Source: Candidatus Ozemobacteraceae bacterium (lineage in GTDB: Bacteria; Muiribacteriota; Ozemobacteria; Ozemobacterales; Ozemobacteraceae). From it: 64,000 bases of DNA. Positions 1 to 64,000 of this stretch are shown here, piece by piece. How positions within the stretch are numbered: position 1 is the stretch's first letter; the number at the start of each line of letters is the position of its first letter. The notes beneath the pieces were generated by a model. It saw only the letters and a program-made list of their open reading frames with translations, did not search any database and was not told where the DNA came from. A program made the translations under genes and the position numbers. The stretch is taken from NCBI GenBank assembly GCA_035388825.1, contig DAOOQQ010000013.1, positions 14,492-78,491 on the forward strand, given 5' to 3'.

Positions 1-399
1 TCCGTAGAAGCCAATCTGCAGTTTCTGCCCATGCGGGAACTCATCAGAAAATCGGATGTCATTGCGCTCCATCTTCCCTACGACGAAGAGACCCGCCATC
101 TCATCGATACCGAGATGCTCGAGCTCATGAAACCGAATGCCATCCTTGTCAACACCTCCCGTGGCGGAATCATCGACGAGGTGGCCCTTCACCGCGCGCT
201 CTCCGAAAAGAGGATCGCCGGTGCCGCCCTGGATGTATTCGAGGAAGAGCCTTACAAGGGGCCGCTTCGGGAACTTCCGAATGTCCTGCTGACTGCCCAT
301 ATGGGTTCATATGCTCAGGAGGCTCGGCGGCAGATGGAGGACGAGGCAGTCGAGAACTTGTACAAGGGACTTGTGGGAGCTGGAATCCTGGCCAGGTGA
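1..399 (+). CDS. D-isomer-specific 2-hydroxyacid dehydrogenase (phosphoglycerate-dehydrogenase-like), C-terminal fragment; 5' end lies outside the window
   Basis: Frame 1 is open from base 1. The sequence ...SDVIALHLP...NTSRGGIIDE..L..AL....IAGAALDVFEEEP...LLTAHMGS is the typical catalytic/NAD-domain C-terminus of this family. Confidence 0.8.
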   Translation, partial: SVEANLQFLPMRELIRKSDVIALHLPYDEETRHLIDTEMLELMKPNAILVNTSRGGIIDEVALHRALSEKRIAGAALDVFEEEPYKGPLRELPNVLLTAHMGSYAQEARRQMEDEAVENLYKGLVGAGILAR

Positions 400-405
400 C
401 AACAA

Positions 406-1356
406 ATGAGTAAAAAAAAGGAACATGTCGTCGTTTTCGGTGGAAGCGGGTTTCTCGGAAGCCATGTTGCCGATGCCCTGTCCGAATCCGGTTTTCATGT
501 CCGCCTCTTCGACTGCAATTCATCCCCCTATCGGAAACCCGATCAGGAGATGATCGTCGGCGACATCATGGATCCCGATGCCGTCGCCCGAGCGGCCAGC
601 GGATGCCGGTATGTCTACAACTTCGCTGCGCTGGCGGACATGGATGACGCAAAAAACAAACCGTTGCAAACGGCGAAGCTGAACATCATCGGCAATCTCC
701 ACGCGCTCGAAGCTGCCCGCATGGCGAAGGCCGAGCGGTTCGTTTTCGCCAGCTCGGTGTATGTCTATTCTGCGGCAGGCTCCTTTTACCGAGTCAGCAA
801 GCAATCCGCCGAGAGCTTCGTGGAAGCGTATCAGGAACGTTATGGCCTGCCTTACACCATCCTTCGATACGGATCGCTCTACGGCCGCCGTGCCGACAAG
901 CGCAACGCGATCTTCAATTTCTTGAAAACGGCTCTCACCGAAGGAGCCATTTCCTACAAAGGCAGCCCGGATTCGATGCGGGAATACATCCACGTCGCCG
1001 ACGCGGCACGGCTGAGCGTTCAGATCCTCGACGCGGGCTTCGAGAACCGCCACATCATTCTAACCGGCCATGAACGCATGCCCGTCAGAAATCTCCTGAA
1101 AATGATCTCGGAAATGATCTCCAAGCCGGGCCAGGAGTCTGTCAAGATCCATTTCAGCACGGAACGGGAATACTGGCATTACGAAATGACCCCTTATGCA
1201 TTCCATCCGAAAATTGGGCACAAGCTCGTTGCGAATGATTACGTGGACCTGGGCCAGGGGTTACTCGACTGCATCGCCGAGATTCACGAAGCCGAGTGTC
1301 GGAATGGGCAAACCAGCGACGGTGACTGGATCGTGGACAAAAGCGACGAAACATGA
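406..1356 (+). CDS. NAD-dependent epimerase/dehydratase (extended SDR)
   Basis: N-terminal Rossmann motif VVFGGSGFLGSH and a YxxxK motif (YRVSKQSAE). ATG start at 406. The stop overlaps the next start (ATGA). Confidence 0.85.
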   Translation: MSKKKEHVVVFGGSGFLGSHVADALSESGFHVRLFDCNSSPYRKPDQEMIVGDIMDPDAVARAASGCRYVYNFAALADMDDAKNKPLQTAKLNIIGNLHALEAARMAKAERFVFASSVYVYSAAGSFYRVSKQSAESFVEAYQERYGLPYTILRYGSLYGRRADKRNAIFNFLKTALTEGAISYKGSPDSMREYIHVADAARLSVQILDAGFENRHIILTGHERMPVRNLLKMISEMISKPGQESVKIHFSTEREYWHYEMTPYAFHPKIGHKLVANDYVDLGQGLLDCIAEIHEAECRNGQTSDGDWIVDKSDET

Positions 1357-2006
1357 TGGCGGCTTTCCATTTCGATGCAATTGTTTTCGACTTCGACGGG
1401 GTCATTCTCGAATCCGTCGACGTGAAGACGCGGGCATTTGCCGCCTTGTATGCCGAATACGGTCCGGAAGTCGTCCGACAGGTGGTGGAATATCACCTTC
1501 GGCATGGTGGAATTTCTCGGTTCATCAAGTTCCGTTACTACCATGAAACGCTCCTCGGTAAAGTTCTTTCTCCCGATGACGAACAGGTGTTGTCCGAGCG
1601 ATTTTCCAGCCTGGTCTTGAGTGAAATTCTGGCTTCGCCCTGGGTTGCGGGCGCCGAAGCTTTCCTCCGGAAGTATTGCCGCATTCTTCCGTTGTTCGTT
1701 GCGTCCGGAACGCCCCAGGAGGAACTGGAGATGATCATCGAGAGACGGGGGATCACCAGGTGCTTCGTTTCCTGCCATGGCACTCCTTCGTCCAAAGGCC
1801 AGATCATTGCATCGATCGTGAAGCGGCACGGATTCAATCCTGGACGTGTTTTGATGATCGGAGACGCCATGGCCGACTACGAGGGAGCCCGGGAAGCTGG
1901 AGTGCGGTTCCTTGGGCGTCTTGGAACCGGCAGCACCGTGTTTCCGCCGGATGTCGCCACGGTCCGCGACCTTGACACCCTGGAGACCTTCATCACTGCC
2001 ACCTGA
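1353..2006 (+). CDS. HAD-superfamily hydrolase (phosphatase, beta-PGM/PGP-like subfamily IA)
   Basis: Motif I is FDFDGVILES. The C-terminal acidic motif is MIGDAMADYEGA. Confidence 0.85.
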   Translation: MMAAFHFDAIVFDFDGVILESVDVKTRAFAALYAEYGPEVVRQVVEYHLRHGGISRFIKFRYYHETLLGKVLSPDDEQVLSERFSSLVLSEILASPWVAGAEAFLRKYCRILPLFVASGTPQEELEMIIERRGITRCFVSCHGTPSSKGQIIASIVKRHGFNPGRVLMIGDAMADYEGAREAGVRFLGRLGTGSTVFPPDVATVRDLDTLETFITAT

Positions 2007-2068
2007 CGTCCGGTGCCTTTACTTCGAATGCTTCTTTTTATAAAATACCGCGCGAAAAGGAGTCTCTC

Positions 2069-2866
2069 ATGATTGCTGCGTTGCTGCTTGGACGGAAAGG
2101 AAGTGTCGGATTTCCGGGGAAGAATCTTTTTCCCCTTCTCGGCCGGCCGTTGTGCTCCTACCCCCTGATGGCAGCAAAGAATTCGCCCTCTGTCGACAGG
2201 ACCTACGTATCGACGGATGACGAGCGAATCATGGAGATCGGCAGGGGGCACGGAGCGGAAATCATCGTCCGTCCTCCCGAGCTCGCCTCAAAAACCGCTC
2301 TGGGTGAGCATGCCTATGTTCACGGATACAAGGTCATCCGGGAGCTGGCGATGAAAGAAGGGAAAGAGCTCGAACTGATGGTGCTTCTCTTCTGTAATGC
2401 GGCAACTATTATACCACAGGCTATTGAAGAAGGCATTGCGGCCCTCCGGAAAAATCCCGAATATGACTCGGCCGTCACGGTGTCCTGCTACAACATGTGG
2501 AGCCCCCTGCGCGCCAGGAAGATAGGCGTGGACGGTCTTCTGCATCCGTTTGTGCCCTTCGAGACGTTCGGAGACCCGAAAACGCTCAACTGCGATCGTG
2601 ATTCGCAGGGGGACGTCTGGTTCGCCGACATGAGCGTTTCGATCGTTCGGCCCCGATGTCTCGAACACCTCGAAGACGGCTTGCTGCCCCAAAAATGGAT
2701 GGGACAGAAGATTTTCCCCGTGAAACAGTGGGGGGGCTGCGACGTCGACTATGAATGGCAGATGCCCACCGTGGAGTATTGGCTGAAGAAGCAGGGCTTC
2801 ACCGAAACCGCGACGCCTTATGAAAAAGGCGGCGTGGCCGCCAGGGGAGTCGCTTCCCATGGCTAA
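2069..2866 (+). CDS. acylneuraminate (CMP-nonulosonate) cytidylyltransferase-like protein
   Basis: The N-terminus IAALLLGRKGSVGFPGKNL resembles the CMP-NeuAc/CMP-Kdo synthetase P-loop-like motif. An AAGGAG-type RBS lies upstream. The gene sits in a neuB/neuC locus. Confidence 0.75.
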   Translation: MIAALLLGRKGSVGFPGKNLFPLLGRPLCSYPLMAAKNSPSVDRTYVSTDDERIMEIGRGHGAEIIVRPPELASKTALGEHAYVHGYKVIRELAMKEGKELELMVLLFCNAATIIPQAIEEGIAALRKNPEYDSAVTVSCYNMWSPLRARKIGVDGLLHPFVPFETFGDPKTLNCDRDSQGDVWFADMSVSIVRPRCLEHLEDGLLPQKWMGQKIFPVKQWGGCDVDYEWQMPTVEYWLKKQGFTETATPYEKGGVAARGVASHG

Positions 2867-4001
2867 TCGTGATCGAGAAACGAGCGGGGGCGTTCGTTTT
2901 GGGATTGTCGGCTGCGGGCGCATTGCGTATCGCCACATGGAAGCGATCGCTGCCAATCCACAGGCCAGGCTTGTAGCCATCTGCGATCTGAATCTCCAGC
3001 GGGCTGAGGAGCGCAATGCCGGAGTCGGGGTGAAGATCTACCGTGACTATCATGAAATGCTGCGCCGGGAGGCGATCGATGTCGTCTGTCTGATGACTCC
3101 CAGCGGCATGCATGCCGAACATGCCATGGACATCATCAGGAATCATCAAAAACACCTGGTGATAGAGAAGCCCATGGCCCTGCGGACGGAAGACGGGGAA
3201 AAGCTCATCGAAACTGCCGAAAAATGTGGGGTTCGGCTGTTCGTGGTGCATCAGAACCGCTTCAACAAAGCGATTCAGAAAATCAAAACGGCGATTGACG
3301 ATGGCTCGTTCGGGAAGATCGTTCTCGGCACGATCCGCATCCGGTGGTCGCGAGGCCAGAGCTATTACGACCGTGACCCGTGGCGCGGGACCTGGGCATT
3401 GGACGGCGGGGCGCTGACCAACCAGTCCGTCCATCATATCGATCTTCTTCAATGGCTCCTCGGGGAGGTCGAGTCCGTTTCGGCCTCTGCGGCGACACAA
3501 CTCGTGAATGTCGAAGTCGAGGATACGGCGACCGCCTGGCTCCGTTTCAAAAGCGGGGCACTTGGTGCCATCGAGGCAACAACGGCAACCCGGCCTCTCA
3601 ACCAGGATCTCGAGGCATCCATTTCTATTCTCGGAGAAAAAGGCACCGCCATCGTTGAGGGCGCTTCGGTCAATCGGCTTACGACGTGGACGTTCGGCGA
3701 TATCGATCTGAACGCTCATTCCGAAGCGCCGCCGAACGTCTATGGTTTTGGTCACAATGTCATCATCGACAATGTCGTCGATGTCCTCCTCCGGGGGGGC
3801 GCGCCTCTCGTCTCGGGCCAGGAAGGCCTCGCTGCGGTCCGCATTCTGCATGCTCTGTATGCCTCCATCGAACGCAACGGCGAAGTGGTTCGACTCGACG
3901 ATCATCCGGTTTCCCGCCGATTCGGCCTTCTGGACGAGAAAAGTCGCCCGATCGCGGATCTGTACAGGACTTCAAGCGTATTGGGCGGCAAGAGCCAATG
4001 A
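2859..4001 (+). CDS. Gfo/Idh/MocA family oxidoreductase
   Basis: Rossmann motif RFGIVGCGRIAYRHMEAI and an EKPMAL motif. I chose the internal ATG at 2859 (RBS AGGGGAG, 8-nt overlap with the previous gene) rather than the ORF-track start at 2820. Confidence 0.85.
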   Translation: MANRDRETSGGVRFGIVGCGRIAYRHMEAIAANPQARLVAICDLNLQRAEERNAGVGVKIYRDYHEMLRREAIDVVCLMTPSGMHAEHAMDIIRNHQKHLVIEKPMALRTEDGEKLIETAEKCGVRLFVVHQNRFNKAIQKIKTAIDDGSFGKIVLGTIRIRWSRGQSYYDRDPWRGTWALDGGALTNQSVHHIDLLQWLLGEVESVSASAATQLVNVEVEDTATAWLRFKSGALGAIEATTATRPLNQDLEASISILGEKGTAIVEGASVNRLTTWTFGDIDLNAHSEAPPNVYGFGHNVIIDNVVDVLLRGGAPLVSGQEGLAAVRILHALYASIERNGEVVRLDDHPVSRRFGLLDEKSRPIADLYRTSSVLGGKSQ

Positions 4002-4966
4002 CGACCTATCTCATAACCGGCGGGGCGGGTTTCATCGGTTCGAATTTGGCCAGGAAGCTGGTCGAGACCGGCAACACGGTCTTCGTTCTCGACGACCTTT
4101 CCACGGGATTCGAGCGGAACGTTCCCGCCGGCGCGACCCTTCTCCGGGCGGATATCAGAGACGCCCGCATGCTCGAACGCCTGCCGTTACCGGCAAAGCT
4201 CGATGTCGTGTACCATTTTGCGGCGCAGTCTTCGGGAGAGGCATCGTTCGACGATCCGTCGCGAGATATCGAAATCAACTATCATGGAACGTGGAACATT
4301 CTCGAGATGGCGCGCAGGCACAAGGCCACCCGGTTCATGTATGCCAGCTCCATGAGCGTTTACGGCGAGGCTCCTTCGGATCATTCCCGGTTATCCGAGG
4401 AGTATCCCTGCAAGCCGGTTTCCTATTACGGATGCAACAAGCTGGCTTCCGAACACCTGATCCGCCTTCATGCGGCGCGCGAAGGAATTCACGCAACCAT
4501 GCTGCGTTTCTTCAGCGTATATGGGCCGGGCCAGAATCTCCACAATATGAAACAAGGTATCGTGAGCATCTACCTCGCGTATGCGATGCAAAACCAGCCG
4601 ATCTGGGTGAAGGGCGCCCTCGACCGGTTCCGCGATCTGACCTTCGTCGGAGATGTCGTGGAAGCCTGCAGGAGAAGCGAGGTCAACCCGGCGACCCATG
4701 GCGGTGTGTTCAATATCGGAACCGGCGTCCCGACCACGGTCGAACAGATGGTCAAGGCGATTCTGCAAGCCTTCGGCCGAACGGATTTCCAGAAGTGGGT
4801 CCGAGTGGAAGGCAATACCCCCGGCGACATCAAGGGTTGTACGGCTGACATCTCACGACTGGAGGCGGCTCTGGGATGGCGCCCGACGATGACGATTGAG
4901 CAGGGGATCCGGCTGATGAAGCAATGGGTGGATGAAACCCGAGATTGGTGGAAAACAGATGAATGA
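3998..4966 (+). CDS. NAD-dependent epimerase/dehydratase (UDP-hexose 4-epimerase-like SDR)
   Basis: Motifs ITGGAGFIGSNL and YGCNKLASE (YxxxK). The ATG at 3998 overlaps the upstream stop (ATGA). The longer ORF-track start at 3686 gives an Arg/Pro-rich, non-protein-like extension. Confidence 0.85.
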   Translation: MTTYLITGGAGFIGSNLARKLVETGNTVFVLDDLSTGFERNVPAGATLLRADIRDARMLERLPLPAKLDVVYHFAAQSSGEASFDDPSRDIEINYHGTWNILEMARRHKATRFMYASSMSVYGEAPSDHSRLSEEYPCKPVSYYGCNKLASEHLIRLHAAREGIHATMLRFFSVYGPGQNLHNMKQGIVSIYLAYAMQNQPIWVKGALDRFRDLTFVGDVVEACRRSEVNPATHGGVFNIGTGVPTTVEQMVKAILQAFGRTDFQKWVRVEGNTPGDIKGCTADISRLEAALGWRPTMTIEQGIRLMKQWVDETRDWWKTDE

Positions 4967-5864
4967 CACACATCCCGAATGCAATCTGTGCCGCTCTGGG
5001 GCGGTTCGCCTCCGCAAGAGCGGGGTATACGGCAATCCGGCGCAGAGTATCCATATCTGCGAGTCATGCGGCCATACATTCCTGTGGCCGCTCTTGACGG
5101 ATGCAGAAGAAGAAGAATTCTATATTCAGGACTATCCTGCTTTTCTTCTGAAGCGTGGCGATGTCAAGTGCACATCTCCGGAAGAGCATTTTCGCAGAAA
5201 TGGCGGGGAAGCCAGGCGCCGCTTCCCTTTCATTCGGCCGTTGCTGTCGCCGACGGCACGCGTCCTGGAAATAGGCTCGGCGAGCGGTTTTTTTCTCGAT
5301 TTTCTCCGGCCGCATGTCGGCGAGCTGCTGGGAGTTGAGCCCAACGCCGATCATGCTGCCCATGCAAACGCGAAAAACATTCCGACCGTTGGAGACCTGC
5401 GGGAAGTGAAGGACCGCAGGTTCGATCTGATTTTTTCCTACTACGTTCTGGAGCATGTCAAGGATCCATCGGGATTCGTGAACGTCATGGCGCAATTGCT
5501 GGCCTCTCCCGAAAGCATTCTGGTGACGGAAATTCCGAACGGTCAGGAGGCACTGGTCTCATTCTACAAGTCGAAGGCCTATGATGAGTTCGTCTGGCAG
5601 CGGGCTCATTGCAGCTATTTTTCCGTGCCTGTCCTGAAGCACCTGTTCGAGAACGCGGGGTTTGAATCCGAATTCATCCCGGTTCAGCGCTACGACATTT
5701 CGAACCACATGCACTGGCTGATCGAGGGAAAACCCGGCGGCCAGGCGAAATATACCGAAGTGTATTCAGAAGCATTGAACCAGGAATACCAGAAATGTCT
5801 TTGTAACAACTGGCTGTGCGATAGCATCCTTGTGTTTTCCCGCCCGACAAGGAGGACAAAATGA
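4959..5864 (+). CDS. class I SAM-dependent methyltransferase with N-terminal Cys4 zinc ribbon
   Basis: Zinc ribbon CNLCRSG...CESCGH. Motif I-like VLEIGSASGFF. An acidic/hydrophobic post-I/II block (FDLIFSYYVLEHV). An alternative start lies at 4932. Confidence 0.7.
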   Translation: MNDTHPECNLCRSGAVRLRKSGVYGNPAQSIHICESCGHTFLWPLLTDAEEEEFYIQDYPAFLLKRGDVKCTSPEEHFRRNGGEARRRFPFIRPLLSPTARVLEIGSASGFFLDFLRPHVGELLGVEPNADHAAHANAKNIPTVGDLREVKDRRFDLIFSYYVLEHVKDPSGFVNVMAQLLASPESILVTEIPNGQEALVSFYKSKAYDEFVWQRAHCSYFSVPVLKHLFENAGFESEFIPVQRYDISNHMHWLIEGKPGGQAKYTEVYSEALNQEYQKCLCNNWLCDSILVFSRPTRRTK

Positions 5865-6934
5865 TACATCCGCGGCCGGTTGTCGAAAACCTGCATCGGA
5901 CTTCCCAGGAGAGTCGCAAAGGGTATTTGCGGCTCGAAATGAACGAGTGCCCTGACGGTCTGCCTGCGGATTTCGTGGAGAGTTGCCTGCGGGAGATCAC
6001 CCCCGAGTTCCTTGCGACCTATCCCGAATACGATGAGCTGATGGCTCTGATCTCCCGGCACGAGGGCTTGGTCTCTTCCGGGCAGATATTTCTCTCCAAC
6101 GGCTCGGATTCGGCAATCAAGCATGTGTTTGAGGCGTTTGTCGCCCCTGGCGACAGCATCCTTCTGGCGAATCCCTGTTTCGCCATGTATCCCGTCTATG
6201 CACAGCTATACCAGGCCAAATTGATCGGCGTGGAATACCAGCCGGACCTTGCCTTTCCGACGGAAGCCTTCCTGGAACGCATGGGAAAAGACGTCCGACT
6301 TGCGGTCGTCGTTAATCCCAACAACCCCTGTGGATCTCACGTTCCCAGCGAAGCTCTCCTGCAGATCCTGACGAAAGCGGCACAGAACGGGACGCTTGTG
6401 ATCGTCGACGAGGCCTATCATTACTTTTTCCCGGAAACGGCAATTCCGTTGATCGCGAAATTTCCCAACCTTCTCGTGACGAGAACGTTCTCGAAACTGT
6501 GCGCTCTTGCCGCAGCGAGAATCGGATTCGCCGCCGGCCACCCGGATATCGTTGGCGCTTTGCGAAAAGTCCGGCCAACATATGATGTCAACGGGATCGG
6601 CGTCCTGCTTGCCAAGCGCTTTCTCGAACAGCCCGATCTTATCCGGAAAGCCCTCCTTGGGGTCCAGCAGGGGCGTGACTGGCTTGCGAGCCGGCTTCGC
6701 GAGAAGGAAATTCCCTTCCGGACGACGGATGCAAACTTCCTGCTGATCGATGCCGGAGACCGTGTTACCCGGATCATGCAGGCGCTGCGCAACGAAAAAG
6801 TGCTCGTTGGAGGGGGATTTCCCTATCCCTTCCTGAAAAACTACATCCGGGTCAGCATCGCACATAAAGCCACCATGCAGGCTTTTTGGAACATTTTCGA
6901 ACGGGTTTGGGACGAACATGCCAGGTCTCATTGA
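5861..6934 (+). CDS. PLP-dependent aminotransferase, class I/II (histidinol-phosphate aminotransferase-like)
   Basis: Motifs NPNNPCG and a PLP-lysine motif TFSKLCALAAARIGFAAG. GGAGG RBS upstream. ATGA overlap with the upstream stop. Confidence 0.8.
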   Translation: MIHPRPVVENLHRTSQESRKGYLRLEMNECPDGLPADFVESCLREITPEFLATYPEYDELMALISRHEGLVSSGQIFLSNGSDSAIKHVFEAFVAPGDSILLANPCFAMYPVYAQLYQAKLIGVEYQPDLAFPTEAFLERMGKDVRLAVVVNPNNPCGSHVPSEALLQILTKAAQNGTLVIVDEAYHYFFPETAIPLIAKFPNLLVTRTFSKLCALAAARIGFAAGHPDIVGALRKVRPTYDVNGIGVLLAKRFLEQPDLIRKALLGVQQGRDWLASRLREKEIPFRTTDANFLLIDAGDRVTRIMQALRNEKVLVGGGFPYPFLKNYIRVSIAHKATMQAFWNIFERVWDEHARSH

Positions 6935-7799
6935 GCGTTTCTTCAAACGGGTGCTTGCCTGCGTTCGGCCCGATGACAAACGTCGTCTGGCAGAACGATG
7001 GAAGCTGTTTCAGCTGAACCAGGCCTTGCGGCAACAGCGGCTTTCCGAAACGGTGGCGAGATTGCGTGAGATCGTTCCCGACATTCGCAACCAGGAATCT
7101 CGCCAGATCGAAGAAACCGATTTTCTGGAACTGAAACGCCGGGGTCTCCAGGCGTTCCAGTGCGATCTCATGCTCGAGGCCCTCCGGGATGCCCCGTCAT
7201 CCGGCTTCTTCGTCGTGGATATCGGGGATTCGGCCGGAACCCATATGCGGTATCTGCGCGGCCTTCTCCCGGATCATGTGGGATTGGAAACGTTGAGCGT
7301 GAATCTGGACCCCAGAGCCGTCGAGAAGATCCGGGAACGTGGTCTTCCCGCCTTGTTGTGCCGGGCCGAGGAGTTGAGCCTCGACCATCCGATCCATCTG
7401 TTCGTCTCTTTTGAGATGCTCGAACACCTGCACAATCCAGCCATCTTTTTCCGGCGATTGTCCCGAGACGGGAAGGGGCGCCGCCTGGCGTTGACGGTTC
7501 CCTACCTCCGCCAGAGCAGAGTGGGCTTGCATCATGTGAGGAGCAAGGACAATTCGAGGATCTATGCAGAAGACGAGCATATCTTTGAACTGTCACCGGC
7601 AGACTGGACTCTCCTGATTGAACACTCGGGATGGAAGGTCGTTCAAGAGCGCATTTACTATCAATATCCTCGCGGAATTCCTGTCGTGAGTTCCCTGATG
7701 GCCTCCTATTGGCGATGGTTCGACTTTGAAGGATTCTGGGGTGTGATTCTCGAGCCGGATCCGACGTATGCTGATTCATATCTGGACTGGGAAGGCTGA
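6918..7799 (+). CDS. putative SAM-dependent methyltransferase-like protein
   Basis: A degenerate motif I (VVDIGDSAGTH) and a FEMLEHLHNP block. The assignment is weak. Confidence 0.55.
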   Translation: MPGLIERFFKRVLACVRPDDKRRLAERWKLFQLNQALRQQRLSETVARLREIVPDIRNQESRQIEETDFLELKRRGLQAFQCDLMLEALRDAPSSGFFVVDIGDSAGTHMRYLRGLLPDHVGLETLSVNLDPRAVEKIRERGLPALLCRAEELSLDHPIHLFVSFEMLEHLHNPAIFFRRLSRDGKGRRLALTVPYLRQSRVGLHHVRSKDNSRIYAEDEHIFELSPADWTLLIEHSGWKVVQERIYYQYPRGIPVVSSLMASYWRWFDFEGFWGVILEPDPTYADSYLDWEG

Positions 7800-8077
7800 T
7801 ATACCCATCCGTGGGCGTTGTCGGAACACACCGTTTTGTCATGCCGAGCCAGATGAAATCGGAACTCTTTCCATGCCACGGCTCGAGTCGCGGTATCCGG
7901 AACGCCGGAGTTGCCAGACACCGCCGGCTTTCTGAAGAATAGGCATGCGAATATAATTTCTGGAGCCTTCCGTTACGGGCCCAGGACTTCGTGAAATCTC
8001 CAATGGAAGTCAATCTCCATCTGTTCTTGGTATCTGGAACGAAAGACGTTGTAAATCTGATCTGGGAAACAATCTGA

Positions 8078-9835
8078 ATGAACAGTCAAGGCAATAGGGA
8101 GATTCCTGAATCGGGATGGAAATTTGATTTTTCCCCGCAGGGAGTGCTTCCGACGTATTGGCGCCAGAAGTTTGATTCTGTTGTTTCTCACTGCAGAATG
8201 CGTTTTACCACCCTGACGGACGAAGTCTCTGAAACGTATGGCAATGATATCTCCTGGTGGGTTTCAGAGCTGGCCTGCCGGAATTCGCTCACCAACGAGT
8301 TTTTCCTTGAATATTGCCGGATACATTTTATTCGGGAATTGATGAGCAATGGGGTTGAGATCGCCGAAATTCGGACCGATTCGCCAGAAGTTGCTTCCAT
8401 TCTTACGGGTTTTCTCGAGGGGCATCGGACGAACGTCACGATCATACGCAAAACATGGTGGCAACGGCTGTATGCTTGTTTGCCGCGAGTGAAAGACTTT
8501 TTCCTTCTTTTTATCAGAGAGCTCCTTTATGCAGCGCTTGCCAAATGGTTTTATCCCATGCAAAAAGGAGGCTTTTCAGCAAAAACCGTCCTCATCGATA
8601 CATTCGTCTTTGCGGAAAGCTTTTCTGACAATACCTTCATCGACCGGTATTACGGCCGATTGGATGCGTTTTTCCGCCCTGAAGAACGAGAAAAAATTGT
8701 TTATGCCCCGATGATCATGGGTGGTATCAAAGATCTTATTCCCATGTTCCAGAAATTACGCCATGTGCAAAACCAATTCCTGCTGAAAGAAGATCTCCTG
8801 ACGTGGAGAGATATCTTTTGGGCCTTCGGATTTCCTTTCCGGATCTTCCGGAGAAAGCCGCGAAGATGGGTCGAAAACGGAATAGATTTCACATCCCTTG
8901 CACGGAAAATATGGATTGAACATCTGTTTTCTGCGAATTCCGTCTTGGGGCTGATGAATTATCGCTTTGCGCAGCGGGTGCGGGAAGAAAAAATTCCCCT
9001 ATGCCTCGTCATCGACTGGTTCGAAAACCAAATCATTGACAAAGGCTTCAACGCCGGATTCCGGAAATATTTTCCGGACATAGCGCATATAGGATACGAG
9101 GGCTTCATAGCTCCTCCGACGTATCTGTGTGTCGTTCCTAGCAAAAAGGAGTATGAATACAAGGTTGTTCCCAAAACCATTGCCGTTACGGGGCCGGGGT
9201 TGATCGGAAAAATGAAGGAATTTTGTTCCGATCTGGATGTCATTGCAGCCCCTGGCTTCAGATTTTCATGGCTGTGGAAGGACTTTTTGCCCGAACCGGA
9301 TTCTTCCTACCATACCATTCTGATTGCATTGGACAGCACCATTGAAGCATCCCGGGATATCTTGCATTGTGCCATCACGGCATTGGAGCATGATCTCCCT
9401 CCCAATGTTCGATTCTGGGTCAAGCCCCACCCGGCATCGATGCCCATCGAAAATCTCCTGGCAACATTGGACATGAAACTTCCCCGGAATTTCACCGTCA
9501 TGAAAGGGGATTTTTCATCCATCCTCCGGAAATGCGACATGATTCTCACCAACACCTCCTCAACATGCATGGAAGCGATCGTCCTGGGAATCCCCGCTCT
9601 TATCGCCGTGAGTCAGGCCAGTTTCAGCCGCAATCCCATCCCTTCGGAGATTCCGGGCGAGTTGTGGCGCATGTGCTTTACTTCCGAGGATACTGCGCGG
9701 GCTATAGGGTATTTCTCAACGCATCCCCTGGATTGCAGGACAAGGAAAGCGCTTGGACAAAAAATCCGAAGCGACTATTTCACGGAAGTGACTTTCAGAA
9801 CGGTACGTGACTTTCTCAGGATCACCACGACGTGA
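8078..9835 (+). CDS. orphan 585-aa protein, putative capsule-type glycosyltransferase (KpsS/TagF-like GT-B C-terminal half)
   Basis: Long ORF with visibly lower G+C than its flanks. The C-terminal block VKPHP...CDMILTNTSSTCMEAIVLGIPALI resembles the K-x-HP plus (S/T)S...E(A) nucleotide-sugar-binding half of capsule or teichoic-acid transferases. I did not recognise the N-terminal half. Confidence 0.5.
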   Translation: MNSQGNREIPESGWKFDFSPQGVLPTYWRQKFDSVVSHCRMRFTTLTDEVSETYGNDISWWVSELACRNSLTNEFFLEYCRIHFIRELMSNGVEIAEIRTDSPEVASILTGFLEGHRTNVTIIRKTWWQRLYACLPRVKDFFLLFIRELLYAALAKWFYPMQKGGFSAKTVLIDTFVFAESFSDNTFIDRYYGRLDAFFRPEEREKIVYAPMIMGGIKDLIPMFQKLRHVQNQFLLKEDLLTWRDIFWAFGFPFRIFRRKPRRWVENGIDFTSLARKIWIEHLFSANSVLGLMNYRFAQRVREEKIPLCLVIDWFENQIIDKGFNAGFRKYFPDIAHIGYEGFIAPPTYLCVVPSKKEYEYKVVPKTIAVTGPGLIGKMKEFCSDLDVIAAPGFRFSWLWKDFLPEPDSSYHTILIALDSTIEASRDILHCAITALEHDLPPNVRFWVKPHPASMPIENLLATLDMKLPRNFTVMKGDFSSILRKCDMILTNTSSTCMEAIVLGIPALIAVSQASFSRNPIPSEIPGELWRMCFTSEDTARAIGYFSTHPLDCRTRKALGQKIRSDYFTEVTFRTVRDFLRITTT

Positions 9836-10051
9836 AGACGTGCCCATGGATCCGCCCCCCCTCGCGTTGGACTACCGGGAAACGGGCGTGATCGCCCGCG
9901 TTTGGGATGCTGGACCCGAGGAGGGGGCTGTACAGAACGGTTCCGGTGAGGTATTCTGGGGACGATCGTTTCACCGGCATGAAAACGAGCGGTATGGCCG
10001 GGCCTGTTGGCGAACGGTGTGAACACCTACTCCCCTCGAGGAGGTTCCGAA

Positions 10052-10834
10052 ATGAAGGTTGTCATTCTGTGTGGCGGGCAGGGGACACGCATCCGTGATG
10101 TGGCCGATGATATCCCCAAGCCGATGATCCCCCTGGGACGGTATCCGATCCTATGGCATATCATGAAGTATTATTCTTCCTGGAACCATCATGATTTCAT
10201 TCTTTGCCTCGGTTACAAGGGGCAGGTGGTGAAGGATTTCTTCCTCAATTACGAGACCCATACGCGTGATTTCACCATCGATTTCTCGACATCCCGGGGA
10301 ATCACCTTTCACGACGACCACGCGGAAAGCAACTGGCGGATCACCTGCGCCGACACGGGGCTGAAAGCCATGACCGGTGCCCGTGTGAGGAACATCCGGA
10401 AGTATCTCGGGGACGAGAAGGAGTTTTTCCTGACCTATGGGGATGGGGTCGGCGATGTCGACCTCGACCGCCTTCTGGCGTTTCATCGTTCCCATGGCCG
10501 CATCATGACCGTAACGGGTGTCCGGCCGCCGGGGCGGTTCGGGGAAATCATGTGTGAAACCGGGGGGAAGGTGACCGAGTTCAATGAGAAGCCCCAGGCG
10601 AGCGGCGGCCGGATTTCCGGTGGCTTTTTCGTTTGCCGGCGGGAGCTCTTCGAATACCTCCCGGAGGGGGATGACCTGGTATTCGAGGTGGAGCCCATGC
10701 GGGCTCTGGTGCGTGCGGGGCAGATGATGGTGTATGAGCACGATGGGTTCTGGCAGCCGATGGACACGGCCCGGGACTTCCAGTTGCTGAACGGGCTCGT
10801 TGCCCAAGGGAAAGCCCCATGGATCCGATGGTGA
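10052..10834 (+). CDS. rfbF: glucose-1-phosphate cytidylyltransferase
   Basis: MKVVILCGGQGTRIRD (GGxGTR) and ILWHIMKYYS...DFILCLGYKG. GAGGAGG RBS 7 nt upstream of the ATG at 10052. Confidence 0.9.
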   Translation: MKVVILCGGQGTRIRDVADDIPKPMIPLGRYPILWHIMKYYSSWNHHDFILCLGYKGQVVKDFFLNYETHTRDFTIDFSTSRGITFHDDHAESNWRITCADTGLKAMTGARVRNIRKYLGDEKEFFLTYGDGVGDVDLDRLLAFHRSHGRIMTVTGVRPPGRFGEIMCETGGKVTEFNEKPQASGGRISGGFFVCRRELFEYLPEGDDLVFEVEPMRALVRAGQMMVYEHDGFWQPMDTARDFQLLNGLVAQGKAPWIRW

Positions 10835-11874
10835 AAAACAGACGGGTTTTGGTCACCGGCAGCACCGGCTTCAAGGGCTCCTGGCTCTCTCTCTGGCTTC
10901 TCGAGCTGGGAGCGGAAGTCGCCGGCTTTGCCCTTCCCCCGGAGCGGCCGAACGACTTGTATCACATGCTCGGATTGGAGCCGCGCATGAAACAGGTCTA
11001 CGGGGATATCCGCAATCCGGATGCCTTGTCGACACTCTTTCGCGAGTTCCGGCCGGAAATCGTGTTTCATCTCGCTGCGCAGCCCCTCGTTCGCCTTTCG
11101 TATGCCGACCCCGTCGGCACGTATTCCACCAACGTCCTCGGCTCGATTCATCTCCTCGAGGCGGTCCGGCATTGCCCGGAAACCAGGGCATTGATATATA
11201 TCACTTCAGATAAATGTTATCGCAACCGCGAATGGCTATGGGGATATCGGGAAAATGACGAGCTGGGCGGCCACGATCCGTACAGTGCCTCCAAGGCTTG
11301 CGCCGAGGTGGTGTTTTTCTCGTATCTCGACTCGTTTTTCCGCTCCCGTAAACGGTTTGGAGCTGCCTCGGCCCGCGCCGGCAACGTGATCGGCGGGGGG
11401 GACTGGGCGGCCGACCGTCTCGTGCCCGACTGTATACGGGCCCTTCAGGCTGGAAACCCGATCATCATCCGTAATCCGCACTCGATCCGCCCGTGGCAGC
11501 ATGTTCTGGAGCCCCTGTCCGGCTATCTCTTGCTGGCGGAGCGTCTGATGGCCGATCCGGAAACGGTTTCCGGCGCCTGGAACTTCGGCCCCGACGCCGA
11601 AGCGGTCCGTACCGTCCGGGATCTGTCGGAGCGTATCGTTGGCCAGTGGGGCTCGGGAGCCATCGAAATTCACTCGCCGCCCGATGCCCCCCATGAAAGC
11701 AAGCTTCTTCAGTTGAACTGCGACAAAGCCCGCCGGCTTCTCGGATGGAAGCCCTCGTGGGACTTCGAGCGCGGCCTGAGCGAAACCGTCGCCTGGTATC
11801 TCGGGGTTCACCGGGGAGAAAACCCTCTGGAACTGGCCAAAGCACAAATCAAAGCCTTTGGAGGCCTCTCATGA
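10819..11874 (+). CDS. rfbG: CDP-glucose 4,6-dehydratase
   Basis: Motifs VTGSTGFKGSWLSLWL, YITSDKCY and YSASKACAE. An alternative ATG lies at 10828. Confidence 0.9.
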   Translation: MDPMVKNRRVLVTGSTGFKGSWLSLWLLELGAEVAGFALPPERPNDLYHMLGLEPRMKQVYGDIRNPDALSTLFREFRPEIVFHLAAQPLVRLSYADPVGTYSTNVLGSIHLLEAVRHCPETRALIYITSDKCYRNREWLWGYRENDELGGHDPYSASKACAEVVFFSYLDSFFRSRKRFGAASARAGNVIGGGDWAADRLVPDCIRALQAGNPIIIRNPHSIRPWQHVLEPLSGYLLLAERLMADPETVSGAWNFGPDAEAVRTVRDLSERIVGQWGSGAIEIHSPPDAPHESKLLQLNCDKARRLLGWKPSWDFERGLSETVAWYLGVHRGENPLELAKAQIKAFGGLS

Positions 11875-12320
11875 TCGACGGAGTCGTCATCACCCCGTTG
11901 CGGCAGATTCCCGACGAGCGCGGCAAGATCATGCACATGCTCCGGGCGGATGCCCCGCATTTCAAGGGATTTGGCGAGATCTACTTTTCCTGTGTTCATC
12001 CGGGCGCAATCAAGGGGTGGCATATCCACACCCGGATGACCCTGAATTATGCGGTTCCCTTTGGAAAGATCAAGTTTGTCCTGTATGACGAGCGTCCCGA
12101 CAGCAAAACCCGTGGCGAAATTCAGGAGATCTTTCTCGGACCCGAGAACTACTGCCTCGTCACCGTTCCGCCCCATGTCTGGAACGGCTTCAAGGGCGTG
12201 GGCACAGAAACCTCCATCGTTGCAAACTGCGCCTCGATCCCGCACGATCCGTCGGAAATCCAGCGCAGGGATCCGTTCGATCCCTCGATCCCCTACTCGT
12301 GGGACATCCGGCACCAATGA
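11871..12320 (+). CDS. RmlC-like cupin sugar-nucleotide 3,5-epimerase/isomerase
   Basis: The block PDERGKIMHML...GEIYFS...IKGWHIH is typical of short dTDP-4-dehydrorhamnose-3,5-epimerase-related cupins. ATGA overlap with rfbG and a GGAGG RBS. Confidence 0.75.
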   Translation: MIDGVVITPLRQIPDERGKIMHMLRADAPHFKGFGEIYFSCVHPGAIKGWHIHTRMTLNYAVPFGKIKFVLYDERPDSKTRGEIQEIFLGPENYCLVTVPPHVWNGFKGVGTETSIVANCASIPHDPSEIQRRDPFDPSIPYSWDIRHQ

Positions 12321-13285
12321 CGACCAACGTCCTGATCACCGGGGGATTCGGCTATCTCGGGGCGCGCATGGCGAGCCACCTTCTGCGCCTGCCGGAACAT
12401 CATGTGTGCCTCGGGGGACGAACCCTTCCTTCGCCAATCCCTGCGGAGCTTGAAGGGGCCACGGCCCTCCGCATGGATGTTCTCGACGATGCGGACGTGC
12501 GTAAGGCATGCGAAGGGATGACGCATGTCATTCACCTGGCAGCGTTGAATGAGATCGATTCCGCGAAGAATCCGGAGCAGGCTGTCGCGGTCAATATCCA
12601 GGGAACGCTCAGAATGCTCCGGGCGGCCCGTTCCGCGGGGGTCAGGCGGTTCATCTTCCTCTCCACCGCCCATGTGTACGGTGCACCGCTTGCGGGGACG
12701 ATCACGGAAACCACGCCCTGCAGGCCGATCCACCCGTATGCCATCACCCACCGGGCTGCCGAAGATTTCGTTCTGGCCGCTCACAAGGCTGGGGAAATCG
12801 AGGGAATCGTCATTCGTCTCTCGAACGGAATCGGGGCGCCACTTCATGTGGGAGTGAACCGGTGGACGTTGATCGGAAACGATTTGTGCCGTCAGGCCGT
12901 GGAAAAGGGAGAGCTGGTTCTCAACTCCCCCGGTCTGCAGAGGCGCGATTTCATCACGCTTCAGGACGTCTCCCGGGCCATGGGACACGTTATGGCGATG
13001 CCCGCCTCTGAAATATCTGGTGCTATATTCAATCTCGGCGGGGAATGCGTGCTGCAGATGATCGATATTGCGGAGCTCGTCGCAGATCGCTGCTCGGCCG
13101 TTCTCGGCTTCAGGCCGCCCATACGCCGTCCCCAGCCTGCGCCCGGGGAGCTCGCCCCCCAGCTCGAATACCGGATCGACGCGCTGAAGGCGACGGGATT
13201 CCGGCTTGCCGGCGGCCTGGCGGAGGAAATCGACCGGACATTGGTGTTGTGCCGCGATGGAAAGGGGCATGGTGCGCATGCCTGA
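12317..13285 (+). CDS. NAD(P)-dependent sugar-nucleotide reductase/epimerase (extended SDR)
   Basis: Motifs VLITGGFGYLG and YAITHRAAE (YxxxK-like position). ATGA overlap with the upstream gene. Confidence 0.8.
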   Translation: MTTNVLITGGFGYLGARMASHLLRLPEHHVCLGGRTLPSPIPAELEGATALRMDVLDDADVRKACEGMTHVIHLAALNEIDSAKNPEQAVAVNIQGTLRMLRAARSAGVRRFIFLSTAHVYGAPLAGTITETTPCRPIHPYAITHRAAEDFVLAAHKAGEIEGIVIRLSNGIGAPLHVGVNRWTLIGNDLCRQAVEKGELVLNSPGLQRRDFITLQDVSRAMGHVMAMPASEISGAIFNLGGECVLQMIDIAELVADRCSAVLGFRPPIRRPQPAPGELAPQLEYRIDALKATGFRLAGGLAEEIDRTLVLCRDGKGHGAHA

Positions 13286-14255
13286 TTCCCCCGCCCCCCT
13301 GGTGTCGGTCGTCATGCCGACTTACAATCATGCGGCTTTCATCAGGGAAAGTCTCGAATCGGTGAGGGCGCAGACGATGCCTTCCTGGGAAGCCATCGTG
13401 GTCAACAATTTCTCCGAAGACGACACCGTCGAAATCGTGAACGGTCTCGGCGACCCGCGGATCCGCCTCGTGAATTATCACAACAACGGCATCATCGGTG
13501 CTTCCCGGAATCAGGGTATGCGGCTCGCGAAAGGCCGCTTTCTGGCATTCCTGGACTCGGATGACATCTGGCTTCCCGGAAAACTCGCCCGGCAACTGGA
13601 TGAACTACAGGCTCATCCCGACGACGACTGGTGCTATTCGGATGCCGAGTGCTTCGATTCGCGGAGCGGCGCGGCATTGGAGAAGTTCAGCGAACTCTAT
13701 GCCTCGCTTCCGCAGGGATGGGTAGGTTCCTCGCTGTTGCAGGAAGGGAATTTCATCGCCTCGCCGACGGTTCTTGCGCGGCGGGATGTCGTCGTCGCGG
13801 CTGGGGGATTCAACGAATCACCCCTCGTGCGCTGTCGGGAGGATTGGGAACTCTGGCTTCGCCTTGCTGCCTGCCACCGGATCGCCTTCGTTCCCGAGGT
13901 TCTTGCCCGCTATCGGGAACATCCGGCGAATGTGACGCGGAATGAGGATCTGGAAAGAGTTCGAAAGAGCAATCTGCAGGTCATCCGGAACGTCGTCGAA
14001 GCGTTGCCCGCGGTGTATGCCCCGATACGAGGTCGGGCGGAGGCCCTGCAGTATCTGAATTCGGGTGCGTCCTATGCGATGCGCGGGGAGTTCGGACGTG
14101 CCCGACGTCTCTTTGCCCGTGCCATCGGGAAATATCCCCTGTTCCGGCATGCCTGGGCCTGGTTGTTCCTGAGCTTTCTCGGAAAAACGGGAGTTGCGCT
14201 CAAGGAACGCATCTTCCCGCTGCCCCGGCGGGTCACGACGCTGGCTCATCGGTGA
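13278..14255 (+). CDS. family 2 glycosyltransferase
   Basis: Motifs VSVVMPTYNHAAFIRESLESV and FLDSDD. Alternative starts at 13269 and 13206. Confidence 0.85.
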   Translation: MPDSPAPLVSVVMPTYNHAAFIRESLESVRAQTMPSWEAIVVNNFSEDDTVEIVNGLGDPRIRLVNYHNNGIIGASRNQGMRLAKGRFLAFLDSDDIWLPGKLARQLDELQAHPDDDWCYSDAECFDSRSGAALEKFSELYASLPQGWVGSSLLQEGNFIASPTVLARRDVVVAAGGFNESPLVRCREDWELWLRLAACHRIAFVPEVLARYREHPANVTRNEDLERVRKSNLQVIRNVVEALPAVYAPIRGRAEALQYLNSGASYAMRGEFGRARRLFARAIGKYPLFRHAWAWLFLSFLGKTGVALKERIFPLPRRVTTLAHR

Positions 14256-15409
14256 AGAACAGGATCAGGGTCGCCTGGGTCTGCACCCCCCTGCTGTATG
14301 GCATCGGGGGGACCTGGAAGCATCTCACGAACTGGGCTGCTTCGCTCGACCAGAACCGATTCGAGGCCGCCCTGTTTTTCGGACCGGTTCGCGCCGACCA
14401 GGCGGCGCCGATTCGCGAACATTTCCAACGCTTCCGGAATCTCACGGTCCGTGCCGTCGAGGGATTGTTCCCCGTCCGCCACTGGCCGATCGTGGGAGTG
14501 AAAAACCTTCGTTCGGCCCTTGAAGGATGGCGGCCGGATATCATCCACTCAATATATATACAAAGCGATTTTTTAGGGGCGCTCGCCCGGCCCGCCTCCA
14601 CTCGTGCGCATATCTCTTCCTGGGAGAGCGATCCTGAACTGTGGCTGACGAAAGGATGGAAAAAACCCTTTTACAAACTCGGGTTCGAAATCTGTCGGAA
14701 GTATATCGACCACTTCGTCGTTTTGTCGAGCCATCTGCGCGAGGCGGGCATCAGAGATCTGCATATCCCCACGAGTCGGATTTCTGTCATTCCCATCGGA
14801 CTCCCCGCGAAGGAGTTCCCCCCGAGAGCCTATCCCGAACTGCTTCTGCCACTCACAACTCCCAGGATCGGTGTTATTTCCCGGCTCGACCCCGGAAAAC
14901 TCGTGCACATGACCGTTCAGGCTGCCACGCAGATTCTGAAGGAGTTTCCGGACGCCCGTTTCATCATCGTCGGGGATGGGACGGAACGAGAGCGACTGCA
15001 GCGGATGGCGGAAGAGTTGGGAATCGCCGGAAAAATGGAGTTCCCGGGGTGGCGGAACGATGTGCCGCGGCTCCTTGCCGGAATGGACGTTTTCGTTTTC
15101 ACGTCCACCTCTGAGGGATTGCCCGTAGCGGTTCTCGAAGCCCAGGCGGCCATGGTGCCGACGGTCTCGACAAGAATCGGCGGCGTGCCCGATGTCATCA
15201 CTCACGGAGACAACGGCCTGATCCTCGAAGAGACGACGCCGAAATCGATTGCTGAAAGTGTTTTACGCCTCTTGCGTGATCCTGTGCTTGCCCGCAGCCT
15301 GGCCGTGCATGGCCGGCACAAATTCGAACGAACCTATACCATCGAACATGAAATGGGAGCCTTGCAGGATCTCTATCAGAGATTCTGTGATACCCAAGGC
15401 CGGCGGTGA
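14252..15409 (+). CDS. family 4 (GT-B) glycosyltransferase
   Basis: A GTG start overlaps the upstream TGA. The C-terminal E-x7-E region is TSTSEGLPVAVLEAQAAMVPTVSTRIGGVPDVI. It is a paralog of the gene at 20334..21548. Confidence 0.85.
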   Translation: MKNRIRVAWVCTPLLYGIGGTWKHLTNWAASLDQNRFEAALFFGPVRADQAAPIREHFQRFRNLTVRAVEGLFPVRHWPIVGVKNLRSALEGWRPDIIHSIYIQSDFLGALARPASTRAHISSWESDPELWLTKGWKKPFYKLGFEICRKYIDHFVVLSSHLREAGIRDLHIPTSRISVIPIGLPAKEFPPRAYPELLLPLTTPRIGVISRLDPGKLVHMTVQAATQILKEFPDARFIIVGDGTERERLQRMAEELGIAGKMEFPGWRNDVPRLLAGMDVFVFTSTSEGLPVAVLEAQAAMVPTVSTRIGGVPDVITHGDNGLILEETTPKSIAESVLRLLRDPVLARSLAVHGRHKFERTYTIEHEMGALQDLYQRFCDTQGRR

Positions 15410-15424
15410 TTCCGGAATACCGGT

Positions 15425-16909
15425 TCAGTTCGGAAAGATCAGCTTTCGGAGCATTGCCGGGCCCTTCGCGAGCCGGTCACGGATTTTCCGGAAAACGGCG
15501 CCCGGTTCCTGGCAGAATTTCCTCAGGGTGGCGAAGAAATACTTCTTTCGATGCATTCTGAACGCATGTCCGACCATTTCCCGGATCGTTTTTTCCCACT
15601 CGGCATCGCCCATCGTGTCGGAAAAATTCATGAATGGACTTCCCTGGTGAAAGCGCTTCCAATCGAGATTGGGGAGGACGATTTTTCCGGAGTCTCGTAG
15701 GGATTGAAACAGCGGTGTCCCTGGAAGGGGCGTGACGATACTCAGATAGAAAAGATCGAGCGGGATGGTCCGCATGAGATTGATGGTCTTTTTCATTTCG
15801 GCGTGGGTTTCCCAGGGGAAGCCGACCATGAAATACCCTGTCACGAGCAGGTGATGCCTGCGCAACAGGGAGATCGCCTCCCGGACGCGGGCAAGGGTGA
15901 TTTTTTTCGATATCGCAATGAGGGTCTTTTCTGAGCCGGTTTCGATCCCGATTGCAACGCCCACGCAGCCTGCCTGCTTCATTGCGCTGACGATCGACTC
16001 GTCGAGCAGATCGACCCGCGTGTTGCAGATCCAGGTGACGTTTTCGGTCTTCAGAACCGCGCAGAGTTTGAGAAGCCGTTCCTTGTTGAGCGAGAACGAA
16101 TCATCCTCGAAGCAGAATCGTGTGATCCCGTATTTTTGCTTCACCTGGCGGACTTCATCGCCCACGCTCTCCGGACTGCGGAACCGGACGATCTTGTCGC
16201 TTGCGCAGTAGAGACACTGGAAGGGGCAGCCGCGTGCGCTGACCATGATCCATGTATAGATAGCCGGATTGTCGGTATTCTGAAAGCTATACTTCTGGAG
16301 GGATGATTCGAAAATCGGCAGCGGGAGAGTGTTGATATCCCGAATATAGGGCCGCGGCTCGGTGATCCGGACTGCTCCCGCCCTGTCTTTGAAGGCGATT
16401 CCCCGGATGGCGTCGGGATTCTGGACGTTCTCCAGCAACTCCCGGAGTGTCTCTTCGCCTTCACCGATGACGACGAAATCGACGCTCTCATTTGCGGCCG
16501 TTTCGGCCGGCAGAGCCGTGGGATGCTTCCCGCCCATGATCGTGATGATCGAAGAGTTCACCTTCTTGGCGATTCTGCTGACCATGACGGCGGAAATGTA
16601 GGAGGCCGTCATCGAGCTGATGCCGACGACGTCCGGGCGATACTCCGCGATCACCCGCTCGATTTCGGCCCAGATCGGATCCTGGGGATCTGTCAGGCGT
16701 CGAACATACTGTTCGTGTTTTTCCGTGAAGAGGTAGTTTGAAAGAGTTGGGACCTGATCTGGGGCGAAATCGGCATTGTAAATTTCGATTTCGTGCTCTG
16801 GAAGATGTTTCTGAATATAGACGGCAAGGTAGTTCAAGGCTACCGGCGGGGCGATCAGCGTCGAACCGAAAAATCTCATCCAAGGCGGGTGAATCAACAG
16901 AATTTTCAC
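15425..16909 (-). CDS. B12-binding domain-containing radical SAM protein
   Basis: An N-terminal cobalamin-binding-type domain (KILLIHPP...VGISSMT) followed by SARGCPFQCLYCAS (CxxxCxxC). GTG start with a GGAGG RBS. Confidence 0.85.
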   Translation of the reverse strand: MKILLIHPPWMRFFGSTLIAPPVALNYLAVYIQKHLPEHEIEIYNADFAPDQVPTLSNYLFTEKHEQYVRRLTDPQDPIWAEIERVIAEYRPDVVGISSMTASYISAVMVSRIAKKVNSSIITIMGGKHPTALPAETAANESVDFVVIGEGEETLRELLENVQNPDAIRGIAFKDRAGAVRITEPRPYIRDINTLPLPIFESSLQKYSFQNTDNPAIYTWIMVSARGCPFQCLYCASDKIVRFRSPESVGDEVRQVKQKYGITRFCFEDDSFSLNKERLLKLCAVLKTENVTWICNTRVDLLDESIVSAMKQAGCVGVAIGIETGSEKTLIAISKKITLARVREAISLLRRHHLLVTGYFMVGFPWETHAEMKKTINLMRTIPLDLFYLSIVTPLPGTPLFQSLRDSGKIVLPNLDWKRFHQGSPFMNFSDTMGDAEWEKTIREMVGHAFRMHRKKYFFATLRKFCQEPGAVFRKIRDRLAKGPAMLRKLIFPN

Positions 16910-16990
16910 GGAACGGCTCCTCCAAACAGGTGAAACACACTATCGCATGAAACGGCTTCGTTTTCCAGGGAGTGTGTGAAAACAGAACGT

Positions 16991-18088
16991 TCATCGACCG
17001 TCGGGCGTGCCGATCGGCTCGTCGGGGGCGTAGTCACGGTGGGCTTTGTGGCCGAGGCAGGACCAGTAGTCCATCGGAGAGATGCCCGTGCCGGGCCGCT
17101 TGGCGGTGAGATTCTCCGGGGTGAAGGGCTCGCCGGCCTTGATTGGAAGGGCGGCGACGAGGCTCTTGCGGGCGATACACCGGTTCTTGCGCTCTGACGG
17201 GGCGGGTTGCTTCAGGCCGGTGCCGAGGGCCCGCTCGATCTGCCGGATCCCCGCAACCATCGCCGTCAGCTCCTGGGGCTCGAGCGAAGCTTTGTGATCG
17301 GGGCCGGGAAGCGTTTTATCGAGGGTGAAATGTTTCTCGATGACGCTCGCCCCGCGTGCCACGGCGGCCAGCGGGACGGCAATTCCCGTCGTGTGGTCCG
17401 AGAGGCCGACCGGAAGGTCGAAGGTGTCGCGCAGCGTATCCATCGCGCGCAGGTTCACGTCGTCGAACGGGGCCGGGTACTCGGTCGTGCAGTGCATCAG
17501 CGTGACATTGGTCTGAAGGTGGGCCTGCCCGGCTCCCGTGCCGAAGGCATCGCGGAACAGGTCGCGGGAAGGCGGCTCGCGCCGGCCTGCGTAGCCGAAC
17601 GCCAGCACGCCGAGCGCTTCCTCAACTTCCTGCGTCGTCGACATGCCGGTCGAGAGGATCACCGGCAGCCCGGTGCGGGCGATGTGCAGCAGAAGCGGGC
17701 CGTTCGTGATCTCTCCGGAGGGCACCTTGAGCCGCTTCACACCCAGCCGGACGAGCAGATCGACGCTTTCCCCGTCGAACGGGGTCGAGAGAAACCCGAT
17801 GCCGAACTCCTGACAGCGGGCGATGAGTCGTCGGTGGGTCTCCTCGCCGAGTTCGAGCTTCCGGACCATCTCGAGCTGGGATTCCCGGGCATCCGTTGTC
17901 TTCGTCTGATACTCGGCCTTTGGGGCGAACCGGCTGATCACCCGCTCCGCCCGGAACGTCTGGAACTTGACAATGTCGGCTCCGGCCCGTGCTGCGATCT
18001 CGACCAGTTCCAGCGCCAGGTCGGGTGAGCCGTTGTGGTTGACGCCGGCTTCGGCAATGATCAGGGTGCGCGGGATGCGGTCCGTCAT
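16991..18088 (-). CDS. neuB: N-acetylneuraminate (nonulosonate) synthase with C-terminal SAF domain
   Basis: Motifs IIAEAGVNHNGSPDLALELVEIAARAGADIVKFQTF and LSDHT. The C-terminal tail is antifreeze-like/SAF. Confidence 0.9.
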   Translation of the reverse strand: MTDRIPRTLIIAEAGVNHNGSPDLALELVEIAARAGADIVKFQTFRAERVISRFAPKAEYQTKTTDARESQLEMVRKLELGEETHRRLIARCQEFGIGFLSTPFDGESVDLLVRLGVKRLKVPSGEITNGPLLLHIARTGLPVILSTGMSTTQEVEEALGVLAFGYAGRREPPSRDLFRDAFGTGAGQAHLQTNVTLMHCTTEYPAPFDDVNLRAMDTLRDTFDLPVGLSDHTTGIAVPLAAVARGASVIEKHFTLDKTLPGPDHKASLEPQELTAMVAGIRQIERALGTGLKQPAPSERKNRCIARKSLVAALPIKAGEPFTPENLTAKRPGTGISPMDYWSCLGHKAHRDYAPDEPIGTPDGR

Positions 18089-18124
18089 GGAAACTCTCCT
18101 CTCGTCTTCGAAATCCGGGTGAAA

Positions 18125-19297
18125 TCAGCCGGCCGTCGGAAGGTCGATGAACCGCTTCCGCAACAGGGACTCCCAGTCGGGAAGCGAGACCAGATGCGAA
18201 ACGATGCGGGATGCTGCGTGGCCGTCCCCATAGGGGCTTTCGACGGTCGAGCAGTCCATCCCGAAAGCCCTGGACAACGCCGCGGCGATTGCGTCGCGCG
18301 CCGGCGGGCAGTCGATGACAGACGCGGCACGCTCGCGGCCCTGCTGCCGGTCGCCGACATTGACCGCCGGTTTTTTCAGTGCCGGTGCTTCATACAGTCC
18401 GCTCGAGGAGTTGCCGACGACGGCATCGCAGTGCCGCATGGCGCTGAGATACAGGAGCTGGCCGAGCGACTCGTGAAGGCAGGCCGAGGGGTGGGTGGCG
18501 ATGAAAGCATCCAGCCTCGTCCGCAACGGGGCGGCCCCGGGGTCGGCATTGGGTGCCGTGAAGATCAGGCCGGTGTCGGGGTTGAGCGCGCCGAGGGCGG
18601 CGAGCAGCTCGTCGAGCTGGTGTTCGCCGGGGGTGGCACCGAGGGTCACGGGATGGAAGGTGACGAGCAGATTGCGCTTCCGAAGCCGGAATCCGAGACG
18701 GCGCTCGAGCTCTTCCCGTGAAAGAGGCGGAGTCTCCCGGATCACGTCGATGCCGGTGCTGCCGGAGACGACGATGCGATGGGCTTCTTCGCCGAGCTGG
18801 AGGATGCGCCGGGCCGAGGCGGGCGTGGTCGCGAAATGCAGGTGGGACAGCTTCGTCAGGCTGTGGCGGATCGCGTCGTCGAAGGCGCCCTCCGTCACGT
18901 CGCCACCCGCGAGGTGGGCGATGGGGATACGCATCAGAAGCGCCGCGAGGGCGGCGGCCAGCATCTCATACCGGTCGCCGAGAAGGACGATCATCCCGGG
19001 CCCGAGGCGGGAAAAGGCCTCGGCGAAGCCGGAGACGCCCCGGCCGGCCGCCCGGGCCAGCTCGGCCCCCGAGTCACCGTTGAGGCCGAGGTCCACCCGC
19101 TCGTCGATGGCAAACCCGTCCCGGTCGATGGCGCGCCAGGTTTCCCCGTGAGCCGGGCTGAGATGGGTGCCCGTGATGGCAAGCTGCAGGCGCAGCGCGG
19201 GCTGATTGCGGATTTCCCGCATGACGGGGGCCAGAAGCCCATACTCGGCCCGGGATCCCGTGACAACACACACCGCACGCGGGTTGCCGACAGTCAT
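18125..19297 (-). CDS. neuC: UDP-N-acetylglucosamine 2-epimerase (hydrolysing)
   Basis: Motifs VCVVTGSRAEYGLLAPVMREI, LGDRYE and HLAGG. The start overlaps the upstream stop by 1 nt (TGATG). Confidence 0.9.
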   Translation of the reverse strand: MTVGNPRAVCVVTGSRAEYGLLAPVMREIRNQPALRLQLAITGTHLSPAHGETWRAIDRDGFAIDERVDLGLNGDSGAELARAAGRGVSGFAEAFSRLGPGMIVLLGDRYEMLAAALAALLMRIPIAHLAGGDVTEGAFDDAIRHSLTKLSHLHFATTPASARRILQLGEEAHRIVVSGSTGIDVIRETPPLSREELERRLGFRLRKRNLLVTFHPVTLGATPGEHQLDELLAALGALNPDTGLIFTAPNADPGAAPLRTRLDAFIATHPSACLHESLGQLLYLSAMRHCDAVVGNSSSGLYEAPALKKPAVNVGDRQQGRERAASVIDCPPARDAIAAALSRAFGMDCSTVESPYGDGHAASRIVSHLVSLPDWESLLRKRFIDLPTAG

Positions 19298-20307
19298 CAG
19301 ATATTATACCTATCGATTTTATAAAGAGAAAGATTTTCGGGCCGGACGAACCAGTCCGCCGTCTCGGTCAGACCGCGTCGGAGGCCGTCGATACCGGCGT
19401 ATTCCGGGGACCAGCCGAGAAGCGTGCGGGCCTTCGTGTTATCGGCCCGAAGACGTTCGACTTCGCTTCCGGCGGGGCGGAGGCGCTGGGCATCCGTTTC
19501 GATCTCGATCGTTGCCCCCATGATGCCGGCGATCAGATGCGCCGTCTCGCCGATCGAAATCTCCTCGTTCCGGCCGAGATTGATGATCTGGCCGAGGGTG
19601 CCGGGAGCTTGTGCCGCGGCGATGAAGCCCCGGACGGTATCCGAGACGTGGTTGAAGTCGCGGGTCGGCGTGACGGCGCCAAGTTTGATCCGCCGGTTCC
19701 CGGCCGCGATCTGGGTGATGATGGTCGGGATGACGGCACGCGCCGACTGCCTGGGGCCGTAGGTGTTGAACGGACGGACGATGACGACCGGGGTGGCGAA
19801 GGAGTGGAAGAACGACAGGGCGATCTGGTCGGCCCCGATCTTCGAGGCGGAGTAGGGCGACTGCGGCTGAAGCGGGTGTTCTTCGGTGATCGGGACGAAC
19901 CGTGCCGTTCCGTAGACTTCGCTGGTGGAGGTGTGGACAACCCGATTCACGCCCAGTTCGCGGGCGGCCTGGACCACGTTCAGCGTGCCTTTTACATTCG
20001 TATCGATATATGTGTCGGGGGAGTGATACGAGTAGGGAATCGCGATCAGGGCCGCCAGGTGAAACACCAGGTCGCAGCCGTCCATGGCCCGGCGCACGCC
20101 GTGGGGGTCGCGGATGTCTCCGGCGAACACTTCGAGCTCGCACCGGATTTCGGGCGGGCTTTGGTCCAGCCAGCCCCAGCTGCCGAACGAGTTGTAGAGG
20201 ACGAAGGCGCGCACGCGGTGTCCCGCGCGGACCAGGGCTTCGGTCAGATGGGAGCCGATGAAGCCGTCGGCGCCGGTGACGAGAATGCGCTTGCCGGTGT
20301 CAGGCAT
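19297..20307 (-). CDS. NAD-dependent nucleotide-sugar 4,6-dehydratase-type SDR (LegB/PseB-like position in the locus)
   Basis: Motifs ILVTGADGFIGSHL, YNSFGSWGWLD and YSASKIGAD. AAGGAG RBS upstream. Confidence 0.8.
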   Translation of the reverse strand: MPDTGKRILVTGADGFIGSHLTEALVRAGHRVRAFVLYNSFGSWGWLDQSPPEIRCELEVFAGDIRDPHGVRRAMDGCDLVFHLAALIAIPYSYHSPDTYIDTNVKGTLNVVQAARELGVNRVVHTSTSEVYGTARFVPITEEHPLQPQSPYSASKIGADQIALSFFHSFATPVVIVRPFNTYGPRQSARAVIPTIITQIAAGNRRIKLGAVTPTRDFNHVSDTVRGFIAAAQAPGTLGQIINLGRNEEISIGETAHLIAGIMGATIEIETDAQRLRPAGSEVERLRADNTKARTLLGWSPEYAGIDGLRRGLTETADWFVRPENLSLYKIDRYNI

Positions 20308-20333
20308 GGTGAGTCGCTCCTTGCGGGATCATC

Positions 20334-21548
20334 CTAGCCCGTTCCCCGCCGCGCCGCAAGGCCGGACGGAGGATAATCCGCCCCGCTTCTTGCGAGCAGC
20401 CGGAGATACAGCGACTGCAGGCGGATCCTTTCGTCCTCGATCCGGAACCGGGTTTCGACCGTCCGTTTCCCGGCGGTTGCCATGGCCCGGGCCCGGTTGG
20501 GGTGCCCGAGCAGCGTGCGGAGGTGGGTGGCCAGCTCCCCGGGGGTGTTCGACCGGAGAAGCAGGCCGTTTTCCCCGTCGGCGATCACGTCGGGGACCCC
20601 GCCGACCGCGGAGGCGATCGTCGGAATGCCGCCCGCAAGGGCCTCGAGAACCGCATGGGGCAACCCCTCCGCCTCGGACGTGAAGACGAACAGATCGAGT
20701 CGTGCCAGGAGAGCCGGCACGTCGTGGCACCACCCGGGAAATTCGACGCGATCGGCAATTCCGAGAGAGTGGGCGAGTGCGACGAGCCGATCGCGCTCCG
20801 GGCCGTCTCCCGCGACGACGAGGCGCAGTCGCGGATACCCGGCCGCCAGCTCCCGGAAGGCCTGGATGACGACCTCGGGCTTCTTTTCGGGGGACAACCT
20901 GCCAAGCGTCCCGATCACGGTTTCCCGACCGCCTCCGCCGCAAAGTGAGATATTTGTATTGATATATATACCTGACGGTATCAGGGAAACGGCCGATGCC
21001 GCAATGTCGAACTCGTCCACGGCCTGCCGGCGCATTCGTTCCGTCAGGACGATGAAGTGATCGATCCGGCGTCTGCACAGCCGGAACACGAGACGGTTCA
21101 GAGGCGCTTTCCACGAGGCATCGAGCCAGTATCGGGGATCGCTCTCCCAGGAGGAAATATGGACCGGTATACCAAACAGACGGCGCATCAATACGCCGGC
21201 GGCATCGCAGGGGAGGAAAAGGGTGTGCAGCAGAGTGGGTTGCACCTGCGCAAGGAGTCTGGCGAGGCTCCGGAGACCTGCGCTCATCCAGTGACGGACG
21301 GGATACAGCCCCTCCGCCGGGATGGCGCGAATTCGCCCGAACGATTCGAAATGGCAGCGGATGGCATCCGCTTCGGCTGGATTGCCCGGGGCAAAGATCA
21401 GCGTGGTATCGAATCTCTCCGGATCGATGATCCGGGCCCAGTTCGTCAGATGCTTCCACGTGCCCCCAATGCCGAAGTGAAGTGGACCGCAGAGCCACGC
21501 GATGCGGTGTCTGGGGTCCGTCTGGCCAATGTGAAAAGAGGCTGTCAT
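20334..21548 (-). CDS. family 4 (GT-B) glycosyltransferase, paralog of 14252..15409
   Basis: I chose the start at the internal ATG 21548 (MTASFHIGQ...). From there the protein aligns with the paralog (RIAWLCGPLHFGIGGTWKHLTNWA vs RVAWVCTPLLYGIGGTWKHLTNWA). It has an E-x7-E motif, TSEAEGLPHAVLEALAGGIPTIASAVGGVPDVI. Confidence 0.8.
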   Translation of the reverse strand: MTASFHIGQTDPRHRIAWLCGPLHFGIGGTWKHLTNWARIIDPERFDTTLIFAPGNPAEADAIRCHFESFGRIRAIPAEGLYPVRHWMSAGLRSLARLLAQVQPTLLHTLFLPCDAAGVLMRRLFGIPVHISSWESDPRYWLDASWKAPLNRLVFRLCRRRIDHFIVLTERMRRQAVDEFDIAASAVSLIPSGIYINTNISLCGGGGRETVIGTLGRLSPEKKPEVVIQAFRELAAGYPRLRLVVAGDGPERDRLVALAHSLGIADRVEFPGWCHDVPALLARLDLFVFTSEAEGLPHAVLEALAGGIPTIASAVGGVPDVIADGENGLLLRSNTPGELATHLRTLLGHPNRARAMATAGKRTVETRFRIEDERIRLQSLYLRLLARSGADYPPSGLAARRGTG

Positions 21549-21697
21549 GGCGATTCTTCCGCATGCTATCCCGGAACCGGTCCGCGTGCAAACTGCCCTG
21601 TGGGCAAGCCCGAGCTTGAAGCTGTCCCGGCATTTGCGCGGGGGCAGGGCTTGAAGTATGGTAGGGAAGTATCGTTCGATGGCGAAAGGGAGAGGGC

Positions 21698-22726
21698 ATG
21701 AAACGGTTCGCTCTTGCTGCATGGATGAGTCTGTTCCTGGCCGGTGCCGCCCTGGCGGGGCCGAGGGTCGTGTTCACCGGGGAGATTTCCGCGAATCCCG
21801 ATCTGTACAGCCTCGACCTGGCAACGGTGCCGGCTGAACCGCGCCATCCGGGCGCCGCCGGCACACTTCCCGCCTCGTACGGGGCGGACAAGGTCGTCAG
21901 GCTGACGAACGCCTCCACGGCGGAAATGCAGCCATCCGTGGCGGCCGACGGCAAAACGATCGCGTTCGTTTCCGACGCCGACGGCGCCCCATCACTGTAT
22001 CTGATGGATGCGGCCGCTCCGCAGGCTCCCTGGCAGCGGGTGAGCCCCGGGATGGGGGCGTATGCCCACCCGGCGTTTTCCCCAGACGGTGGGCAGATTG
22101 CCGTCAGCTATGCGCCGGATCCCGAAGCCCCGCTGACCGGCACCTGCATTGCCCTCGTCGATCCGAAGGCGAAGACCCAGGCCGTTCTGATCCGGGGTTC
22201 TGATGTGCGGCCCGGCTATGATGCTGCCGACGGGCCGGTTCTGGTTCTGGACCGGCCGCACTGGGTCGATGCGGGGAGCCTTCTGTTCGTCGCCCTCGAA
22301 TACGCCGATGCCGAGAGCGGTCGTCTGCTCAGTGCGACGATGTACCGGTTCGCCATTGCCGGCAAAACCTTGACGCGCCTTGCCGGTGGGGAATCGTACT
22401 TTGACGAGCAGGGTGCGCCGCGCGGTTTCAAGGCTTCGGTGCCTTGGTGCCGGCCTGACGGCGGGCTCGTGACGTTTGCGGCGATCCAGGGCCATTTCGA
22501 TCGGACGGCCATGGCCATGAAGCCGGATGCGACGGAAAAACGGGTTCTCCCCATCCGCGACCCCGAGTTCTGGGGACCGGCGATTCCCGTCGAGGGCGAG
22601 TATCTGTATGGATTCCGCGGCGATGACGGCCGTCTGGGACTTGCTCTGACCACCAAGGCAGGGAAAGGGCCGCGGCGCGTGATCGGCTTCGGCGGCGCCG
22701 CTCTCGACCCGATCGTGGTCCCCTGA
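21698..22726 (+). CDS. exported PD40/TolB-like beta-propeller repeat protein
   Basis: Signal peptide MKRFALAAWMSLFLAGAALAG. PD40-type repeats (DGKTIAFVSDADGAPSLYLMD, SPDGGQIAVSY). Confidence 0.7.
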   Translation: MKRFALAAWMSLFLAGAALAGPRVVFTGEISANPDLYSLDLATVPAEPRHPGAAGTLPASYGADKVVRLTNASTAEMQPSVAADGKTIAFVSDADGAPSLYLMDAAAPQAPWQRVSPGMGAYAHPAFSPDGGQIAVSYAPDPEAPLTGTCIALVDPKAKTQAVLIRGSDVRPGYDAADGPVLVLDRPHWVDAGSLLFVALEYADAESGRLLSATMYRFAIAGKTLTRLAGGESYFDEQGAPRGFKASVPWCRPDGGLVTFAAIQGHFDRTAMAMKPDATEKRVLPIRDPEFWGPAIPVEGEYLYGFRGDDGRLGLALTTKAGKGPRRVIGFGGAALDPIVVP

Positions 22727-22910
22727 CCGAAAGCGGACGTGCCCGCGATTTCGAGATGACGATCCGCAGATGGCACGGATCGGGTCGTCGGCATCTCGAC
22801 GTGGACGCCCGTGTGTTCCGAAAAAAATATGAATTGATATATATCATGCCGGTCTCGAAGCGTGCGTTCGTGCGCGTCGGGGAGTGTGTCGCCGGGACAG
22901 GGATGAAACG

Positions 22911-24632
22911 ATGGATTTCGCAGCGCTGAGACGGCATGTGGCCGAGACGGCGGCGGCCTGGAAAGAGCGGCCGCCGATCGTCGCGCGTGCCGTCGATCTG
23001 GCTCCATCGGGATTCGGTCTGGTGCTGAAAGCCCCGGCGGGGTGGGAATGTTTACAGATCCATCTGAACCCCGATCAACAGGGATTCAGGATCTCGCCGG
23101 CCTGGGACGAAGCGCCGGGTGAATCGGCGCTCACCCGGGCCATGGCCCGGCACCTGAAGGATGCCCGCATCGAGCGGATCGAGCTGTTCGAAGCCTCGCC
23201 TGAAAGCGCCAACGATCGCATCGTCCGCTGGCGGTTTCTGGTTCGTGACCCGTTTTTCGGGACGGTGAAACGGTTTTCCCTCATCGGGGAGTTCACCGGG
23301 CGCATTGCCAACCTGCTGCTGTGCGACGCGGACGGTGCCGTCATCGAACAGGCCCGTGCCACGGGGAACAACCGGCCGCGCGAGGCGTATCGGCCTCCCG
23401 CGACTTCGCCCGCCGACCAGGTGAATCCGTCGACGGCCTCGAACGAACTTCTCGGGGAAATCCTCTCGGCACCGCAACAGACATGGCCCGACCGCCTTCG
23501 GTGCTTTTCCCCGCTTGCAGCCAAAGAGCTGGCGTTCCGGCGGAATGCCTCTCCGGATCGGAACCCTGTCAGCCTTCTGCTCGATCTGGCCGTGGAAGCT
23601 TCCGCGGTCGACGGCCCGGTGCGGGTGTATCTGCAGGCGCGCCGGATGCCCGTTGTCAGTGCGTTCGAAGCCCGGCACCTCGAAGCGCTCGGGGCGGAGG
23701 TGCGCGACACTGCAACGGTCAATGCCGCATTGGAGCTGGTCGAGCGGGAGTTGTTGCAGCCCAGGCGGCTCGAGGCCCTGCGGGAACAGGCGGTTGCGGC
23801 GTTCGAGCGCGACCTGCGGACGAAAGAGCGGCTGCTCGAAACGCAGAGAGCGCTTCAGGCGGAGTATGCCGATGCCGAAAGCTGGCGCCGATCGGGCGAT
23901 CTGTTGCTGACCTATGGCGGCGACATTCTCCCGCGGGCTTCGGAAGCGCATCTGACAGATTGGGAAACGGGGCAGGAGGTGACGATTCCGCTTGATCCGT
24001 CCCGGACCCCGGCGCAGAACGCACAGAAATGTTTTCATCGCTATAAAAAGGCACTCCGGGGCCGGGAGGAAACCGCCCGACGCATCAGGGAGCTCGGAGC
24101 CGATATCGCCTGGATCCGTGAGCAGATCTGGCTGTGCGGCCAGGCCGAGACGGCCGCCGACCTCGTCGCGCTGCCCACGGCCCGACCCCGGAAAGGCCGG
24201 CATGCACGCGCCGGCGGCCGGGGCGAGTCGGACCGGGCCCGGGCTGCGGCGAAGCTGATCCGCCCGCTGATCGAGATCGACGGGTGCCGCTTCTATGTCG
24301 GCCGGAACGGCCGGCAGAACGATCTGATCACCTTCCAGATCGGTCGTCGCGGCGACATCTGGTTCCACGCGAACGACGTTCCGGGAAGCCATGTCGTGGC
24401 TCGGCGGCCGGGCGGAACGCCCGATTCCGAGGACCTGGTGCGGGGTGCGGCGCTCGCGGCCTGGTTCAGCTTCGCCCGCGGCAGTTCGAAAGTACCGGTC
24501 GATTACGCCGACATCGCATTTGTGAAGCGCATTCCCGGGGGCGGTGCGGGCCGCGTGAACTACACGAACCAGAAAACCCTGTTCGTCGATCCGGCTTCCG
24601 CCCGGCAACTCCTCGAACCCCCCGAAGCCTGA
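22911..24632 (+). CDS. NFACT-family protein (RqcH / fibronectin-binding protein A-like ribosome quality-control factor)
   Basis: An N-terminal NFACT-N-like region, a central coiled coil, and a C-terminal NFACT-R/DUF814 motif (FYVGRNGRQNDLIT...DIWFHANDVPGSHVV). Confidence 0.8.
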   Translation: MDFAALRRHVAETAAAWKERPPIVARAVDLAPSGFGLVLKAPAGWECLQIHLNPDQQGFRISPAWDEAPGESALTRAMARHLKDARIERIELFEASPESANDRIVRWRFLVRDPFFGTVKRFSLIGEFTGRIANLLLCDADGAVIEQARATGNNRPREAYRPPATSPADQVNPSTASNELLGEILSAPQQTWPDRLRCFSPLAAKELAFRRNASPDRNPVSLLLDLAVEASAVDGPVRVYLQARRMPVVSAFEARHLEALGAEVRDTATVNAALELVERELLQPRRLEALREQAVAAFERDLRTKERLLETQRALQAEYADAESWRRSGDLLLTYGGDILPRASEAHLTDWETGQEVTIPLDPSRTPAQNAQKCFHRYKKALRGREETARRIRELGADIAWIREQIWLCGQAETAADLVALPTARPRKGRHARAGGRGESDRARAAAKLIRPLIEIDGCRFYVGRNGRQNDLITFQIGRRGDIWFHANDVPGSHVVARRPGGTPDSEDLVRGAALAAWFSFARGSSKVPVDYADIAFVKRIPGGGAGRVNYTNQKTLFVDPASARQLLEPPEA

Positions 24633-24660
24633 CCGGTTGCCCGGCCTCCTCTGCTGCGGA

Positions 24661-25839
24661 TCAGAGTTTCACGAGGATGGCGGTGAGGTCATCCGCGAAG
24701 GGAGCGTCGCCGCCGAAGGCGGTGACTTGCTGGAAGAGCCGCTGGAGAAGAAGATCGGGAGCCTCTGCGTGCCCTTCGCGAAGGGTGGCTTCGAGGCCTT
24801 CGACGCCGAAAAAGGCGCCGTCGGCGTTCCTGCGGTCGGTGAATCCGTCCGAGTAGAGCAGCACGAGATCGCCGGGGCCGACCGGCTGCACGATCTGGCT
24901 GTACGGCCGGAGCTGCGGGAACCCCAGCGGCGGGCTCGAGCCTTTCAGTTGGGTGATGGTGCCGGTCCTGGCCGAATAGAGGAGGGTCGGCGTGTGACCC
25001 GCTTCGACCCAGGTCATCGTGCCGGCGGCCAGGTCGAAACGTGTGTAGATAAGGGTCGCGAAGCTGCCCAGCTCGAGCAGGTCGCCGCCGAGATCCTCCT
25101 GCACCCGTCGCAGGATGCGTTCCGGTTCGGGGAGACGGCAGAGTCCGGTGGTGCAGGCCTCCACGGCGAGACGACCGATGGCCCGGGCGAAAGCGTTTTT
25201 CGTGCCGGCGCCGATCATGGCCGAATGCAGCCCCTTGCCCATCACGTCCCCGACGAGAAGATCGAAACAGTCCGGCCGGTAGGCGACGAAGTCGATGAAG
25301 TCGCCGTCCACCACCTGCGATGGCAGGCTCATGCTGGCAATCCGGGCGCCTCCCGACTCGGCGGGGATCTTGCCGAGCAGCAACGTCTTCTGGATCTCGC
25401 CTGCGATGCGGATTTCCTGTTCCCGGGCGGCCTTCTCGGTCTGGATCAGCTCATACTGGTGCAGCCCGTTCTCGAGGGCGGAGTGCAGCAGCTCGGGCGG
25501 GCAGGGCTTCGTCAGGAACCGGTAGATGTTGCCTTCGTTGACGGCCTGCATGGCGACCTTGAAGTCGAGCTCGCCGGTCAGCATGATGCGCGTCGTTTCC
25601 GGTGAAATCTCCTTCACCTTCGCCAGGAACGCCGCTCCGTCCATGCGCGGCATCCGGAAATCCGAGACGACGACGGGAAAGGGCTCTCCGTCCATGATGA
25701 CGCGAAGGCCCGCTTCCCCGTCCGGCGCCGTCGTGACGCTCCACGAGCGGCTCAGGATGCGGCTGTACGAGGAAAGGATGTTCGGTTCGTCATCCACGAG
25801 CAGGATCCGGGGCTTCTGGCCGTCGGCGGATTGGTTCAT
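24661..25839 (-). CDS. response regulator with PP2C/SpoIIE-type phosphatase output
   Basis: Receiver domain (ILLVDDEPNIL...VVVSDFRMPRMDG...K) followed by a SpoIIE-like domain (DFIDF...GDVMGKG...LLYSDGFTD). The start at the internal ATG 25839 overlaps the upstream stop (ATGA). Confidence 0.85.
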   Translation of the reverse strand: MNQSADGQKPRILLVDDEPNILSSYSRILSRSWSVTTAPDGEAGLRVIMDGEPFPVVVSDFRMPRMDGAAFLAKVKEISPETTRIMLTGELDFKVAMQAVNEGNIYRFLTKPCPPELLHSALENGLHQYELIQTEKAAREQEIRIAGEIQKTLLLGKIPAESGGARIASMSLPSQVVDGDFIDFVAYRPDCFDLLVGDVMGKGLHSAMIGAGTKNAFARAIGRLAVEACTTGLCRLPEPERILRRVQEDLGGDLLELGSFATLIYTRFDLAAGTMTWVEAGHTPTLLYSARTGTITQLKGSSPPLGFPQLRPYSQIVQPVGPGDLVLLYSDGFTDRRNADGAFFGVEGLEATLREGHAEAPDLLLQRLFQQVTAFGGDAPFADDLTAILVKL

Positions 25840-27035
25840 CGGCGCACCTCGTGTAACGCATGGCGGCAGGCTTCGAGCCAGGCCGGAATGCGGGATGTCA
25901 GACCGATCGCGTCGGTTGCGGCCCGGTCGAGCACCGGGGCGTCGGGGCATTCGAGGAACGCATTCGCGACGTGGACGGCGATGAGCGGGGCGAATGCCGC
26001 CTGCACCTGGCGGGCCGGGCGATGGTGGCCGGCGACGGCCTCCACGACCGTATCCGGCAGGCCCCACAGAGCGAGCAGATAGCCCCCGATCTCGGCGTGC
26101 GAAACCGAGAACTCGTCATACTCGGCGTCGGGAAACGAACGCCCGGCCTCCAGCCGGCGCAGCACCGGGCGCAGATACGCGGGAACGTCGAGCATCAGCA
26201 GTTTGCCGATGTCGTGCATCATGCCGCCGAGCATCGCTTCCTCCGCCATGCGGCCGCCTCCCCCCTCGGCCCGGACGATCGCGCGTGCGAGAAGGGCCGT
26301 CTGCGAACTGTGGGCCCAGATTTCGTCGAGAGAAAGGCCGGGAACGGGCGAATCGGGGGCGGTAAAAAACAGCTTAACATATAAAACCAATGACTTTATG
26401 ACGTTCGTCCCCAGGAGCTGTGTTGCCTCGGTCGGATTCGTCACCCGGCGTGGGAGACCGAAAAAGGCCGAGTTGACGAGCTGGAGCACGCGGCCGGTCA
26501 TCGAGATGTCTTTCGCGATGATCGTGCCGATCTGGTCGATCGAGGCGTGCTCGGATTCGAGGGCCCGGACCAGCTCGGTGTAGAGGGGCGGCAGGCTCGG
26601 CAGGTGCGGAATGCCGCCGATCACCTTCAACAGCTCCGGCCGCTTGAGAAGACGCCGGAGGCTGACGGCCCGGTTGATGGCCTCGACGAGCTGGGCGGCC
26701 TGGCAGGGTTTGGCGAGGAACTGGTGGGCGGCCTGGGTCGACTGGAGCAGCAGCTCCGACTCGTTGTCCGCTTCGGCAGAGAGGACGAGACGGGCGACCT
26801 CGGGATGGTGGTTGCGGGTATAGACCAGCAGATGCCCGCCATACACGGGCGGCAGGTTGAGATCGGCCACGAGAGCGTCGAAGGGCTGGCTCGCCAGCAG
26901 GGCCGTGGCCTCGGCCGGCGTTTCCACAAACAGGGTCTCCCAGTCGAGGCGCATGCTCCGGATCAGCCGCCGGAGGCCATCCAGCACGTTCCGGTCGCGG
27001 TCGACGAACAGAATCACGGGGCGGGTTGCGGTCAT
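25836..27035 (-). CDS. response regulator with HDOD domain
   Basis: Receiver domain (ILFVDRDRNVL...DALVADLNLP) followed by an HDOD-like region (LPSLPPLYTELVRAL...ISMTGRVLQLVNSAFFG...HDIGKL). The ATG at 27035 overlaps the HK stop (ATGA). Confidence 0.8.
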   Translation of the reverse strand: MTATRPVILFVDRDRNVLDGLRRLIRSMRLDWETLFVETPAEATALLASQPFDALVADLNLPPVYGGHLLVYTRNHHPEVARLVLSAEADNESELLLQSTQAAHQFLAKPCQAAQLVEAINRAVSLRRLLKRPELLKVIGGIPHLPSLPPLYTELVRALESEHASIDQIGTIIAKDISMTGRVLQLVNSAFFGLPRRVTNPTEATQLLGTNVIKSLVLYVKLFFTAPDSPVPGLSLDEIWAHSSQTALLARAIVRAEGGGGRMAEEAMLGGMMHDIGKLLMLDVPAYLRPVLRRLEAGRSFPDAEYDEFSVSHAEIGGYLLALWGLPDTVVEAVAGHHRPARQVQAAFAPLIAVHVANAFLECPDAPVLDRAATDAIGLTSRIPAWLEACRHALHEVRR

Positions 27036-27922
27036 GGGGGCGTTCCCCGATCGGATGGGCGCTGCAGGGGCAGGTGGATCGTGAAGACGGTCCGGCCGGG
27101 TTCGGATGAAACGCCGATGCTGCCGCCGTGCATGGCTTCGATGACGTGCCGGGCGATGGACAGTCCCTGGCCGGAGCCGGTTCCCGCCGGTTTGGTCGTG
27201 AAGAACGGTTCGAAGATCCGCTGCTGGATGGCCGGGGGGATGCCGGGCCCGTCGTCGGTCACCGAGATGAGAATGCCGTCCCCGTCCGGCCGGGTGGAAA
27301 CGGTGATGCGGCCCCGGTCGCCGCCGCCGGCGGTGATCTTTTCGCGGATCGCCTGCGCGGCATTCACGATCAGATTCAGCAGCGCCTGGTTGATCTCGTC
27401 GATCGAGCAGCGCACGAGGGGCAGATCCTGGGCCAGCTCCAGATCGAGATCGGCGTCGTATTTCCATTCGTGGCGCGATATTTCAACGGTGTTCTGGATG
27501 CCCCGGTTGATGTCCGACATCACCTGGTCGTGCAGCGCCGGGTGGGAAAAATCCTTCAGCGCCAGGGCGATTTTCGAGACGCGTTCGACCCCCTCGCGGG
27601 ACTGGTCGATCGCCCGCGGGATCTCGGCTTCGAGCCAGGCCGGGTCGATCGCCCGCTCCTCGGTCTCGATCGCCTGCCAGGCCGCCGGGGTGACGGCCGC
27701 GCCGGTGCGGCAGGCTTCGAGCACCTCGCGATACCGGGTCAGCAGGCGCGACAGGTCGGCGAAGGCGTTCCCGAGAAATGCAATATTGTTATTGATATAC
27801 TGCATGGGAGAGTTGATCTCGTGTGCGATGCCGGCCGCGAGCTTTCCCACCGTCGCGAATTTGCGCGTAAGCTCATCCGGAACGGGGGCACCGTCGGTCG
27901 GTCGTTGCATCGTCATCTTCAT
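27032..27922 (-). CDS. cytoplasmic sensor histidine kinase (HisKA + HATPase_c, no TM or obvious sensor domain)
   Basis: H-box LAAGIAHEINSPM, N-box NLIVNAAQA, G-boxes DDGPGI and GTGSGQGLSIA. Confidence 0.85.
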   Translation of the reverse strand: MKMTMQRPTDGAPVPDELTRKFATVGKLAAGIAHEINSPMQYINNNIAFLGNAFADLSRLLTRYREVLEACRTGAAVTPAAWQAIETEERAIDPAWLEAEIPRAIDQSREGVERVSKIALALKDFSHPALHDQVMSDINRGIQNTVEISRHEWKYDADLDLELAQDLPLVRCSIDEINQALLNLIVNAAQAIREKITAGGGDRGRITVSTRPDGDGILISVTDDGPGIPPAIQQRIFEPFFTTKPAGTGSGQGLSIARHVIEAMHGGSIGVSSEPGRTVFTIHLPLQRPSDRGTPP

Positions 27923-28034
27923 CCAGCCTCCCGGGCATTATACCAGAACCCTTTGCCGAGGAATCCGCCCTGTCCCCCCGGGCGCCCAACGGATGAAATA
28001 CCGCTTCTGAGGCTGATCTGACGCGGCTGCTCTC

Positions 28035-28063
28035 TTGCGGATTCTCGGGCGGGATGCTAGAAT
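28035..28063 (+). promoter_or_regulatory. sigma70-like promoter candidate (TTGCGG - 17 nt - TAGAAT) for the DnaB-like operon
   Basis: The -35 is at 28035..28040 and the -10 at 28058..28063. A GGAGG RBS lies at 28087..28091, 5 nt before the GTG at 28097. Confidence 0.4.
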
Positions 28064-28096
28064 GCCCCGGATCATTCATCCCCTCCGGAGGAATAC

Positions 28097-29752
28097 GTGG
28101 CCAAAAGCCGTCGACGCGCGACCGAACAGGCTTCCCCCGCTCCCGCCCCGCGAACGACGGGACGGCCGGAGCCGGCGGCCCCGCTTCCACCGGGAGAGGA
28201 CCAGGCGACGGCGCTCGATCTCCTGCTGCGCGAGATGGCCGTCGACGAGGAGGTCATCCTCGCGAACTTCGCGTTCGAGCCGGTGATCATCGGCCGTCAG
28301 CTCCGCGACAAGCGGTTCACCGTCTCGGATTTCCAGGGCGTCGAGGCGAACCGGGCCCTACTCGGCATCTTCCTCGCGACGGTCGAGGCTCAGGAGACGC
28401 TGAACCTCGCGAACGTGATGCTGCGCCTCGAAAACGAGCATCGCGCCGGCCGGCCACTGATCGACTGGATCGGCCGCGAACGGGTGCAGAAACTCTTCAC
28501 CTCCCCGTTCGGCGCGCCCGGTGTCTCCATGGTCGAGGACATCGAGCCTGTCGTCGACCGCATCCGCGACCGCAACGTCCGCGCCCAGGCCCGCCGCCTG
28601 ATGGTGTTGTATGCCGAGAAGATCGGCCGCTCGTCCGACGACGCCTTCGAGGTGCTCGGCGGCTGCATCCAGGAGCTGCGCACGCTGTTTCTCCAGGGAA
28701 GCGCCGGATACATCCGCGACATCGATGCCCATATCACCGAGATGCGCGACCTGGTCCAGGAGAACCGCCAGCGGCGCAAGAGCTACATCGGCTACGAAAC
28801 CGAGTTCCCGATTCTCCAGGAGCGACTCAACGGCATCCAGAAACAGTTCTACCTGGTCACCGGCGGGGTGGGCATGGGCAAATCCACCTTCGTGACGCAG
28901 CTCGCCTGGGATCTCGTCACCTGCAATCCCGAGCTGACGGTGTTGTATTTCAGCCTCGATCTCAATCGCCTCGACATCACCGCGAAGCTGGTCTCTCATG
29001 CCGCCGACGTGCCGATCGATTACGTGAAAAACCCGTATCTCGCCAACGTCGTCCATGAGCAGCGGCGTCAGGACGGCCTGGCGAAGGTGGCCGCGATGCG
29101 CGAGCGGCTCCTGATCATCGACGAGGGCAACGGGCGCATCTTCCTCGACGATGTCCGAAAACTGGTCAAGCGCACCAAGCTCGAACGCGGCGGAGAGCTG
29201 GCCGTCATCATCGACCCGATCTTCAAGGTCCACGTCAAAAACGAGCGGATGAGCTTCCATGAGAAGTGCAACCTGCTCTCGGCCGAACTCAAGACCATCT
29301 CGGCCGTCGAAGGCGTCACGCTCATCGCCACCGCCGGCCTGCCGAAGGCGATCAGCAACCGCCGGCCGGTCCGCGAAGACCTCGAGGAGATCATGGGCCT
29401 GCTGTACGATCCCTACGTCGTCTTTTTCCTGTACTGTGATTATCTCAACGATTTCGAAACCCCCTTCCTCGAGTGGCAGTGGGGGAAGGATAATTTCATG
29501 ATCCCGATCAGCGAGCTGATGATCGCCAAAAACAAGATGGGCGGCATCAACACCCGCATCTTTTTCCGGTACTACGAGTCGTATTCGCGGTTCCGCGAGT
29601 GCGCACCGCAGGAGGTCGAGAACTACAACGCCATGATCGAGAACCTCGAAAAGTTCAAGGAAGTCAAACGCAAGAACCGCGGGCCGTCCCCGGCTTCCGG
29701 TTCCTCTTCTGGTGGCGGTGGCCATGCCGGCGGCCGCGAGGACGAGTTCTGA
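28097..29752 (+). CDS. divergent DnaB-family (RecA-fold) helicase-like ATPase
   Basis: Walker A GGVGMGKST at 28862..28885. It is followed by a DnaB-like block order (YFSLDLNRLDITAKLVS..., LLIIDEG, AVIIDPIFKV, ISAVEGVTLIATAGLPK, DLEEIMGLLYDPYVVFFLY). The canonical DYLQL and SQLSR motifs are degenerate. The N-terminal tail is Arg/Pro-rich. Confidence 0.7.
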   Translation: MAKSRRRATEQASPAPAPRTTGRPEPAAPLPPGEDQATALDLLLREMAVDEEVILANFAFEPVIIGRQLRDKRFTVSDFQGVEANRALLGIFLATVEAQETLNLANVMLRLENEHRAGRPLIDWIGRERVQKLFTSPFGAPGVSMVEDIEPVVDRIRDRNVRAQARRLMVLYAEKIGRSSDDAFEVLGGCIQELRTLFLQGSAGYIRDIDAHITEMRDLVQENRQRRKSYIGYETEFPILQERLNGIQKQFYLVTGGVGMGKSTFVTQLAWDLVTCNPELTVLYFSLDLNRLDITAKLVSHAADVPIDYVKNPYLANVVHEQRRQDGLAKVAAMRERLLIIDEGNGRIFLDDVRKLVKRTKLERGGELAVIIDPIFKVHVKNERMSFHEKCNLLSAELKTISAVEGVTLIATAGLPKAISNRRPVREDLEEIMGLLYDPYVVFFLYCDYLNDFETPFLEWQWGKDNFMIPISELMIAKNKMGGINTRIFFRYYESYSRFRECAPQEVENYNAMIENLEKFKEVKRKNRGPSPASGSSSGGGGHAGGREDEF

Positions 29753-29755
29753 CGT

Positions 29756-31642
29756 ATGGAAACCGCCGCCGAGCTTTTCCAGAAGGGGGTCGAGTATCAG
29801 GAGCGGGGCCTGATCGACCATGCCATCTCCGAATACAGCCGCGCTCTCGATCTCGAGCCCGACAGCATCGACGTGCTGATCAACCTGGGCGCCGCGTATC
29901 TTCAGAAGGGGCTGCCGGAGCGTTCGATCCAGCTCCTGTCGCGCGTTCTGACGGATCATCCCGAGAATGCCCTTGCCCTGTTCAATCTCGGCAAGGCCTA
30001 CCTCTACAAGGAAGATGCCGAACACGCTCTTGCCGTCTTCGAGCGGGCGCGCGTTGTGCTTCCCGACGATCTCGCCGTCCGCCGCTCGCTCGTCCAGTCG
30101 CTGCTGCTGCTGAACCGGCGTGAGGAAGCGGCGACCCTGCAGCTCGGTATGCTCGACCATCTCACCGGGGATGCTCCGGCCCTGCTCGAGCTCGGCCGCA
30201 TGTTGTACGAGCAGAAACGGTATCCCGAGGCGCTGGATGTGTACCGGCGGGCCGTCACCGCGGCCGTCGACTCCTCGGCGGCGCTCGAAGGGCTGGTGCG
30301 GTGCCAGATCGTGCTCGACATGAAGGACAAGGCGATCACCTCGCTCAAGCGGGCGATGATGATCGACCCCCGCAACCCCTCCCTGCATCTGCTGATGGTC
30401 GATCTGCTGATCGCCCAAAACGAGGTGGACGCGGCCGTCGACCAGCTCAAGCGCGGCCTGGAGTTCGATCCGCGGCAGCCGGAACTGCGCGCAAAGCTCG
30501 ACGAGCTGATGCGCAAGCTTCCCGCCCTGCGCAAGCGGCTCGAGGCGCAGGAGGTCGAGGCGACGAGCAGCCTGTTCGAGGCGGACGTCTACGATATTCT
30601 CGACAATCTCTACGACGGCAAGATGGGCGTGGCCGACGCCCTGACCGCCTTCGGCCGCCTGCGATCGAAGGACCCCGCCGATCTGTTCGTCGCGGGCGAG
30701 ATGGCCAACCTGCTGTTCCAGGCCCGCCGATTCGACGATGCGGCGAATATATATGATGAAATATTCAAGTCGATGCCGCGCGACGTCCGCGCGCGCATCA
30801 ACCTCGCGAAATCTGTCGCCATGGCGGGCCGGGTTGCGGATGCACGAGCGTTTCTCGAGGAGTCGCTGCGCGATCAGCCCATGGCGGTCGATCTGGCGCT
30901 CTCCCTCGTCGAACTCCATCTGCTCAGCCGCGAGTTCCGCGAGGCGTGGCAGATACTCGAAAAGCCTCTCGCCGAGCATCCCGACAACACGCATGCCCTG
31001 TTCCTGCACGGGTATCTCGGCGTGCGACTCAACGCCTACGACGAGGCGGAGAAGTCGTTCCGGCGGCTGCTCTCCCTCGCACCGCGCGACGAGGAAACGG
31101 CCGTCTGGTTTTCCCGTCTCTGCATCCTGCGCGGCCGGCCGATGGATGCCGCGCCCGTGTGGGAGACCTTCCAGGACGGCATCGAAAGTCTGGCCGAGCT
31201 GGTCACCCTGGTGGAGCTGGCCATGTCGGCCGGCAAGGCGACCGAAGTCAAGACGCTGCTCCAGCGGATCGGCGAGATCCGGCCCAATTTCCTCGAAGAG
31301 CACATTCTCAACGGCAAGGTCTGCCTGTATTCCGGAGACTTTGCCGAGGCGGTGAAGGAGTTCGACCTCGTTCTCGCCGAGGATCCCGAGAATGCCGAAG
31401 CGCTTGCCGCCTCGGCGATGGCGAACCTGGCCCGCAACAAGGTGCCGAAGTTCTGGATGTGCTGGCAGCGGGCCCTCGACAGCGATGCCCTGTATGCCGT
31501 CCTCTCGGCACTGACGGTCTGCCGCGCCCTCAACTTCACCCAGCTCGAGCGCCTGCGTGCCGAAACGAAACGCATGCTCGAGATCGCGCTGCCCGACCAG
31601 GCCGACCGCCAGCGAGTCCTGGCCCTGCTGGCCGTCCTGTGA
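29756..31642 (+). CDS. tetratricopeptide (TPR) repeat protein, 628 aa
   Basis: TPR consensus repeats run throughout (e.g. AISEYSRALDLEPDSIDVLINLGAAYLQKG). The start is 3 nt after the DnaB-like stop. Confidence 0.85.
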   Translation: METAAELFQKGVEYQERGLIDHAISEYSRALDLEPDSIDVLINLGAAYLQKGLPERSIQLLSRVLTDHPENALALFNLGKAYLYKEDAEHALAVFERARVVLPDDLAVRRSLVQSLLLLNRREEAATLQLGMLDHLTGDAPALLELGRMLYEQKRYPEALDVYRRAVTAAVDSSAALEGLVRCQIVLDMKDKAITSLKRAMMIDPRNPSLHLLMVDLLIAQNEVDAAVDQLKRGLEFDPRQPELRAKLDELMRKLPALRKRLEAQEVEATSSLFEADVYDILDNLYDGKMGVADALTAFGRLRSKDPADLFVAGEMANLLFQARRFDDAANIYDEIFKSMPRDVRARINLAKSVAMAGRVADARAFLEESLRDQPMAVDLALSLVELHLLSREFREAWQILEKPLAEHPDNTHALFLHGYLGVRLNAYDEAEKSFRRLLSLAPRDEETAVWFSRLCILRGRPMDAAPVWETFQDGIESLAELVTLVELAMSAGKATEVKTLLQRIGEIRPNFLEEHILNGKVCLYSGDFAEAVKEFDLVLAEDPENAEALAASAMANLARNKVPKFWMCWQRALDSDALYAVLSALTVCRALNFTQLERLRAETKRMLEIALPDQADRQRVLALLAVL

Positions 31643-31680
31643 CCGGCCCTGCTGCCCATACGTAAGGAGAGCGTCCACCC

Positions 31681-33120
31681 ATGCCCGACCGTCACCCTGA
31701 TGCCCCGACCACCCCTCTCAATCGCGATCTCCGGCGGCTGCGCAGCCGCGTGCGCCGGTTGGGACGCGTTCCCGAGGCGAAACTGGACGATGCGATCTGC
31801 GATGTCATCGACCTGAAGGGACTCTCGGTCGCGGTGCTCCTCGCCGGGATGCCCGGCCTCGAGCCCGAGCGGCAGAAGCGGGTTGCGGTGAAGATCGAGG
31901 ATTTCCTCTTCTTCCATCCCGGACGGGGCCGGAAACTCCTGCCGAGACTTCTCCAGACGATCGGCCGGTGCGATCCCGCGTGCCATCGGCATCTCGTCTC
32001 GGCCTTCGCCGACGTGGCGAACCGTGCCGGAACGCGCCGCCGGACCGACGTGCCGGTTCCCGCCGCCGAGGCCGCCGCGATGCTTGCCGGAGAAGTCGAT
32101 CTGGTGCGCCAGGGCAAGGCCGTCGAGATCCTCGCGATGGGGCATGATCCCGTCCATATTCCCGCCATCCTCGACGTGATGAAGCGGGCGTTGAAAAATA
32201 TCGATCAGTATGCCGGGTTCCATTTCATCGAAACGGCGCTGTTCGCCCTGCGCCAGATCGGCGGCGACAGCGTTCTCCGGCTGATGGTGAACCCTTCCGC
32301 GCCCGCCATCCATACCCAATTCCGTCTCGAGTGGCAGAACCGCTCTCCCGAATTGGCAAAAGCCGCTCTGAATGCGATTCTGGCCCTGGGCGAGGATTTC
32401 GCCGGCCTGATTCTCAAGGTCGTCGATCTCGCCGAGTTCAACCTGCCGTTCCTCGCGATGATCCAGGAAGGCATGAATCACCCCGACAAATGGGTGCGCC
32501 AGATGGCGGTCGAGTCGATGTCGAAGATCGCCGACGCCGCTTCCCCGGAACAACTTGGCCGCATGCTGAATGACCCGGCCCCCGAGGTGCGCCTGATGGC
32601 CGTCTCGTCGCTGGGCGGCTGCCCCGCCGACCGGACCGGGACGATCCTCGCCGAAATCGCCGGCCGCGAGCAGGAAACCTACGAGATCCGCATGAACGCC
32701 CTGTATGCGCTGTTCTCCCAGAAAAACCGCGCCGAGCTCGAGAAGCTCGCCGCCAGCACGACGCGGTTCGTCGCCCTCCATGCGACGGGCCTGGCCTCGA
32801 TGCTGCAGAAGCGGGAAGACGGGCTCGAGCGGCTTCTCGAAACCCTCGGCAGCCGGTCGCCGGAGGAGTTGAAGGATATGGCTCACTATATCCTCGAGCT
32901 CGCCCGGCCCGAGGACGTCGCAAAGCTCCTCGAGGCCCGCAAACGCCTGCGGGACGAGCCGCGCGCCGATGCCTTCTTCGCGATTCTCCGGCTGTTCCTC
33001 GAGCAGCGCCGAGGTCCCGCGCTCGACAAGGCGCTTGCCGGTCTGCCGGAGTCCGAGCGGCGGGCCCTGAATGTGCTCGAAACCGGCGTCTTCGGCAGTG
33101 CCGCGGCCAGGACCCACTGA
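31681..33120 (+). CDS. HEAT/armadillo-like repeat protein, 479 aa
   Basis: HEAT-type repeats (HPDKWVRQMAVESMSKI, DPAPEVRLMAVSSLG, EIRMNALYAL). AAGGAGA RBS upstream. Confidence 0.7.
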   Translation: MPDRHPDAPTTPLNRDLRRLRSRVRRLGRVPEAKLDDAICDVIDLKGLSVAVLLAGMPGLEPERQKRVAVKIEDFLFFHPGRGRKLLPRLLQTIGRCDPACHRHLVSAFADVANRAGTRRRTDVPVPAAEAAAMLAGEVDLVRQGKAVEILAMGHDPVHIPAILDVMKRALKNIDQYAGFHFIETALFALRQIGGDSVLRLMVNPSAPAIHTQFRLEWQNRSPELAKAALNAILALGEDFAGLILKVVDLAEFNLPFLAMIQEGMNHPDKWVRQMAVESMSKIADAASPEQLGRMLNDPAPEVRLMAVSSLGGCPADRTGTILAEIAGREQETYEIRMNALYALFSQKNRAELEKLAASTTRFVALHATGLASMLQKREDGLERLLETLGSRSPEELKDMAHYILELARPEDVAKLLEARKRLRDEPRADAFFAILRLFLEQRRGPALDKALAGLPESERRALNVLETGVFGSAAARTH

Positions 33121-33171
33121 GCGCGAATCTTCCGGCCCGTTCCCGTCCGTGGATTCACGGGAGGCTTGCGC

Positions 33172-33567
33172 ATGAGGTTGCTGGACCGTTTTTCCCTGGT
33201 GATTTCCCTGTCGGGGCTCCTGGCCGGCCTGGGGTGTGGGTTCAGTGCCGGCGGCGATGCCGAGGGGCCTGCCCTGCTCGTCCAGAGCGGAACGATTACC
33301 GGCCGCGTGCTGGACAACGGCCTCGTCGCCTCGGTCCGTGCCGCCGCCCCGATGGGCAATCTTATCGTCTCGACGTGGGGCTCGATGATCTCAAAAAAAG
33401 CCCGGCAGAATTTCGGCACGACCTGGACGGGTGTCGTCACCGGCGCTGCCTTCCGGTTCATCGAACATGTGCCGTCTGCCGGGTATGCTCAGCCGTTCAC
33501 GACGCTTTCGATCGAAGATCCCGGCACCGGGAGCTTCACCTTCTCCATCACGCGGATCAGGAACTAG
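33172..33567 (+). CDS. small exported protein or lipoprotein, carboxypeptidase-regulatory-like fold (hypothetical)
   Basis: Hydrophobic N-terminus ending LLAGLGCG and a GTITGRVLDNG motif. The ATG at 33172 is 7 nt after a GGGAGG RBS (the ORF track starts at TTG 33166). Confidence 0.5.
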   Translation: MRLLDRFSLVISLSGLLAGLGCGFSAGGDAEGPALLVQSGTITGRVLDNGLVASVRAAAPMGNLIVSTWGSMISKKARQNFGTTWTGVVTGAAFRFIEHVPSAGYAQPFTTLSIEDPGTGSFTFSITRIRN

Positions 33568-34289
33568 AGACCGCCGGGAGAGCTCGCTTCATCGGGAAAC
33601 AGGGTTCTCAGAACAGACGCTGCGATGGATTCGACAAGGAACTCTCGTGTCGAGGTTGACAGAATAATTTCTACATCGCGCGGGTTGTCCAGGTATCCCA
33701 GCTCGATCGTGACGACGGGAACGCGACTGAATATCGAACCCGTCAGGGCCCCCTGCCGGGCGCCGATGGCCGTCTGTCGGTCGGTGCGAAGGTTTACCGG
33801 ATATCGTTCCCCGAGACGTTGCCCGAGAGCCTGCTTCAGCCTGTTCGCCAGAATGGCACTCGCCGAGCAGACATTGTCCGGGGGCCCATGGTGTTCCCGG
33901 AGTTTTCCGGGAGCGGCCGGATAATACAGGGTCATTCCATGCCCTTTCCCGCTGTCGCAATGAATACGCAGCAGCAGGGAAGCGGAGGCGGCGTTGGCGA
34001 GTTCCGCCCGGCGCCGGTTCGTGACCGTTTCCGAGGCAGACCGTTTTGTGAGCAGGCATTCGACACGGGTATCCGAGGCGATGAGCTCGATCAGGCGGGA
34101 TGACACCGCCCAGTTGATATCGACCTCCCTGACACCCTCACGTGTTTGAGCGCCAATCCCGTTTTCCGATGGATGCCCCGGATCAATGACGAGAACATCC
34201 CGACCAGAGCAAGGAAAAGCTAAAATTAGATAGAATATTGATAATATCAATGTTTTTGGAATGATAATAACGCTAGTGTGATTGTTCAT
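33564..34289 (-). CDS. N-acetylmuramoyl-L-alanine amidase (Amidase_3 family), exported
   Basis: VLVIDPGHPSENGIG..., LLLRIHCDS, and a C-terminal VTIELGYLDNPRD. The N-terminal signal or anchor is encoded by strongly AT-rich codons. Confidence 0.8.
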   Translation of the reverse strand: MNNHTSVIIIPKTLILSIFYLILAFPCSGRDVLVIDPGHPSENGIGAQTREGVREVDINWAVSSRLIELIASDTRVECLLTKRSASETVTNRRRAELANAASASLLLRIHCDSGKGHGMTLYYPAAPGKLREHHGPPDNVCSASAILANRLKQALGQRLGERYPVNLRTDRQTAIGARQGALTGSIFSRVPVVTIELGYLDNPRDVEIILSTSTREFLVESIAASVLRTLFPDEASSPGGL

Positions 34290-34696
34290 GATGGTGAGAA
34301 ACTTCCCTGGCCCCCTTTAGGAAATCTTAGCAGGTGCGGGGCGTTGGTGTGAGCGCTTTTCCAGGAGATATTGAGTCGGCGCCAGCGCTGTTCACAAGGA
34401 TCTTTCGGCGCTGCCCGATTGAGGATTTTCGTTCGCCTGCCCGGGCTGCCGCAGGGATGAACTTCGCATGTTGCCGTCGATAGACTGTTTACCGGCTGCC
34501 CCGCGGGCGTCAGATAAAGGCGGTGTCGAAGGTGAAGCGGTCCGCATGGCATTGGCGGTGTTTTTTCACGCGCATCGGCAGTCTCTCGCTCGCGCTTTCC
34601 GGATGTTACGGTGGGTCGGCGAGCATCCATGCGAATCGCAAGGTCAGAAGAGAAAGAGAGCAAAAAGAAAAACAATCATTATATTGATAAATAGAT

Positions 34697-35803
34697 TTAT
34701 TTGCAGATAATATTATCAATAATTGCTCTTGAGGCGGTTCCGTCGCCATAGGGGTTGGGGTTTTTAATCATGTTTTGATAATGAAGGGCGTCGGTCAGGA
34801 GCTTTCTGGCTTCTTCGAAGATTGTTTCGGTGACGGTTCCGACGAGTTTCAGGCAGCCGCTCTCGATGCCTTCGGGCCGCTCGGTGTGGTCACGAAGCAC
34901 CAGGACGGGCTTTTTCAGCGACGGGGCTTCCTCCTGAACGCCGCCGGAATCCGAGAGGATGATCGTGGCGGCCTGCATGGCGTGGATGAAATCGAGATAG
35001 CCCAGGGGCGCAACCAGGTGAATGCGCGGGTGATTCCCGAGCTGACGGGCCACCTCTGCCCGCACGTTCGGGTTCGGATGCACCGGAAACAGGATGCGGA
35101 CGTCGGGGAACGCTTCCACCAGTTGCAGAAACGCCTGGAAAACTCGTCGGTGCGGCTCGCCGAAGCTTTCCCGGCGGTGGGTTGTCACGAGAACCAGCCG
35201 GCCGGGTGCCGAAAGCATCGGGGCGAGGTCGGCCGGGGCTTCATACGGCATTTCGAGCGCCCACAGAAGGGCGTCGATGACGGTGTTTCCGGTGACGATG
35301 ATCTTTTCCGCCGGGATGCCTTCCGCCAGGAGATTGTTTTTCGCCCGCGGGGTCGGGGGAAAGTGAAGATCGGCGAGGGCGCCCGCCAGCCGGCGGTTCA
35401 TCTCCTCGGGGTAGGGGCTCAGTTTGTCATGGGTGCGCAGGCCCGCCTCGACATGGGCGACGCGGGTTTTCGTGTAATACCCGGCGAGAGCGCCCAGAAA
35501 CGCGGTTGTCGTGTCGCCCTGGACGAGGATCGCGTCGAACCGCCGCTCGCGCAGCACGGCCTCGAGGCCTTCGAGAATCTTCGCCGAGACCGAGAACAGT
35601 GTCTGGTTCGGCTGCATCACGGCCAGGTCGATGTCGGGCCGGATGCCGAACAGGTCGAACATCTCGGCAGCCATTTCCCGGTGCTGGCCGGTATGGAGAA
35701 CGGTGGCCGTCACGCCGCTTCGGGAGCGGGCTTCCCGGATGACCGGGGCGAGTTTCACGACTTCGGGGCGGGTTCCGAGAATGAACAGCAGGTTCGTCGT
35801 CAT
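34697..35803 (-). CDS. wecB: UDP-N-acetylglucosamine 2-epimerase (non-hydrolysing)
   Basis: Motifs LGTRPEVVKLAPV, HVEAGLRT and LSDSGGVQEEAPSLKKPVLVLR. Confidence 0.9.
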   Translation of the reverse strand: MTTNLLFILGTRPEVVKLAPVIREARSRSGVTATVLHTGQHREMAAEMFDLFGIRPDIDLAVMQPNQTLFSVSAKILEGLEAVLRERRFDAILVQGDTTTAFLGALAGYYTKTRVAHVEAGLRTHDKLSPYPEEMNRRLAGALADLHFPPTPRAKNNLLAEGIPAEKIIVTGNTVIDALLWALEMPYEAPADLAPMLSAPGRLVLVTTHRRESFGEPHRRVFQAFLQLVEAFPDVRILFPVHPNPNVRAEVARQLGNHPRIHLVAPLGYLDFIHAMQAATIILSDSGGVQEEAPSLKKPVLVLRDHTERPEGIESGCLKLVGTVTETIFEEARKLLTDALHYQNMIKNPNPYGDGTASRAIIDNIICK

Positions 35804-35863
35804 GGGTACGTCATCCTCTGACGCGCAGCCTCACGGCGGTGCGCGTGGTCGTTCCGCGCCGGG

Positions 35864-37825
<1,962 letters not shown>

Positions 37826-37931
37826 GCGTGGATCCTGTGCTGCGTGCAAATCGGCCGCAACCGCGGCCGTTATTCATCCATGGTATCACAGAGAGATACG
37901 GGGGGCAATCTTTCCCCGGTGCGGGATGCCC

Positions 37932-39089
37932 TCAGAACAGCCGGCTGGCGATGCGCTGTTGTTTGAGCGACAGCCAGGCAAGCCAGCCGTGCCGGCGGCG
38001 GCAGAGCTCCTCGAGGCGATCCAGGAACTGGAGGGCGTAAGGCTTCCCGGGTGGGCTGCCGCGGCTCAGCTCGAGCAGGGGCAGATATGCCGACTGGCCG
38101 ATCGCATCGATGTGTTCGGCGATCTGGGCGAACTCTTCCCCGTTGCGGCCGGCCAGAAACTCGAGCCACAGAGGCAGACAGGCGGTATCCCGGATGCCGA
38201 GAACCGCTTTCCAGGCAATGTTCTGAACCTCGGGGCAGGGGTCGTGCGCCAGGTCCGTCAGCAGGCTCATCCGTTCCTGCACGTCGATGTGCTGCAGGAC
38301 GAATGCCGCGGAAGCGCGCATCCATCGGCTGGTGTGGCGCGCCATCTCCTGGAGCGCCGTCGTGAGCGCCCGCCGGTCGTGGGTTGACCAGAGCGCCTTG
38401 AGTACGTTCGCCCGCACGCGGTTGTCCTCGTCACCCATCAGCGGAAGCAGCATGCGCGTCGTCGTCGGCAGCCGCAGACGCTCGACCACTTCGACGGCAT
38501 TGGCCCGGACGCGGTTGTCGGGATCGCCCAGGGCGTTCGCGATCAGATCCGCCACGGGGTCGCCCGGCTGGGCCAGGCGGCCGATCGCCGTGAGAATCGA
38601 GGCTTTCAGGCGCGGATGCGTCTTGGGGGTGTATTTCGCGGTCAGGGACGGCAGGTTCGTCGTGTCGCCGAGCTTCCCGAGTGTTTCGGCCGCCAGGGCC
38701 GCCAGATCGGGGTTCTCGTGATCGAGCAGCGGAAGCACCCGGGAACCGGCCGCCGCGTCTTCCAGGTCGCCGAGGACCTTGAGGGTGTTGTACAGGACAT
38801 CCGGGTCGTTGCTGGCGAGGTTCGACGCGAAATCATCGATTTTCTGCGGGGTCTGCGGGAGATCCGGCATCAGCCGCCAGACGCGGATGTTTTCGCGTTC
38901 GAGGGTGCGGACCCACGATGCGCTGTTATACAGCGTGTACGCGTTGAACTCCCGCTCAGCTTTCTGCTGGGCGGTCTCGCGGTCGGTCGCCTCGATGGTG
39001 TACTCGATCTTGAACCGCTTGGCCGGGTTCGACGACTCGGTATACGGCAGGACGACCCGATAGATGTACTGCGTGCCGGGCTGGCTCAT
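37932..39089 (-). CDS. HEAT-repeat protein with a small unrecognised N-terminal domain
   Basis: HEAT repeats (DPDNRVRANAVEVV, DEDNRVRANVLKAL, DPCPEVQNIAWKAV). I preferred ATG 39089 over the GTG at 39311 because the 74-codon extension has many A/T third positions, unlike the rest of the gene. Confidence 0.65.
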   Translation of the reverse strand: MSQPGTQYIYRVVLPYTESSNPAKRFKIEYTIEATDRETAQQKAEREFNAYTLYNSASWVRTLERENIRVWRLMPDLPQTPQKIDDFASNLASNDPDVLYNTLKVLGDLEDAAAGSRVLPLLDHENPDLAALAAETLGKLGDTTNLPSLTAKYTPKTHPRLKASILTAIGRLAQPGDPVADLIANALGDPDNRVRANAVEVVERLRLPTTTRMLLPLMGDEDNRVRANVLKALWSTHDRRALTTALQEMARHTSRWMRASAAFVLQHIDVQERMSLLTDLAHDPCPEVQNIAWKAVLGIRDTACLPLWLEFLAGRNGEEFAQIAEHIDAIGQSAYLPLLELSRGSPPGKPYALQFLDRLEELCRRRHGWLAWLSLKQQRIASRLF

Positions 39090-39147
39090 GGTGATACCCC
39101 GATGGTAACACGCGGGGCCCTCCTCCACAAGGTTCGAAGAAACGGGT

Positions 39148-39176
39148 TTGACACCTTCGCGTTTGGCTGGTAAGCT
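39148..39176 (+). promoter_or_regulatory. sigma70-like promoter candidate (TTGACA - 17 nt - TAAGCT)
   Basis: The -35 is at 39148..39153 and the -10 at 39171..39176. This would give a leader of about 235 nt before the zinc-ribbon gene. Confidence 0.3.
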
Positions 39177-39417
39177 GGTAGACGTAATCGTTTTACTGGC
39201 GGCTTTCTGCCGAAATTCACCCGGGCCCGTAGGAGGGGCGCCCGAGCCGGCGAGACCGGCGGAAACGGTTACAGACGTCTCAGAAGGAGCCCTCGAGGTC
39301 TTTTGAGACACCTCCCGGAGAACCGCGGAGGATGGGTATTACCGGTTGATCCTGGTGGAGATACACGTCCCCAGGTTGACGATCCTCGGACCAATTCTTT
39401 AAGGAAGAAAAAGCCAA

Positions 39418-39711
39418 ATGGAAGACAAGACCATCAACTGCCGCAACTGCGGAAAACCCTTCACGTTCACCGTTTCTGAACAGCAGTTCTACAAAGAGAG
39501 AGGCTTTGAGCACGAGCCCGTGCGCTGCAAGGGTTGCCGCGACCAGCGCAAGACCACCCGTGGCGGCCCCTCTTCCGGCCCCGGCCCGAAGCAGATGCAC
39601 ACCGTGACGTGCTCCGAGTGCGGCCAGGAGACCCAGGTGCCGTTCAAGCCCACCGGTGAAAAGCCGGTCTACTGCCGCGACTGCTTCAACAAGCGTCGCT
39701 CGGGCTACTGA
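39418..39711 (+). CDS. zinc-ribbon protein with four CxxC pairs (97 aa)
   Basis: The four pairs are CRNCG, CKGCR, CSECG and CRDCF, arranged as two homologous halves. AAGGAAG RBS upstream. Confidence 0.75.
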   Translation: MEDKTINCRNCGKPFTFTVSEQQFYKERGFEHEPVRCKGCRDQRKTTRGGPSSGPGPKQMHTVTCSECGQETQVPFKPTGEKPVYCRDCFNKRRSGY

Positions 39712-39723
39712 TCAACGACCATA

Positions 39724-39760
39724 CCGCCGGCGTCGGGCCTCGTGCCCGGCGCCGGTTTTT
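39724..39760 (+). terminator. rho-independent terminator between convergent genes
   Basis: A GC-rich hairpin of about 12 bp (CCGCCGGCGTCGGGC ... GCCCGGCGCCGG) followed by T5. Confidence 0.6.
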
Positions 39761-40179
39761 CATTCCCCGGAAAGGGGCGGCGTTCCGGTGGCGTCCGTCG
39801 GCGCGGTTTCGGATGCCGCTGCCGAGGCGCGCTCCTCCTGGGCGGCCGCGAACTCGGCGGCCCGGGTCAGATCCTCTTGCAGCCGCAGGGCAACGCTGAT
39901 GTCCGGAAGTTCGTCCTCCCCGTCTTCGGCCGCCGGCTCCTCGACGTCCCGTTCGGCGTCGATCCGTTCGCAGATGCGATGGATCGCCCCGTCCCGGCTC
40001 TCGAACCGGTACCGCAGCGTGAAGCTGCCGCCGGGCTGGCGATAGGCCTGGTGCCGGTGAAACGCGGCGGAGTCCCCGGGCCTGGTCACCAGGGTGCGTT
40101 CGCGCGGCGGCTCCTGAGCAAATATTCTTGATGATATTATATATATAATGATAATAGCGACGGCGATGCGGAGCCTCAT
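39760..40179 (-). CDS. hypothetical exported protein (139 aa)
   Basis: Signal-like N-terminus MRLRIAVAIIIIYIISSRIFAQE encoded by very AT-rich codons. ATGA overlap with the upstream MBL gene. Confidence 0.55.
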   Translation of the reverse strand: MRLRIAVAIIIIYIISSRIFAQEPPRERTLVTRPGDSAAFHRHQAYRQPGGSFTLRYRFESRDGAIHRICERIDAERDVEEPAAEDGEDELPDISVALRLQEDLTRAAEFAAAQEERASAAASETAPTDATGTPPLSGE

Positions 40180-41081
40180 ACGGTGCGCTTCCCCGGTTTC
40201 CCCGTCGCGAACCAGACGGGCAGATTGTCCATGATGCGGTAATCGGCCTCCCCGTTGCGCTTCAGAGCCGAGAGATATCCCGAAAGCGTGGCCCGGTACA
40301 GGAAGTGCTCCCAGCCCGTTTTTTTCAGCTCGAAGCTGCCGAAAAACTGCTTCGCGAGCCGGTCATACGGCTGCGGAACTTCGAGGAGTCGTTTCAGCAG
40401 AGCGAAAGCCGAACGAACGGCCGCCGTGTTCTCGACCAGAAGCAGTTCGATCCGGCTTTCCGGCGGGAAATGGCCGCCTACGTAGGTGGTTGCCCGGATC
40501 TCATGCAGCCGCTCGAGCGTCTCGAGATGGGCCAGGGGATCGTAGAGAAACGGCAGTCGGTGCTTCCGGAGGGTGTGCAGCGGAAACAGCGTATCCGCCA
40601 GGAAGGCGACGCCGTCGACGAGGAACCCGAGCTGGCCGATCGAGTGGCCGCCGAGAGGCAGGACCTCGATCTCCACCCCGTCGAGGTCGAGATTCCCGGC
40701 TTCGATCGTGTCGGCTTTCGACGGCTCGGCCATCACCAGCGGGTTCATCAGCTCATCGGGCGGCGCTCCGCCATACAGGGCGATCGCCTGCATGAGCGGA
40801 TGCGCGGCGGCGGCGGCTTCGGGGGCGCTGGCCAGGATCCGGCACTGGGTGGCGGCCTGGATGAACGCGTTTCCGCCGCAGTGGTCGGCATGCGCGTGGG
40901 TGTTCAGGATCACGGACGGCTGCAGCCGGTAGGCATTCAGCAGCTCGAGCACCCGTCGGGCCATCCGACGATCGAGGCCGGAGTCAATGAGCGCGACCCG
41001 GTCGCCGTCGAGCATGATCACGCCGATGTTCGCCGGTCCCGGGATCAGCCGGGTGCGTTCCGAGAGAACCTGCAGTTCCAT
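40176..41081 (-). CDS. MBL-fold metallo-hydrolase
   Basis: Motif HAHADHCGG (HxHxDH), with downstream His/Asp ligand positions. Confidence 0.85.
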   Translation of the reverse strand: MELQVLSERTRLIPGPANIGVIMLDGDRVALIDSGLDRRMARRVLELLNAYRLQPSVILNTHAHADHCGGNAFIQAATQCRILASAPEAAAAAHPLMQAIALYGGAPPDELMNPLVMAEPSKADTIEAGNLDLDGVEIEVLPLGGHSIGQLGFLVDGVAFLADTLFPLHTLRKHRLPFLYDPLAHLETLERLHEIRATTYVGGHFPPESRIELLLVENTAAVRSAFALLKRLLEVPQPYDRLAKQFFGSFELKKTGWEHFLYRATLSGYLSALKRNGEADYRIMDNLPVWFATGKPGKRTV

Positions 41082-41093
41082 CAGGCTGGTCCG

Positions 41094-41585
41094 TCAACGG
41101 GGTGCGGCTGAACCGCGCGATTCCGGCGTGGCCGAACCCCCCGAACAGTCCGTCTGGGCGTCGCCGATCACCACGATGCCGGTGTGGCAGCCGGTGGACA
41201 TCTCGATCGTGCAGTCCGGTGTTCCCGTGAACGGAATGGGTGGGGCGATCACCTCGATGTAGAAGGGGTTGTCGCGATAGGGCGAGAACTGGGCGCGGTA
41301 GATCCAGGCGCTGACCGGCTCCTGCCCCGCGACCGTCAGGCGGGTGCGCACGAACTGAAACGTCTCGCCGCCTTTCACGATCCGGAAGGCGGGATGCCAG
41401 GGAAGCGGCCGGGTCGTGAAATCTGGTGTGATCACGACGAGGGGTTGTTCGAGGAGAATGTTGATCGTGCCGGGCCGACAGGCGGCGACCTCGGGAAAAC
41501 ACTCCCGGAAAAACGGCAGTTGCTCGCGAACCGTGTTCTGGCCTTCCCCCGTTCCCTTCTGGATCTTCCCCTTGATGGCAGGCAT
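41094..41585 (-). CDS. hypothetical protein (163 aa), possibly a CTP-dependent riboflavin-kinase-like (DUF120-type) beta-barrel
   Basis: I chose the internal ATG at 41585. The block KGKIQKGTGEGQ...PGTINILL...YIEVIAP is reminiscent of archaeal-type riboflavin kinase motifs (G-x-G, GTLN, EIIAP). This rests on recollection only. Confidence 0.45.
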   Translation of the reverse strand: MPAIKGKIQKGTGEGQNTVREQLPFFRECFPEVAACRPGTINILLEQPLVVITPDFTTRPLPWHPAFRIVKGGETFQFVRTRLTVAGQEPVSAWIYRAQFSPYRDNPFYIEVIAPPIPFTGTPDCTIEMSTGCHTGIVVIGDAQTDCSGGSATPESRGSAAPR

Positions 41586-41792
41586 GTGGTGCTCCTCTCC
41601 TGCGGTCGGCTTCCGATCGCGGGCGTTTCCTTCAGGATAAGCCAAAACCCCCGCCGCAACAACCCGCCGGATTTCTCTTCCCAAGGCTGGCCAGGCACTT
41701 CGCAAGGCGTCCATCGATGAACAGGTTGGCCAGCCGGGCGGGATATGATATCTTACTGCCTCTTCGATATCCCCCACAGGAGCAGAACGACG

Positions 41793-42029
41793 ATGGTTGA
41801 CGAACAAAAGGCCAACGCTCTTCCGGAAGAAGCGAACCGCAAGCGCAAGATGACGAAACGGGAGCGCGACCTCGAAATCGAGGCGATGAAATCCCGCATG
41901 TCGCCCGACGAACTGGCCAACGCCCACAAAAAGTTCATGATGATCATGATCGGCCTGTTCGTTCTCGTGCTCGTACTGATGCTGGCCTTCAATCAGCACG
42001 TCGATTTCATGTCAGACGGCGGAATGTAA
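41793..42029 (+). CDS. small membrane protein (78 aa), hypothetical
   Basis: AGGAG RBS 10 nt upstream of the ATG at 41793. A charged N-terminal half followed by one TM helix (FMMIMIGLFVLVLVLMLAF). Confidence 0.4.
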   Translation: MVDEQKANALPEEANRKRKMTKRERDLEIEAMKSRMSPDELANAHKKFMMIMIGLFVLVLVLMLAFNQHVDFMSDGGM

Positions 42030-42053
42030 CCCGCCCCGCGAAGGAGAAACAGC

Positions 42054-42788
42054 ATGCCCCGCCACGATCAGCGTCGTCCCGACCAGTTGCGCCCGGTTTC
42101 GATCGAACCCGGCTTCGTGAAATACCCGCATGGCTCGGCCCTCATCACCTGCGGTGACACCAAGGTCATCTGCACCGTCACGGTCGAAGAGAAAGTGCCC
42201 TCGTTCGTCGAATCCCGCGGGAAACCCCAGGGCTGGATCACCGCCGAATACGCGCTGATGCCCGGTTGTGGCCTCTCCCGCAACGCCCGCGCCGGCTATG
42301 GGACGACCACCGTCAAAGGCCGCGTCCATGAAATTCAGCGGCTGATCGGAAGAGCTCTCCGGGCCGCTCTCGACCTCGAAAAGCTCGGCCCCCGCACCCT
42401 CCAGATCGACTGTGATGTGCTCCAGGCCGACGGCGGCACCCGCACCGCCTCCGTGACCGGCGCGATGGTCGCCCTCGAGATGGCCGTGAAGAAGCTGATG
42501 GCCGAGGGAAAGGTCACCGAAAACCCGATCGTGAACCGGCTTGCGGCCGTCAGCGTCGGCATTTTCCAGAATGAAGCCTTGCTCGATCTCGATTATTTCG
42601 AGGATTCCCGTGCCGAGACCGACCTGAACCTCGTCATGACGAGAGCCGGGGGGTATATCGAAGTGCAGGGAACCGCCGAACACGGTGTGTTCGACCGTGC
42701 GCAGCTCGATGCCATGCTCAAACTCGGGGAACAGGGGATCCGGGATCTCTTCGCAGCCCAGGATGAGGCGATCCGGCGTTTCCCATGA
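42054..42788 (+). CDS. rph: ribonuclease PH
   Basis: Motifs RRPDQLRPV...PHGSALITCGDTKVICT and DCDVLQADGGTRTASVTGA. AAGGAG RBS upstream. Confidence 0.95.
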   Translation: MPRHDQRRPDQLRPVSIEPGFVKYPHGSALITCGDTKVICTVTVEEKVPSFVESRGKPQGWITAEYALMPGCGLSRNARAGYGTTTVKGRVHEIQRLIGRALRAALDLEKLGPRTLQIDCDVLQADGGTRTASVTGAMVALEMAVKKLMAEGKVTENPIVNRLAAVSVGIFQNEALLDLDYFEDSRAETDLNLVMTRAGGYIEVQGTAEHGVFDRAQLDAMLKLGEQGIRDLFAAQDEAIRRFP

Positions 42789-43369
42789 AACTCTGGATCG
42801 CGACGGGAAACCGTCACAAGCTTCAGGAGATCGGCGCGATTCTCGGCGACTCCGTGAGCCTCCGGTGTCAGCTCGACCTGCCTGGTATGGCCGATGTCGA
42901 CGAAACAGGCGCCACCTACCGCGAAAATGCCGAAATCAAGGCTCGCGCGCTCTGGGAGCGTGTTCGGGAACCCGTGTTTGCCGATGATTCGGGCCTGGAG
43001 GTCGATGCCCTGGGCGGCCGCCCGGGAATCCACTCCCAGCGCTATTCTGCGCCGAATCCGACGCATGAGAAGAATATCGACAAGCTGTTGAACGAGCTGG
43101 CCGACCTGCCGCCGGACAAGCGGTCCGCACGCTTCCGCTGCGTGATCTGCTTCATCGACGATGCCGGGGTGTCGCGGTTTTTCGAAGGCACCCTGGAAGG
43201 CCGGATCGGATTCGAACGCCGCGGGAAGGGGGGCTTCGGCTTCGACCCGGTGTTCATGCTGCCGGAGCGTGGTTGTAGCGTCGCCGAGCTGGCCGAGGAG
43301 GAAAAAAACCGGATCAGCCATCGGGGCCGTGCCGTCATAGAGTTGAAGAGGTTCCTCCAGCTTCCCTGA
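42785..43369 (+). CDS. rdgB: non-canonical purine NTP pyrophosphatase (RdgB/HAM1)
   Basis: Motifs IATGNRHKLQEI, EN(A)xxKA, GFGFDPVF and SHRGRA. ATGA overlap with rph. Confidence 0.9.
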   Translation: MKLWIATGNRHKLQEIGAILGDSVSLRCQLDLPGMADVDETGATYRENAEIKARALWERVREPVFADDSGLEVDALGGRPGIHSQRYSAPNPTHEKNIDKLLNELADLPPDKRSARFRCVICFIDDAGVSRFFEGTLEGRIGFERRGKGGFGFDPVFMLPERGCSVAELAEEEKNRISHRGRAVIELKRFLQLP

Positions 43370-43387
43370 AGCCGTTTTGGGCCCACG

Positions 43388-43428
43388 AACGGGGCGCCAC
43401 GCACATCTTGCGCGGCGCCCCGTTTTTT
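43388..43428 (+). terminator. rho-independent terminator of the rph-rdgB operon
   Basis: AACGGGGCGCC ... GGCGCCCCGTT hairpin (11 bp) followed by a T6 run. Confidence 0.8.
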
Positions 43429-43638
43429 CGCCGTTTTTCTGCGATCAGCTTCATTGCGTTTCCTCGAGGACCTCTTCGCCATCGAACAACTCGCATCCCA
43501 GGAAATTTGGATGCTTCGAGTTCCCCCCTCACATACGCTTTCCCAGGGAGGTGATTCGCTTTCATTCTCATCCCTCGCGGATTTCCGACATCCGCGAACG
43601 GAAGCGGGCAACACAAAATAATCAAATAAATGATTGTT

Positions 43639-43693
43639 ATAATATGATAATGGTATGATGATATTGAATAATGATAAATAATAATATGATAAT
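43639..43693. repeat. 13-bp perfect direct repeat ATAATATGATAAT x2 (43639..43651 and 43681..43693) plus a degenerate copy at 43667..43679, inside an extreme AT island of about 130 nt
   Basis: Read directly from the sequence. The repeat starts are 42 bp apart. The surrounding DNA at 43610..43740 is almost entirely A/T in an otherwise GC-rich window. Confidence 0.85.
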
Positions 43694-43869
43694 AATAGTG
43701 ATTTTGAGATATAAAAGGTCATATTATCAGGATACTATTTGTTTTGTGGAGGGAAAGGAGGGGATCGTAGAAGAGGGTGGAAGAGTCACCAGATCACGAA
43801 AGCGTCGCTATCAGAAGCCGCTGTTGTCTGGAATTTCCGAAAAACCGGAGGGGATGTTGGGAAACGCGA

Positions 43870-44871
43870 TCAGGCGAGGTCGATGATGTTCGTTGCCTGA
43901 TGCCGACCTGCTGTCTCCAGAAGGCCGGGATGGCCGTCCAGGACGTGGCAGGGGGAGCCGGTCGGAGTGGCGGGCCGCCGGAGATCCTTGAAAAAGGGGG
44001 ATCGCACGGCTTCCTCCAGCGAGTGGTTCGGATAACGGTGGAGGCTCCAGGGGATATGGGGACAGGGGAGGATCCACCCGTCAGCCGACACGGCGATCAC
44101 CCGACCGCCGGCAGCGCAGGGAGCCGGTTCGAGGCAGGGCGAAAGAAGTTCGATCCCTGCCTGCCTGTCCGATCCCTTGCAGAGGCGGGTCAGTTGCTCC
44201 CGATCGCTGGCCGAGAGAGGGGTGAGCGGCCCGGATGATGGGTCGAAGGGAAGAAGCGGAGAAAAGACGGCGAAGGAGCAGCCCTGGGAAGCAAGAAAGG
44301 CAGGGAAAGCCGGCGAGGTCGTTTCCAGGAGATTTTCCCGGTAGACGCGCACCGAGGCCCCGAAGGGAATGCCGGAAGCTTTGAGAAGCGTTGCGGCCGA
44401 AAGAAACGCCGTCGACGAGTCGGGGCTTCTGAACCTTGCCGAAGCCTCGGGGCCATCCGTGCTGAGCAACACCAGGATGTGGGGAAACGGTTCGAGGGAT
44501 GCGACGATTTCGCGGGTCAGCAGAAGGCCGTTCGTGACGAACGAAAAGCTGATCTGGGGAAACCGCTCGAGGGCGGAACGGATCGATGCGAGTTCCAGAA
44601 GCGGCTCGCCGCCCGTGAACGAGATCCGGGGGATGCCGAGGGCCGCCGCTTCCGCGACGAGGCGGAGAAGGGTTTCCCTGGGCATGCGGCGTTCCGGCCG
44701 GTCTGCTTTAATGCAGGAGCAGCCGTGACACCGGAGATTGCAGGCCGACGTCAGCTCGATGATCAGGCCGGGCGGGATCGGTATCGCCGAGAAGCCTGCC
44801 CGCAGGCGGCGCAATGCCAGTCGCGCGGCCAGTCGCACCAGGAAAAGGTGCCTGGCGAACCGGGATGGCAT
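43870..44871 (-). CDS. radical SAM protein with C-terminal SPASM/twitch-like Cys cluster
   Basis: Motif LTSACNLRCHGCSC (CxxxCxxC) and a C-terminal block CLEPAPCAAGG..VIAVSADGWILPCPH...SPC. Confidence 0.8.
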   Translation of the reverse strand: MPSRFARHLFLVRLAARLALRRLRAGFSAIPIPPGLIIELTSACNLRCHGCSCIKADRPERRMPRETLLRLVAEAAALGIPRISFTGGEPLLELASIRSALERFPQISFSFVTNGLLLTREIVASLEPFPHILVLLSTDGPEASARFRSPDSSTAFLSAATLLKASGIPFGASVRVYRENLLETTSPAFPAFLASQGCSFAVFSPLLPFDPSSGPLTPLSASDREQLTRLCKGSDRQAGIELLSPCLEPAPCAAGGRVIAVSADGWILPCPHIPWSLHRYPNHSLEEAVRSPFFKDLRRPATPTGSPCHVLDGHPGLLETAGRHQATNIIDLA

Positions 44872-44874
44872 CGC

Positions 44875-45099
44875 TCAGGGAGCCGTGCCGGAGGCTTGAA
44901 TGGGCGCGGAGGCCGCGGCCGGGGCATGGATCGACGGAGTGGCCGAAGCCGTCGGCGCGGGGCTGGAGGGCGTCAACCCGTACGTCACCAGCACGTGAAC
45001 GACGATGCCGAACGCGGCGACGAAGCAGAACAGCAGAAACGCCGAGCCGGTTCCCACACCTGGGGGTGTGGGGGTGATGCAATGCCCGCGACGGTTCAT
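44875..45099 (-). CDS. 74-aa single-pass membrane peptide with Pro/Ala/Ser/Thr-rich tail (hypothetical)
   Basis: The ATG at 45099 overlaps the PilZ-gene stop (ATGA), and the stop lies 3 nt before the radical SAM start. Third-codon positions are strongly G/C, as in real genes here. TM helix GSAFLLFCFVAAFGIVVHVLVTYG. Confidence 0.55.
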   Translation of the reverse strand: MNRRGHCITPTPPGVGTGSAFLLFCFVAAFGIVVHVLVTYGLTPSSPAPTASATPSIHAPAAASAPIQASGTAP

Positions 45100-46535
45100 G
45101 CGAGGACCCGCTTCCAGGCGGCGGTTACTTCCCGTGGCAGGCAGGCGGCATCGATCATTTCGAGGCAGGTGGCCGGCAGATGTGCGGGCAGGGCGGATTC
45201 GCGTTCGAGAATGTCGAGCGGAAGCTCCCAGTCGCGCGGGAACACGATGCCGCCCGGGCATTTCCAGGCGGCCAGGGCGCCGCGTTCCCAGACGAGAATG
45301 TGATCCATGAAGGAGATGCGGCCGGCCGTGAGAGTGGCGTCGGGCGCGACGATCGAGATGACGTGGGTGTTGTGGAGGCCGATGTGCAGGTAGGCCCGGG
45401 CTGTGCGAAATGCTGCGGGGAGCTCCTCGAGGGGGGCCGGCAACTCTTCGAGGGATTGGCCGAGCAGCCGGGGGGCGAGGAAGCGGGCAAACGCGTCGCT
45501 GTCGGGAGCATCCAGCTCGAGGCTGCCGCCGATCGTCTGGGGGGTTGCATACAGGATGCGCACGTTCACGGTCAGTGCGGTGCCGCCGAGTTCGAGCAGG
45601 CCGGATAGCCGATCACCCCGGCGACCGACCGTGTCGGCGCCCGCCTCGGGGGTCAGGAAGGCGATGCCGCCGGCGCTGAGGTTGGCGACGACGAGCGGCC
45701 GATCGACTTGGCCGTCGGGAAGGAAGCGCGGGGCCTGGTCGCCGGCCCGGACGATATATCGCTGATACAGACGGCGTTCCTCCCGGACCAGGTTCGAGAG
45801 CATCTGATCGCGCGCATCCGCAGGAAGGGCGGCGCATTCGAGGATCTTGCGACCCATCTGGAGCGCGCGATGTGACGGAATCTTGAAAAAGACGACGGTC
45901 GAGGGGTCGATCCGGCCGAATCCCGTCTTGCCCCGCTCGTCGCGCAGCCGGCCGGTCTGGAATGCCTGCGTGTGCTGGTTCCATGTGATGATATAATCTA
46001 AAAAATAGTATTCCTGCTTGACGATCTCGCCCTCGAGCGACTGCCAGAGGAAGATCTGCGTGCCTTCGTCCCCCTGGAACCAGCGCATCCGGAGGTTGCC
46101 CTCCTGGTTCTGGAGGCGGGAGCCGTCGATCTCGGCGATCGAGGCGCCGAGGATGCGGGGCTTGAGAAAATCGCTCACCAGGTGGGCCGCGGCGGGGGTC
46201 AGGCCCGAGAACGAACAGCCGAAAACGGTTCCGACCCGGTTGCAGACCGTCAGGCGCGTCGAGAACCGCGTGTTGCCGAGCTGGATGCGCGCCTCGACGG
46301 CCTCCCCTGCCCCGGGGAGGGGGGTGTCGGCGGTTTCGGCCGGAATCTCGAACTTGATGCCGCCGTAGCTGAGGTTCAGCACCGTGAAGGGGCCGGCCTC
46401 GTTCAGCCAGACGAGCCCGTCGGAAAGACCGATGCGCTGGAACCGGCGCCGCTCGCTCTGGGCGGGGGCCTGTTCCGGGGCCTGTTCGCCGGCGTCACGG
46501 CCGGTGATCCAGTTCAGCAGTTGCCTGAAATCCAT
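45096..46535 (-). CDS. tandem PilZ-domain protein (putative c-di-GMP receptor), 479 aa
   Basis: Two PilZ signatures: RRRFQR...NLSYGG and RRLYQR...NLSAGG. The internal ATG at 46535 is preceded by a GGGAGAGGA RBS. The ORF-track 5' extension looks non-coding. Confidence 0.75.
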   Translation of the reverse strand: MDFRQLLNWITGRDAGEQAPEQAPAQSERRRFQRIGLSDGLVWLNEAGPFTVLNLSYGGIKFEIPAETADTPLPGAGEAVEARIQLGNTRFSTRLTVCNRVGTVFGCSFSGLTPAAAHLVSDFLKPRILGASIAEIDGSRLQNQEGNLRMRWFQGDEGTQIFLWQSLEGEIVKQEYYFLDYIITWNQHTQAFQTGRLRDERGKTGFGRIDPSTVVFFKIPSHRALQMGRKILECAALPADARDQMLSNLVREERRLYQRYIVRAGDQAPRFLPDGQVDRPLVVANLSAGGIAFLTPEAGADTVGRRGDRLSGLLELGGTALTVNVRILYATPQTIGGSLELDAPDSDAFARFLAPRLLGQSLEELPAPLEELPAAFRTARAYLHIGLHNTHVISIVAPDATLTAGRISFMDHILVWERGALAAWKCPGGIVFPRDWELPLDILERESALPAHLPATCLEMIDAACLPREVTAAWKRVLA

Positions 46536-46558
46536 TCCTCTCCCTCTGTCTGTCGGTC

Positions 46559-46573
46559 CTGATACTATATCAG
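46559..46573. promoter_or_regulatory. palindromic operator candidate CTGATA-cta-TATCAG in the divergent control region
   Basis: Perfect 6-bp arms. It lies 24 nt upstream of the PilZ-operon start and overlaps a possible minus-strand -10 (TATAGT/TAGTAT). Confidence 0.35.
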
Positions 46574-46621
46574 AGTTTGTATTCGCAAGCCTCCCAGGCG
46601 AGGACGCAGTCGGTTCCGCAG

Positions 46622-46641
46622 GGGCGGATCGCGATCCGCCC
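46622..46641. promoter_or_regulatory. 20-bp perfect palindrome GGGCGGATCGCGATCCGCCC
   Basis: Read directly from the sequence. It is central in the 181-nt divergent intergenic region. Confidence 0.4.
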
Positions 46642-46664
46642 TTCAGCGCTGCCTTGCGGTGGGG

Positions 46665-46692
46665 TTGTTTGATCGGGAGAATCTGATACAAT
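46665..46692 (+). promoter_or_regulatory. sigma70-like promoter candidate (TTGTTT - 16 nt - TACAAT) for the AAA+/CheW operon
   Basis: The -10 TACAAT at 46687..46692 overlaps another CTGATA half-site (46683..46688). A GTGAGG RBS precedes the ATG at 46717. Confidence 0.35.
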
Positions 46693-46716
46693 AAGGGCCG
46701 GAAAGTGAGGCACACA

Positions 46717-48330
46717 ATGGATCTGATCAAGGAATTGAGCGACCATATCCGGGCGCGGTATCCGGTGCTGTATCTCGTGACGGGCGAGGAAGCCCGTGCC
46801 ATGGCGGCTCTGAGCGATGTCGCAAAAGCCGTCGGCAAGACCCTCTGGATCTGGTCGGCCTCCGACGGGCTGATCGACCCGAAGGGGGCCGAGGTGAAGG
46901 ATGCCAAAGGCGAGCCACTCGTCAGCCCGCTCAAAGCCCTTCGATACGCGCTCCGCTCGCAGGAAAAGGCGCTGTTCGTGTTCCGCGACCTCCATCTCTT
47001 CTTTGAAGACCCGCTTCCGGCCTATCTGAGCGACCCGCTGCAGGTGCGCCGCCTGTTGCGCGACATCGCGATCGCGTTTCGGACGAGCTACAAGAGCCTC
47101 GTGCTGGTTTCCCCGATCCTGCGCGTGCCGCACGAACTCGAGAAAGAGATCACCGTGTTCGATTTCCCGATTCCCACCCAGAAGGAGATCGCCGGCCTGC
47201 TCGAGAGCGTCATCTCCGAAGTGCAGCGCATCCACGGCGGCAAGGTGCAGATCAGTCTCAACGCCGATGCCCGTGACCGCATCGTGAAATCCGTTTCCGG
47301 GCTCACCCAGTCCGAGGTCGAAAACGTGTTCAACCGGGCGATCGTGAACGACCTGAAGTTCGACGAGTCCGACATCCCGTTCATCCTTTCCGAGAAGAAG
47401 CAGATCATCCGCAAGAGTGGCCTGCTCGAATACTACGAGGTGCAGGAGCAGCTGGCGAACGTCGGCGGGCTGGAGATCCTGAAAGACTGGCTGGTCAAGC
47501 GCGGCGAGGCGTTCACGGCGCGGGCCCGCGAGTTCGGCCTGCCCGAGCCGAAGGGCATCCTGCTGCTGGGCGTTCAGGGCTGCGGCAAGAGCCTGATCTC
47601 GAAATCGATCAGTTCGCTCTGGCGGCTGCCCCTGCTGCGGCTCGACGTGGGCTCGATCTTCGGGAAATACGTCGGCGAGTCCGAGGAAAACCTGCGACGC
47701 GCGATCCGCATGGCGGAAGCGCTTTCCCCGACGATTCTCTGGCTCGACGAGATCGAGAAGGCGTTCGCCGGGGTCTCGGGCGGAAGCGGCGACGGCGGCG
47801 TCAGCAGCCGCATCTTCGGCAGCTTCATCACCTGGCTGCAGGAGAAGACGGTGCCGGTGTTCGTCATCGCGACCTCGAACAATATCCGCGACCTGCCGGC
47901 AGAGCTGCTGCGCAAGGGCCGGTTCGACGAGATTTTCTTCGTCGATCTGCCCACCGACGAGGAGCGGCGCGCCATCTTCACCATCCACCTCGCGAAGCGG
48001 CGGCGCGATCCGGCGAAGTTCGATCTGGCCGAGCTTTCCGCCGTCAGCGAGGGCTTCTCGGGCGCCGAAATCGAGCAGGCCGTCATCAGCGCGATGTTCG
48101 ATGCGTTCCATGCCGGTCGCGACCTCGAGACCTCCGATCTGCGCAAGTCCCTCACCGAAACCGTGCCGCTCGCCGTCACGATGCGCGAGCAGATTGCCGG
48201 CCTGCGCGACTGGGCCGCGACCCGCGCCAAGCGCGCCTCGATCGGAAAACCCCCGGCCGCCGGCGCCTCGGCACGCCCCGGGGCCTCCCACCCGGCCGGC
48301 CTCATCGAACCTGGAGAAAAGAAGCCATGA
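46717..48330 (+). CDS. AAA+ ATPase, Ycf46-like architecture (N-terminal non-ATPase domain + one classical AAA module)
   Basis: The N-terminus IRARYPVLYLVTGEEARAM matches my recollection of Ycf46-type proteins. Walker A GVQGCGKSLI, Walker B ILWLDEIEKAF, and second region of homology ATSNNIRDLPAELLRKGRFDEIF. Confidence 0.85.
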   Translation: MDLIKELSDHIRARYPVLYLVTGEEARAMAALSDVAKAVGKTLWIWSASDGLIDPKGAEVKDAKGEPLVSPLKALRYALRSQEKALFVFRDLHLFFEDPLPAYLSDPLQVRRLLRDIAIAFRTSYKSLVLVSPILRVPHELEKEITVFDFPIPTQKEIAGLLESVISEVQRIHGGKVQISLNADARDRIVKSVSGLTQSEVENVFNRAIVNDLKFDESDIPFILSEKKQIIRKSGLLEYYEVQEQLANVGGLEILKDWLVKRGEAFTARAREFGLPEPKGILLLGVQGCGKSLISKSISSLWRLPLLRLDVGSIFGKYVGESEENLRRAIRMAEALSPTILWLDEIEKAFAGVSGGSGDGGVSSRIFGSFITWLQEKTVPVFVIATSNNIRDLPAELLRKGRFDEIFFVDLPTDEERRAIFTIHLAKRRRDPAKFDLAELSAVSEGFSGAEIEQAVISAMFDAFHAGRDLETSDLRKSLTETVPLAVTMREQIAGLRDWAATRAKRASIGKPPAAGASARPGASHPAGLIEPGEKKP

Positions 48331-48875
48331 GCCCCGTTCTTCCCTTCCGCCGCGACTCGGATATCCTCGAACGGATCAAAAAACAGGGGGGCCGGACCGC
48401 CGAGGACACCCGGTATCTTCAGCTCGTGACGGTGCGGCTCGGCGGAACCTCGTTCGCGGTCGATGCCCTCGCCGTGGCCGAAATCCTGATCGCTCCCCCC
48501 CTGATCGATGTACCGGCCACCGCACCCCTGTTGAGCGGCGTGGTGAATATTCGTGGAAATATTATTCCCGTCTTCGATCCCCGTCCGCGGCTGAATATCG
48601 CCCCGGCTGATCCCGGAACGCCGGCAACCGAAGAGGAACGACGGCTGCTCGTCTTCCGGGCCGCCGAGGGGCTTCTCGGAATGATCGTCGACGACGTGAC
48701 GCTCCGGCTTTCCGACGGACGGGTGCCGCCCAGGCCCCCGGACGGCGTGACCCTCGCCCCCGGCTGCGCACGCATGGCCGAGATCGGCGAAAGCCTGCTT
48801 CCGCTCCTCGAGATCGAGGTCGTCCTGACTCCCGATGAACGGCGGGCGCTTTCCGACGTGAAAAATTCGTTTTGA
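48327..48875 (+). CDS. stand-alone CheW-like domain protein
   Basis: CheW-domain pattern YLQLVTVRLGGTSFAVDALAVAEI...VPATAPLLSGVVNIRGNIIPVFD...GMIVDDV. ATGA overlap with the AAA+ gene. Confidence 0.8.
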   Translation: MSPVLPFRRDSDILERIKKQGGRTAEDTRYLQLVTVRLGGTSFAVDALAVAEILIAPPLIDVPATAPLLSGVVNIRGNIIPVFDPRPRLNIAPADPGTPATEEERRLLVFRAAEGLLGMIVDDVTLRLSDGRVPPRPPDGVTLAPGCARMAEIGESLLPLLEIEVVLTPDERRALSDVKNSF

Positions 48876-48914
48876 TCGAGTTTTTTAATATCACCCTCAA
48901 GAGGAGAATCTGAC

Positions 48915-49073
48915 ATGGACAAGTATCGATGCATGGTCTGCGGGTATGAGTATGATCCGGCCGTCGGTGATCCGGACGGCGGTATCGCTCCCGGCACCCC
49001 GTTCGAGAAGATTCCCGACTCCTGGGTCTGCCCGACCTGCGGCGTCAGCAAGGATCAGTTCGAGAAAATCTGA
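48915..49073 (+). CDS. rubredoxin (52 aa; below the ORF-track length cut-off)
   Basis: My own translation is [52 protein letters not shown]. It has both CxxCG knuckles. GAGGAG RBS at 48901. Confidence 0.9.
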
Positions 49074-49089
49074 GGCGTGCGTGCCTGTG

Positions 49090-49145
49090 CGGGGCTTTCC
49101 GGCCGACGGAAGGCCCCGCCGTCCTTTCCGCCGGCTTCGGAAAGG
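49090..49145 (+). terminator. two tandem GC-rich hairpins after rubredoxin (possible terminator or RNA element)
   Basis: Hairpin 1 spans 49090..49118 (12-bp stem with one G-U pair). Hairpin 2 spans 49123..49145 (CCTTTCCG/CGGAAAGG). No clear U-run follows. Confidence 0.35.
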
Positions 49146-49197
49146 CTTGGAAATCCGGTGTCCGTTTCGCCGAAGGATACAGAAAAGGGAATGAAGC

Positions 49198-51582
49198 GTG
49201 ATTTGCAGAAATATATATAAATATATAAATATAGCATTGTTATCTCTGGCGTTCTCGTTCGGCAACGCGTTCTGTCTGTTCGCCGCCGATGAGGCGGGAT
49301 TGGCCGCATTACGGCACCCGGCGCCGGGCGCCGAGATCCAGATCTGGCGCGATGCCGCCGGGGTGCCGCATGTCGTGGCGAGTTCGACGGCGGGGGCCTA
49401 CTGGGGATTCGGCTACTGCATCGGCCAGGATCGGATGATGCAGCTTGAGCTGCTGCGTCGTTCCTGCCGGGGTACGCTTGCCGAGCTGTTCGGCCAGGCG
49501 TTCCTCGAGGCCGATGCCGCCGCCCGCCGCGACCGCGTTCCGGCCGACGAGCTCAGGGAGGGTCTCGAACGCGCTCCGGCGGCGTTCCGCGAGGCCGTCC
49601 AGGCATTCACGGCCGGTCTGAACCGGGCTGTCGAAAAGATGCGCTCCCGCACGATGCCGGCTGATCCGGCCCTGGCGGCCGCCGGTATCGGGGCGACCCC
49701 GTTCACCGACCTCGACGTGCTCGAGATCTTCGCCGGCACCATGGGCGCCCGCTACAACGACTTCTCCCTCGAACTCGATAACCTCCACCTCCTCTCGGCG
49801 ATGGTGAAGCGGTTCGGGGCGCGAAAAGCCTCACGCATCTTCGAGGATGTCGTGTTCCATGAAGATAGAGGTGTCTATACATCTTTGGGGGGTTCCCCCG
49901 CCATCATCCAGAAGCTGCGCCAGGCACCGCGGCTTCCTTCCTATCTGCCGGGCACGACCCCCTACGAGTCTCCGACCCTCCGCACCCGCAAGCGGAACCA
50001 GCTGCTGAAGACGCTCGGCATTCCCGACAAATCCGGAAGTTACGCCGCCGCCCTTTCCCTGCTCAGGGACGGGAAGCGCGAAGCCCTGCTGTACGGCGGC
50101 CCCCAGATGGGCTACTTCTCGCCGTCAGCCGTGTACGAGATCGGCCTCCACACGCCCGAGTTCGATATGGTCGGCACGACCCCGGCCGGGTACCTCGCGC
50201 TTCTGTTCGGCGCGAACCGGCAGCTCGGCTTCTCGGCTACGGCCGGCGTCGGCAACATCGTCGACATCGTCACGCTGCGTCGCTCGGCCAGCGATCCCGC
50301 GCTCCTGGTTGGTGAGGAGTTTGCCCTGCCGGTCGCCACCCGCACCGAATCGATCCAGGTGAAGGGGCTGAAGAGCCCGGTCGAACGGACGTTCGAGGAC
50401 ACGCCGATCGGCCCCGTGATCGCGGCCGAAGGGCCGGTCGTCTACGTGAAAAACCGCGCCTGGAAGGGCCGTCTGATCGATTCATACGCCGCCTGGTTCG
50501 CCTCGAACCACGCGAAGACGCTTGACGAGTGGCTGACAGCCGGGGACGGCATGGCCATCTCCATCAACTGGCTCGGCGCCGACCGCAACGGCCACATCGC
50601 CTACACCCACGCCGGATGCGGCAAGAGTCGCCGCAGCTTCGGCGACGACCGGCTTCCGACCACCAAGCCGACCGTGTTCCCGTATCCCGACATCCGGCTG
50701 GCCGGTACGGACCCGTCGACCGGCTTCTTCGCGAACTGGAACTGTCCGCCCGTCGATGGATACCGTGACGGCGACATGCAGACCGGCTGGGGCTCCGACC
50801 AGCGCACGAAATTCCTCGCCGAACAGCTCGCGGGGAACCGGAGCCGGTGGTCCGTCGCGTATCTCCAGGAGCTCGACCGGGCGATGGCATTCACCGACCT
50901 GCGCGCCTGGTTCTTCCGGGACCTTCTGTTGGAACGGATCGACGAGGCGGCTCTGACGCCCGCGGCCGCCGAAGCCCTCGTGCAGCTTCGCGACTGGAAC
51001 GGTCAGCGCACCGACGAGAACGGCGACGGCCTGCTCGACCACCCTGGCGCCGGCTTGTTCGACACGTTCTGGAACAACCTGTTCGGGGCCGTCTTCGGCG
51101 GCACCCTGGATGAGTTTGCCTGGATGGTCGCCTCCGACCCGACCTGGACCCAGACCTCCCTGCTCACGCGGGTTCTGAAGGGGACGGCCGGATACGATTA
51201 CCTCGGTGGCAAACCCCCGGCCCAGCTCATCACGGCGAGCTTCAACGAGGCGGTTGCGGGCCTGGCATCCGCGGGAAAGCCGCTGCCGCTGCTGCCCTGC
51301 CCGGCCATGGAGTTCGCCGGCGTGAACCATGTCGGGGCTCCGACCCTCGCGCCGCCGGCCTCGTTCACCCCCTTCATGAACCGCGGCAGCGACGTGCAGA
51401 TCATGCGGCTGACCCCCGAAGGCATCAGCATCCTCGGCGTCATGCCTCCCGGCAACGCCGCCTGGGGAAAGCACGCGGCCGATCAGATACCCGCGTTCAA
51501 GGCCTTCGAATGGCGCGAACGGCCCCTCACCATCGAGCATCTCCGCCGCCTCGCCACGCGGCTTCAGACCGTCAAACCCTGA
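49198..51582 (+). CDS. penicillin acylase family (Ntn-hydrolase) protein, exported
   Basis: The block GGPQMGYFSPSAVYEIGLH...GTTPAGYLALLFGANRQLGFSATAG is collinear with the penicillin G/AHL acylase beta-subunit N-terminal region. GTG start with an AAGGGA RBS and a signal-like N-terminus. Confidence 0.85.
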   Translation: MICRNIYKYINIALLSLAFSFGNAFCLFAADEAGLAALRHPAPGAEIQIWRDAAGVPHVVASSTAGAYWGFGYCIGQDRMMQLELLRRSCRGTLAELFGQAFLEADAAARRDRVPADELREGLERAPAAFREAVQAFTAGLNRAVEKMRSRTMPADPALAAAGIGATPFTDLDVLEIFAGTMGARYNDFSLELDNLHLLSAMVKRFGARKASRIFEDVVFHEDRGVYTSLGGSPAIIQKLRQAPRLPSYLPGTTPYESPTLRTRKRNQLLKTLGIPDKSGSYAAALSLLRDGKREALLYGGPQMGYFSPSAVYEIGLHTPEFDMVGTTPAGYLALLFGANRQLGFSATAGVGNIVDIVTLRRSASDPALLVGEEFALPVATRTESIQVKGLKSPVERTFEDTPIGPVIAAEGPVVYVKNRAWKGRLIDSYAAWFASNHAKTLDEWLTAGDGMAISINWLGADRNGHIAYTHAGCGKSRRSFGDDRLPTTKPTVFPYPDIRLAGTDPSTGFFANWNCPPVDGYRDGDMQTGWGSDQRTKFLAEQLAGNRSRWSVAYLQELDRAMAFTDLRAWFFRDLLLERIDEAALTPAAAEALVQLRDWNGQRTDENGDGLLDHPGAGLFDTFWNNLFGAVFGGTLDEFAWMVASDPTWTQTSLLTRVLKGTAGYDYLGGKPPAQLITASFNEAVAGLASAGKPLPLLPCPAMEFAGVNHVGAPTLAPPASFTPFMNRGSDVQIMRLTPEGISILGVMPPGNAAWGKHAADQIPAFKAFEWRERPLTIEHLRRLATRLQTVKP

Positions 51583-51599
51583 CCTCTCCGAAACAACAA

Positions 51600-51634
51600 A
51601 TCCCCCGCCCGGTCCGGGCGGGGGATTTTCGTTT
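51600..51634 (+). terminator. rho-independent terminator
   Basis: ATCCCCCGCCC ... GGGCGGGGGAT hairpin (11 bp or more) followed by TTTTCGTTT. Confidence 0.85.
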
Positions 51635-51795
51635 CGGGGTGACGCCCTATATGATATATCAGAGAGTATACATTATCGGCCTGCCGAAAGAGCGTGGCAT
51701 TCCGGCGGAATTCGGGTAGAATTTCCATCAGATCAAATGAAGCGCCGGCTGCTTCCGGCCCGGGAGTTTCGCATCCCGGAAGAAAGTGAGAGAGC

Positions 51796-53070
51796 ATGAA
51801 GAGCCTGAAAAACCTGTTCGGCATCCGGAGAATCCTGCTGGCTTTGCTGACAGCCGTCGTTCTGGCCTTGTCGGCCTTCGCGCAGTCCGACCTCCCGAAG
51901 GCGGGCACCCTGCCGCAAGGCATGGAAAGCTTCGATGACGTCTTCCCACGACTCATGGCCGAGTGGGGGATTCCCGGCGGAGCCGTTGTGGTGGCGAAGG
52001 ACGGCAGGCTGGTGCTGGCGCGCGGGTATGGCTGGGCCGACCGCGAGCGGCGGATTCCCGTCGATCCGTTCTCGCACGTTTTCCGGCTGGCCAGCCTGTC
52101 CAAGGCGATCACGGCCGTGGCCATCCTGAACCTCGTCGAAACGGGAACGCTGAAGCTCGATGCTCTCGTCATCCCCCTGGTGTCGTTTCTGAACGGATCA
52201 GACCTCGAAAATGCGGATCCCCGGCTCGGGACGATCACGGTCCGTCACCTTCTGCATCATGCCGGCGGCTGGGATGTCTCGAAAACGTTCGATCCCATGT
52301 TCAGCGGCCGGATGATCGCCGGGGAGCTGAAGACCGCGTGCCCGCCGTCGCTCCAGGATACGATCCGATATATGGTGAGGCAGCCTCTCGCGTTTTCCCC
52401 CGGAAGCGCGTATGCGTATTCCAACTTCGGATACTGCCTTCTCGGGCGGGTGATCGAAGCCGTGACGGGACAATCCTACGAGACGTTCGTTCAGCAGAAG
52501 ATCCTGCGGCCGGCCGGGCTCACCGGGTTCTCTCCCGGCAAAACCCTGACCCGGCGGCCGAAGGAAGTGGCCTATTTCCCCGTTCCCTCGAATCCCCGGG
52601 GCGACTCGGTCTTCGATTCCCGCCCGGGCAAGGTGGAGTGGCCCTACGGCGGATGGAGCCTGGAGAATATGGATGCCCACGGCGGCTGGACCGCGACCGC
52701 CGTCGACATGCTCCGCTTCGTCCTCGCGCTTGACGGCCGCCTGCCTGGGGTGCGCCTCCTGAGCCCCGCTTCATACCGGACGATGCTGGCCCGGCCGCCT
52801 GCGCCGCTGTTCGCCGGAGAGCCGTTCTGGTATGCGATGGGGCTCCTGGTGCGGCCGGTGCAGAACGACGTGAACTGGTGGCACCTCGGCTCGCTCGACG
52901 GCACGACCAGCATCATGGTGCGCACGCACCACGGCCTGGCCTGGGTCGGGTTGTTCAACGCCCGCCCCGATAGGTTCGACGAGTTCAACGGCGCCCTCGA
53001 CGAGGCGTTCTGGAAAGCGGTGGAAGGCGTTACGAGCTGGCCCTCCGGCGATCTCTTCCAGCGCCGATGA
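51796..53070 (+). CDS. serine hydrolase, beta-lactamase (class C/PBP4*-like) family, exported
   Basis: Signal peptide, SxxK motif (LASLSKAIT) and YxN motif (YAYSNFGY). Confidence 0.85.
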   Translation: MKSLKNLFGIRRILLALLTAVVLALSAFAQSDLPKAGTLPQGMESFDDVFPRLMAEWGIPGGAVVVAKDGRLVLARGYGWADRERRIPVDPFSHVFRLASLSKAITAVAILNLVETGTLKLDALVIPLVSFLNGSDLENADPRLGTITVRHLLHHAGGWDVSKTFDPMFSGRMIAGELKTACPPSLQDTIRYMVRQPLAFSPGSAYAYSNFGYCLLGRVIEAVTGQSYETFVQQKILRPAGLTGFSPGKTLTRRPKEVAYFPVPSNPRGDSVFDSRPGKVEWPYGGWSLENMDAHGGWTATAVDMLRFVLALDGRLPGVRLLSPASYRTMLARPPAPLFAGEPFWYAMGLLVRPVQNDVNWWHLGSLDGTTSIMVRTHHGLAWVGLFNARPDRFDEFNGALDEAFWKAVEGVTSWPSGDLFQRR

Positions 53071-53101
53071 CCCGGATCTTTCCGGAAATGGACCCGAGCC
53101 G

Positions 53102-53968
53102 ATGTCGTTTCTGAAATCAATGTTGGTGCTTCTTCTGCCTCTTGCGCTGGTCATCGCCGGCGTGTGGCTGTACATGGAATCCTCCATGGCCCCGGAGAAC
53201 GCGGTCGTGAAACGTGACGCGAAGCGGCTCAGGGAAATCCTGGTCGACACCCCCGAGCGGGCATATTATAAAGACTACTACGGATACTCGCTCATGCATC
53301 TCGCGGCCTTGGAGGATTTTCCCGAAGGCATCGCCCTGCTTGCAGAAGCCGGAGTCAGCGTGAACGCCACGTATTCCCTAAGCGACGCCGAGATTGCAGC
53401 TCTCCAGGATCAGGCAACCTATGAGAATCATAGAGCCGACTATGTCGTGGATGCCTACCGTGAGACCGAAGGGATGACCCCCCTCCATCTGGCGGTCATA
53501 TATCACGCCAACCGGGCCGTGAAAGAGCTTCTGCGGCTCGGGGCCGACGCCAACGCCCTGACGCCCCGCAAGGAATCCCCGCTCTACTGGGCCGCGAAAA
53601 GCTGGAACGCCGATGCCGTCACGATGCTGGCCGCTTCCGGAGCGGATCCCCGCGCCCAGACGCAGATTGGCGGCTTTAGCCCGCTTCATGCCGTGTTCAA
53701 CGATTTTCCCGGGAACCCCTCTCTGGGCTTTGGAGAACACACCACGCAACGATTGCTGGTGCTGTATTACCCGTTGAACTCCGCCCCGGAAGAGTCCAGA
53801 TGGAAGGTCATCCAGGCCCTCCTCGAGGCCGGAGCCGACCCCAGACAGCCTGATCTCCGGGGACAAACCGCGATCGACCGGTGTCCCCCGGCAGAGCTCG
53901 ACGCGAATTTCCGCAAAACCGGCCCTGCCGAGCGGGATGAATCGATCTTACACAAGGAGAGGCGCTGA
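53102..53968 (+). CDS. ankyrin-repeat protein with N-terminal membrane anchor
   Basis: ANK consensus G(M/Y)(T/S)(P)LH(L)A (GYSLMHLAA, GMTPLHLAVIYHANRAVKELLRLGADANA, ESPLYWAA, FSPLHAV). Confidence 0.8.
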   Translation: MSFLKSMLVLLLPLALVIAGVWLYMESSMAPENAVVKRDAKRLREILVDTPERAYYKDYYGYSLMHLAALEDFPEGIALLAEAGVSVNATYSLSDAEIAALQDQATYENHRADYVVDAYRETEGMTPLHLAVIYHANRAVKELLRLGADANALTPRKESPLYWAAKSWNADAVTMLAASGADPRAQTQIGGFSPLHAVFNDFPGNPSLGFGEHTTQRLLVLYYPLNSAPEESRWKVIQALLEAGADPRQPDLRGQTAIDRCPPAELDANFRKTGPAERDESILHKERR

Positions 53969-53970
53969 TC

Positions 53971-54429
53971 ATGGGCCAGGCCATTCTGAATGCGGTGAAG
54001 GTCTTGTTTCTCTTCGTCCTGTTGGTCACCCTGCTCGCCGCGATGGGCGGGCCCACCTGGTTTCTCGGGGATGCGGCCATCCTGTACCGTTACACCGTCC
54101 AGAACCGCTCGGGCGAACCCGTGGTCTGCGCCGTGATCGGCTGGTTTCCCAGGGCGGGCACGGATACGGTTGCCTGGCAGCCGGCGCCGAACGTGAAGGG
54201 GCCCGGGTACGGCATCGCCCTGAACCCTTGGGAGAGCGCCGAAATCGCCCTGACCACCAGTGACTTTTCTGCCCTTCAGATCCTGGTGCGGGGCAGGAAC
54301 GCGACCGAAACCCGGACGACGGGCAAGCCTGTCGGATACGGAATCCCCCCGCTGTCGGAGTGCCCGCTCGCATCCGAGGCGCTTCTTCCCTGCTTCAACG
54401 GGTACACCGTGACCCTGCCTTACCGGTAG
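53971..54429 (+). CDS. hypothetical membrane-anchored or exported protein (152 aa)
   Basis: AAGGAGAGG RBS and a hydrophobic N-terminus. I recognised no motif. Confidence 0.5.
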   Translation: MGQAILNAVKVLFLFVLLVTLLAAMGGPTWFLGDAAILYRYTVQNRSGEPVVCAVIGWFPRAGTDTVAWQPAPNVKGPGYGIALNPWESAEIALTTSDFSALQILVRGRNATETRTTGKPVGYGIPPLSECPLASEALLPCFNGYTVTLPYR

Positions 54430-54603
54430 AGGTCAGCCAGGGCCGCTTGGGCTGAGCCATCCGGGCGCCAGCGGCCCGCTTCCTGCGTCGTGCACGCCGG
54501 GGCGGTTCATTTCCCCCGGGCCGGTTCCCGGATGTTCCGGAGGAGCCGGTCGCAGAACCGCTCGACGGTTTCCTTGTCGGTATCGCCGACGTATCCGACG
54601 AAA

Positions 54604-55539
54604 TCAATTGTGGGCGGGTTGCCGCAGACTCGAGACGTCGCGGAGCGGAGGGGCGCCGAACAGGCGGCTGTACTCGCGGCTGAACTGGGAGGGGCTTTCA
54701 TACCCGACGTGCAGGGCCGCCGTCGTCGCGTCGAACCGCTCCGTGAGCATAAGCCGCCGCGCCTCGTTCAGCCGCAGGTTTTTCTGGTACTGGAGCGGGC
54801 TCATCGCCGTCAGCGCCCGGAAATGGTGATGAAAGGCGGATTTGCTCATGCTGACCTGTGTCGCGAGATCGTCGATGCGCAGAGGCTGGTTGAAGTTCGC
54901 TCTCAGCCAGTGAATAGCTTGTGCTATTTGCCGGCTCAGGCTCCCTGCCATCGCCATCTCGCGTAGGCGCATCCCTTGCTCCCCGACGAGCAGGCGGTAG
55001 CAGATTTCGCGCTGGATGAGCGGTGCCAGGATCGGGATATCCTTCGGCTCGTCGAGCAGCTCGATCAGCCGCTGGAAGGCGGTCAGCAGGGGCAGGGTGA
55101 TTTCGCCGGTCGCCATGCCCCGGCTCGACTGACGCTGCTTCGGCAGGGGAAGGTTGCCGTCCACCATCATCTGGGAGATTTCCTTCAGATCGAGCTTCAG
55201 GGCGAGGCCCAGATACGGCTTTTCCCTGCTCGCCTCCAGGATCTGCACGATCCCCGGCAGATCGACGGATGTGATCAGATAATGTTTCTGATCATATATA
55301 TACGAGTCCTCTCCGAGCATGACGCGCTTGGCGCCCTGCGCGACGACGCAGATGCTCGGCTCATACATGCCGCCCGAAGGCTGTGTCGGCTCGTCATACC
55401 GGAAGATGGTCAGGCCCGGGATGGCTGTCTCGAGACGGTCCTGATTCTCGGTCCATCGTGCAATGCTGCTTTTGAGGCCAGTAAGAGGAATATCCAGGGG
55501 AGTGTGGCCGGGTGTATGGTTTTGATCATTCTTTTTCAT
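54604..55539 (-). CDS. AraC-family transcriptional regulator (AraC_N-type sensor + HTH)
   Basis: C-terminal double HTH (SKSAFHHHFRALTAMSPLQYQKNLRLNEARRLM...GYESPSQFSREYSRLFG). The ATG at 55539 is preceded by a GGAGG RBS. Confidence 0.85.
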   Translation of the reverse strand: MKKNDQNHTPGHTPLDIPLTGLKSSIARWTENQDRLETAIPGLTIFRYDEPTQPSGGMYEPSICVVAQGAKRVMLGEDSYIYDQKHYLITSVDLPGIVQILEASREKPYLGLALKLDLKEISQMMVDGNLPLPKQRQSSRGMATGEITLPLLTAFQRLIELLDEPKDIPILAPLIQREICYRLLVGEQGMRLREMAMAGSLSRQIAQAIHWLRANFNQPLRIDDLATQVSMSKSAFHHHFRALTAMSPLQYQKNLRLNEARRLMLTERFDATTAALHVGYESPSQFSREYSRLFGAPPLRDVSSLRQPAHN

Positions 55540-55673
55540 ATTTGCCTCCAGCCATATTCTAGCACGAAGGGGTGGGATGCAGACTCCGATCGTAGAATGT
55601 TCTGGACGATTAGGCAAAAATACGACAGCAATGGTCTACCCGGACCACCGCCCCGAGGATATCCTTTTCTCAG

Positions 55674-55703
55674 GAACGATGCGAACGATGCGAACGTTCG
55701 AAC
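55674..55703. promoter_or_regulatory. tandem direct repeats GAACGATGC-GAACGATGC-GAACGTTC-GAAC upstream of the Fe-ADH gene
   Basis: Read directly from the sequence. They lie 25-54 nt upstream of the ATG at 55728, in the AraC/ADH divergent region. Confidence 0.4.
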
Positions 55704-55727
55704 AGAAGATTTTCGAAGGAGGCCCCC

Positions 55728-56918
55728 ATGCAGTTCGAGTTTCAGAATCCCACCCGTCTCGTCTTCGGCGCCGGCGGACTTTCCCGCCTTGGTGAGCTGG
55801 TGCGCCCCTACGGGAGCCGGGCTCTGCTCGTGACCGGCGGCGGCAGCGTCAAAAAGAGCGGCGTGTTCGACCGGGCCGTCGCCAGCCTCAAGGCGGCCGG
55901 CGTCTCCGTGACCGAATGCTCCGGTATCGAGCCCAATCCCCGCATCTCGTCGGTGATCCGCGGCATGCTGGCCGCACGCGAGGCAAACTGCGACGTCGTT
56001 ATCGGCATGGGCGGTGGCAGCACGATGGATGCGTCCAAGGTGATTGCCTCGGCAGTCCTGTACGAGGGCGATCCCTGGGATATGATCTACCACGGCCAGG
56101 CGGACGTGCGCCCCCCGACGCGCGCCCTTCCCATCATCACCGTTCCGACGCTGGCGGCCACCGGTTCCGAGATGAACTGCGGCGCGGTCATCACCAACGA
56201 ACAGACGAAGGTGAAGTCGTTCGTTCAGACCGACTGCCTCTATCCGCGCCTCGCGCTGGTCGACCCCGAGCTGACGGTGAGCGTTCCGCGCAACCAGACG
56301 GCGTTCGGGGTCTGCGACCTGATCACCCACGTGACCGAGGGATACTTCAACGGCGTCGACGGCACGCCGCTCCAGGACCGCTTCGCCGAAAGTGTCATCC
56401 TCACCGCTCTGGAATGGGGCCCGAAAGCCGTGGCCGACGGCCGCGACCTCGAGGCGCGCGCCCAGGTCCAGTGGGCATCCGTGTTTGCGCTCAACGGCTG
56501 GGTCCAGGTCGGCACCGATGCCGGCTACCCGGTGCACATGATCGAGCACGTGCTCTCCGCCCACCACGACATCACGCACGGGGCCGGTCTGGCGGTGGTC
56601 AACCCGGCCTGGATGCGCTTTGCCGCACGTGCCCGGCCCGCCCGGTTCGTCCAGTTCGCGCAGCGGATCTTCGGTCTCACCCCGAAGCGGCCTGATGATC
56701 TCGACTGCGCCCTCGCGGGCATCGACCGGCTCGAGGAGTTCCTGCGCACCATCGGCTGCCCGACGCGGCTGTCGCAGGTCGGAATCGGCGATGCACTGCT
56801 TTCCCGGTATGCCCGGGATACGGTCCGCATCATTCACGACGAGAACGGCCGCCTTCCCGGCCGCCCGCCAATGACCGAATCCGAGATCGTCGACGTCCTT
56901 CGTTCGGCTCTGAAATGA
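55728..56918 (+). CDS. iron-containing (group III) alcohol dehydrogenase, butanol-dehydrogenase/YqhD-like
   Basis: Motif GMGGGSTMDASK and a His-rich metal site (HVLSAHHDITHGAG). GAAGGAGG RBS upstream. Confidence 0.9.
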   Translation: MQFEFQNPTRLVFGAGGLSRLGELVRPYGSRALLVTGGGSVKKSGVFDRAVASLKAAGVSVTECSGIEPNPRISSVIRGMLAAREANCDVVIGMGGGSTMDASKVIASAVLYEGDPWDMIYHGQADVRPPTRALPIITVPTLAATGSEMNCGAVITNEQTKVKSFVQTDCLYPRLALVDPELTVSVPRNQTAFGVCDLITHVTEGYFNGVDGTPLQDRFAESVILTALEWGPKAVADGRDLEARAQVQWASVFALNGWVQVGTDAGYPVHMIEHVLSAHHDITHGAGLAVVNPAWMRFAARARPARFVQFAQRIFGLTPKRPDDLDCALAGIDRLEEFLRTIGCPTRLSQVGIGDALLSRYARDTVRIIHDENGRLPGRPPMTESEIVDVLRSALK

Positions 56919-56978
56919 TACGTAAATAGTTATTGGTATATCTGATTTGGTGACGCCCGATACGAAAGGGAGATAGCG

Positions 56979-57542
56979 ATGAACCATGTTTTCGTCAGTC
57001 TGGCTGGGGTTGTGGCCGTTCTGTTGTGTGGACTTGCCCCGCTGAGTGCACAGCCCGCTTCGGGGCAGAAAAGGATGCTCGTGCTGTATTTCTCGAAAAC
57101 GGGAAACACGAAAAAGCTGGCTGCGGCTATCCAGAAGCAGACCGGCGCCGACATGGTCGAGATCGTTCCCGCCGTTGCGTATCCCGAGGATTACGATCAG
57201 ACCGTGGATATCGCGCGAAAAGAGCAGGACGCTGGCGCCCGCCCCGCCGCGAAGACCCGGGTTGAAAACATCGCTTCCTACGATGTGGTCTTCCTGGGTT
57301 ACCCGAGCTGGTGGGGAACGATGCCGATGGCCGTGTTCACCTTCCTCGAAGCCCACGATCTTTCCGGCAAGACACTCGTTCCCTTCACGACGCACGAGGG
57401 CAGCGGCTTCGGGCGGAGCGTCGCCGACCTCCGGCGCCTGTGCCCGAAATCGACCATCCTCGACGGTCTCGCCATCCGCGGGCGGGACGCGGATACCGCG
57501 GAAACCTCCGTGCCGGCCTGGCTGCAGGGACTGAAATTCTGA
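56979..57542 (+). CDS. flavodoxin-family protein with N-terminal signal peptide
   Basis: MNHVFVSLAGVVAVLLCGLAPLSAQPASG followed by LVLYFSKTGNTKKLA (the FMN phosphate loop). Confidence 0.8.
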   Translation: MNHVFVSLAGVVAVLLCGLAPLSAQPASGQKRMLVLYFSKTGNTKKLAAAIQKQTGADMVEIVPAVAYPEDYDQTVDIARKEQDAGARPAAKTRVENIASYDVVFLGYPSWWGTMPMAVFTFLEAHDLSGKTLVPFTTHEGSGFGRSVADLRRLCPKSTILDGLAIRGRDADTAETSVPAWLQGLKF

Positions 57543-57707
57543 CCTCTCCATTCCCGGCTGTGCCGGCGTGGAGGCTGCCCGAGGCGAGGGTTCTCAGGTG
57601 CCGATGTCTGCCCTGATTCCGTTGACTCTCTTTTTTGTAGCGGAATCTGTTCGATGAAATGCCAGTTAGTATAATATGAACAATATTAAATATTGGGAGA
57701 ACGAACC

Positions 57708-58757
57708 ATGAACGTAATCCGACGAGTGGGTGCCATCGCCCTCATGCTGGGAATGCTCTCCATTCTTGGCGTTCCTGCTTTGGCACAAGACATGGCCAAC
57801 GGAGCGAATAACTTTTACAAAAGTGAACGGGTGACCTTGCAGAAAGTCTCGTTCAAGAATCAATACCAGATGAAGGTCGTGGGGAATCTGTTCGTCCCCA
57901 AGGATGCCGGCGAAAACGCCAAAAGCCCGGCGATCATCGTGGGGCATCCGATGGGTGCGGTGAAAGAACAGAGCGCGAATCTGTATGCCCAGAAAATGGC
58001 CGAGCGCGGATTTGTGACCATGTCCCTGGATTTGTCCTTCTGGGGAGAAAGCGAGGGACAGCCGCGCAATGCCGTATCTCCGGATATATATGCCGAGGAC
58101 TTCAGTGCCGCGGTGGACTTCCTGGGTACCCGGCCGTTCGTCGACCGGAACCGGATCGGTGTCATCGGGATCTGCGGCAGCGGCTGTTTTGCCATCAGTG
58201 CCGCCAAGATAGACCCGCGCCTCAAAGCCGTCGCGACCGTCAGCATGTATGACATGGGGGCTGCCAATCGCCATGCACTGAGGCGCTCTCTGACCCTTGA
58301 ACAGAGAAAGAACATCATTGCCGAGGCGGCCGAACAGCGCTACGTGGAGTTCGCTGGCGGAGAAACGAAATACACCAGCGGCACGGAGCACGAGCTGACC
58401 GAGAAATCCCACCCCATTCAGCGTGAATTCTTCGACTTCTATCGCACCTCGCGAGGCGAGTTCACGCCAGAGGGCTCATCTCCGAAGCTGACGACCCATC
58501 CCACGCTGACCAGCAACGTCAAGTTCATGAATTTCTACCCCTTCAACGACATCGAGACGATCTCGCCGCGCCCCCTGCTGTTCATCGCCGGTGAAAAGGC
58601 GCATTCCATCGAGTTCAGCGAAGACGCATATCGGCTGGCGTCCGAGCCGAAGGAACTCTGCATCGTTCCGGGCGCCGGGCATGTGGATCTCTACGACCGG
58701 GTCGGCCTGATTCCCTGGGACAAGCTGACGTCGTTTTTCCGTGAGCATCTGAAATAG
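57708..58757 (+). CDS. alpha/beta hydrolase, exported
   Basis: Signal peptide and a nucleophile-elbow-like GICGSG motif. GGGAGA RBS upstream. Confidence 0.8.
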   Translation: MNVIRRVGAIALMLGMLSILGVPALAQDMANGANNFYKSERVTLQKVSFKNQYQMKVVGNLFVPKDAGENAKSPAIIVGHPMGAVKEQSANLYAQKMAERGFVTMSLDLSFWGESEGQPRNAVSPDIYAEDFSAAVDFLGTRPFVDRNRIGVIGICGSGCFAISAAKIDPRLKAVATVSMYDMGAANRHALRRSLTLEQRKNIIAEAAEQRYVEFAGGETKYTSGTEHELTEKSHPIQREFFDFYRTSRGEFTPEGSSPKLTTHPTLTSNVKFMNFYPFNDIETISPRPLLFIAGEKAHSIEFSEDAYRLASEPKELCIVPGAGHVDLYDRVGLIPWDKLTSFFREHLK

Positions 58758-58854
58758 GATGCGGTGTGAGAAAGCCGCTGCCCGGGCCATCCGGGAGCGA
58801 TGGTTGATGGCCCGGGCTGGCTGCCATGCCCGATGAGATAGGGAGGGATTCGAC

Positions 58855-60048
58855 GTGAACCGGTTTCTTGTCGCGGTCTATGCGTGTGTCGCAATGCTGG
58901 CCATGGCGGCCATATCGGAGGCGAAAACCATGCACCATCGTCTGAATGAAAAGCAGCGGGCAATCATTCCGATTGCCGCATTCACCGCAAATGGAGATCT
59001 GGCCAGGCTGAGAACGGCCCTGGTCGAGGGGCTCGATGCCGGACTGACCGTGAATGAAATCAAGGAACTCCTCGTCCAGCTGTACGCCTACGCGGGCTTT
59101 CCCCGGAGCCTGAACGGCCTCGACACGTTCATGGCCGTGATGGATGATCGGAAGCGGCGCGGCGTCGTCGATGAAACGGGCCGCGATGCAACTCCCCTTC
59201 CGGCCGATAGGAATAGTCTTGAATATGGTTCGGAAAACCAGGCGAAGCTGGTCGGCCAGGCCGTGAAGGGGCCGCTGTACGAGTTCGCCCCGGCCATCGA
59301 CCGGTTCCTGAAAGCCCACCTGTTCGGCGATATCTTCCAGCGTGATATTCTGAGCTGGCAGGACCGGGAGCTGGCAACCCTGGCTGCCCTGGCCAGCATC
59401 GAGGGTGTTGATCCCCAGCTGCAGGCCCATATTTCGATCGGTATACACAACGGCCTGACACCGGACCATCTTGGTGAGTTCATACTCATTTTGCGGGAAA
59501 AGACCGGACCGAAGGTCGCGGAACGTGCCGGCGTCGTTCTCAACCGGGCTCTCGGGTCCGGAACGCAGCGTGTGGCTCGTAAAAATCTGGCTGAAGATAC
59601 GGATAAAACGAAGAACGACACGGAAGACAAGATGAATCAGCAGAGCAACTATGCGGAAAACGGCGGGGGGTTTCCCCGAGGCCAGAAGAACGAGGCCTAT
59701 GCCAGGTATTTCACCGGCACCAGCTACCTGAACATGCTGTCGAAGGAACGGGTTGTCATCGGAAATGTGACCTTCGAACCCGGCTGCCGCAACTTTTGGC
59801 ATATTCACCACAAGGGCGGGCAGATCCTTCTCGTGACCGGCGGCCGTGGCTGGTATCAGGAATGGGGCAAACCCGCCCGGGGGCTGTCCGTCGGTGATGT
59901 CGTGAATATCCCCCCCGAGACCAGGCATTGGCACGGAGCCGCAATGGACAGCTTGTTCTCTCATGTGGCCGTGGAAGTCCCGGCGGATGGTGGTTCCACC
60001 GAATGGCTCGATCCCGTGTCTGACGAGGAATACAGCCGGTTGCCGTAG
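58855..60048 (+). CDS. carboxymuconolactone decarboxylase-family (two CMD-like halves) fused in frame to a C-terminal cupin domain
   Basis: GTG start after a GGGAGGG RBS, with a signal-like N-terminus. CMD-like blocks (VQLYAYAGFPRSLN, HLFGDIFQRD). The cupin block is FEPGCRNFWHIHHKGGQILLVTGGRGW...RHWHGA. An internal ATG at 59632 could give a separate cupin protein. Confidence 0.7.
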   Translation: MNRFLVAVYACVAMLAMAAISEAKTMHHRLNEKQRAIIPIAAFTANGDLARLRTALVEGLDAGLTVNEIKELLVQLYAYAGFPRSLNGLDTFMAVMDDRKRRGVVDETGRDATPLPADRNSLEYGSENQAKLVGQAVKGPLYEFAPAIDRFLKAHLFGDIFQRDILSWQDRELATLAALASIEGVDPQLQAHISIGIHNGLTPDHLGEFILILREKTGPKVAERAGVVLNRALGSGTQRVARKNLAEDTDKTKNDTEDKMNQQSNYAENGGGFPRGQKNEAYARYFTGTSYLNMLSKERVVIGNVTFEPGCRNFWHIHHKGGQILLVTGGRGWYQEWGKPARGLSVGDVVNIPPETRHWHGAAMDSLFSHVAVEVPADGGSTEWLDPVSDEEYSRLP

Positions 60049-60120
60049 TCGTTCCGCCGCACATGCGGAGGGAATGGCTGCCTGCCAACGGGCGAACCCG
60101 GACCGAAGAGGAGGCTTCTG

Positions 60121-60840
60121 GTGCGAAGAGCGGTGTTGTATCTCGTCATGCTCGCCCTGCTGATGACGGTTCTTGCGCGCCCGCTGACGGGGGACTGGGT
60201 TCATGAAGCGGCGGGGGTTCTCCTTCTGGCCATGCTGGCCGCGCACACGGTGGCGAAGAGGCGATGGTATCTGGCTCTCAGCAAGGGACCATGGAGTCTG
60301 AGGCGCGCAGCTTCCGCAGCGGTCAACCTGTCCCTCATTGCGGCGATGACGACGGTCCTGGTCACCGCCGTGCCGATTTCCCGGTTCGTATTCGGATTTC
60401 TCGCCATCGACAACGGGATGTGGGTTGCCCAGCTTCACATCGCGGCGGCTCTGTGGCTGTTCGTACTCGCCTCGGTGCATCTGGGCTTCCATTGGGAACC
60501 GGTGAAACGGGTTCTTCCGTTGCCGGCGGATGGAGCCGTGACGAGCGGCGGCCGCGTCGTAGGGTGCGGTCCGGCTGAATTGTGCCGTCCGGGTGTCGCC
60601 GGCCCACTTCCCGCCTCAATCAGATCGGGCCTGCTCATCCTGGCCTGCGGCTTCGGCGCGCGGGCTTGTTTCAACAGGAACATTGGCTCCAAGCTGATCA
60701 TGTACTACTCGTTCGACTTCTTTCGGGCCGGTGATTCCGTCGCAGGATTCATCATCGATTACCTGAACATGATGGTTCTTTTTGCATGCGTGGCGCATTG
60801 CGTGATCAACTCGATGCCGGCAAGACCATCTCGCGCTTGA
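60121..60840 (+). CDS. integral membrane protein (DUF4405/cytochrome-b-like, hypothetical)
   Basis: GTG start after a GAGGAGG RBS. Several TM helices carry conserved-looking His residues (HEAAG, AAHTV, QLHIAAA, SVHLGFHW). Confidence 0.6.
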   Translation: MRRAVLYLVMLALLMTVLARPLTGDWVHEAAGVLLLAMLAAHTVAKRRWYLALSKGPWSLRRAASAAVNLSLIAAMTTVLVTAVPISRFVFGFLAIDNGMWVAQLHIAAALWLFVLASVHLGFHWEPVKRVLPLPADGAVTSGGRVVGCGPAELCRPGVAGPLPASIRSGLLILACGFGARACFNRNIGSKLIMYYSFDFFRAGDSVAGFIIDYLNMMVLFACVAHCVINSMPARPSRA

Positions 60841-60970
60841 GAACTCTTCCAGCCGCTGAATTGCGGTGTCTGACGCAAGGCAGGTGAAGGACACCGTCGG
60901 CGTTTCTTGGACGATCGAGCAATAATCCGGCAGGAATGATCTATCTGGCCGGCTGCTCCGGGGATACTCT

Positions 60971-60996
60971 TATCAGAGGGACGCCCCCCTCTGATA
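60971..60996. repeat. perfect 10-bp inverted repeat TATCAGAGGG-acgccc-CCCTCTGATA
   Basis: Read directly from the sequence. It lies 28 nt upstream of the ATG at 61025. Confidence 0.6.
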
Positions 60997-61024
60997 TGGT
61001 TCTGACTCTGTGAAGGAGAAGAAT

Positions 61025-61714
61025 ATGAAACCATATATCATCTGCCACATGGTCTCGTCGGTGGACGGTAGGATCGATTGTGCCGCCCTCGACGGGATGA
61101 CGGGCGAGGATGATTACGAAGTCACCGGCTCAAAGCTGGAAGGGGACGCCTGGCTGTGCGGCCGGACCACGATGCAGTTGCATTTCGCGGAAGAGAAGCC
61201 GTTCGTGTCGGCGTCGAACAGGCCGGCAGGGCCTCACCCCGTGCATGTCGCCCGCCGGGCGGAATCATACGTCATCTCGGTCGATACCCTCGGAAAACTC
61301 CGCTGGCCGTCGGGCGAGATCGACGGAGCACATCTCATCTGCATCGTGAGCGAGCGGGCACCCGAAGACTACCTCGTCATGCTGCGCGACACGGGTATCT
61401 CCTATATCGTTTCGGGCAGCCCGGCGATCGATCTCGCGCGAGCGGCGGACCTCCTCGGGGAGCAGTTCGGAATCCGCCGGTTGTTGCTCGAGGGCGGTGG
61501 CCACATCAATGGCGCGTTCCTCGAGGCCGGCCTCGTCGATGAGGTGAGCCTGCTGCTCGCCCCGGCCGTCGACGGCCGGCATGGCATCCCCACCGTCTTC
61601 GACGGCATCGGTGCCGCGAAGAAGGCCGGATTTCCCCTCAAGCTGAAATCCGTCGAGCGGCTCGAAAGCGATGTGCTCTGGATCAGATATGACGTCGTCC
61701 GGCGAGCGGTCTGA
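61025..61714 (+). CDS. RibD C-terminal domain/dihydrofolate-reductase-like family protein
   Basis: Motifs SVDGRI and LLLEGGGHINGAFLEAGLVDEVSLLLAP. AAGGAG RBS upstream. Confidence 0.8.
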   Translation: MKPYIICHMVSSVDGRIDCAALDGMTGEDDYEVTGSKLEGDAWLCGRTTMQLHFAEEKPFVSASNRPAGPHPVHVARRAESYVISVDTLGKLRWPSGEIDGAHLICIVSERAPEDYLVMLRDTGISYIVSGSPAIDLARAADLLGEQFGIRRLLLEGGGHINGAFLEAGLVDEVSLLLAPAVDGRHGIPTVFDGIGAAKKAGFPLKLKSVERLESDVLWIRYDVVRRAV

Positions 61715-61762
61715 ACAACAGAAACGCGAACCTGTACAGATATATATTCAGGAGAATACAGA

Positions 61763-62743
61763 ATGAACGGTTTTGGAAAAATGGTGACTCTGGCCGTCCT
61801 GGGTGCCCTGTTCTGTGCCGGCGCGAGCCTGGCGCAGGCGTCCGATGCGGACAAGAAGCCGGCACCCGCCGGGAAGGCGACCGTCTATTTCACGCGCGTC
61901 ATTGGCCCGAGCGCCCTGGTGAAGATCTTCGACAAGATCGGTCAGGAGATCGGCGGCAAGGTCGCCATCAAGATCCATACGGGCGAGCCGAACGGCCCCA
62001 ACATCCTGCCGCGGCTCCTGGTGAAAACGCTCCAGCAGCATATTCCCAACAGCAATCTGGTCGAGACCAACACGCTGTATCCCGGCGCCCGCAAAACCAC
62101 GGCCCAGCACCGGGAAACCATCAAGACGAACGGCTGGACGTTCTGCCCGGTCGACATCATGGATGAAGACGGCGCGGTCATGCTTCCCATCAAGGGCGGG
62201 AAGCATTTCAAGGAAATGTCGGTCGGCAGGAATCTCCTCAACTACGACTCGATGGTCGTGCTCACCCACTTCAAGGGGCATGCCATGGGCGGTTTCGGGG
62301 GCTCGATGAAGAACATCTCGATCGGCTGTGCCGACGGCCCGGTCGGGAAGAAGATGATCCACGCCGCCCCGGACGACCAGAACTTCGACGCCTGGCTGAA
62401 GGGCGAGGAGTTCCAGGAAAACATGGTGGAATCTGCGAAAGCAACCATCGATCATTTCGGCAAGCACATCGTCTATATCAACGTCCTGCGCAACATGTCC
62501 GTCGACTGCGACTGCGCCGGAATCAAAGCCGCGCCGGTCAAGGCGCGCAACCTGGGCATCCTGGCCTCAACGGACCTCCTGGCGGTCGACCAGGCCTCGA
62601 TCGACATGGTATACAAACTGCCGGAACACGAGTGCCGCGACCTGAAGGAGCGCATCGAGTCCCGCAAGGGTCTGCGCCAGCTGACATACATGAAAGAGCT
62701 GGGCATGGGCAACGACCAGTACGAACTGGTTCCGCTGGATTGA
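61763..62743 (+). CDS. DUF362 domain-containing protein, exported
   Basis: Signal peptide, plus THFKGHAMGGFGGSMKNISIG and VDCDC motifs as I recall them for DUF362. Confidence 0.7.
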   Translation: MNGFGKMVTLAVLGALFCAGASLAQASDADKKPAPAGKATVYFTRVIGPSALVKIFDKIGQEIGGKVAIKIHTGEPNGPNILPRLLVKTLQQHIPNSNLVETNTLYPGARKTTAQHRETIKTNGWTFCPVDIMDEDGAVMLPIKGGKHFKEMSVGRNLLNYDSMVVLTHFKGHAMGGFGGSMKNISIGCADGPVGKKMIHAAPDDQNFDAWLKGEEFQENMVESAKATIDHFGKHIVYINVLRNMSVDCDCAGIKAAPVKARNLGILASTDLLAVDQASIDMVYKLPEHECRDLKERIESRKGLRQLTYMKELGMGNDQYELVPLD

Positions 62744-62756
62744 AGAGGAGGATTCC

Positions 62757-63911
62757 ATGTTGTACCGCACATTCGGGAAAACCGGCCTGTCCGTATCAAG
62801 TCTGGGTTTCGGCTGCATGCGCCTGCCGCTGACCGATCCGAAGCGGCCGGAGACCATCGACGAGGCTGCTTCCGCCAGGCTGCTGGACATCGCGATCGAG
62901 ATGGGCGTCAACTACGTCGACACGGCGTATCCGTATCATGCGGCCGTTCCCTTCACGGCGGGCCAGAGCGAACTCTTCGTTGGCAAATATCTCAAAGGCG
63001 GGAAGCGGGACAAGGTGTACCTGGCCACCAAGCTTCCGAGCTGGTCGATCCAGACCCGCGAGGACTGCGACAAATACCTGAACGAGCAGCTCACGCGGCT
63101 CCAGACCGACCATATCGACTTCTATCTCGTGCACTGCATCATGAAACAGTTCTGGGGCAATCTGAAGAACGCCCGGGTCTTCGAGTTCCTCGATGCGGCG
63201 CTCAAGGACGGGCGCATCCGGTATGCCGGCTTTTCCTTCCATGACGAGCTGCCGCTCTTCAATGAGGCCGTCGATGCGTATCCCTGGTCCTTCTGCCAGA
63301 TCCAGTATAACTTCATGGACGAACAGTATCAGGCCGGCCGCACCGGTCTGGAATACGCCGCCGGCAAAGGGCTCGGCGTCACCATCATGGAGCCGCTGCG
63401 GGGCGGCAGCCTGACTTCCAATGTACCGCCTGCGATCCAGAGCATCTGGAGCAAGGCTGAAACCCGCCGGTCCCCTGCCGCGTGGGCGCTCCGCCACGTC
63501 TGGAATCATCCGGGTGTGAGCGTGGTGCTGAGCGGCATGAACCAGGAATCGCACCTGCGCGAGAACCTCGAAACCGCCGAAACGGCTCTTCCCGGCTCGC
63601 TTTCGGAAAAGGAGCGCGAAATCATCGAGGCTGTCCGGAAGGAATACCGCGCCCGGATCAAGGTGGACTGCACCGGCTGCAAATACTGCATGCCCTGCCC
63701 GGTCGGCGTGAATATTCCCGGCTGCTTCAGCCTGCTGAATAACGCCGCCATGTTCGAGGACGTCGGCACGGCCCGGTTCCAGTACGGCATGTATGTCGGC
63801 GAGGGAAAGGCCAGCAAGTGCGTCGAATGCGGCGCCTGTGCCGTCAAATGCCCTCAGCGCATCCCCATCCCTGAAAAGCTGAAGGATGTCGTCGCCACCC
63901 TCGAACGGTAA
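62757..63911 (+). CDS. aldo/keto reductase fused to a C-terminal 4Fe-4S ferredoxin-type domain
   Basis: AKR N-terminus LGFGCMRLP...VDTAYPY. C-terminal CTGCKYCMPCP and CVECGACAVKCP clusters. Confidence 0.85.
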   Translation: MLYRTFGKTGLSVSSLGFGCMRLPLTDPKRPETIDEAASARLLDIAIEMGVNYVDTAYPYHAAVPFTAGQSELFVGKYLKGGKRDKVYLATKLPSWSIQTREDCDKYLNEQLTRLQTDHIDFYLVHCIMKQFWGNLKNARVFEFLDAALKDGRIRYAGFSFHDELPLFNEAVDAYPWSFCQIQYNFMDEQYQAGRTGLEYAAGKGLGVTIMEPLRGGSLTSNVPPAIQSIWSKAETRRSPAAWALRHVWNHPGVSVVLSGMNQESHLRENLETAETALPGSLSEKEREIIEAVRKEYRARIKVDCTGCKYCMPCPVGVNIPGCFSLLNNAAMFEDVGTARFQYGMYVGEGKASKCVECGACAVKCPQRIPIPEKLKDVVATLER

Positions 63912-63971
63912 CCCGGTCATGCACGAGGCGTATGAAATGGGGAGACGCGTTTGACTTCTCTTCCGGTATCG

Positions 63972-64000
63972 GCTACTTTGCAATGTGATTGCAAAGTAGC
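63972..64000. repeat. perfect 13-bp inverted repeat GCTACTTTGCAAT-gtg-ATTGCAAAGTAGC ending at the window edge
   Basis: Read directly from the sequence. It starts 60 nt after the AKR stop. Anything following it is outside the window. Confidence 0.6.

Follow-up and report, generated by a model that had tools for sequence, protein, structure and literature searches.

A candidate radical SAM and GHC-motif membrane-protein module behind a resident tandem-PilZ gene in Ozemobacteraceae

The window analysed here is the whole stretch of 64,000 nucleotides from Candidatus Ozemobacteraceae bacterium (GCA_035388825.1 DAOOQQ010000013.1:14492-78491), in which three genes of the minus strand follow one another head to tail: one for a tandem-PilZ protein (46535..45096), one for a 74-aa membrane protein (45099..44875), and one for a radical SAM (rSAM) enzyme (44871..43870). 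The PilZ open reading frame (ORF) extends from an ATG at 46535 to a TGA at 45096 (479 aa), the small ORF from an ATG at 45099 to a TGA at 44875 (74 aa), and the rSAM ORF from an ATG at 44871 to 43870 (333 aa). The PilZ stop codon TGA and the small ORF start codon ATG share the minus-strand bases ATGA (45096..45099), and the small ORF stop is separated from the rSAM start by 3 nt (GCG). This close packing had been noticed in a reading made from the sequence alone; its coordinates were confirmed, and the trio with the 4-nt overlap is seen again in five further lineages (L003, L002, L005, L127, and L001, the last of which is cut in PilZ). The overlap is identical in L002, L003/L004, L005/L006, and L127, i.e., it is kept by every cassette-bearing lineage having PilZ sequence, and in six of six lineages the rSAM gene is immediately preceded by the small ORF. 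The cassette comprises exactly these two genes, placed between PilZ and a convergent Ham1 gene, and no leader protease or exporter gene is present in it or among its immediate neighbours. Downstream, the rSAM stop and the Ham1 gene are separated by an intergenic region (43370..43869) in which the Ham1 terminator hairpin lies at 43388-43424 and an AT-rich island at 43617-43745; this region is homologous to the sequence directly 3′ of PilZ in cassette-less genomes. The insertion point adjoins the spot where GC is lowest in the window, and this spot is conserved both in genomes that have the cassette and in those that lack it. Upstream, the divergent intergenic region shared with an AAA ATPase-CheW operon (46536..46704) is presumed, from the gene layout, to hold the promoter of a PilZ-small ORF-rSAM transcript; this role is assigned by position because no promoter consensus was found there. 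The stop/start overlap implies that, in this clade, PilZ and the two-gene module share a transcript and probably also translational coupling, so that module dosage would follow PilZ expression; furthermore, the junction of PilZ with the small ORF shows no promoter consensus, and module expression would therefore be mechanically tied to PilZ, whatever the origin of the module.

The tandem-PilZ protein gene (45096..46535, minus strand) is characterized by Pfam, homologue, AF2, and Foldseek evidence as a resident, phylum-wide gene of Riflebacteria. The protein has the architecture PilZ barrel, long helix, beta-rich domain, and helices, repeated twice. The Pfam PilZ model (PF07238) matches it in two stretches with 46.9 bits against a gathering score of 22.5 (3.6e-12). 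Domain 1 (aa 28-121, the best Pfam stretch; 46173..46454, minus strand) carries RRFQR and NLSYGG, and domain 2 (about aa 250-345, the second Pfam stretch, with AF2 beta strands at 259-341; 45501..45788, minus strand) carries RLYQR and NLSAGG. The two complete PilZ signatures seen in the sequence-only reading are thereby upheld, and both RxxxR / [DN]xSxxG pairs are nearly invariant in 37 homologues: R30, R34, and G59 of domain 1 are invariant and N54, S56, and G58 are conserved in at least 90%, while R259 of domain 2 is invariant and R255, L256, N285, S287, and G290 are conserved in at least 90%. The AF2 model (pLDDT 82.9) was matched by Foldseek to the solved PilZ domains of 4xrn, Alg44, MapZ, and MotI (4xrn, 4rt0, 5xly, and 5y6g; probability 1.00). 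Full-length homologues number 39, at 36-99% identity, and belong to Riflebacteria in every named case; the omega of the gene is 0.15-0.25. The gene lies divergently beside CheW, with the AAA ATPase there too in closer relatives and RNase PH/Ham1 adjoining, and this backbone (CheW/AAA, PilZ, Ham1/RNase PH) is conserved across 28 species-representative loci. The protein shares the two motifs and the PilZ beta-barrel fold with YcgR/MotI, MapZ, and Alg44, and its gene adjoins a chemotaxis component (CheW) phylum-wide, as do those of MapZ and YcgR; unlike YcgR/MotI, MapZ, and Alg44, it has four modules, a beta-rich domain coming after each of two complete PilZ domains, and its family is restricted to Riflebacteria where matches are named. 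It is probably a c-di-GMP receptor.

The small ORF (44875..45099, minus strand) is a real gene under purifying selection and encodes a single-pass membrane protein, the partner of the rSAM enzyme. It had been proposed as a gene hidden inside a 128-aa ORF-track entry (44875..45261), which is its own frame prolonged upstream into the PilZ gene, and the proposal holds: orthologues occur in five further lineages, dN/dS is 0.18-0.40, GC3 is 0.80, and the product is already a called protein in public collections. The protein has three parts. Its N-terminus contains a [RK]xGHC[IF] signature (codons R3-R4-G5-H6-C7-I8; 45076..45093, minus strand), predicted to be cytoplasmic and membrane-adjacent and proposed as the recognition or modification site; G5, H6, and C7 are invariant in all five aligned orthologues and are present in L127 too. 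It is followed by one transmembrane helix (aa ~18-42, GSAFLLFCFVAAFGIVVHVLVTYGL; 44974..45048, minus strand; hydropathy maximum 2.63), in which C25, H35, T39, and Y40 are invariant among the aligned orthologues, and by a P/A/S/T-rich C-terminal tail (aa 43-74; 44878..44973, minus strand), both as described from the sequence alone. By alignment and omega the tail is conserved in composition and weakly constrained in sequence (omega 0.25-0.86 vs 0.02-0.34 for the N-terminus and helix), and it is predicted by the positive-inside rule to lie outside the cytoplasm. Classical RiPPs, too, combine a conserved N-terminal leader with a variable C-terminal core, and the tail may therefore still be a substrate.

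The rSAM enzyme gene (43870..44871, minus strand; omega 0.11-0.30) encodes a 333-aa protein consisting of an N-terminal basic helix (residues 4-28 in the AF2 model), an rSAM core, and a one-cluster twitch-type C-terminal domain. Pfam Radical_SAM (PF04055) matches with 58.6 bits against 29.5 (1.1e-15). The [4Fe-4S] cluster ligands C44-x3-C48-x2-C51 (44719..44742, minus strand) show no variation among the orthologues, P0134 and P0135 included, the SAM-binding motif GGEP (G87-G88-E89-P90) is invariant, and the alternating strands and helices of the AF2 model (pLDDT 86.9) match rSAM structures. The auxiliary-cluster region (C246, C252-x12-G265-x4-C270, and C308; 43948..44136, minus strand) is marked by just four invariant cysteines in seven sequences. 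The C-terminus had been read as a SPASM or twitch type cysteine cluster. A full SPASM domain (PF13186/TIGR04085), which is defined by seven cysteines arranged as CX9-15GX4C ... CX2CX5CX3C ... C and binds two auxiliary clusters, was rejected: its first half, C252-x12-G265-x4-C270, is there, its CX2CX5CX3C block is absent, and the Pfam SPASM model scores 17.6 bits, below its gathering score of 21.5. The four invariant cysteines and a model beta-hairpin at 258-268 correspond to the twitch domain of SkfB, BtrN, and MoaA, and the domain is, by its sequence, of this type, with a predicted content of one cluster. By the same kind of evidence, the enzyme belongs to no curated family. No NCBIfam model came near its cut-off (best MoaA, 46.1 bits vs 284, and PqqE, 44.6 vs 381), and most NCBIfam matches cover the N-terminal core only; MoaA, PqqE, NirJ, AhbD, HpnH, viperin, and other curated equivalogs were all rejected as far below their cut-offs, the orthologues likewise. 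Anaerobic sulfatase maturase (TIGR03942) was also rejected: the window protein does not have it in its top matches, and the orthologue P0003 scores 35 bits against 349. The enzyme thus falls into no family of known non-peptide function, membership of which would have told against a peptide maturase. Its nearest solved relatives by Foldseek and PDB sequence matches are PqqE, SuiB, SkfB, CteB, and anSME, which are mostly peptide-modifying. MoaA, BtrN, BlsE, and viperin are also among its structural and sequence matches. No RiPP recognition element was seen, a 35-residue helix alone preceding the rSAM core. When 1.84 billion representatives were searched exhaustively with its profile HMM, just two other 50% clusters exceeded 155 bits, those of P0134 (215 bits) and P0135 (187 bits), and below them lay a generic continuum of at most 154 bits.

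The distribution of the three genes separates PilZ from the other two. The small ORF and rSAM gene occur together in one of 28 species-representative loci, and the window, L003/L004/L011, L001, L002, L005/L006, and L127 are the only places where the cassette was detected, whereas PilZ is full length with intact motifs in the 27 other, cassette-less loci, among them the sister genomes L012-L014. The synteny expected of the trio is thus found in six lineages of one clade and not beyond them, and within that clade it was probably lost once: L012-L014 keep PilZ and lack exactly the small ORF and rSAM gene, the deletion starting at the PilZ stop and reaching about 55-140 nt beyond the rSAM stop, with no rSAM remnant left there. 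These cassette-less genomes are nested in the cassette-bearing clade in neighbour-joining trees, and the rSAM and backbone trees are in agreement. Presence and absence of the cassette behave as a clean 1.3-kb unit. Compared over the same genome pairs, the cassette genes exceed PilZ in dS by a factor of about 1.7, at values (~0.9 for PilZ and ~1.4-2.0 for the cassette genes) that are near or above saturation.

Distant rSAM orthologues (34-40% identity) are found at other loci, none with a PilZ neighbour. The suggestion that PilZ is the dedicated first gene of the cassette is accordingly not borne out, since PilZ is phylum-wide, has the same backbone without the cassette, and is absent beside these orthologues. 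The genes of P0134, P0135, and the L121 orthologue (40% identity, E 1e-54) lie 1-23 nt from genes for membrane proteins of ~335 aa with a Prok-RING_1 domain (PF14446), in either gene order. The N-termini of the Prok-RING partners read RRTGHCI, RRSGHCF, RRSGHCF, and RRSGHCF, with a hydrophobic helix behind each; the small protein and the Prok-RING partners therefore have in common an N-terminal [RK]xGHC[IF] motif ahead of a membrane helix. When the motif was searched in 9561 six-frame segments (1.05 Mb, including 80 generic rSAM loci), all 15 matches fell in partner genes and none elsewhere. The small protein differs from Prok-RING_1 proteins in consisting of the N-terminal module and a short tail, without the RING finger and the C-terminal multi-helix domain, and its P/A/S/T tail has no counterpart in the Prok-RING partners. 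BLASTP of the small ORF product against a Prok-RING N-terminus gives E 0.4, which is not significant by itself; the link between the two kinds of partner is carried by the six-residue motif together with position and context. A module is proposed here, as a definition of our own and not a curated family, in which an rSAM gene scoring >185 bits to profile A4 lies directly beside a GHC-motif gene, the product of which has an Arg/Lys-rich start, [RK]xGHC[IF], and then a hydrophobic helix. It is found in a small form in the window, L001, L002, L003, L005, and L127, and in a Prok-RING form in L040, L121-L123, and L125; in L039 a contig end truncates the N-terminus of the partner, L124 stops at the partner gene, and in L126, a Prok-RING locus, the ~465 nt that follow the partner gene yielded no rSAM gene. 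About four independent lineages of the wider module are known, and its co-occurrence statistics are accordingly thin. No literature linking these Prok-RING proteins to radical SAM enzymes was found.

These observations are best explained, with a probability of about one half, by an undescribed module of an rSAM enzyme and a GHC-motif membrane protein, inserted behind a resident ancestral PilZ gene and probably acting on the cytoplasmic GHC cysteine; it is part of this joint explanation that the core role of PilZ would be independent of the two downstream genes. The tandem-PilZ gene would be an ancestral Riflebacteria gene, exactly at the stop codon of which the two-gene module would have been placed in the ancestor of one genus-level Ozemobacteraceae clade, to be vertically inherited since then with one clean loss (L012-L014). 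The window module would be a reduced form of a rare, undescribed pairing between this rSAM subfamily and GHC membrane proteins with an Arg-rich N-terminus. The enzyme, cytoplasmic and perhaps tethered to the membrane through its basic N-terminal helix, would recognise the membrane-adjacent GHC segment and, using the 5′-deoxyadenosyl radical and one auxiliary cluster, would modify the invariant Cys7 or the neighbouring His6; possible products are a thioether or other crosslink, the conversion of Cys to formylglycine, or a similar change, and the outcome would be a matured membrane-anchored protein and not a secreted peptide. An invariant motif at a fixed position in otherwise very different partners is most simply a substrate or recognition site. 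The motif could instead be a docking, metal-binding, or cluster-ligating element.

Known rSAM maturases provide partial precedents for such a reaction. SkfB, the sactipeptide thioether synthase (6efn), likewise combines an rSAM core with a truncated SPASM (twitch) domain and a single auxiliary cluster, and likewise has a partner encoded beside it, a Cys-containing ribosomal peptide on which it acts; it is the second-best Foldseek match of the window enzyme (TM 0.65, rmsd 3.4) and a PDB sequence match (1.4e-12) at ~21% identity. By contrast, SkfB has an N-terminal peptide-binding domain where the window enzyme has only the helix, its gene clusters with export and immunity genes where the cassette and its neighbours here contain no export or protease gene, and the window partner is a membrane protein with the conserved motif at its N-terminus. 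PqqE (6c8v) is the best PDB sequence match and the only full-length one (residues 30-309, E 5.4e-16); it is a SPASM rSAM enzyme that forms a Glu-Tyr crosslink in PqqA, and it too is encoded beside a small ribosomal peptide. PqqE has a full SPASM domain and needs the PqqD chaperone, whereas the window enzyme has the four-Cys twitch domain, and no PqqD-like Pfam match was obtained on the three proteins and no such gene among the identified neighbours. The nearest precedent for maturation of a Cys motif in a protein is anSME (4k36-4k39 among the Foldseek matches), which converts one Cys in a short motif of a full-length protein to formylglycine with no leader cleavage; anSME has a full SPASM domain and two auxiliary clusters, and its substrate motif C/S-x-P/A-x-R differs from GHC[IF], which has no Arg at +4. 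The locus resembles a classical RiPP cassette in its small gene beside a maturase and in their co-conservation, and departs from it in having neither a RiPP recognition element nor a leader protease or exporter. The idea of a maturase with a small substrate gene beside it survives as a conserved pair and is not supported for the P/A/S/T tail, the least constrained part of the protein. The observation that started this analysis is confirmed, and its interpretation is partly supported.

Among the other explanations, the one that survives best, although unlikely, is that the enzyme acts on a small molecule or membrane lipid and that the GHC protein is an anchor, scaffold, or regulator, for instance through metal or cluster ligation by its His and Cys. 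A short rSAM enzyme of 333 aa with one auxiliary cluster and no recognition element recalls MoaA, BtrN, BlsE, and viperin; its basic helix, the invariant Cys, His, Thr, and Tyr in the membrane helix of the partner, and the missing protease and exporter genes would also suit such a role. However, no small-molecule NCBIfam model was approached, peptide-modifying enzymes are the top fold and sequence matches, no further biosynthetic genes accompany the pair, and the GHC motif is invariant in very different partners. Less likely again is a functionally meaningless adjacency, in which the cassette would have landed by chance at a permissive intergenic spot by the AT-rich island and the overlap would reflect genome compaction. 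The clean presence/absence unit, the conserved low-GC insertion point, and the higher dS of the cassette genes are in its favour, but the 4-nt overlap is retained at dS near or above saturation, and expression of the module appears tied to PilZ. Very unlikely is one dedicated system, in which PilZ, when bound to c-di-GMP, would bind the rSAM enzyme or the membrane-anchored peptide and so activate modification of the latter, its P/A/S/T tail serving as the core. The overlap kept by the cassette-bearing lineages having PilZ sequence, the complete binding motifs of both PilZ domains, and the leader/core-like conservation are in its favour; against it are intact PilZ in the 27 cassette-less loci including L012-L014, distant orthologues with no PilZ neighbour, and a weakly constrained tail that is absent from the Prok-RING partners and predicted to lie away from the cytoplasmic Fe-S enzyme.

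The preferred reading, an inserted module acting on the GHC cysteine, leaves room for a link to PilZ, and the conserved ATGA overlap is compatible with a real functional tie. Direct gating of the module by c-di-GMP, for which adjacency is the support, is speculative. In the most far-reaching version, to which we give the least credence of all the readings considered here, the module would be a new protein-maturation system, in which a twitch-type rSAM enzyme modifies a membrane-adjacent Cys or His of a 74-85-aa anchor or a Prok-RING protein, under c-di-GMP control via PilZ in Ozemobacteraceae. If this were true, c-di-GMP would set the modification state of a membrane protein in Ozemobacteraceae.

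The conserved functional unit of this region is a radical SAM (rSAM) enzyme together with a membrane protein that carries a GHC motif, [RK]xGHC[IF], near its N-terminus and ahead of a membrane helix. In the window, this module (or cassette) follows a tandem-PilZ gene in a run of three close-packed minus-strand genes: the PilZ gene (ATG 46535 to TGA 45096; 479 aa), a small ORF (ATG 45099 to 44875; 74 aa), the ATG of which lies within the ATGA shared with the PilZ stop, and the rSAM gene (44871 to 43870; 333 aa), which starts 3 nt past the end of the small ORF. This layout was described in a sequence-only reading, and both its coordinates and its ATGA overlap hold in the sequence, as do the domain calls, for which Pfam gave 46.9 bits over two PilZ stretches (gathering score 22.5) and 58.6 bits for Radical_SAM. 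The same reading took the small ORF, hidden in a 128-aa entry of the mechanical ORF list, for a real gene, and the comparative data bear this out. The 128-aa entry is the small ORF frame read from an upstream ATG within the PilZ gene; orthologues of 74-85 aa sit at the equivalent place in five more lineages (L003, L002, L005, L001, and L127), pairwise dN/dS (0.18-0.40) is similar to that of PilZ (0.15-0.25) and rSAM (0.11-0.30), third codon positions have a G+C of 0.80, and the exact sequence is a protein already called in public collections. A promoter/terminator scan gave no signal within the operon, and promoter-like matches were confined to an AT-rich island (43617-43745), as base composition there predicts. 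With overlapping genes and no intervening promoter or terminator consensus, the module would of necessity be co-transcribed with PilZ in this clade. An Rfam scan of 43000-47000 returned ALIL only, below threshold (18 bits vs 50), and no riboswitch or c-di-GMP aptamer upstream.

The window's small protein reads MNRRGHCITPTPP, followed by the helix. Constraint is strongest in this part, with an omega of 0.02-0.34 for the N-terminus and membrane helix vs 0.25-0.86 for the P/A/S/T tail, and the alignment identifies R3, G5-H6-C7, P10, and P12-P13 as invariant, together with one helix face comprising C25, H35, T39, and Y40. The basic N-terminus predicts, by the positive-inside rule, an N-in, C-out orientation, which would put the GHC segment on the cytoplasmic side, the compartment in which an Fe-S enzyme acts, with the tail on the outer side. 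Between the window and the relatives L002 and L005, dS is ~1.4-1.7 for the small ORF and rSAM and ~0.9 for PilZ in the same genome pairs, values near saturation, and protein identity is 50% for the small ORF and rSAM vs 70% for PilZ; the higher dS of the cassette could reflect faster evolution, codon constraint of another kind, or a history that is in part its own. In the metagenome contig L001 (positions 1-200), one nucleotide fewer than in the window precedes the ATGA, and the PilZ frame, lacking its usual stop, extends ~50 codons and crosses the small ORF in a different frame; the gene caller annotated this extended frame in place of the small ORF. Either a genuine loss of the stop or an error in assembly would explain the extension.

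Neither the rSAM enzyme nor the system as a whole matches a curated family. The best NCBIfam matches of the enzyme, mostly confined to the N-terminal core, are MoaA (46 bits vs a cut-off of 284) and PqqE (45 vs 381), and identification as MoaA, PqqE, anSME, NirJ/AhbD, HpnH, viperin, or a named RiPP maturase was rejected with all scores far below curated cut-offs. No NCBIfam model is near its cut-off, and the enzyme does not cluster firmly in a family of known non-peptide function, membership of which the sequence-only reading had named as refuting its proposal. That reading gave the C-terminal Cys cluster as SPASM/twitch type; a full SPASM domain was not recovered: Pfam SPASM scored 17.6 against a threshold of 21.5, the CX2CX5CX3C block is absent, and the enzyme thus falls outside the SPASM subfamily. 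The C-terminus contains C252-x12-G265-x4-C270 plus C246 and C308, all invariant, and this single cysteine set without CX2CX5CX3C indicates a one-cluster, twitch-type domain rather than a full SPASM domain. The AlphaFold model (pLDDT 86.9) puts a basic helix of 25 residues ahead of the rSAM core and a small C-terminal domain, and leaves no room for an N-terminal peptide-recognition domain. Foldseek ranked SuiB, SkfB, and CteB at the top, followed by viperins, anSME, BlsE, PqqE, and MoaA; PqqE is the sole solved structure aligning full-length by sequence (E 5e-16). PADLOC gave only weak N-terminal viperin-like similarity (37 bits), and the enzyme is assigned to no defence system. The rSAM search returned four close homologues only, after which identity drops to 30% or less. 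When 1.84 billion representatives were searched exhaustively with the profile, the enzyme's own family cluster scored 623 bits and only two further clusters were set apart: P0134, with 215 bits and 317 aa, and P0135, with 187 bits and 325 aa. The generic rSAM proteins beneath them form a continuum that does not exceed 154 bits.

The loci of these distant orthologues reveal a second form of the module. At L039, a membrane protein with a Prok-RING_1 finger precedes the rSAM gene with a 1-nt gap; at L040, the rSAM gene comes first, followed after 3 nt by a Prok-RING_1 membrane protein. These two partners are homologues of each other (E 5e-34), a search with them found four family members, and the same pairing occurs at L121-L123, where the rSAM shares 40% identity with that of the window (E 1e-54), and at L125. 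The N-termini of the ~335-aa Prok-RING partners read ...RRGRRTGHCIILP..., ...KPWRRSGHCFYVGP..., and ...NRWRRSGHCFSAGP..., and that of the L121 partner, from its true TTG start, reads ...SRWRRSGHCFSAGP..., each followed by a hydrophobic helix. The pattern [RK][RKST]GHC[IF] was scanned in six frames over 1.05 Mb, made up of the window plus 126 loci and giving 9561 open segments with a minimum length of 50 aa, with 80 loci listed for unrelated rSAM genes (22-38% identity, via the patterns E[LV]T..C.L.C and GGEP) as negative controls; among the matches listed, these control loci contain none of the known rSAM orthologues. All 15 motif matches were partner genes of this rSAM subfamily. As the motif is specific to partner genes, the small ORF resembles the N-terminal module of the larger partners with a short tail added. 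Homology between the small ORF and the L040 Prok-RING protein cannot be claimed by pairwise alignment (BLASTP E 0.4), and the proposed link is drawn from motif, position, and context. At L121 (5045-6484) and L125 (3-644), a protein without a Pfam or NCBIfam match, 479 aa long, is encoded directly upstream of the pair, with 78% identity over the part present in L125, and may be a third component of a larger form of the module; its equal length prompted comparison with PilZ, which was rejected (BLASTP E 2.2). The short L039 contig also carries a phage T4 gp19-type tail-tube gene (2249-2761), convergent with the rSAM gene, ~430 nt downstream of it, and overlapping the ORF called just past it, which points to a prophage or a contractile injection system in the vicinity. 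Nothing of the kind lies near the window's cassette.

The rSAM gene and the motif are thus co-located and co-conserved, with motif and helix strongly constrained. In the mechanism that we favor, the rSAM enzyme would bind the cytoplasmic, membrane-proximal GHC segment, its basic N-terminal helix would help to hold it at the membrane, Cys7 or His6 would be modified, and the product would be a matured membrane protein rather than an exported peptide. For the chemistry, which sequence does not name, related enzymes offer precedents in Cys thioethers (SkfB and CteB), Cys-to-formylglycine oxidation (anSME), and carbon–carbon crosslinks (PqqE and SuiB). The enzyme and its partner would work like known pairs of rSAM maturase and substrate, whereas the cassette differs from a classical RiPP cassette in that no recognition element is seen and it contains no protease or exporter gene. 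Alternatively, the partner may serve as a scaffold for a membrane-anchored enzyme acting on a small molecule, a reading that we consider unlikely.

The sequence-only reading regarded the three genes as one unit, which the distribution of the cassette contradicts. Twenty-eight species-representative loci were fetched via the PilZ alignment, and the proteins encoded around PilZ in the window were searched against every locus. Besides the window, only L003/L004/L011, L001, L002, L005/L006, and L127 carry the small ORF and rSAM; PilZ is widespread, and the cassette is absent from the 27 other species-representative PilZ loci, most of which have >1.2 kb downstream of PilZ. Most telling are three sister genomes without the cassette (L012, L013, and L014). 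They have the same backbone and a PilZ 70-71% identical to the window's, on a par with L002 and L005 in this respect, and the end of Ham1 lies 320-460 bp after PilZ. Their alignment shows homology up to the PilZ stop and again from ~55-140 nt past the L005 rSAM stop, with no remnant of the small ORF or rSAM across the junction. Neighbour-joining trees of PilZ and backbone proteins nest these genomes within the cassette-bearing clade, and the rSAM tree is consistent with the backbone tree; most simply, a genus-level ancestor gained the cassette once, its descendants inherited it vertically, and it was cleanly lost a single time. No PilZ gene was found near the rSAM/Prok-RING pairs of L039, L040, L121-L123, and L125. 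That the adjacency of PilZ and cassette has no functional meaning sits uneasily with the conserved ATGA overlap; we consider it rather improbable. The second-messenger-gated modification of the peptide put forward in the sequence-only reading has lost most of its support, and a c-di-GMP-gated modification of the tail is very unlikely. PilZ does not need the module, nor the module PilZ, each being found without the other; the conserved ATGA overlap makes a regulatory tie to PilZ possible.

The AT-rich island, flanked by the end of the rSAM gene and by Ham1, which is convergent with it, is ~130 bp long, has 17.8% G+C vs 61.7% for the window, and is the lowest-GC spot of the 64 kb; it has no RNA family match. 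Counterparts with 16-25% G+C over 100 nt occupy the same intergenic place in L001, L002, L005, L127, and the cassette-less L012-L014. Immediately past the Ham1 stop, a 16-bp G+C-rich inverted repeat with a T run (43388-43424) is typical of an intrinsic terminator, here of the RNase PH-Ham1 operon, and L012-L014 have a hairpin of different sequence in a similar place.

The tandem-PilZ protein itself represents a conserved, uncharacterised family of predicted c-di-GMP receptors of an uncultivated phylum. The PilZ search found 39 full-length homologues (36-99% identity), from Riflebacteria in every named case. RxxxR and [DN]xSxxG are present in both PilZ domains and nearly invariant among homologues, and the AlphaFold model (pLDDT 82.9) matches the solved PilZ domains of 4xrn, Alg44, MapZ, MotI, and PlzA. 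Its plan is a PilZ barrel, a long helix, a second beta-rich domain, and helices, a series that occurs two times. The protein is an internal duplication with a four-module architecture kept in 37 of 37 aligned homologues, each barrel being followed by a conserved helix starting FL[KA]PR[IL]LGxSLxE and a ~90-residue beta-rich domain without a Pfam assignment. Around PilZ, comparison of the loci gives a conserved backbone of penicillin amidase, rubredoxin, and CheW divergently upstream, with RNase PH/Ham1 and a metallo-beta-lactamase-fold gene also adjoining. In the window, the divergent operon (46705-49073, plus strand) encodes a 541-aa AAA ATPase, then CheW with a 4-nt overlap, then rubredoxin. 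Over a large part of the phylum, the latter two are found close to PilZ, and in most loci they adjoin it directly; the ATPase joins them in closer relatives only. The ATPase scored 86.8 bits against the IetA model of PADLOC, which similarity common to AAA proteins probably explains. The lone CheW beside a predicted PilZ receptor hints at a chemotaxis-linked role, and the phylum-wide CheW adjacency, as gene context, together with the MapZ/MotI-like fold suggests that PilZ itself may act in chemotaxis or motility. Since the genomes differ naturally in whether the module follows PilZ, they provide a ready comparison for any c-di-GMP link.

With ~3 clusters at 50% identity in 1.84 billion representatives, the system is very rare and its general importance is therefore limited. 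The analysis nevertheless yielded a specific and testable enzyme-partner signature, and [RK]xGHC[IF] plus helix, with no false matches in 1.05 Mb, is a simple and specific search key for mining further examples. No paper was found linking Prok-RING proteins with radical SAM enzymes or describing a cassette of PilZ and rSAM. Known cases of radical SAM maturation mostly concern secreted peptide or cofactor products, and we know of no role for Prok-RING_1 membrane proteins. If the rSAM enzyme modifies the GHC motif, it would be a new example of radical SAM maturation, of a membrane-anchored protein at its cytoplasmic N-terminus, and would provide the first functional handle on the Prok-RING_1 membrane proteins.

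Follow-up and report, generated by a model that had tools for sequence, protein, structure and literature searches.

Among the reading frames long known to be conserved in cyanobacteria and plastids, and still mechanistically obscure, are Ycf46 and Ycf35 (DUF1257). Rubredoxin carries electrons on an iron centre and serves oxygen detoxification in anaerobes. Severe oxidative stress and (p)ppGpp induce the Synechococcus ycf46 operon (bioRxiv 10.1101/2025.07.21.665879), and cyanobacteria have DUF2997-DUF1257-fed7 ferredoxin clusters (PMC4284462). The locus described here, which lies in a 64-kb stretch of Ozemobacteraceae DNA that was analysed as a whole (the window), encodes a Ycf46-family ATPase whose usual partners are replaced by a CheW-domain protein and a rubredoxin.

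The analysis confirmed a unit of three genes, a probable operon, that runs from the AAA+ ATPase through the CheW-domain protein to the rubredoxin, with a hairpin at its end (Table 1). Open reading frame coordinates agreed with the two protein lengths and the ATGA overlap given in the earlier note, and this overlap points to translational coupling of the AAA and CheW genes. The small rubredoxin that had been placed after CheW was supported by both Pfam (PF00301, E 3e-25) and NCBIfam (equivalog NF045768, 96.5 bits, cutoff 90); its gene begins 39 nt beyond CheW, has its own AGGAGA ribosome-binding site and encodes the two CxxC cysteine pairs C6/C9 and C39/C42. The hairpin sits 16 nt 3' of the rubredoxin stop, is without a T-tract and probably marks the operon end. 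On the other side, the 181 nt between the PilZ and AAA genes contain a perfect palindrome, a candidate operator that lies 75 nt 5' of the AAA start, and a consensus scan of the same intergenic region returned no sigma-70-like promoter site. Sparse, identical metatranscriptome contigs matched the AAA gene and the rubredoxin gene, and none of these contigs spanned the AAA/CheW junction.

Table 1. Features of the operon and its divergent neighbour, in window coordinates
Feature	Coordinates	Strand	Basis
PilZ-domain protein, 479 aa, divergent	45096..46535	-	Pfam, clade comparison
20-nt perfect palindrome, GGGCGGATCG and CGATCCGCCC (candidate operator)	46622..46641	.	inverted repeat, 100% complementary
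Ycf46-family AAA+ ATPase, 537 aa	46717..48330	+	ORF, Pfam, NCBIfam, homology
N-domain, aa 1-235	46717..47421	+	structure model, Foldseek
AAA module, aa 281-410	47557..47946	+	PF00004; motifs
AAA lid domain, aa 435-474	48019..48138	+	Pfam
Disordered C-terminal tail, aa 505-537	48229..48327	+	structure model, clade alignment
ATGA overlap, AAA stop/CheW start	48327..48330	+	sequence
CheW-domain protein, 182 aa	48327..48875	+	ORF, Pfam, fold model
Rubredoxin, 52 aa	48915..49073	+	ORF, Pfam, NCBIfam
GC-rich hairpin, 13-bp stem, 5-nt loop (probable operon end)	49089..49119	+	inverted repeat; -32.4 kcal/mol, z -2.4

The ATPase, previously called Ycf46-like, proved to be a genuine member of the Ycf46 family, its homologues in cyanobacteria and a wide range of other phyla being 47-58% identical over nearly the full length, N-domain included (for the Microcystis, Leptolyngbya and Okeania loci, 47-49% over residues 1-508). 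All three motifs named for its AAA module (PF00004, E 9e-27) were found, namely the Walker A GVQGCGKS (47569-47592), LWLDEIEKAF with the Walker B LWLDEIE, and KGRFDEIF in the arginine-finger region RKGRFDEIF, together with a pore-loop-like KYVG, and the nearest solved structures to this module are p97/Cdc48 D2 domains (E 4e-65). The earlier description of a non-ATPase N-domain joined to a single AAA module stood as regards the single module, and the N-domain needs rewording: it is modelled as a degenerate D1-like AAA fold, with a Rossmann-like alpha/beta core and a helical lid and with Walker A absent, at a pLDDT of 85-94 over most of aa 1-130 and lower past that. Foldseek aligned the ATPase model over ~570 columns with the D1-D2 tandem of p97/Cdc48/Rix7, and the N-domain is family-specific, being matched by 1057 cluster representatives (50% identity) at E<=1e-10. 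A classical-clade AAA+ protein of this build, in which a degenerate D1-like domain precedes a single active module of the p97-D2 type, presumably works as a hexamer that remodels or unfolds proteins, as the KYVG and the resemblance to p97 D2 would suggest. Its C-terminal tail reads G[LF]x[LP]F[AST]D[LM] in other members of the clade; the window ATPase carries an eroded form, AGLIEPGEKKP, in which most of this motif is lost.

The downstream partners of Ycf46 elsewhere were compared at 79 non-clade loci taken from GTDB species genomes. DUF1257 (Ycf35) follows the ATPase gene in ~32-35 of these and DUF2997 in ~22; 34 of 66 other-phyla loci are without either, so that these partners are a typical context and not a strict criterion. 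Neither family was found in the window, in its 20 kb of extra flank or at the other clade loci, and in the Ozemobacteraceae clade DUF1257/DUF2997 is replaced by the CheW-domain protein. The frequency with which a Ycf46-like gene has a CheW neighbour, raised by the earlier note, therefore divides by clade, at nine of nine lineages within it and none of the 79 loci outside. The ATPase itself also differs between contexts: a C-terminal hydrophobic-E-[FL] motif ends 28 of 32 proteins encoded with DUF1257/DUF2997 and 2 of 34 encoded without them (Fisher p 5e-12, uncorrected for phylogeny), and in this comparison of sequences the tail motif tracks the type of partner. A distant relationship of the clade CheW to DUF1257 was considered and rejected (hhalign probability 0.1%). 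A motif scan of 3 kb on each side of the 79 loci found no conserved ferredoxin or rubredoxin (three isolated matches, at a single locus each), so a general redox link of Ycf46 is thin, and what we infer about redox comes from the clade rubredoxin and the literature.

The adjacency of the AAA and CheW genes is not peculiar to one genome. It was present in all nine distinct Ozemobacteraceae-like lineages that were recovered, in which the GC content of the locus ranges over 38-63% and the flanking genes differ. The AAA-to-CheW gap is -4 nt in the window, L097, L006 and L089 (an overlap shared by L089/L098), +1 nt in L001 and L090, +7 nt in L002, +11 nt in L088 and +72 nt in L087; the genes thus overlap or lie at most 11 nt apart in eight of the nine lineages, and the fixed, translationally coupled pairing that had been suspected from a single locus is conserved across the clade. 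Because the pair recurs in nine distinct lineages with shuffled flanks, its adjacency exceeds chance. Some of this conservation could be inherited synteny, which is conceivable because the pairing is limited to one family-level clade. Rubredoxin is the third gene in seven of the nine lineages and is missing from two. The host clade, the family Ozemobacteraceae, consists of uncultured bacteria from sludge and sediment. A CheW-rubredoxin pair was also seen at the contig edge in L092/L093.

The genes on the other side of the intergenic region are less constant. The PilZ gene is divergent upstream in five of the nine lineages, and the radical-SAM gene and the small ORF were seen only in the window and in its closest sister, L097. 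These genes fall outside the conserved core, and neither the functional module of five or six genes proposed earlier nor a PilZ-radical-SAM operon kept alongside the pair was borne out. A module in common with the Verrucomicrobia, where a radical-SAM gene lies upstream of Ycf46, was likewise dropped because the similarity of the window gene (43870..44871), 26% over 80 aa, stops at the superfamily level. In PADLOC the radical-SAM protein gave weak pVip matches only.

That the second protein is essentially one CheW domain was corroborated by three lines of evidence: PF01584 covers residues 32-167 (E 4e-20, 72.2 bits against a cutoff of 23.5), CheW sequences in the PDB are matched at E 3e-27, and the predicted fold, a double barrel, has a TM score of 0.74-0.77 to solved CheWs (Foldseek). 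Five residues that are invariant across the clade (E52, G71, N74, R76 and G77) correspond to E38, G57, N60, R62 and G63 of E. coli CheW. The termini distinguish the clade: the window protein begins with the clade-specific peptide MSPVLPF and ends in a helix whose last residue is aromatic (..KNSF), and amongst the sequences compared an aromatic final residue occurs in 23/23 clade CheWs versus 3/90 canonical ones, and the N-terminal pattern M-x-x-[VIL]-x-P-[FL] in 20/23 versus 0/90.

Positions at the binding faces of CheW were compared using published residue lists (PMC13098124). In the receptor groove, V36, I39 and V105 are still hydrophobic in the clade proteins, and the receptor-contact residues I33 and Q37 are systematically altered. 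At interface 1 with CheA-P5, T46 is changed to I/V/L in 12/12 clade CheWs and the conserved P52 is gone; at ring interface 2, E27 is mostly K/R and F122 is D/E/G/S, these interface calls hinging on the alignment of variable loops, notably positions 117-122. N60, G63, I65, P67 and V58 are retained in the same alignment-dependent comparison of the CheA-P5 and ring interfaces. Pairwise identity among clade orthologues is 23-38% for CheW versus 66-75% for the ATPase, and the fast divergence of CheW could also reflect relaxed constraint.

The chemotaxis genes expected around a CheW were not present. Searches of the 64-kb window for CheA, MCP, CheR, CheB and CheZ, by phmmer comparison of all six-frame segments with the E. 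coli che proteins and by Pfam scans of the predicted proteins, found none, in agreement with the earlier reading of the window, and the sole receiver domain belongs to a REC-SpoIIE phosphatase (24661..26067). The alternative that a full che operon lies just outside was not upheld, as the 10 kb past each window end (84 kb in total) also held no che genes, and there was no chemosensory gene cluster in the flanks of the eight other clade loci. Given the pair in nine of nine clade lineages and the lack of che genes within 84 kb, the clade CheW cannot be put down to a stray paralogue next to a che operon. Indirect hints that MCPs or CheA may be encoded elsewhere in these genomes come from the L088 locus, which carries pilus genes and a gene of the Maf family, a family that acts in flagellin modification, and from Riflebacteria, which have been reported with mcp genes (PMC10849945). 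The literature search found no papers on a CheW-AAA+ pairing, and Ozemobacter/Riflebacteria chemotaxis was mentioned only indirectly.

Altogether, we favour the reading that a stress-linked Ycf46 module has exchanged its partners in this one lineage, the CheW protein serving as adaptor or regulator, and we assign this reading a probability of roughly 0.45. That the ATPase and the CheW protein form a dedicated functional partnership is likely. Physical contact between them is something we infer, and the odds that the CheW protein acts as adaptor or regulator through direct binding to the ATPase appear about even. It would then be a dedicated partner, adaptor or regulatory subunit of the ATPase, with the added N- and C-terminal peptides as likely contact points and with the surfaces by which canonical CheW contacts CheA-P5 and forms rings re-specified. 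It may still be able to grasp a helical hairpin resembling a chemoreceptor tip, because the fold, the E38/R62-type hallmarks and most of the hydrophobic groove are kept. The operon might in this way couple redox stress to the use of ATP for remodelling or extracting a client that binds CheW, a coupling proposed from the induction of cyanobacterial ycf46 operons under severe oxidative stress and from the role of rubredoxin as an electron carrier. Chemoreceptors would be the most plausible client, and it is nevertheless doubtful that chemoreceptor arrays are what the ATPase acts on. The fullest version, in which a CheW-fold adaptor docks the Ycf46-type unfoldase on chemoreceptor tips so that receptors are extracted or arrays dismantled under redox stress, with rubredoxin as the redox input, is slightly more doubtful still. 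More broadly, the locus points to the recruitment of a scaffold fold from chemotaxis as the partner of a protein-remodelling machine.

Several of the same observations would also suit a repurposed CheW fold that has no link to chemotaxis, binds neither receptors nor CheA, and serves Ycf46 as regulatory subunit, substrate mimic or client in a redox-stress response with rubredoxin, as a non-homologous functional replacement for DUF1257/DUF2997. The low identity among the CheW orthologues, the systematic changes at both CheA-P5 interfaces and at I33 and Q37, the absence of che genes within 84 kb, the occupation of the gene slot held by DUF1257 elsewhere and the tie between oxidative stress and the ycf46 operon are all in line with it. 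Were the fold alone important, though, one would not expect the invariant set to be exactly the CheW hallmarks or the groove at V36, I39 and V105 to stay hydrophobic, and profile comparison finds no relation to DUF1257; we regard this possibility as rather unlikely. The intact hallmarks could, conversely, belong to a canonical CheW that serves a che system elsewhere in the genome, its place after the ATPase gene being functionally meaningless inherited synteny. Solid Pfam/NCBIfam matches and a canonical fold agree with this, as do the database label of chemotaxis protein CheW, the phylogenetic narrowness of the clade and the mcp genes of Riflebacteria. It sits poorly with a pair that keeps its tight spacing in eight of nine lineages across reshuffled flanks and a GC range of 38-63%, with terminal peptides peculiar to the clade and not seen in 90 canonical CheWs, with conserved, directional changes at the CheA-P5 interfaces, and with the loss of the usual Ycf46 partners and the change of the ATPase tail motif in the same clade. 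Additionally, the 78 nearest non-clade CheW loci all lie beside MCP, CheA, CheB or CheR or on short contigs, and this AAA is absent from every one of them, so that mere hitch-hiking is improbable.

A role in conflict or anti-phage defence, with the AAA+ protein as NTPase and the CheW protein and rubredoxin as sensor or effector parts, was also weighed. Distant relatives sharing the Ycf46 N-domain and AAA module are fused to EAD1, EAD7, a trypsin-like peptidase or a SIR2-like domain, all of which are domains of biological conflict systems, and the AAA module matches IetA weakly (86.8 bits). This PADLOC hit was partial and confined to the generic AAA, with no match for the CheW protein, the PilZ protein or other neighbours and with an IetS-type partner absent. 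The ATPase belongs to a slowly evolving cyanobacterial and plastid orthologous group (47-58%) and not to the fused paralogues, and the clade locus lies in stable housekeeping synteny (RNase PH-Ham1-AAA) with no mobile-element hallmarks seen, which leaves a defence function highly improbable.

The tracking of partners by the tail and the replacement of partners lead to a testable model, in which the products of the downstream genes would dock on the ATPase tail as partners or adaptors. From the viewpoint of chemotaxis, it is unusual to find a CheW domain fixed outside a che cluster, tied to a remodelling ATPase and with its CheA-binding faces rewritten. The value of the case is limited by its restriction to an uncultured family. 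If the chemoreceptor version were true, chemoreceptor arrays would have their first dedicated ATP-driven remodeller, and the cyanobacterial and plastid DUF1257/DUF2997 would, by analogy, serve Ycf46 as client adaptors.

Amongst known systems, Ycf46 of cyanobacteria and plastids (Synechococcus Synpcc7942_0417 and Synechocystis Ycf46) has the same architecture over its full length, a ~235-aa degenerate AAA-like N-domain with one classical AAA, and in both cases the ATPase gene opens a small operon and is followed by one or two short genes. The locus differs in that these genes encode a CheW-domain protein and rubredoxin instead of DUF1257/DUF2997, in that another tail replaces the hydrophobic-E-[FL] ending of DUF1257-linked Ycf46, and in its host, a non-photosynthetic, presumably anaerobic bacterium. 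With canonical CheWs (E. coli; PDB 2ho9 and 6s1k; T. tengcongensis 2qdl) the clade protein shares the single PF01584 domain, the predicted fold, the invariant hallmarks and a partly hydrophobic groove. Unlike theirs, its gene is coupled in translation to an AAA+ gene and stands apart from any che gene; the protein also carries an additional peptide at the N-terminus and, at the C-terminus, a helix whose last residue is F or Y, and departs from them at T46 (to I), P52 (lost), E27 (to K/R) and F122 (to acidic or small residues). The type II classical AAA+ unfoldases that work with cofactor adaptors, p97/Cdc48 with UBX or Npl4-Ufd1 and Vps4 with MIM-bearing ESCRT-III, resemble the ATPase in the D1-D2-like tandem with an active D2-like module and, by a likeness that would be mechanistic only, in the docking of a small adaptor or client via short terminal peptides. 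In contrast to p97, the D1 of the window ATPase is without nucleotide-binding motifs, a p97-type N-terminal cofactor-binding domain is absent, and the putative adaptor has the CheW fold.

The Ycf46-family AAA+, CheW-domain and rubredoxin genes were found at the positions proposed in the earlier note, and their family assignments were upheld by Pfam and NCBIfam. The stop codon of the AAA+ gene and the start codon of the CheW gene overlap as ATGA, and a gap of 39 nt separates the CheW and rubredoxin genes. The palindrome listed below is a candidate for an operator site. Metatranscriptome contigs from activated sludge (run X9), sparse in number, were identical to two parts of the AAA+ gene (46729-47018 and 47388-47567) and to the rubredoxin stretch 48912-49069, which indicates in situ expression of both genes, with DNA carry-over being possible.

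Features of the AAA+/CheW locus and the divergent PilZ operon
Feature	Position	Strand	Details
Ycf46-family AAA+ gene	46717..48330	+	537 aa; AAA (PF00004) residues 281-410, AAA lid 435-474 (Pfam)
CheW-domain gene	48327..48875	+	182 aa; CheW (PF01584) residues 32-167, E 4e-20
Rubredoxin gene	48915..49073	+	52 aa; score above NCBIfam equivalog cutoff
GC-rich hairpin	49089-49119		3' of the rubredoxin gene
Putative operator	46622-46641		perfect palindrome, 20 nt, GGGCGGATCGCGATCCGCCC; intergenic region between divergent PilZ and AAA+ genes
PilZ operon	43870-46535	-	PilZ-domain protein (479 aa), 128-aa ORF, radical-SAM enzyme

The observation that this CheW has no chemotaxis partner genes in the window was also borne out. 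Searches with phmmer and E. coli references, together with Pfam scans, found no CheA, MCP, CheR, CheB or CheZ in the 64 kb, and none occurred in the 10 kb past either window end on the 183-kb contig.

The nearest database relatives of the window ATPase carry the name Candidatus Ozemobacteraceae (Riflebacteria). The family extends at 50-58% identity across Wallbacteria, Armatimonadota, Verrucomicrobiota, Planctomycetota, Myxococcota, Chloroflexota and cyanobacteria, and the protein is thus a genuine Ycf46-family member. Its AAA module, nearest to p97/Cdc48 D2 (E 4e-65), shows Walker A and Walker B motifs, a pore-loop-like KYVG and an RKGR arginine-finger region. The N-domain had been described as a non-ATPase domain; it does lack nucleotide-binding motifs, but is better seen as a degenerate D1-like AAA domain, because the AlphaFold model (mean pLDDT 75.8; first ~130 residues mostly 85-94) predicts a Rossmann-like core and helical lid for residues 1-235 and a Foldseek alignment of ~570 columns matches it with the tandem D1-D2 domains in p97, Cdc48 and Rix7. 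Used alone as a query, the N-domain retrieved 1057 cluster representatives at 50% identity (E<=1e-10). Amongst distant relatives sharing the N-domain and AAA module, fusions to EAD1, EAD7, trypsin-like peptidase or SIR2-like domains resemble conflict-system architectures, and several others carry inteins with LAGLIDADG endonucleases within the AAA module (relatives concerned: P0296, P0298, P0327, P0383; P0257, P0268, P0329, P0370, P0373).

The pairing of the ATPase with CheW is not confined to one genome. Within a clade defined by ATPases 66-90% identical, a CheW-domain gene lies directly 3' of the ATPase gene in every locus recovered, representing nine distinct lineages (the window, its closest sister locus L097, L001, L002/L003, L006, L087, L088, L089/L098 and L090) with locus GC from 38% to 63% and varying flanking genes. 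Four lineages share the AAA-to-CheW spacing of -4 (the ATGA overlap) and two have +1; the remaining three have +7, +11 and +72. Outside the clade, a custom CheW HMM and E. coli CheW detected no CheW domain near Ycf46 in 79 other loci from GTDB species genomes. Conversely, none of 78 metagenome-derived non-clade CheW relatives had a Ycf46-like gene nearby; most adjoin MCP, CheA, CheB or CheR genes, and for the remainder either the contig is short or the recovered flank contains no che gene. The nearest non-clade CheWs, examined singly, were canonical: P0140 belongs to a cheB-cheR-cheA-cheW-cheX operon, and P0136 is a double CheW with an MCP following it. The pairing is real and conserved, but phylogenetically narrow.

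The wider module of five or six genes suggested earlier, including the PilZ-rSAM operon, was not supported by this comparison. Rubredoxin is the third gene in seven of the nine lineages, being missing from L006 and L090, and a CheW-rubredoxin pair also occurs at a contig edge in L092/L093. PilZ is divergent upstream of the AAA+ gene in five of nine, and the radical-SAM gene and small ORF occur only in the window and L097, the one sister locus in which the complete operon is conserved. The ancestral order was likely RNase PH-Ham1-AAA-CheW-rubredoxin, as in L001 and L006, with PilZ, and radical-SAM genes in one sub-lineage, likely inserted later. In the 479-aa protein PilZ is confined to residues 28-121; the 128-aa ORF had no Pfam match, and in PADLOC the radical-SAM protein matched pVip (viperin-like) weakly, at about 37 bits. 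Further redox or Fe-S genes adjoin the pair in some clade loci: L090 has an AhpC/TSA thioredoxin-fold gene beside the pair (9288-9809, minus strand), and in L092 a NifU_N scaffold gene (842-1369) adjoins the CheW-rubredoxin pair.

Clade CheWs evolve very fast, with pairwise identities of 23-38% versus 66-75% for the ATPases; identities to the window copies are 73-96% for rubredoxin and 42-69% for PilZ. Best hits of most clade CheWs are other clade CheWs, except for the long-branch L006. The predicted fold is the standard CheW double barrel (TM 0.74-0.77 against solved CheWs), and E52, G71, N74, R76 and G77, equivalent to E. coli E38, G57, N60, R62 and G63, are invariant; the conserved E38-R62 pair, treated in PMC3828127, is among them. 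Interface residues listed in a 2026 review (PMC13098124) were mapped onto the clade alignment. In the receptor groove, V36, I39 and V105 remain hydrophobic and I33 is replaced by Ala. In this alignment, CheA-P5 interface 1 has I/V/L in place of the conserved T46 in 12 of 12 lineages and lacks the conserved P52. Interface 2, which serves ring formation, mostly shows K/R for E27, and an acidic or small residue for F122. An N-terminal M-x-x-[VIL]-x-P-[FL] occurs in 20/23 clade sequences versus 0/90 canonical ones, and a C-terminal helix with final F or Y in 23/23 versus 3/90.

Neighbour genes were clustered for 80 Ycf46 genome loci. The commonest downstream gene was DUF1257 (Ycf35; about 32-35 loci), and DUF2997 followed in about 22 (both Pfam-confirmed); Wallbacteria loci have a TPR protein and a PP2C phosphatase in their place. 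Both DUFs were missing from all clade loci, as well as from the window with its extended flanks. A relationship of the clade CheW to DUF1257 was considered and rejected, as profile comparison shows them to be unrelated. A hydrophobic-E-[FL] C-terminal motif (RKLEF, QRMEF, RKIEL) ends 28 of 32 ATPases with DUF1257/DUF2997 downstream versus 2 of 34 without (loci among L008-L085; Fisher p 5e-12, uncorrected for phylogeny). This motif may be a partner-docking tail, and the association bears on the function of Ycf46/Ycf35. CheW-clade ATPases have a distinct motif close to the C-terminus, G[LF]x[LP]F[AST]D[LM]. In the window the tail (48229-48327) is eroded, with AGLIEPGEKKP versus GLNLFADPGE in the 90%-identical L097; since DNA contigs of run X1 match the window, this is not a sequencing error.

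Altogether, these comparisons fit a lineage-specific partner swap in the Ycf46 module, in which the CheW-domain protein would replace DUF1257/DUF2997 as the partner dedicated to the ATPase and translationally coupled to it. Retention of the core of CheW and of most of its receptor groove, together with apparently rewritten CheA-binding faces and new terminal peptides, suggests an adaptor that would still recognise a receptor-tip-like client and contact the ATPase via new surfaces. The changed faces would also suit a CheW fold wholly repurposed away from chemotaxis, but the groove is largely kept; we regard this possibility as less likely. That a canonical CheW merely hitch-hikes beside the ATPase gene is less probable still; the invariant core residues would agree with it, but the adjacency persists in nine lineages with changing flanks. 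A defence system is very improbable, its sole pointers being the distant fused paralogues and weak IetA matches.

Other parts of the window were also inspected. Positions 1-21700 and L096 hold a large sugar/surface-polysaccharide biosynthesis cluster (NeuB, two UDP-GlcNAc 2-epimerases, dehydratases/epimerases, B12-binding radical-SAM enzymes, methyltransferases and a flippase-like gene). Its GC is 0.49-0.60 versus about 0.64 elsewhere in the window and is lowest at 8-10 kb, in the region of a 585-aa ORF that had no Pfam match. At 24661-27922 a REC-SpoIIE (PP2C) phosphatase adjoins a HATPase_c-only protein, a pair that may be a partner-switching regulatory module; a PP2C gene also lies downstream of the ATPase in Wallbacteria (L004). 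The stretch 28097-33120 encodes a 551-aa protein with only a DnaB C-terminal/AAA_25 (RecA-like) domain and no DnaB N-domain, then a large TPR protein and a HEAT-repeat protein. Because cyanobacterial Ycf46 reportedly interacts with KaiC, this KaiC/RadA-like ATPase 17 kb away may be of interest. Just past the 3' end lies a BrnT/BrnA-type toxin-antitoxin pair (L095, 13900-14392).

Our literature search yielded no publication that describes CheW paired with an AAA+ protein. Both families are already known, but their pairing appears to be new, as do the replacement of the usual partners and the co-variation of ATPase tail and partner. A redox or stress context for the operon is plausible, since severe oxidative stress and (p)ppGpp strongly induce the three-gene Synechococcus ycf46 operon (bioRxiv 10.1101/2025.07.21.665879), the cyanobacterial ferredoxin Fed7 is linked to DUF2997-DUF1257 clusters (PMC4284462), and here a rubredoxin completes the operon.
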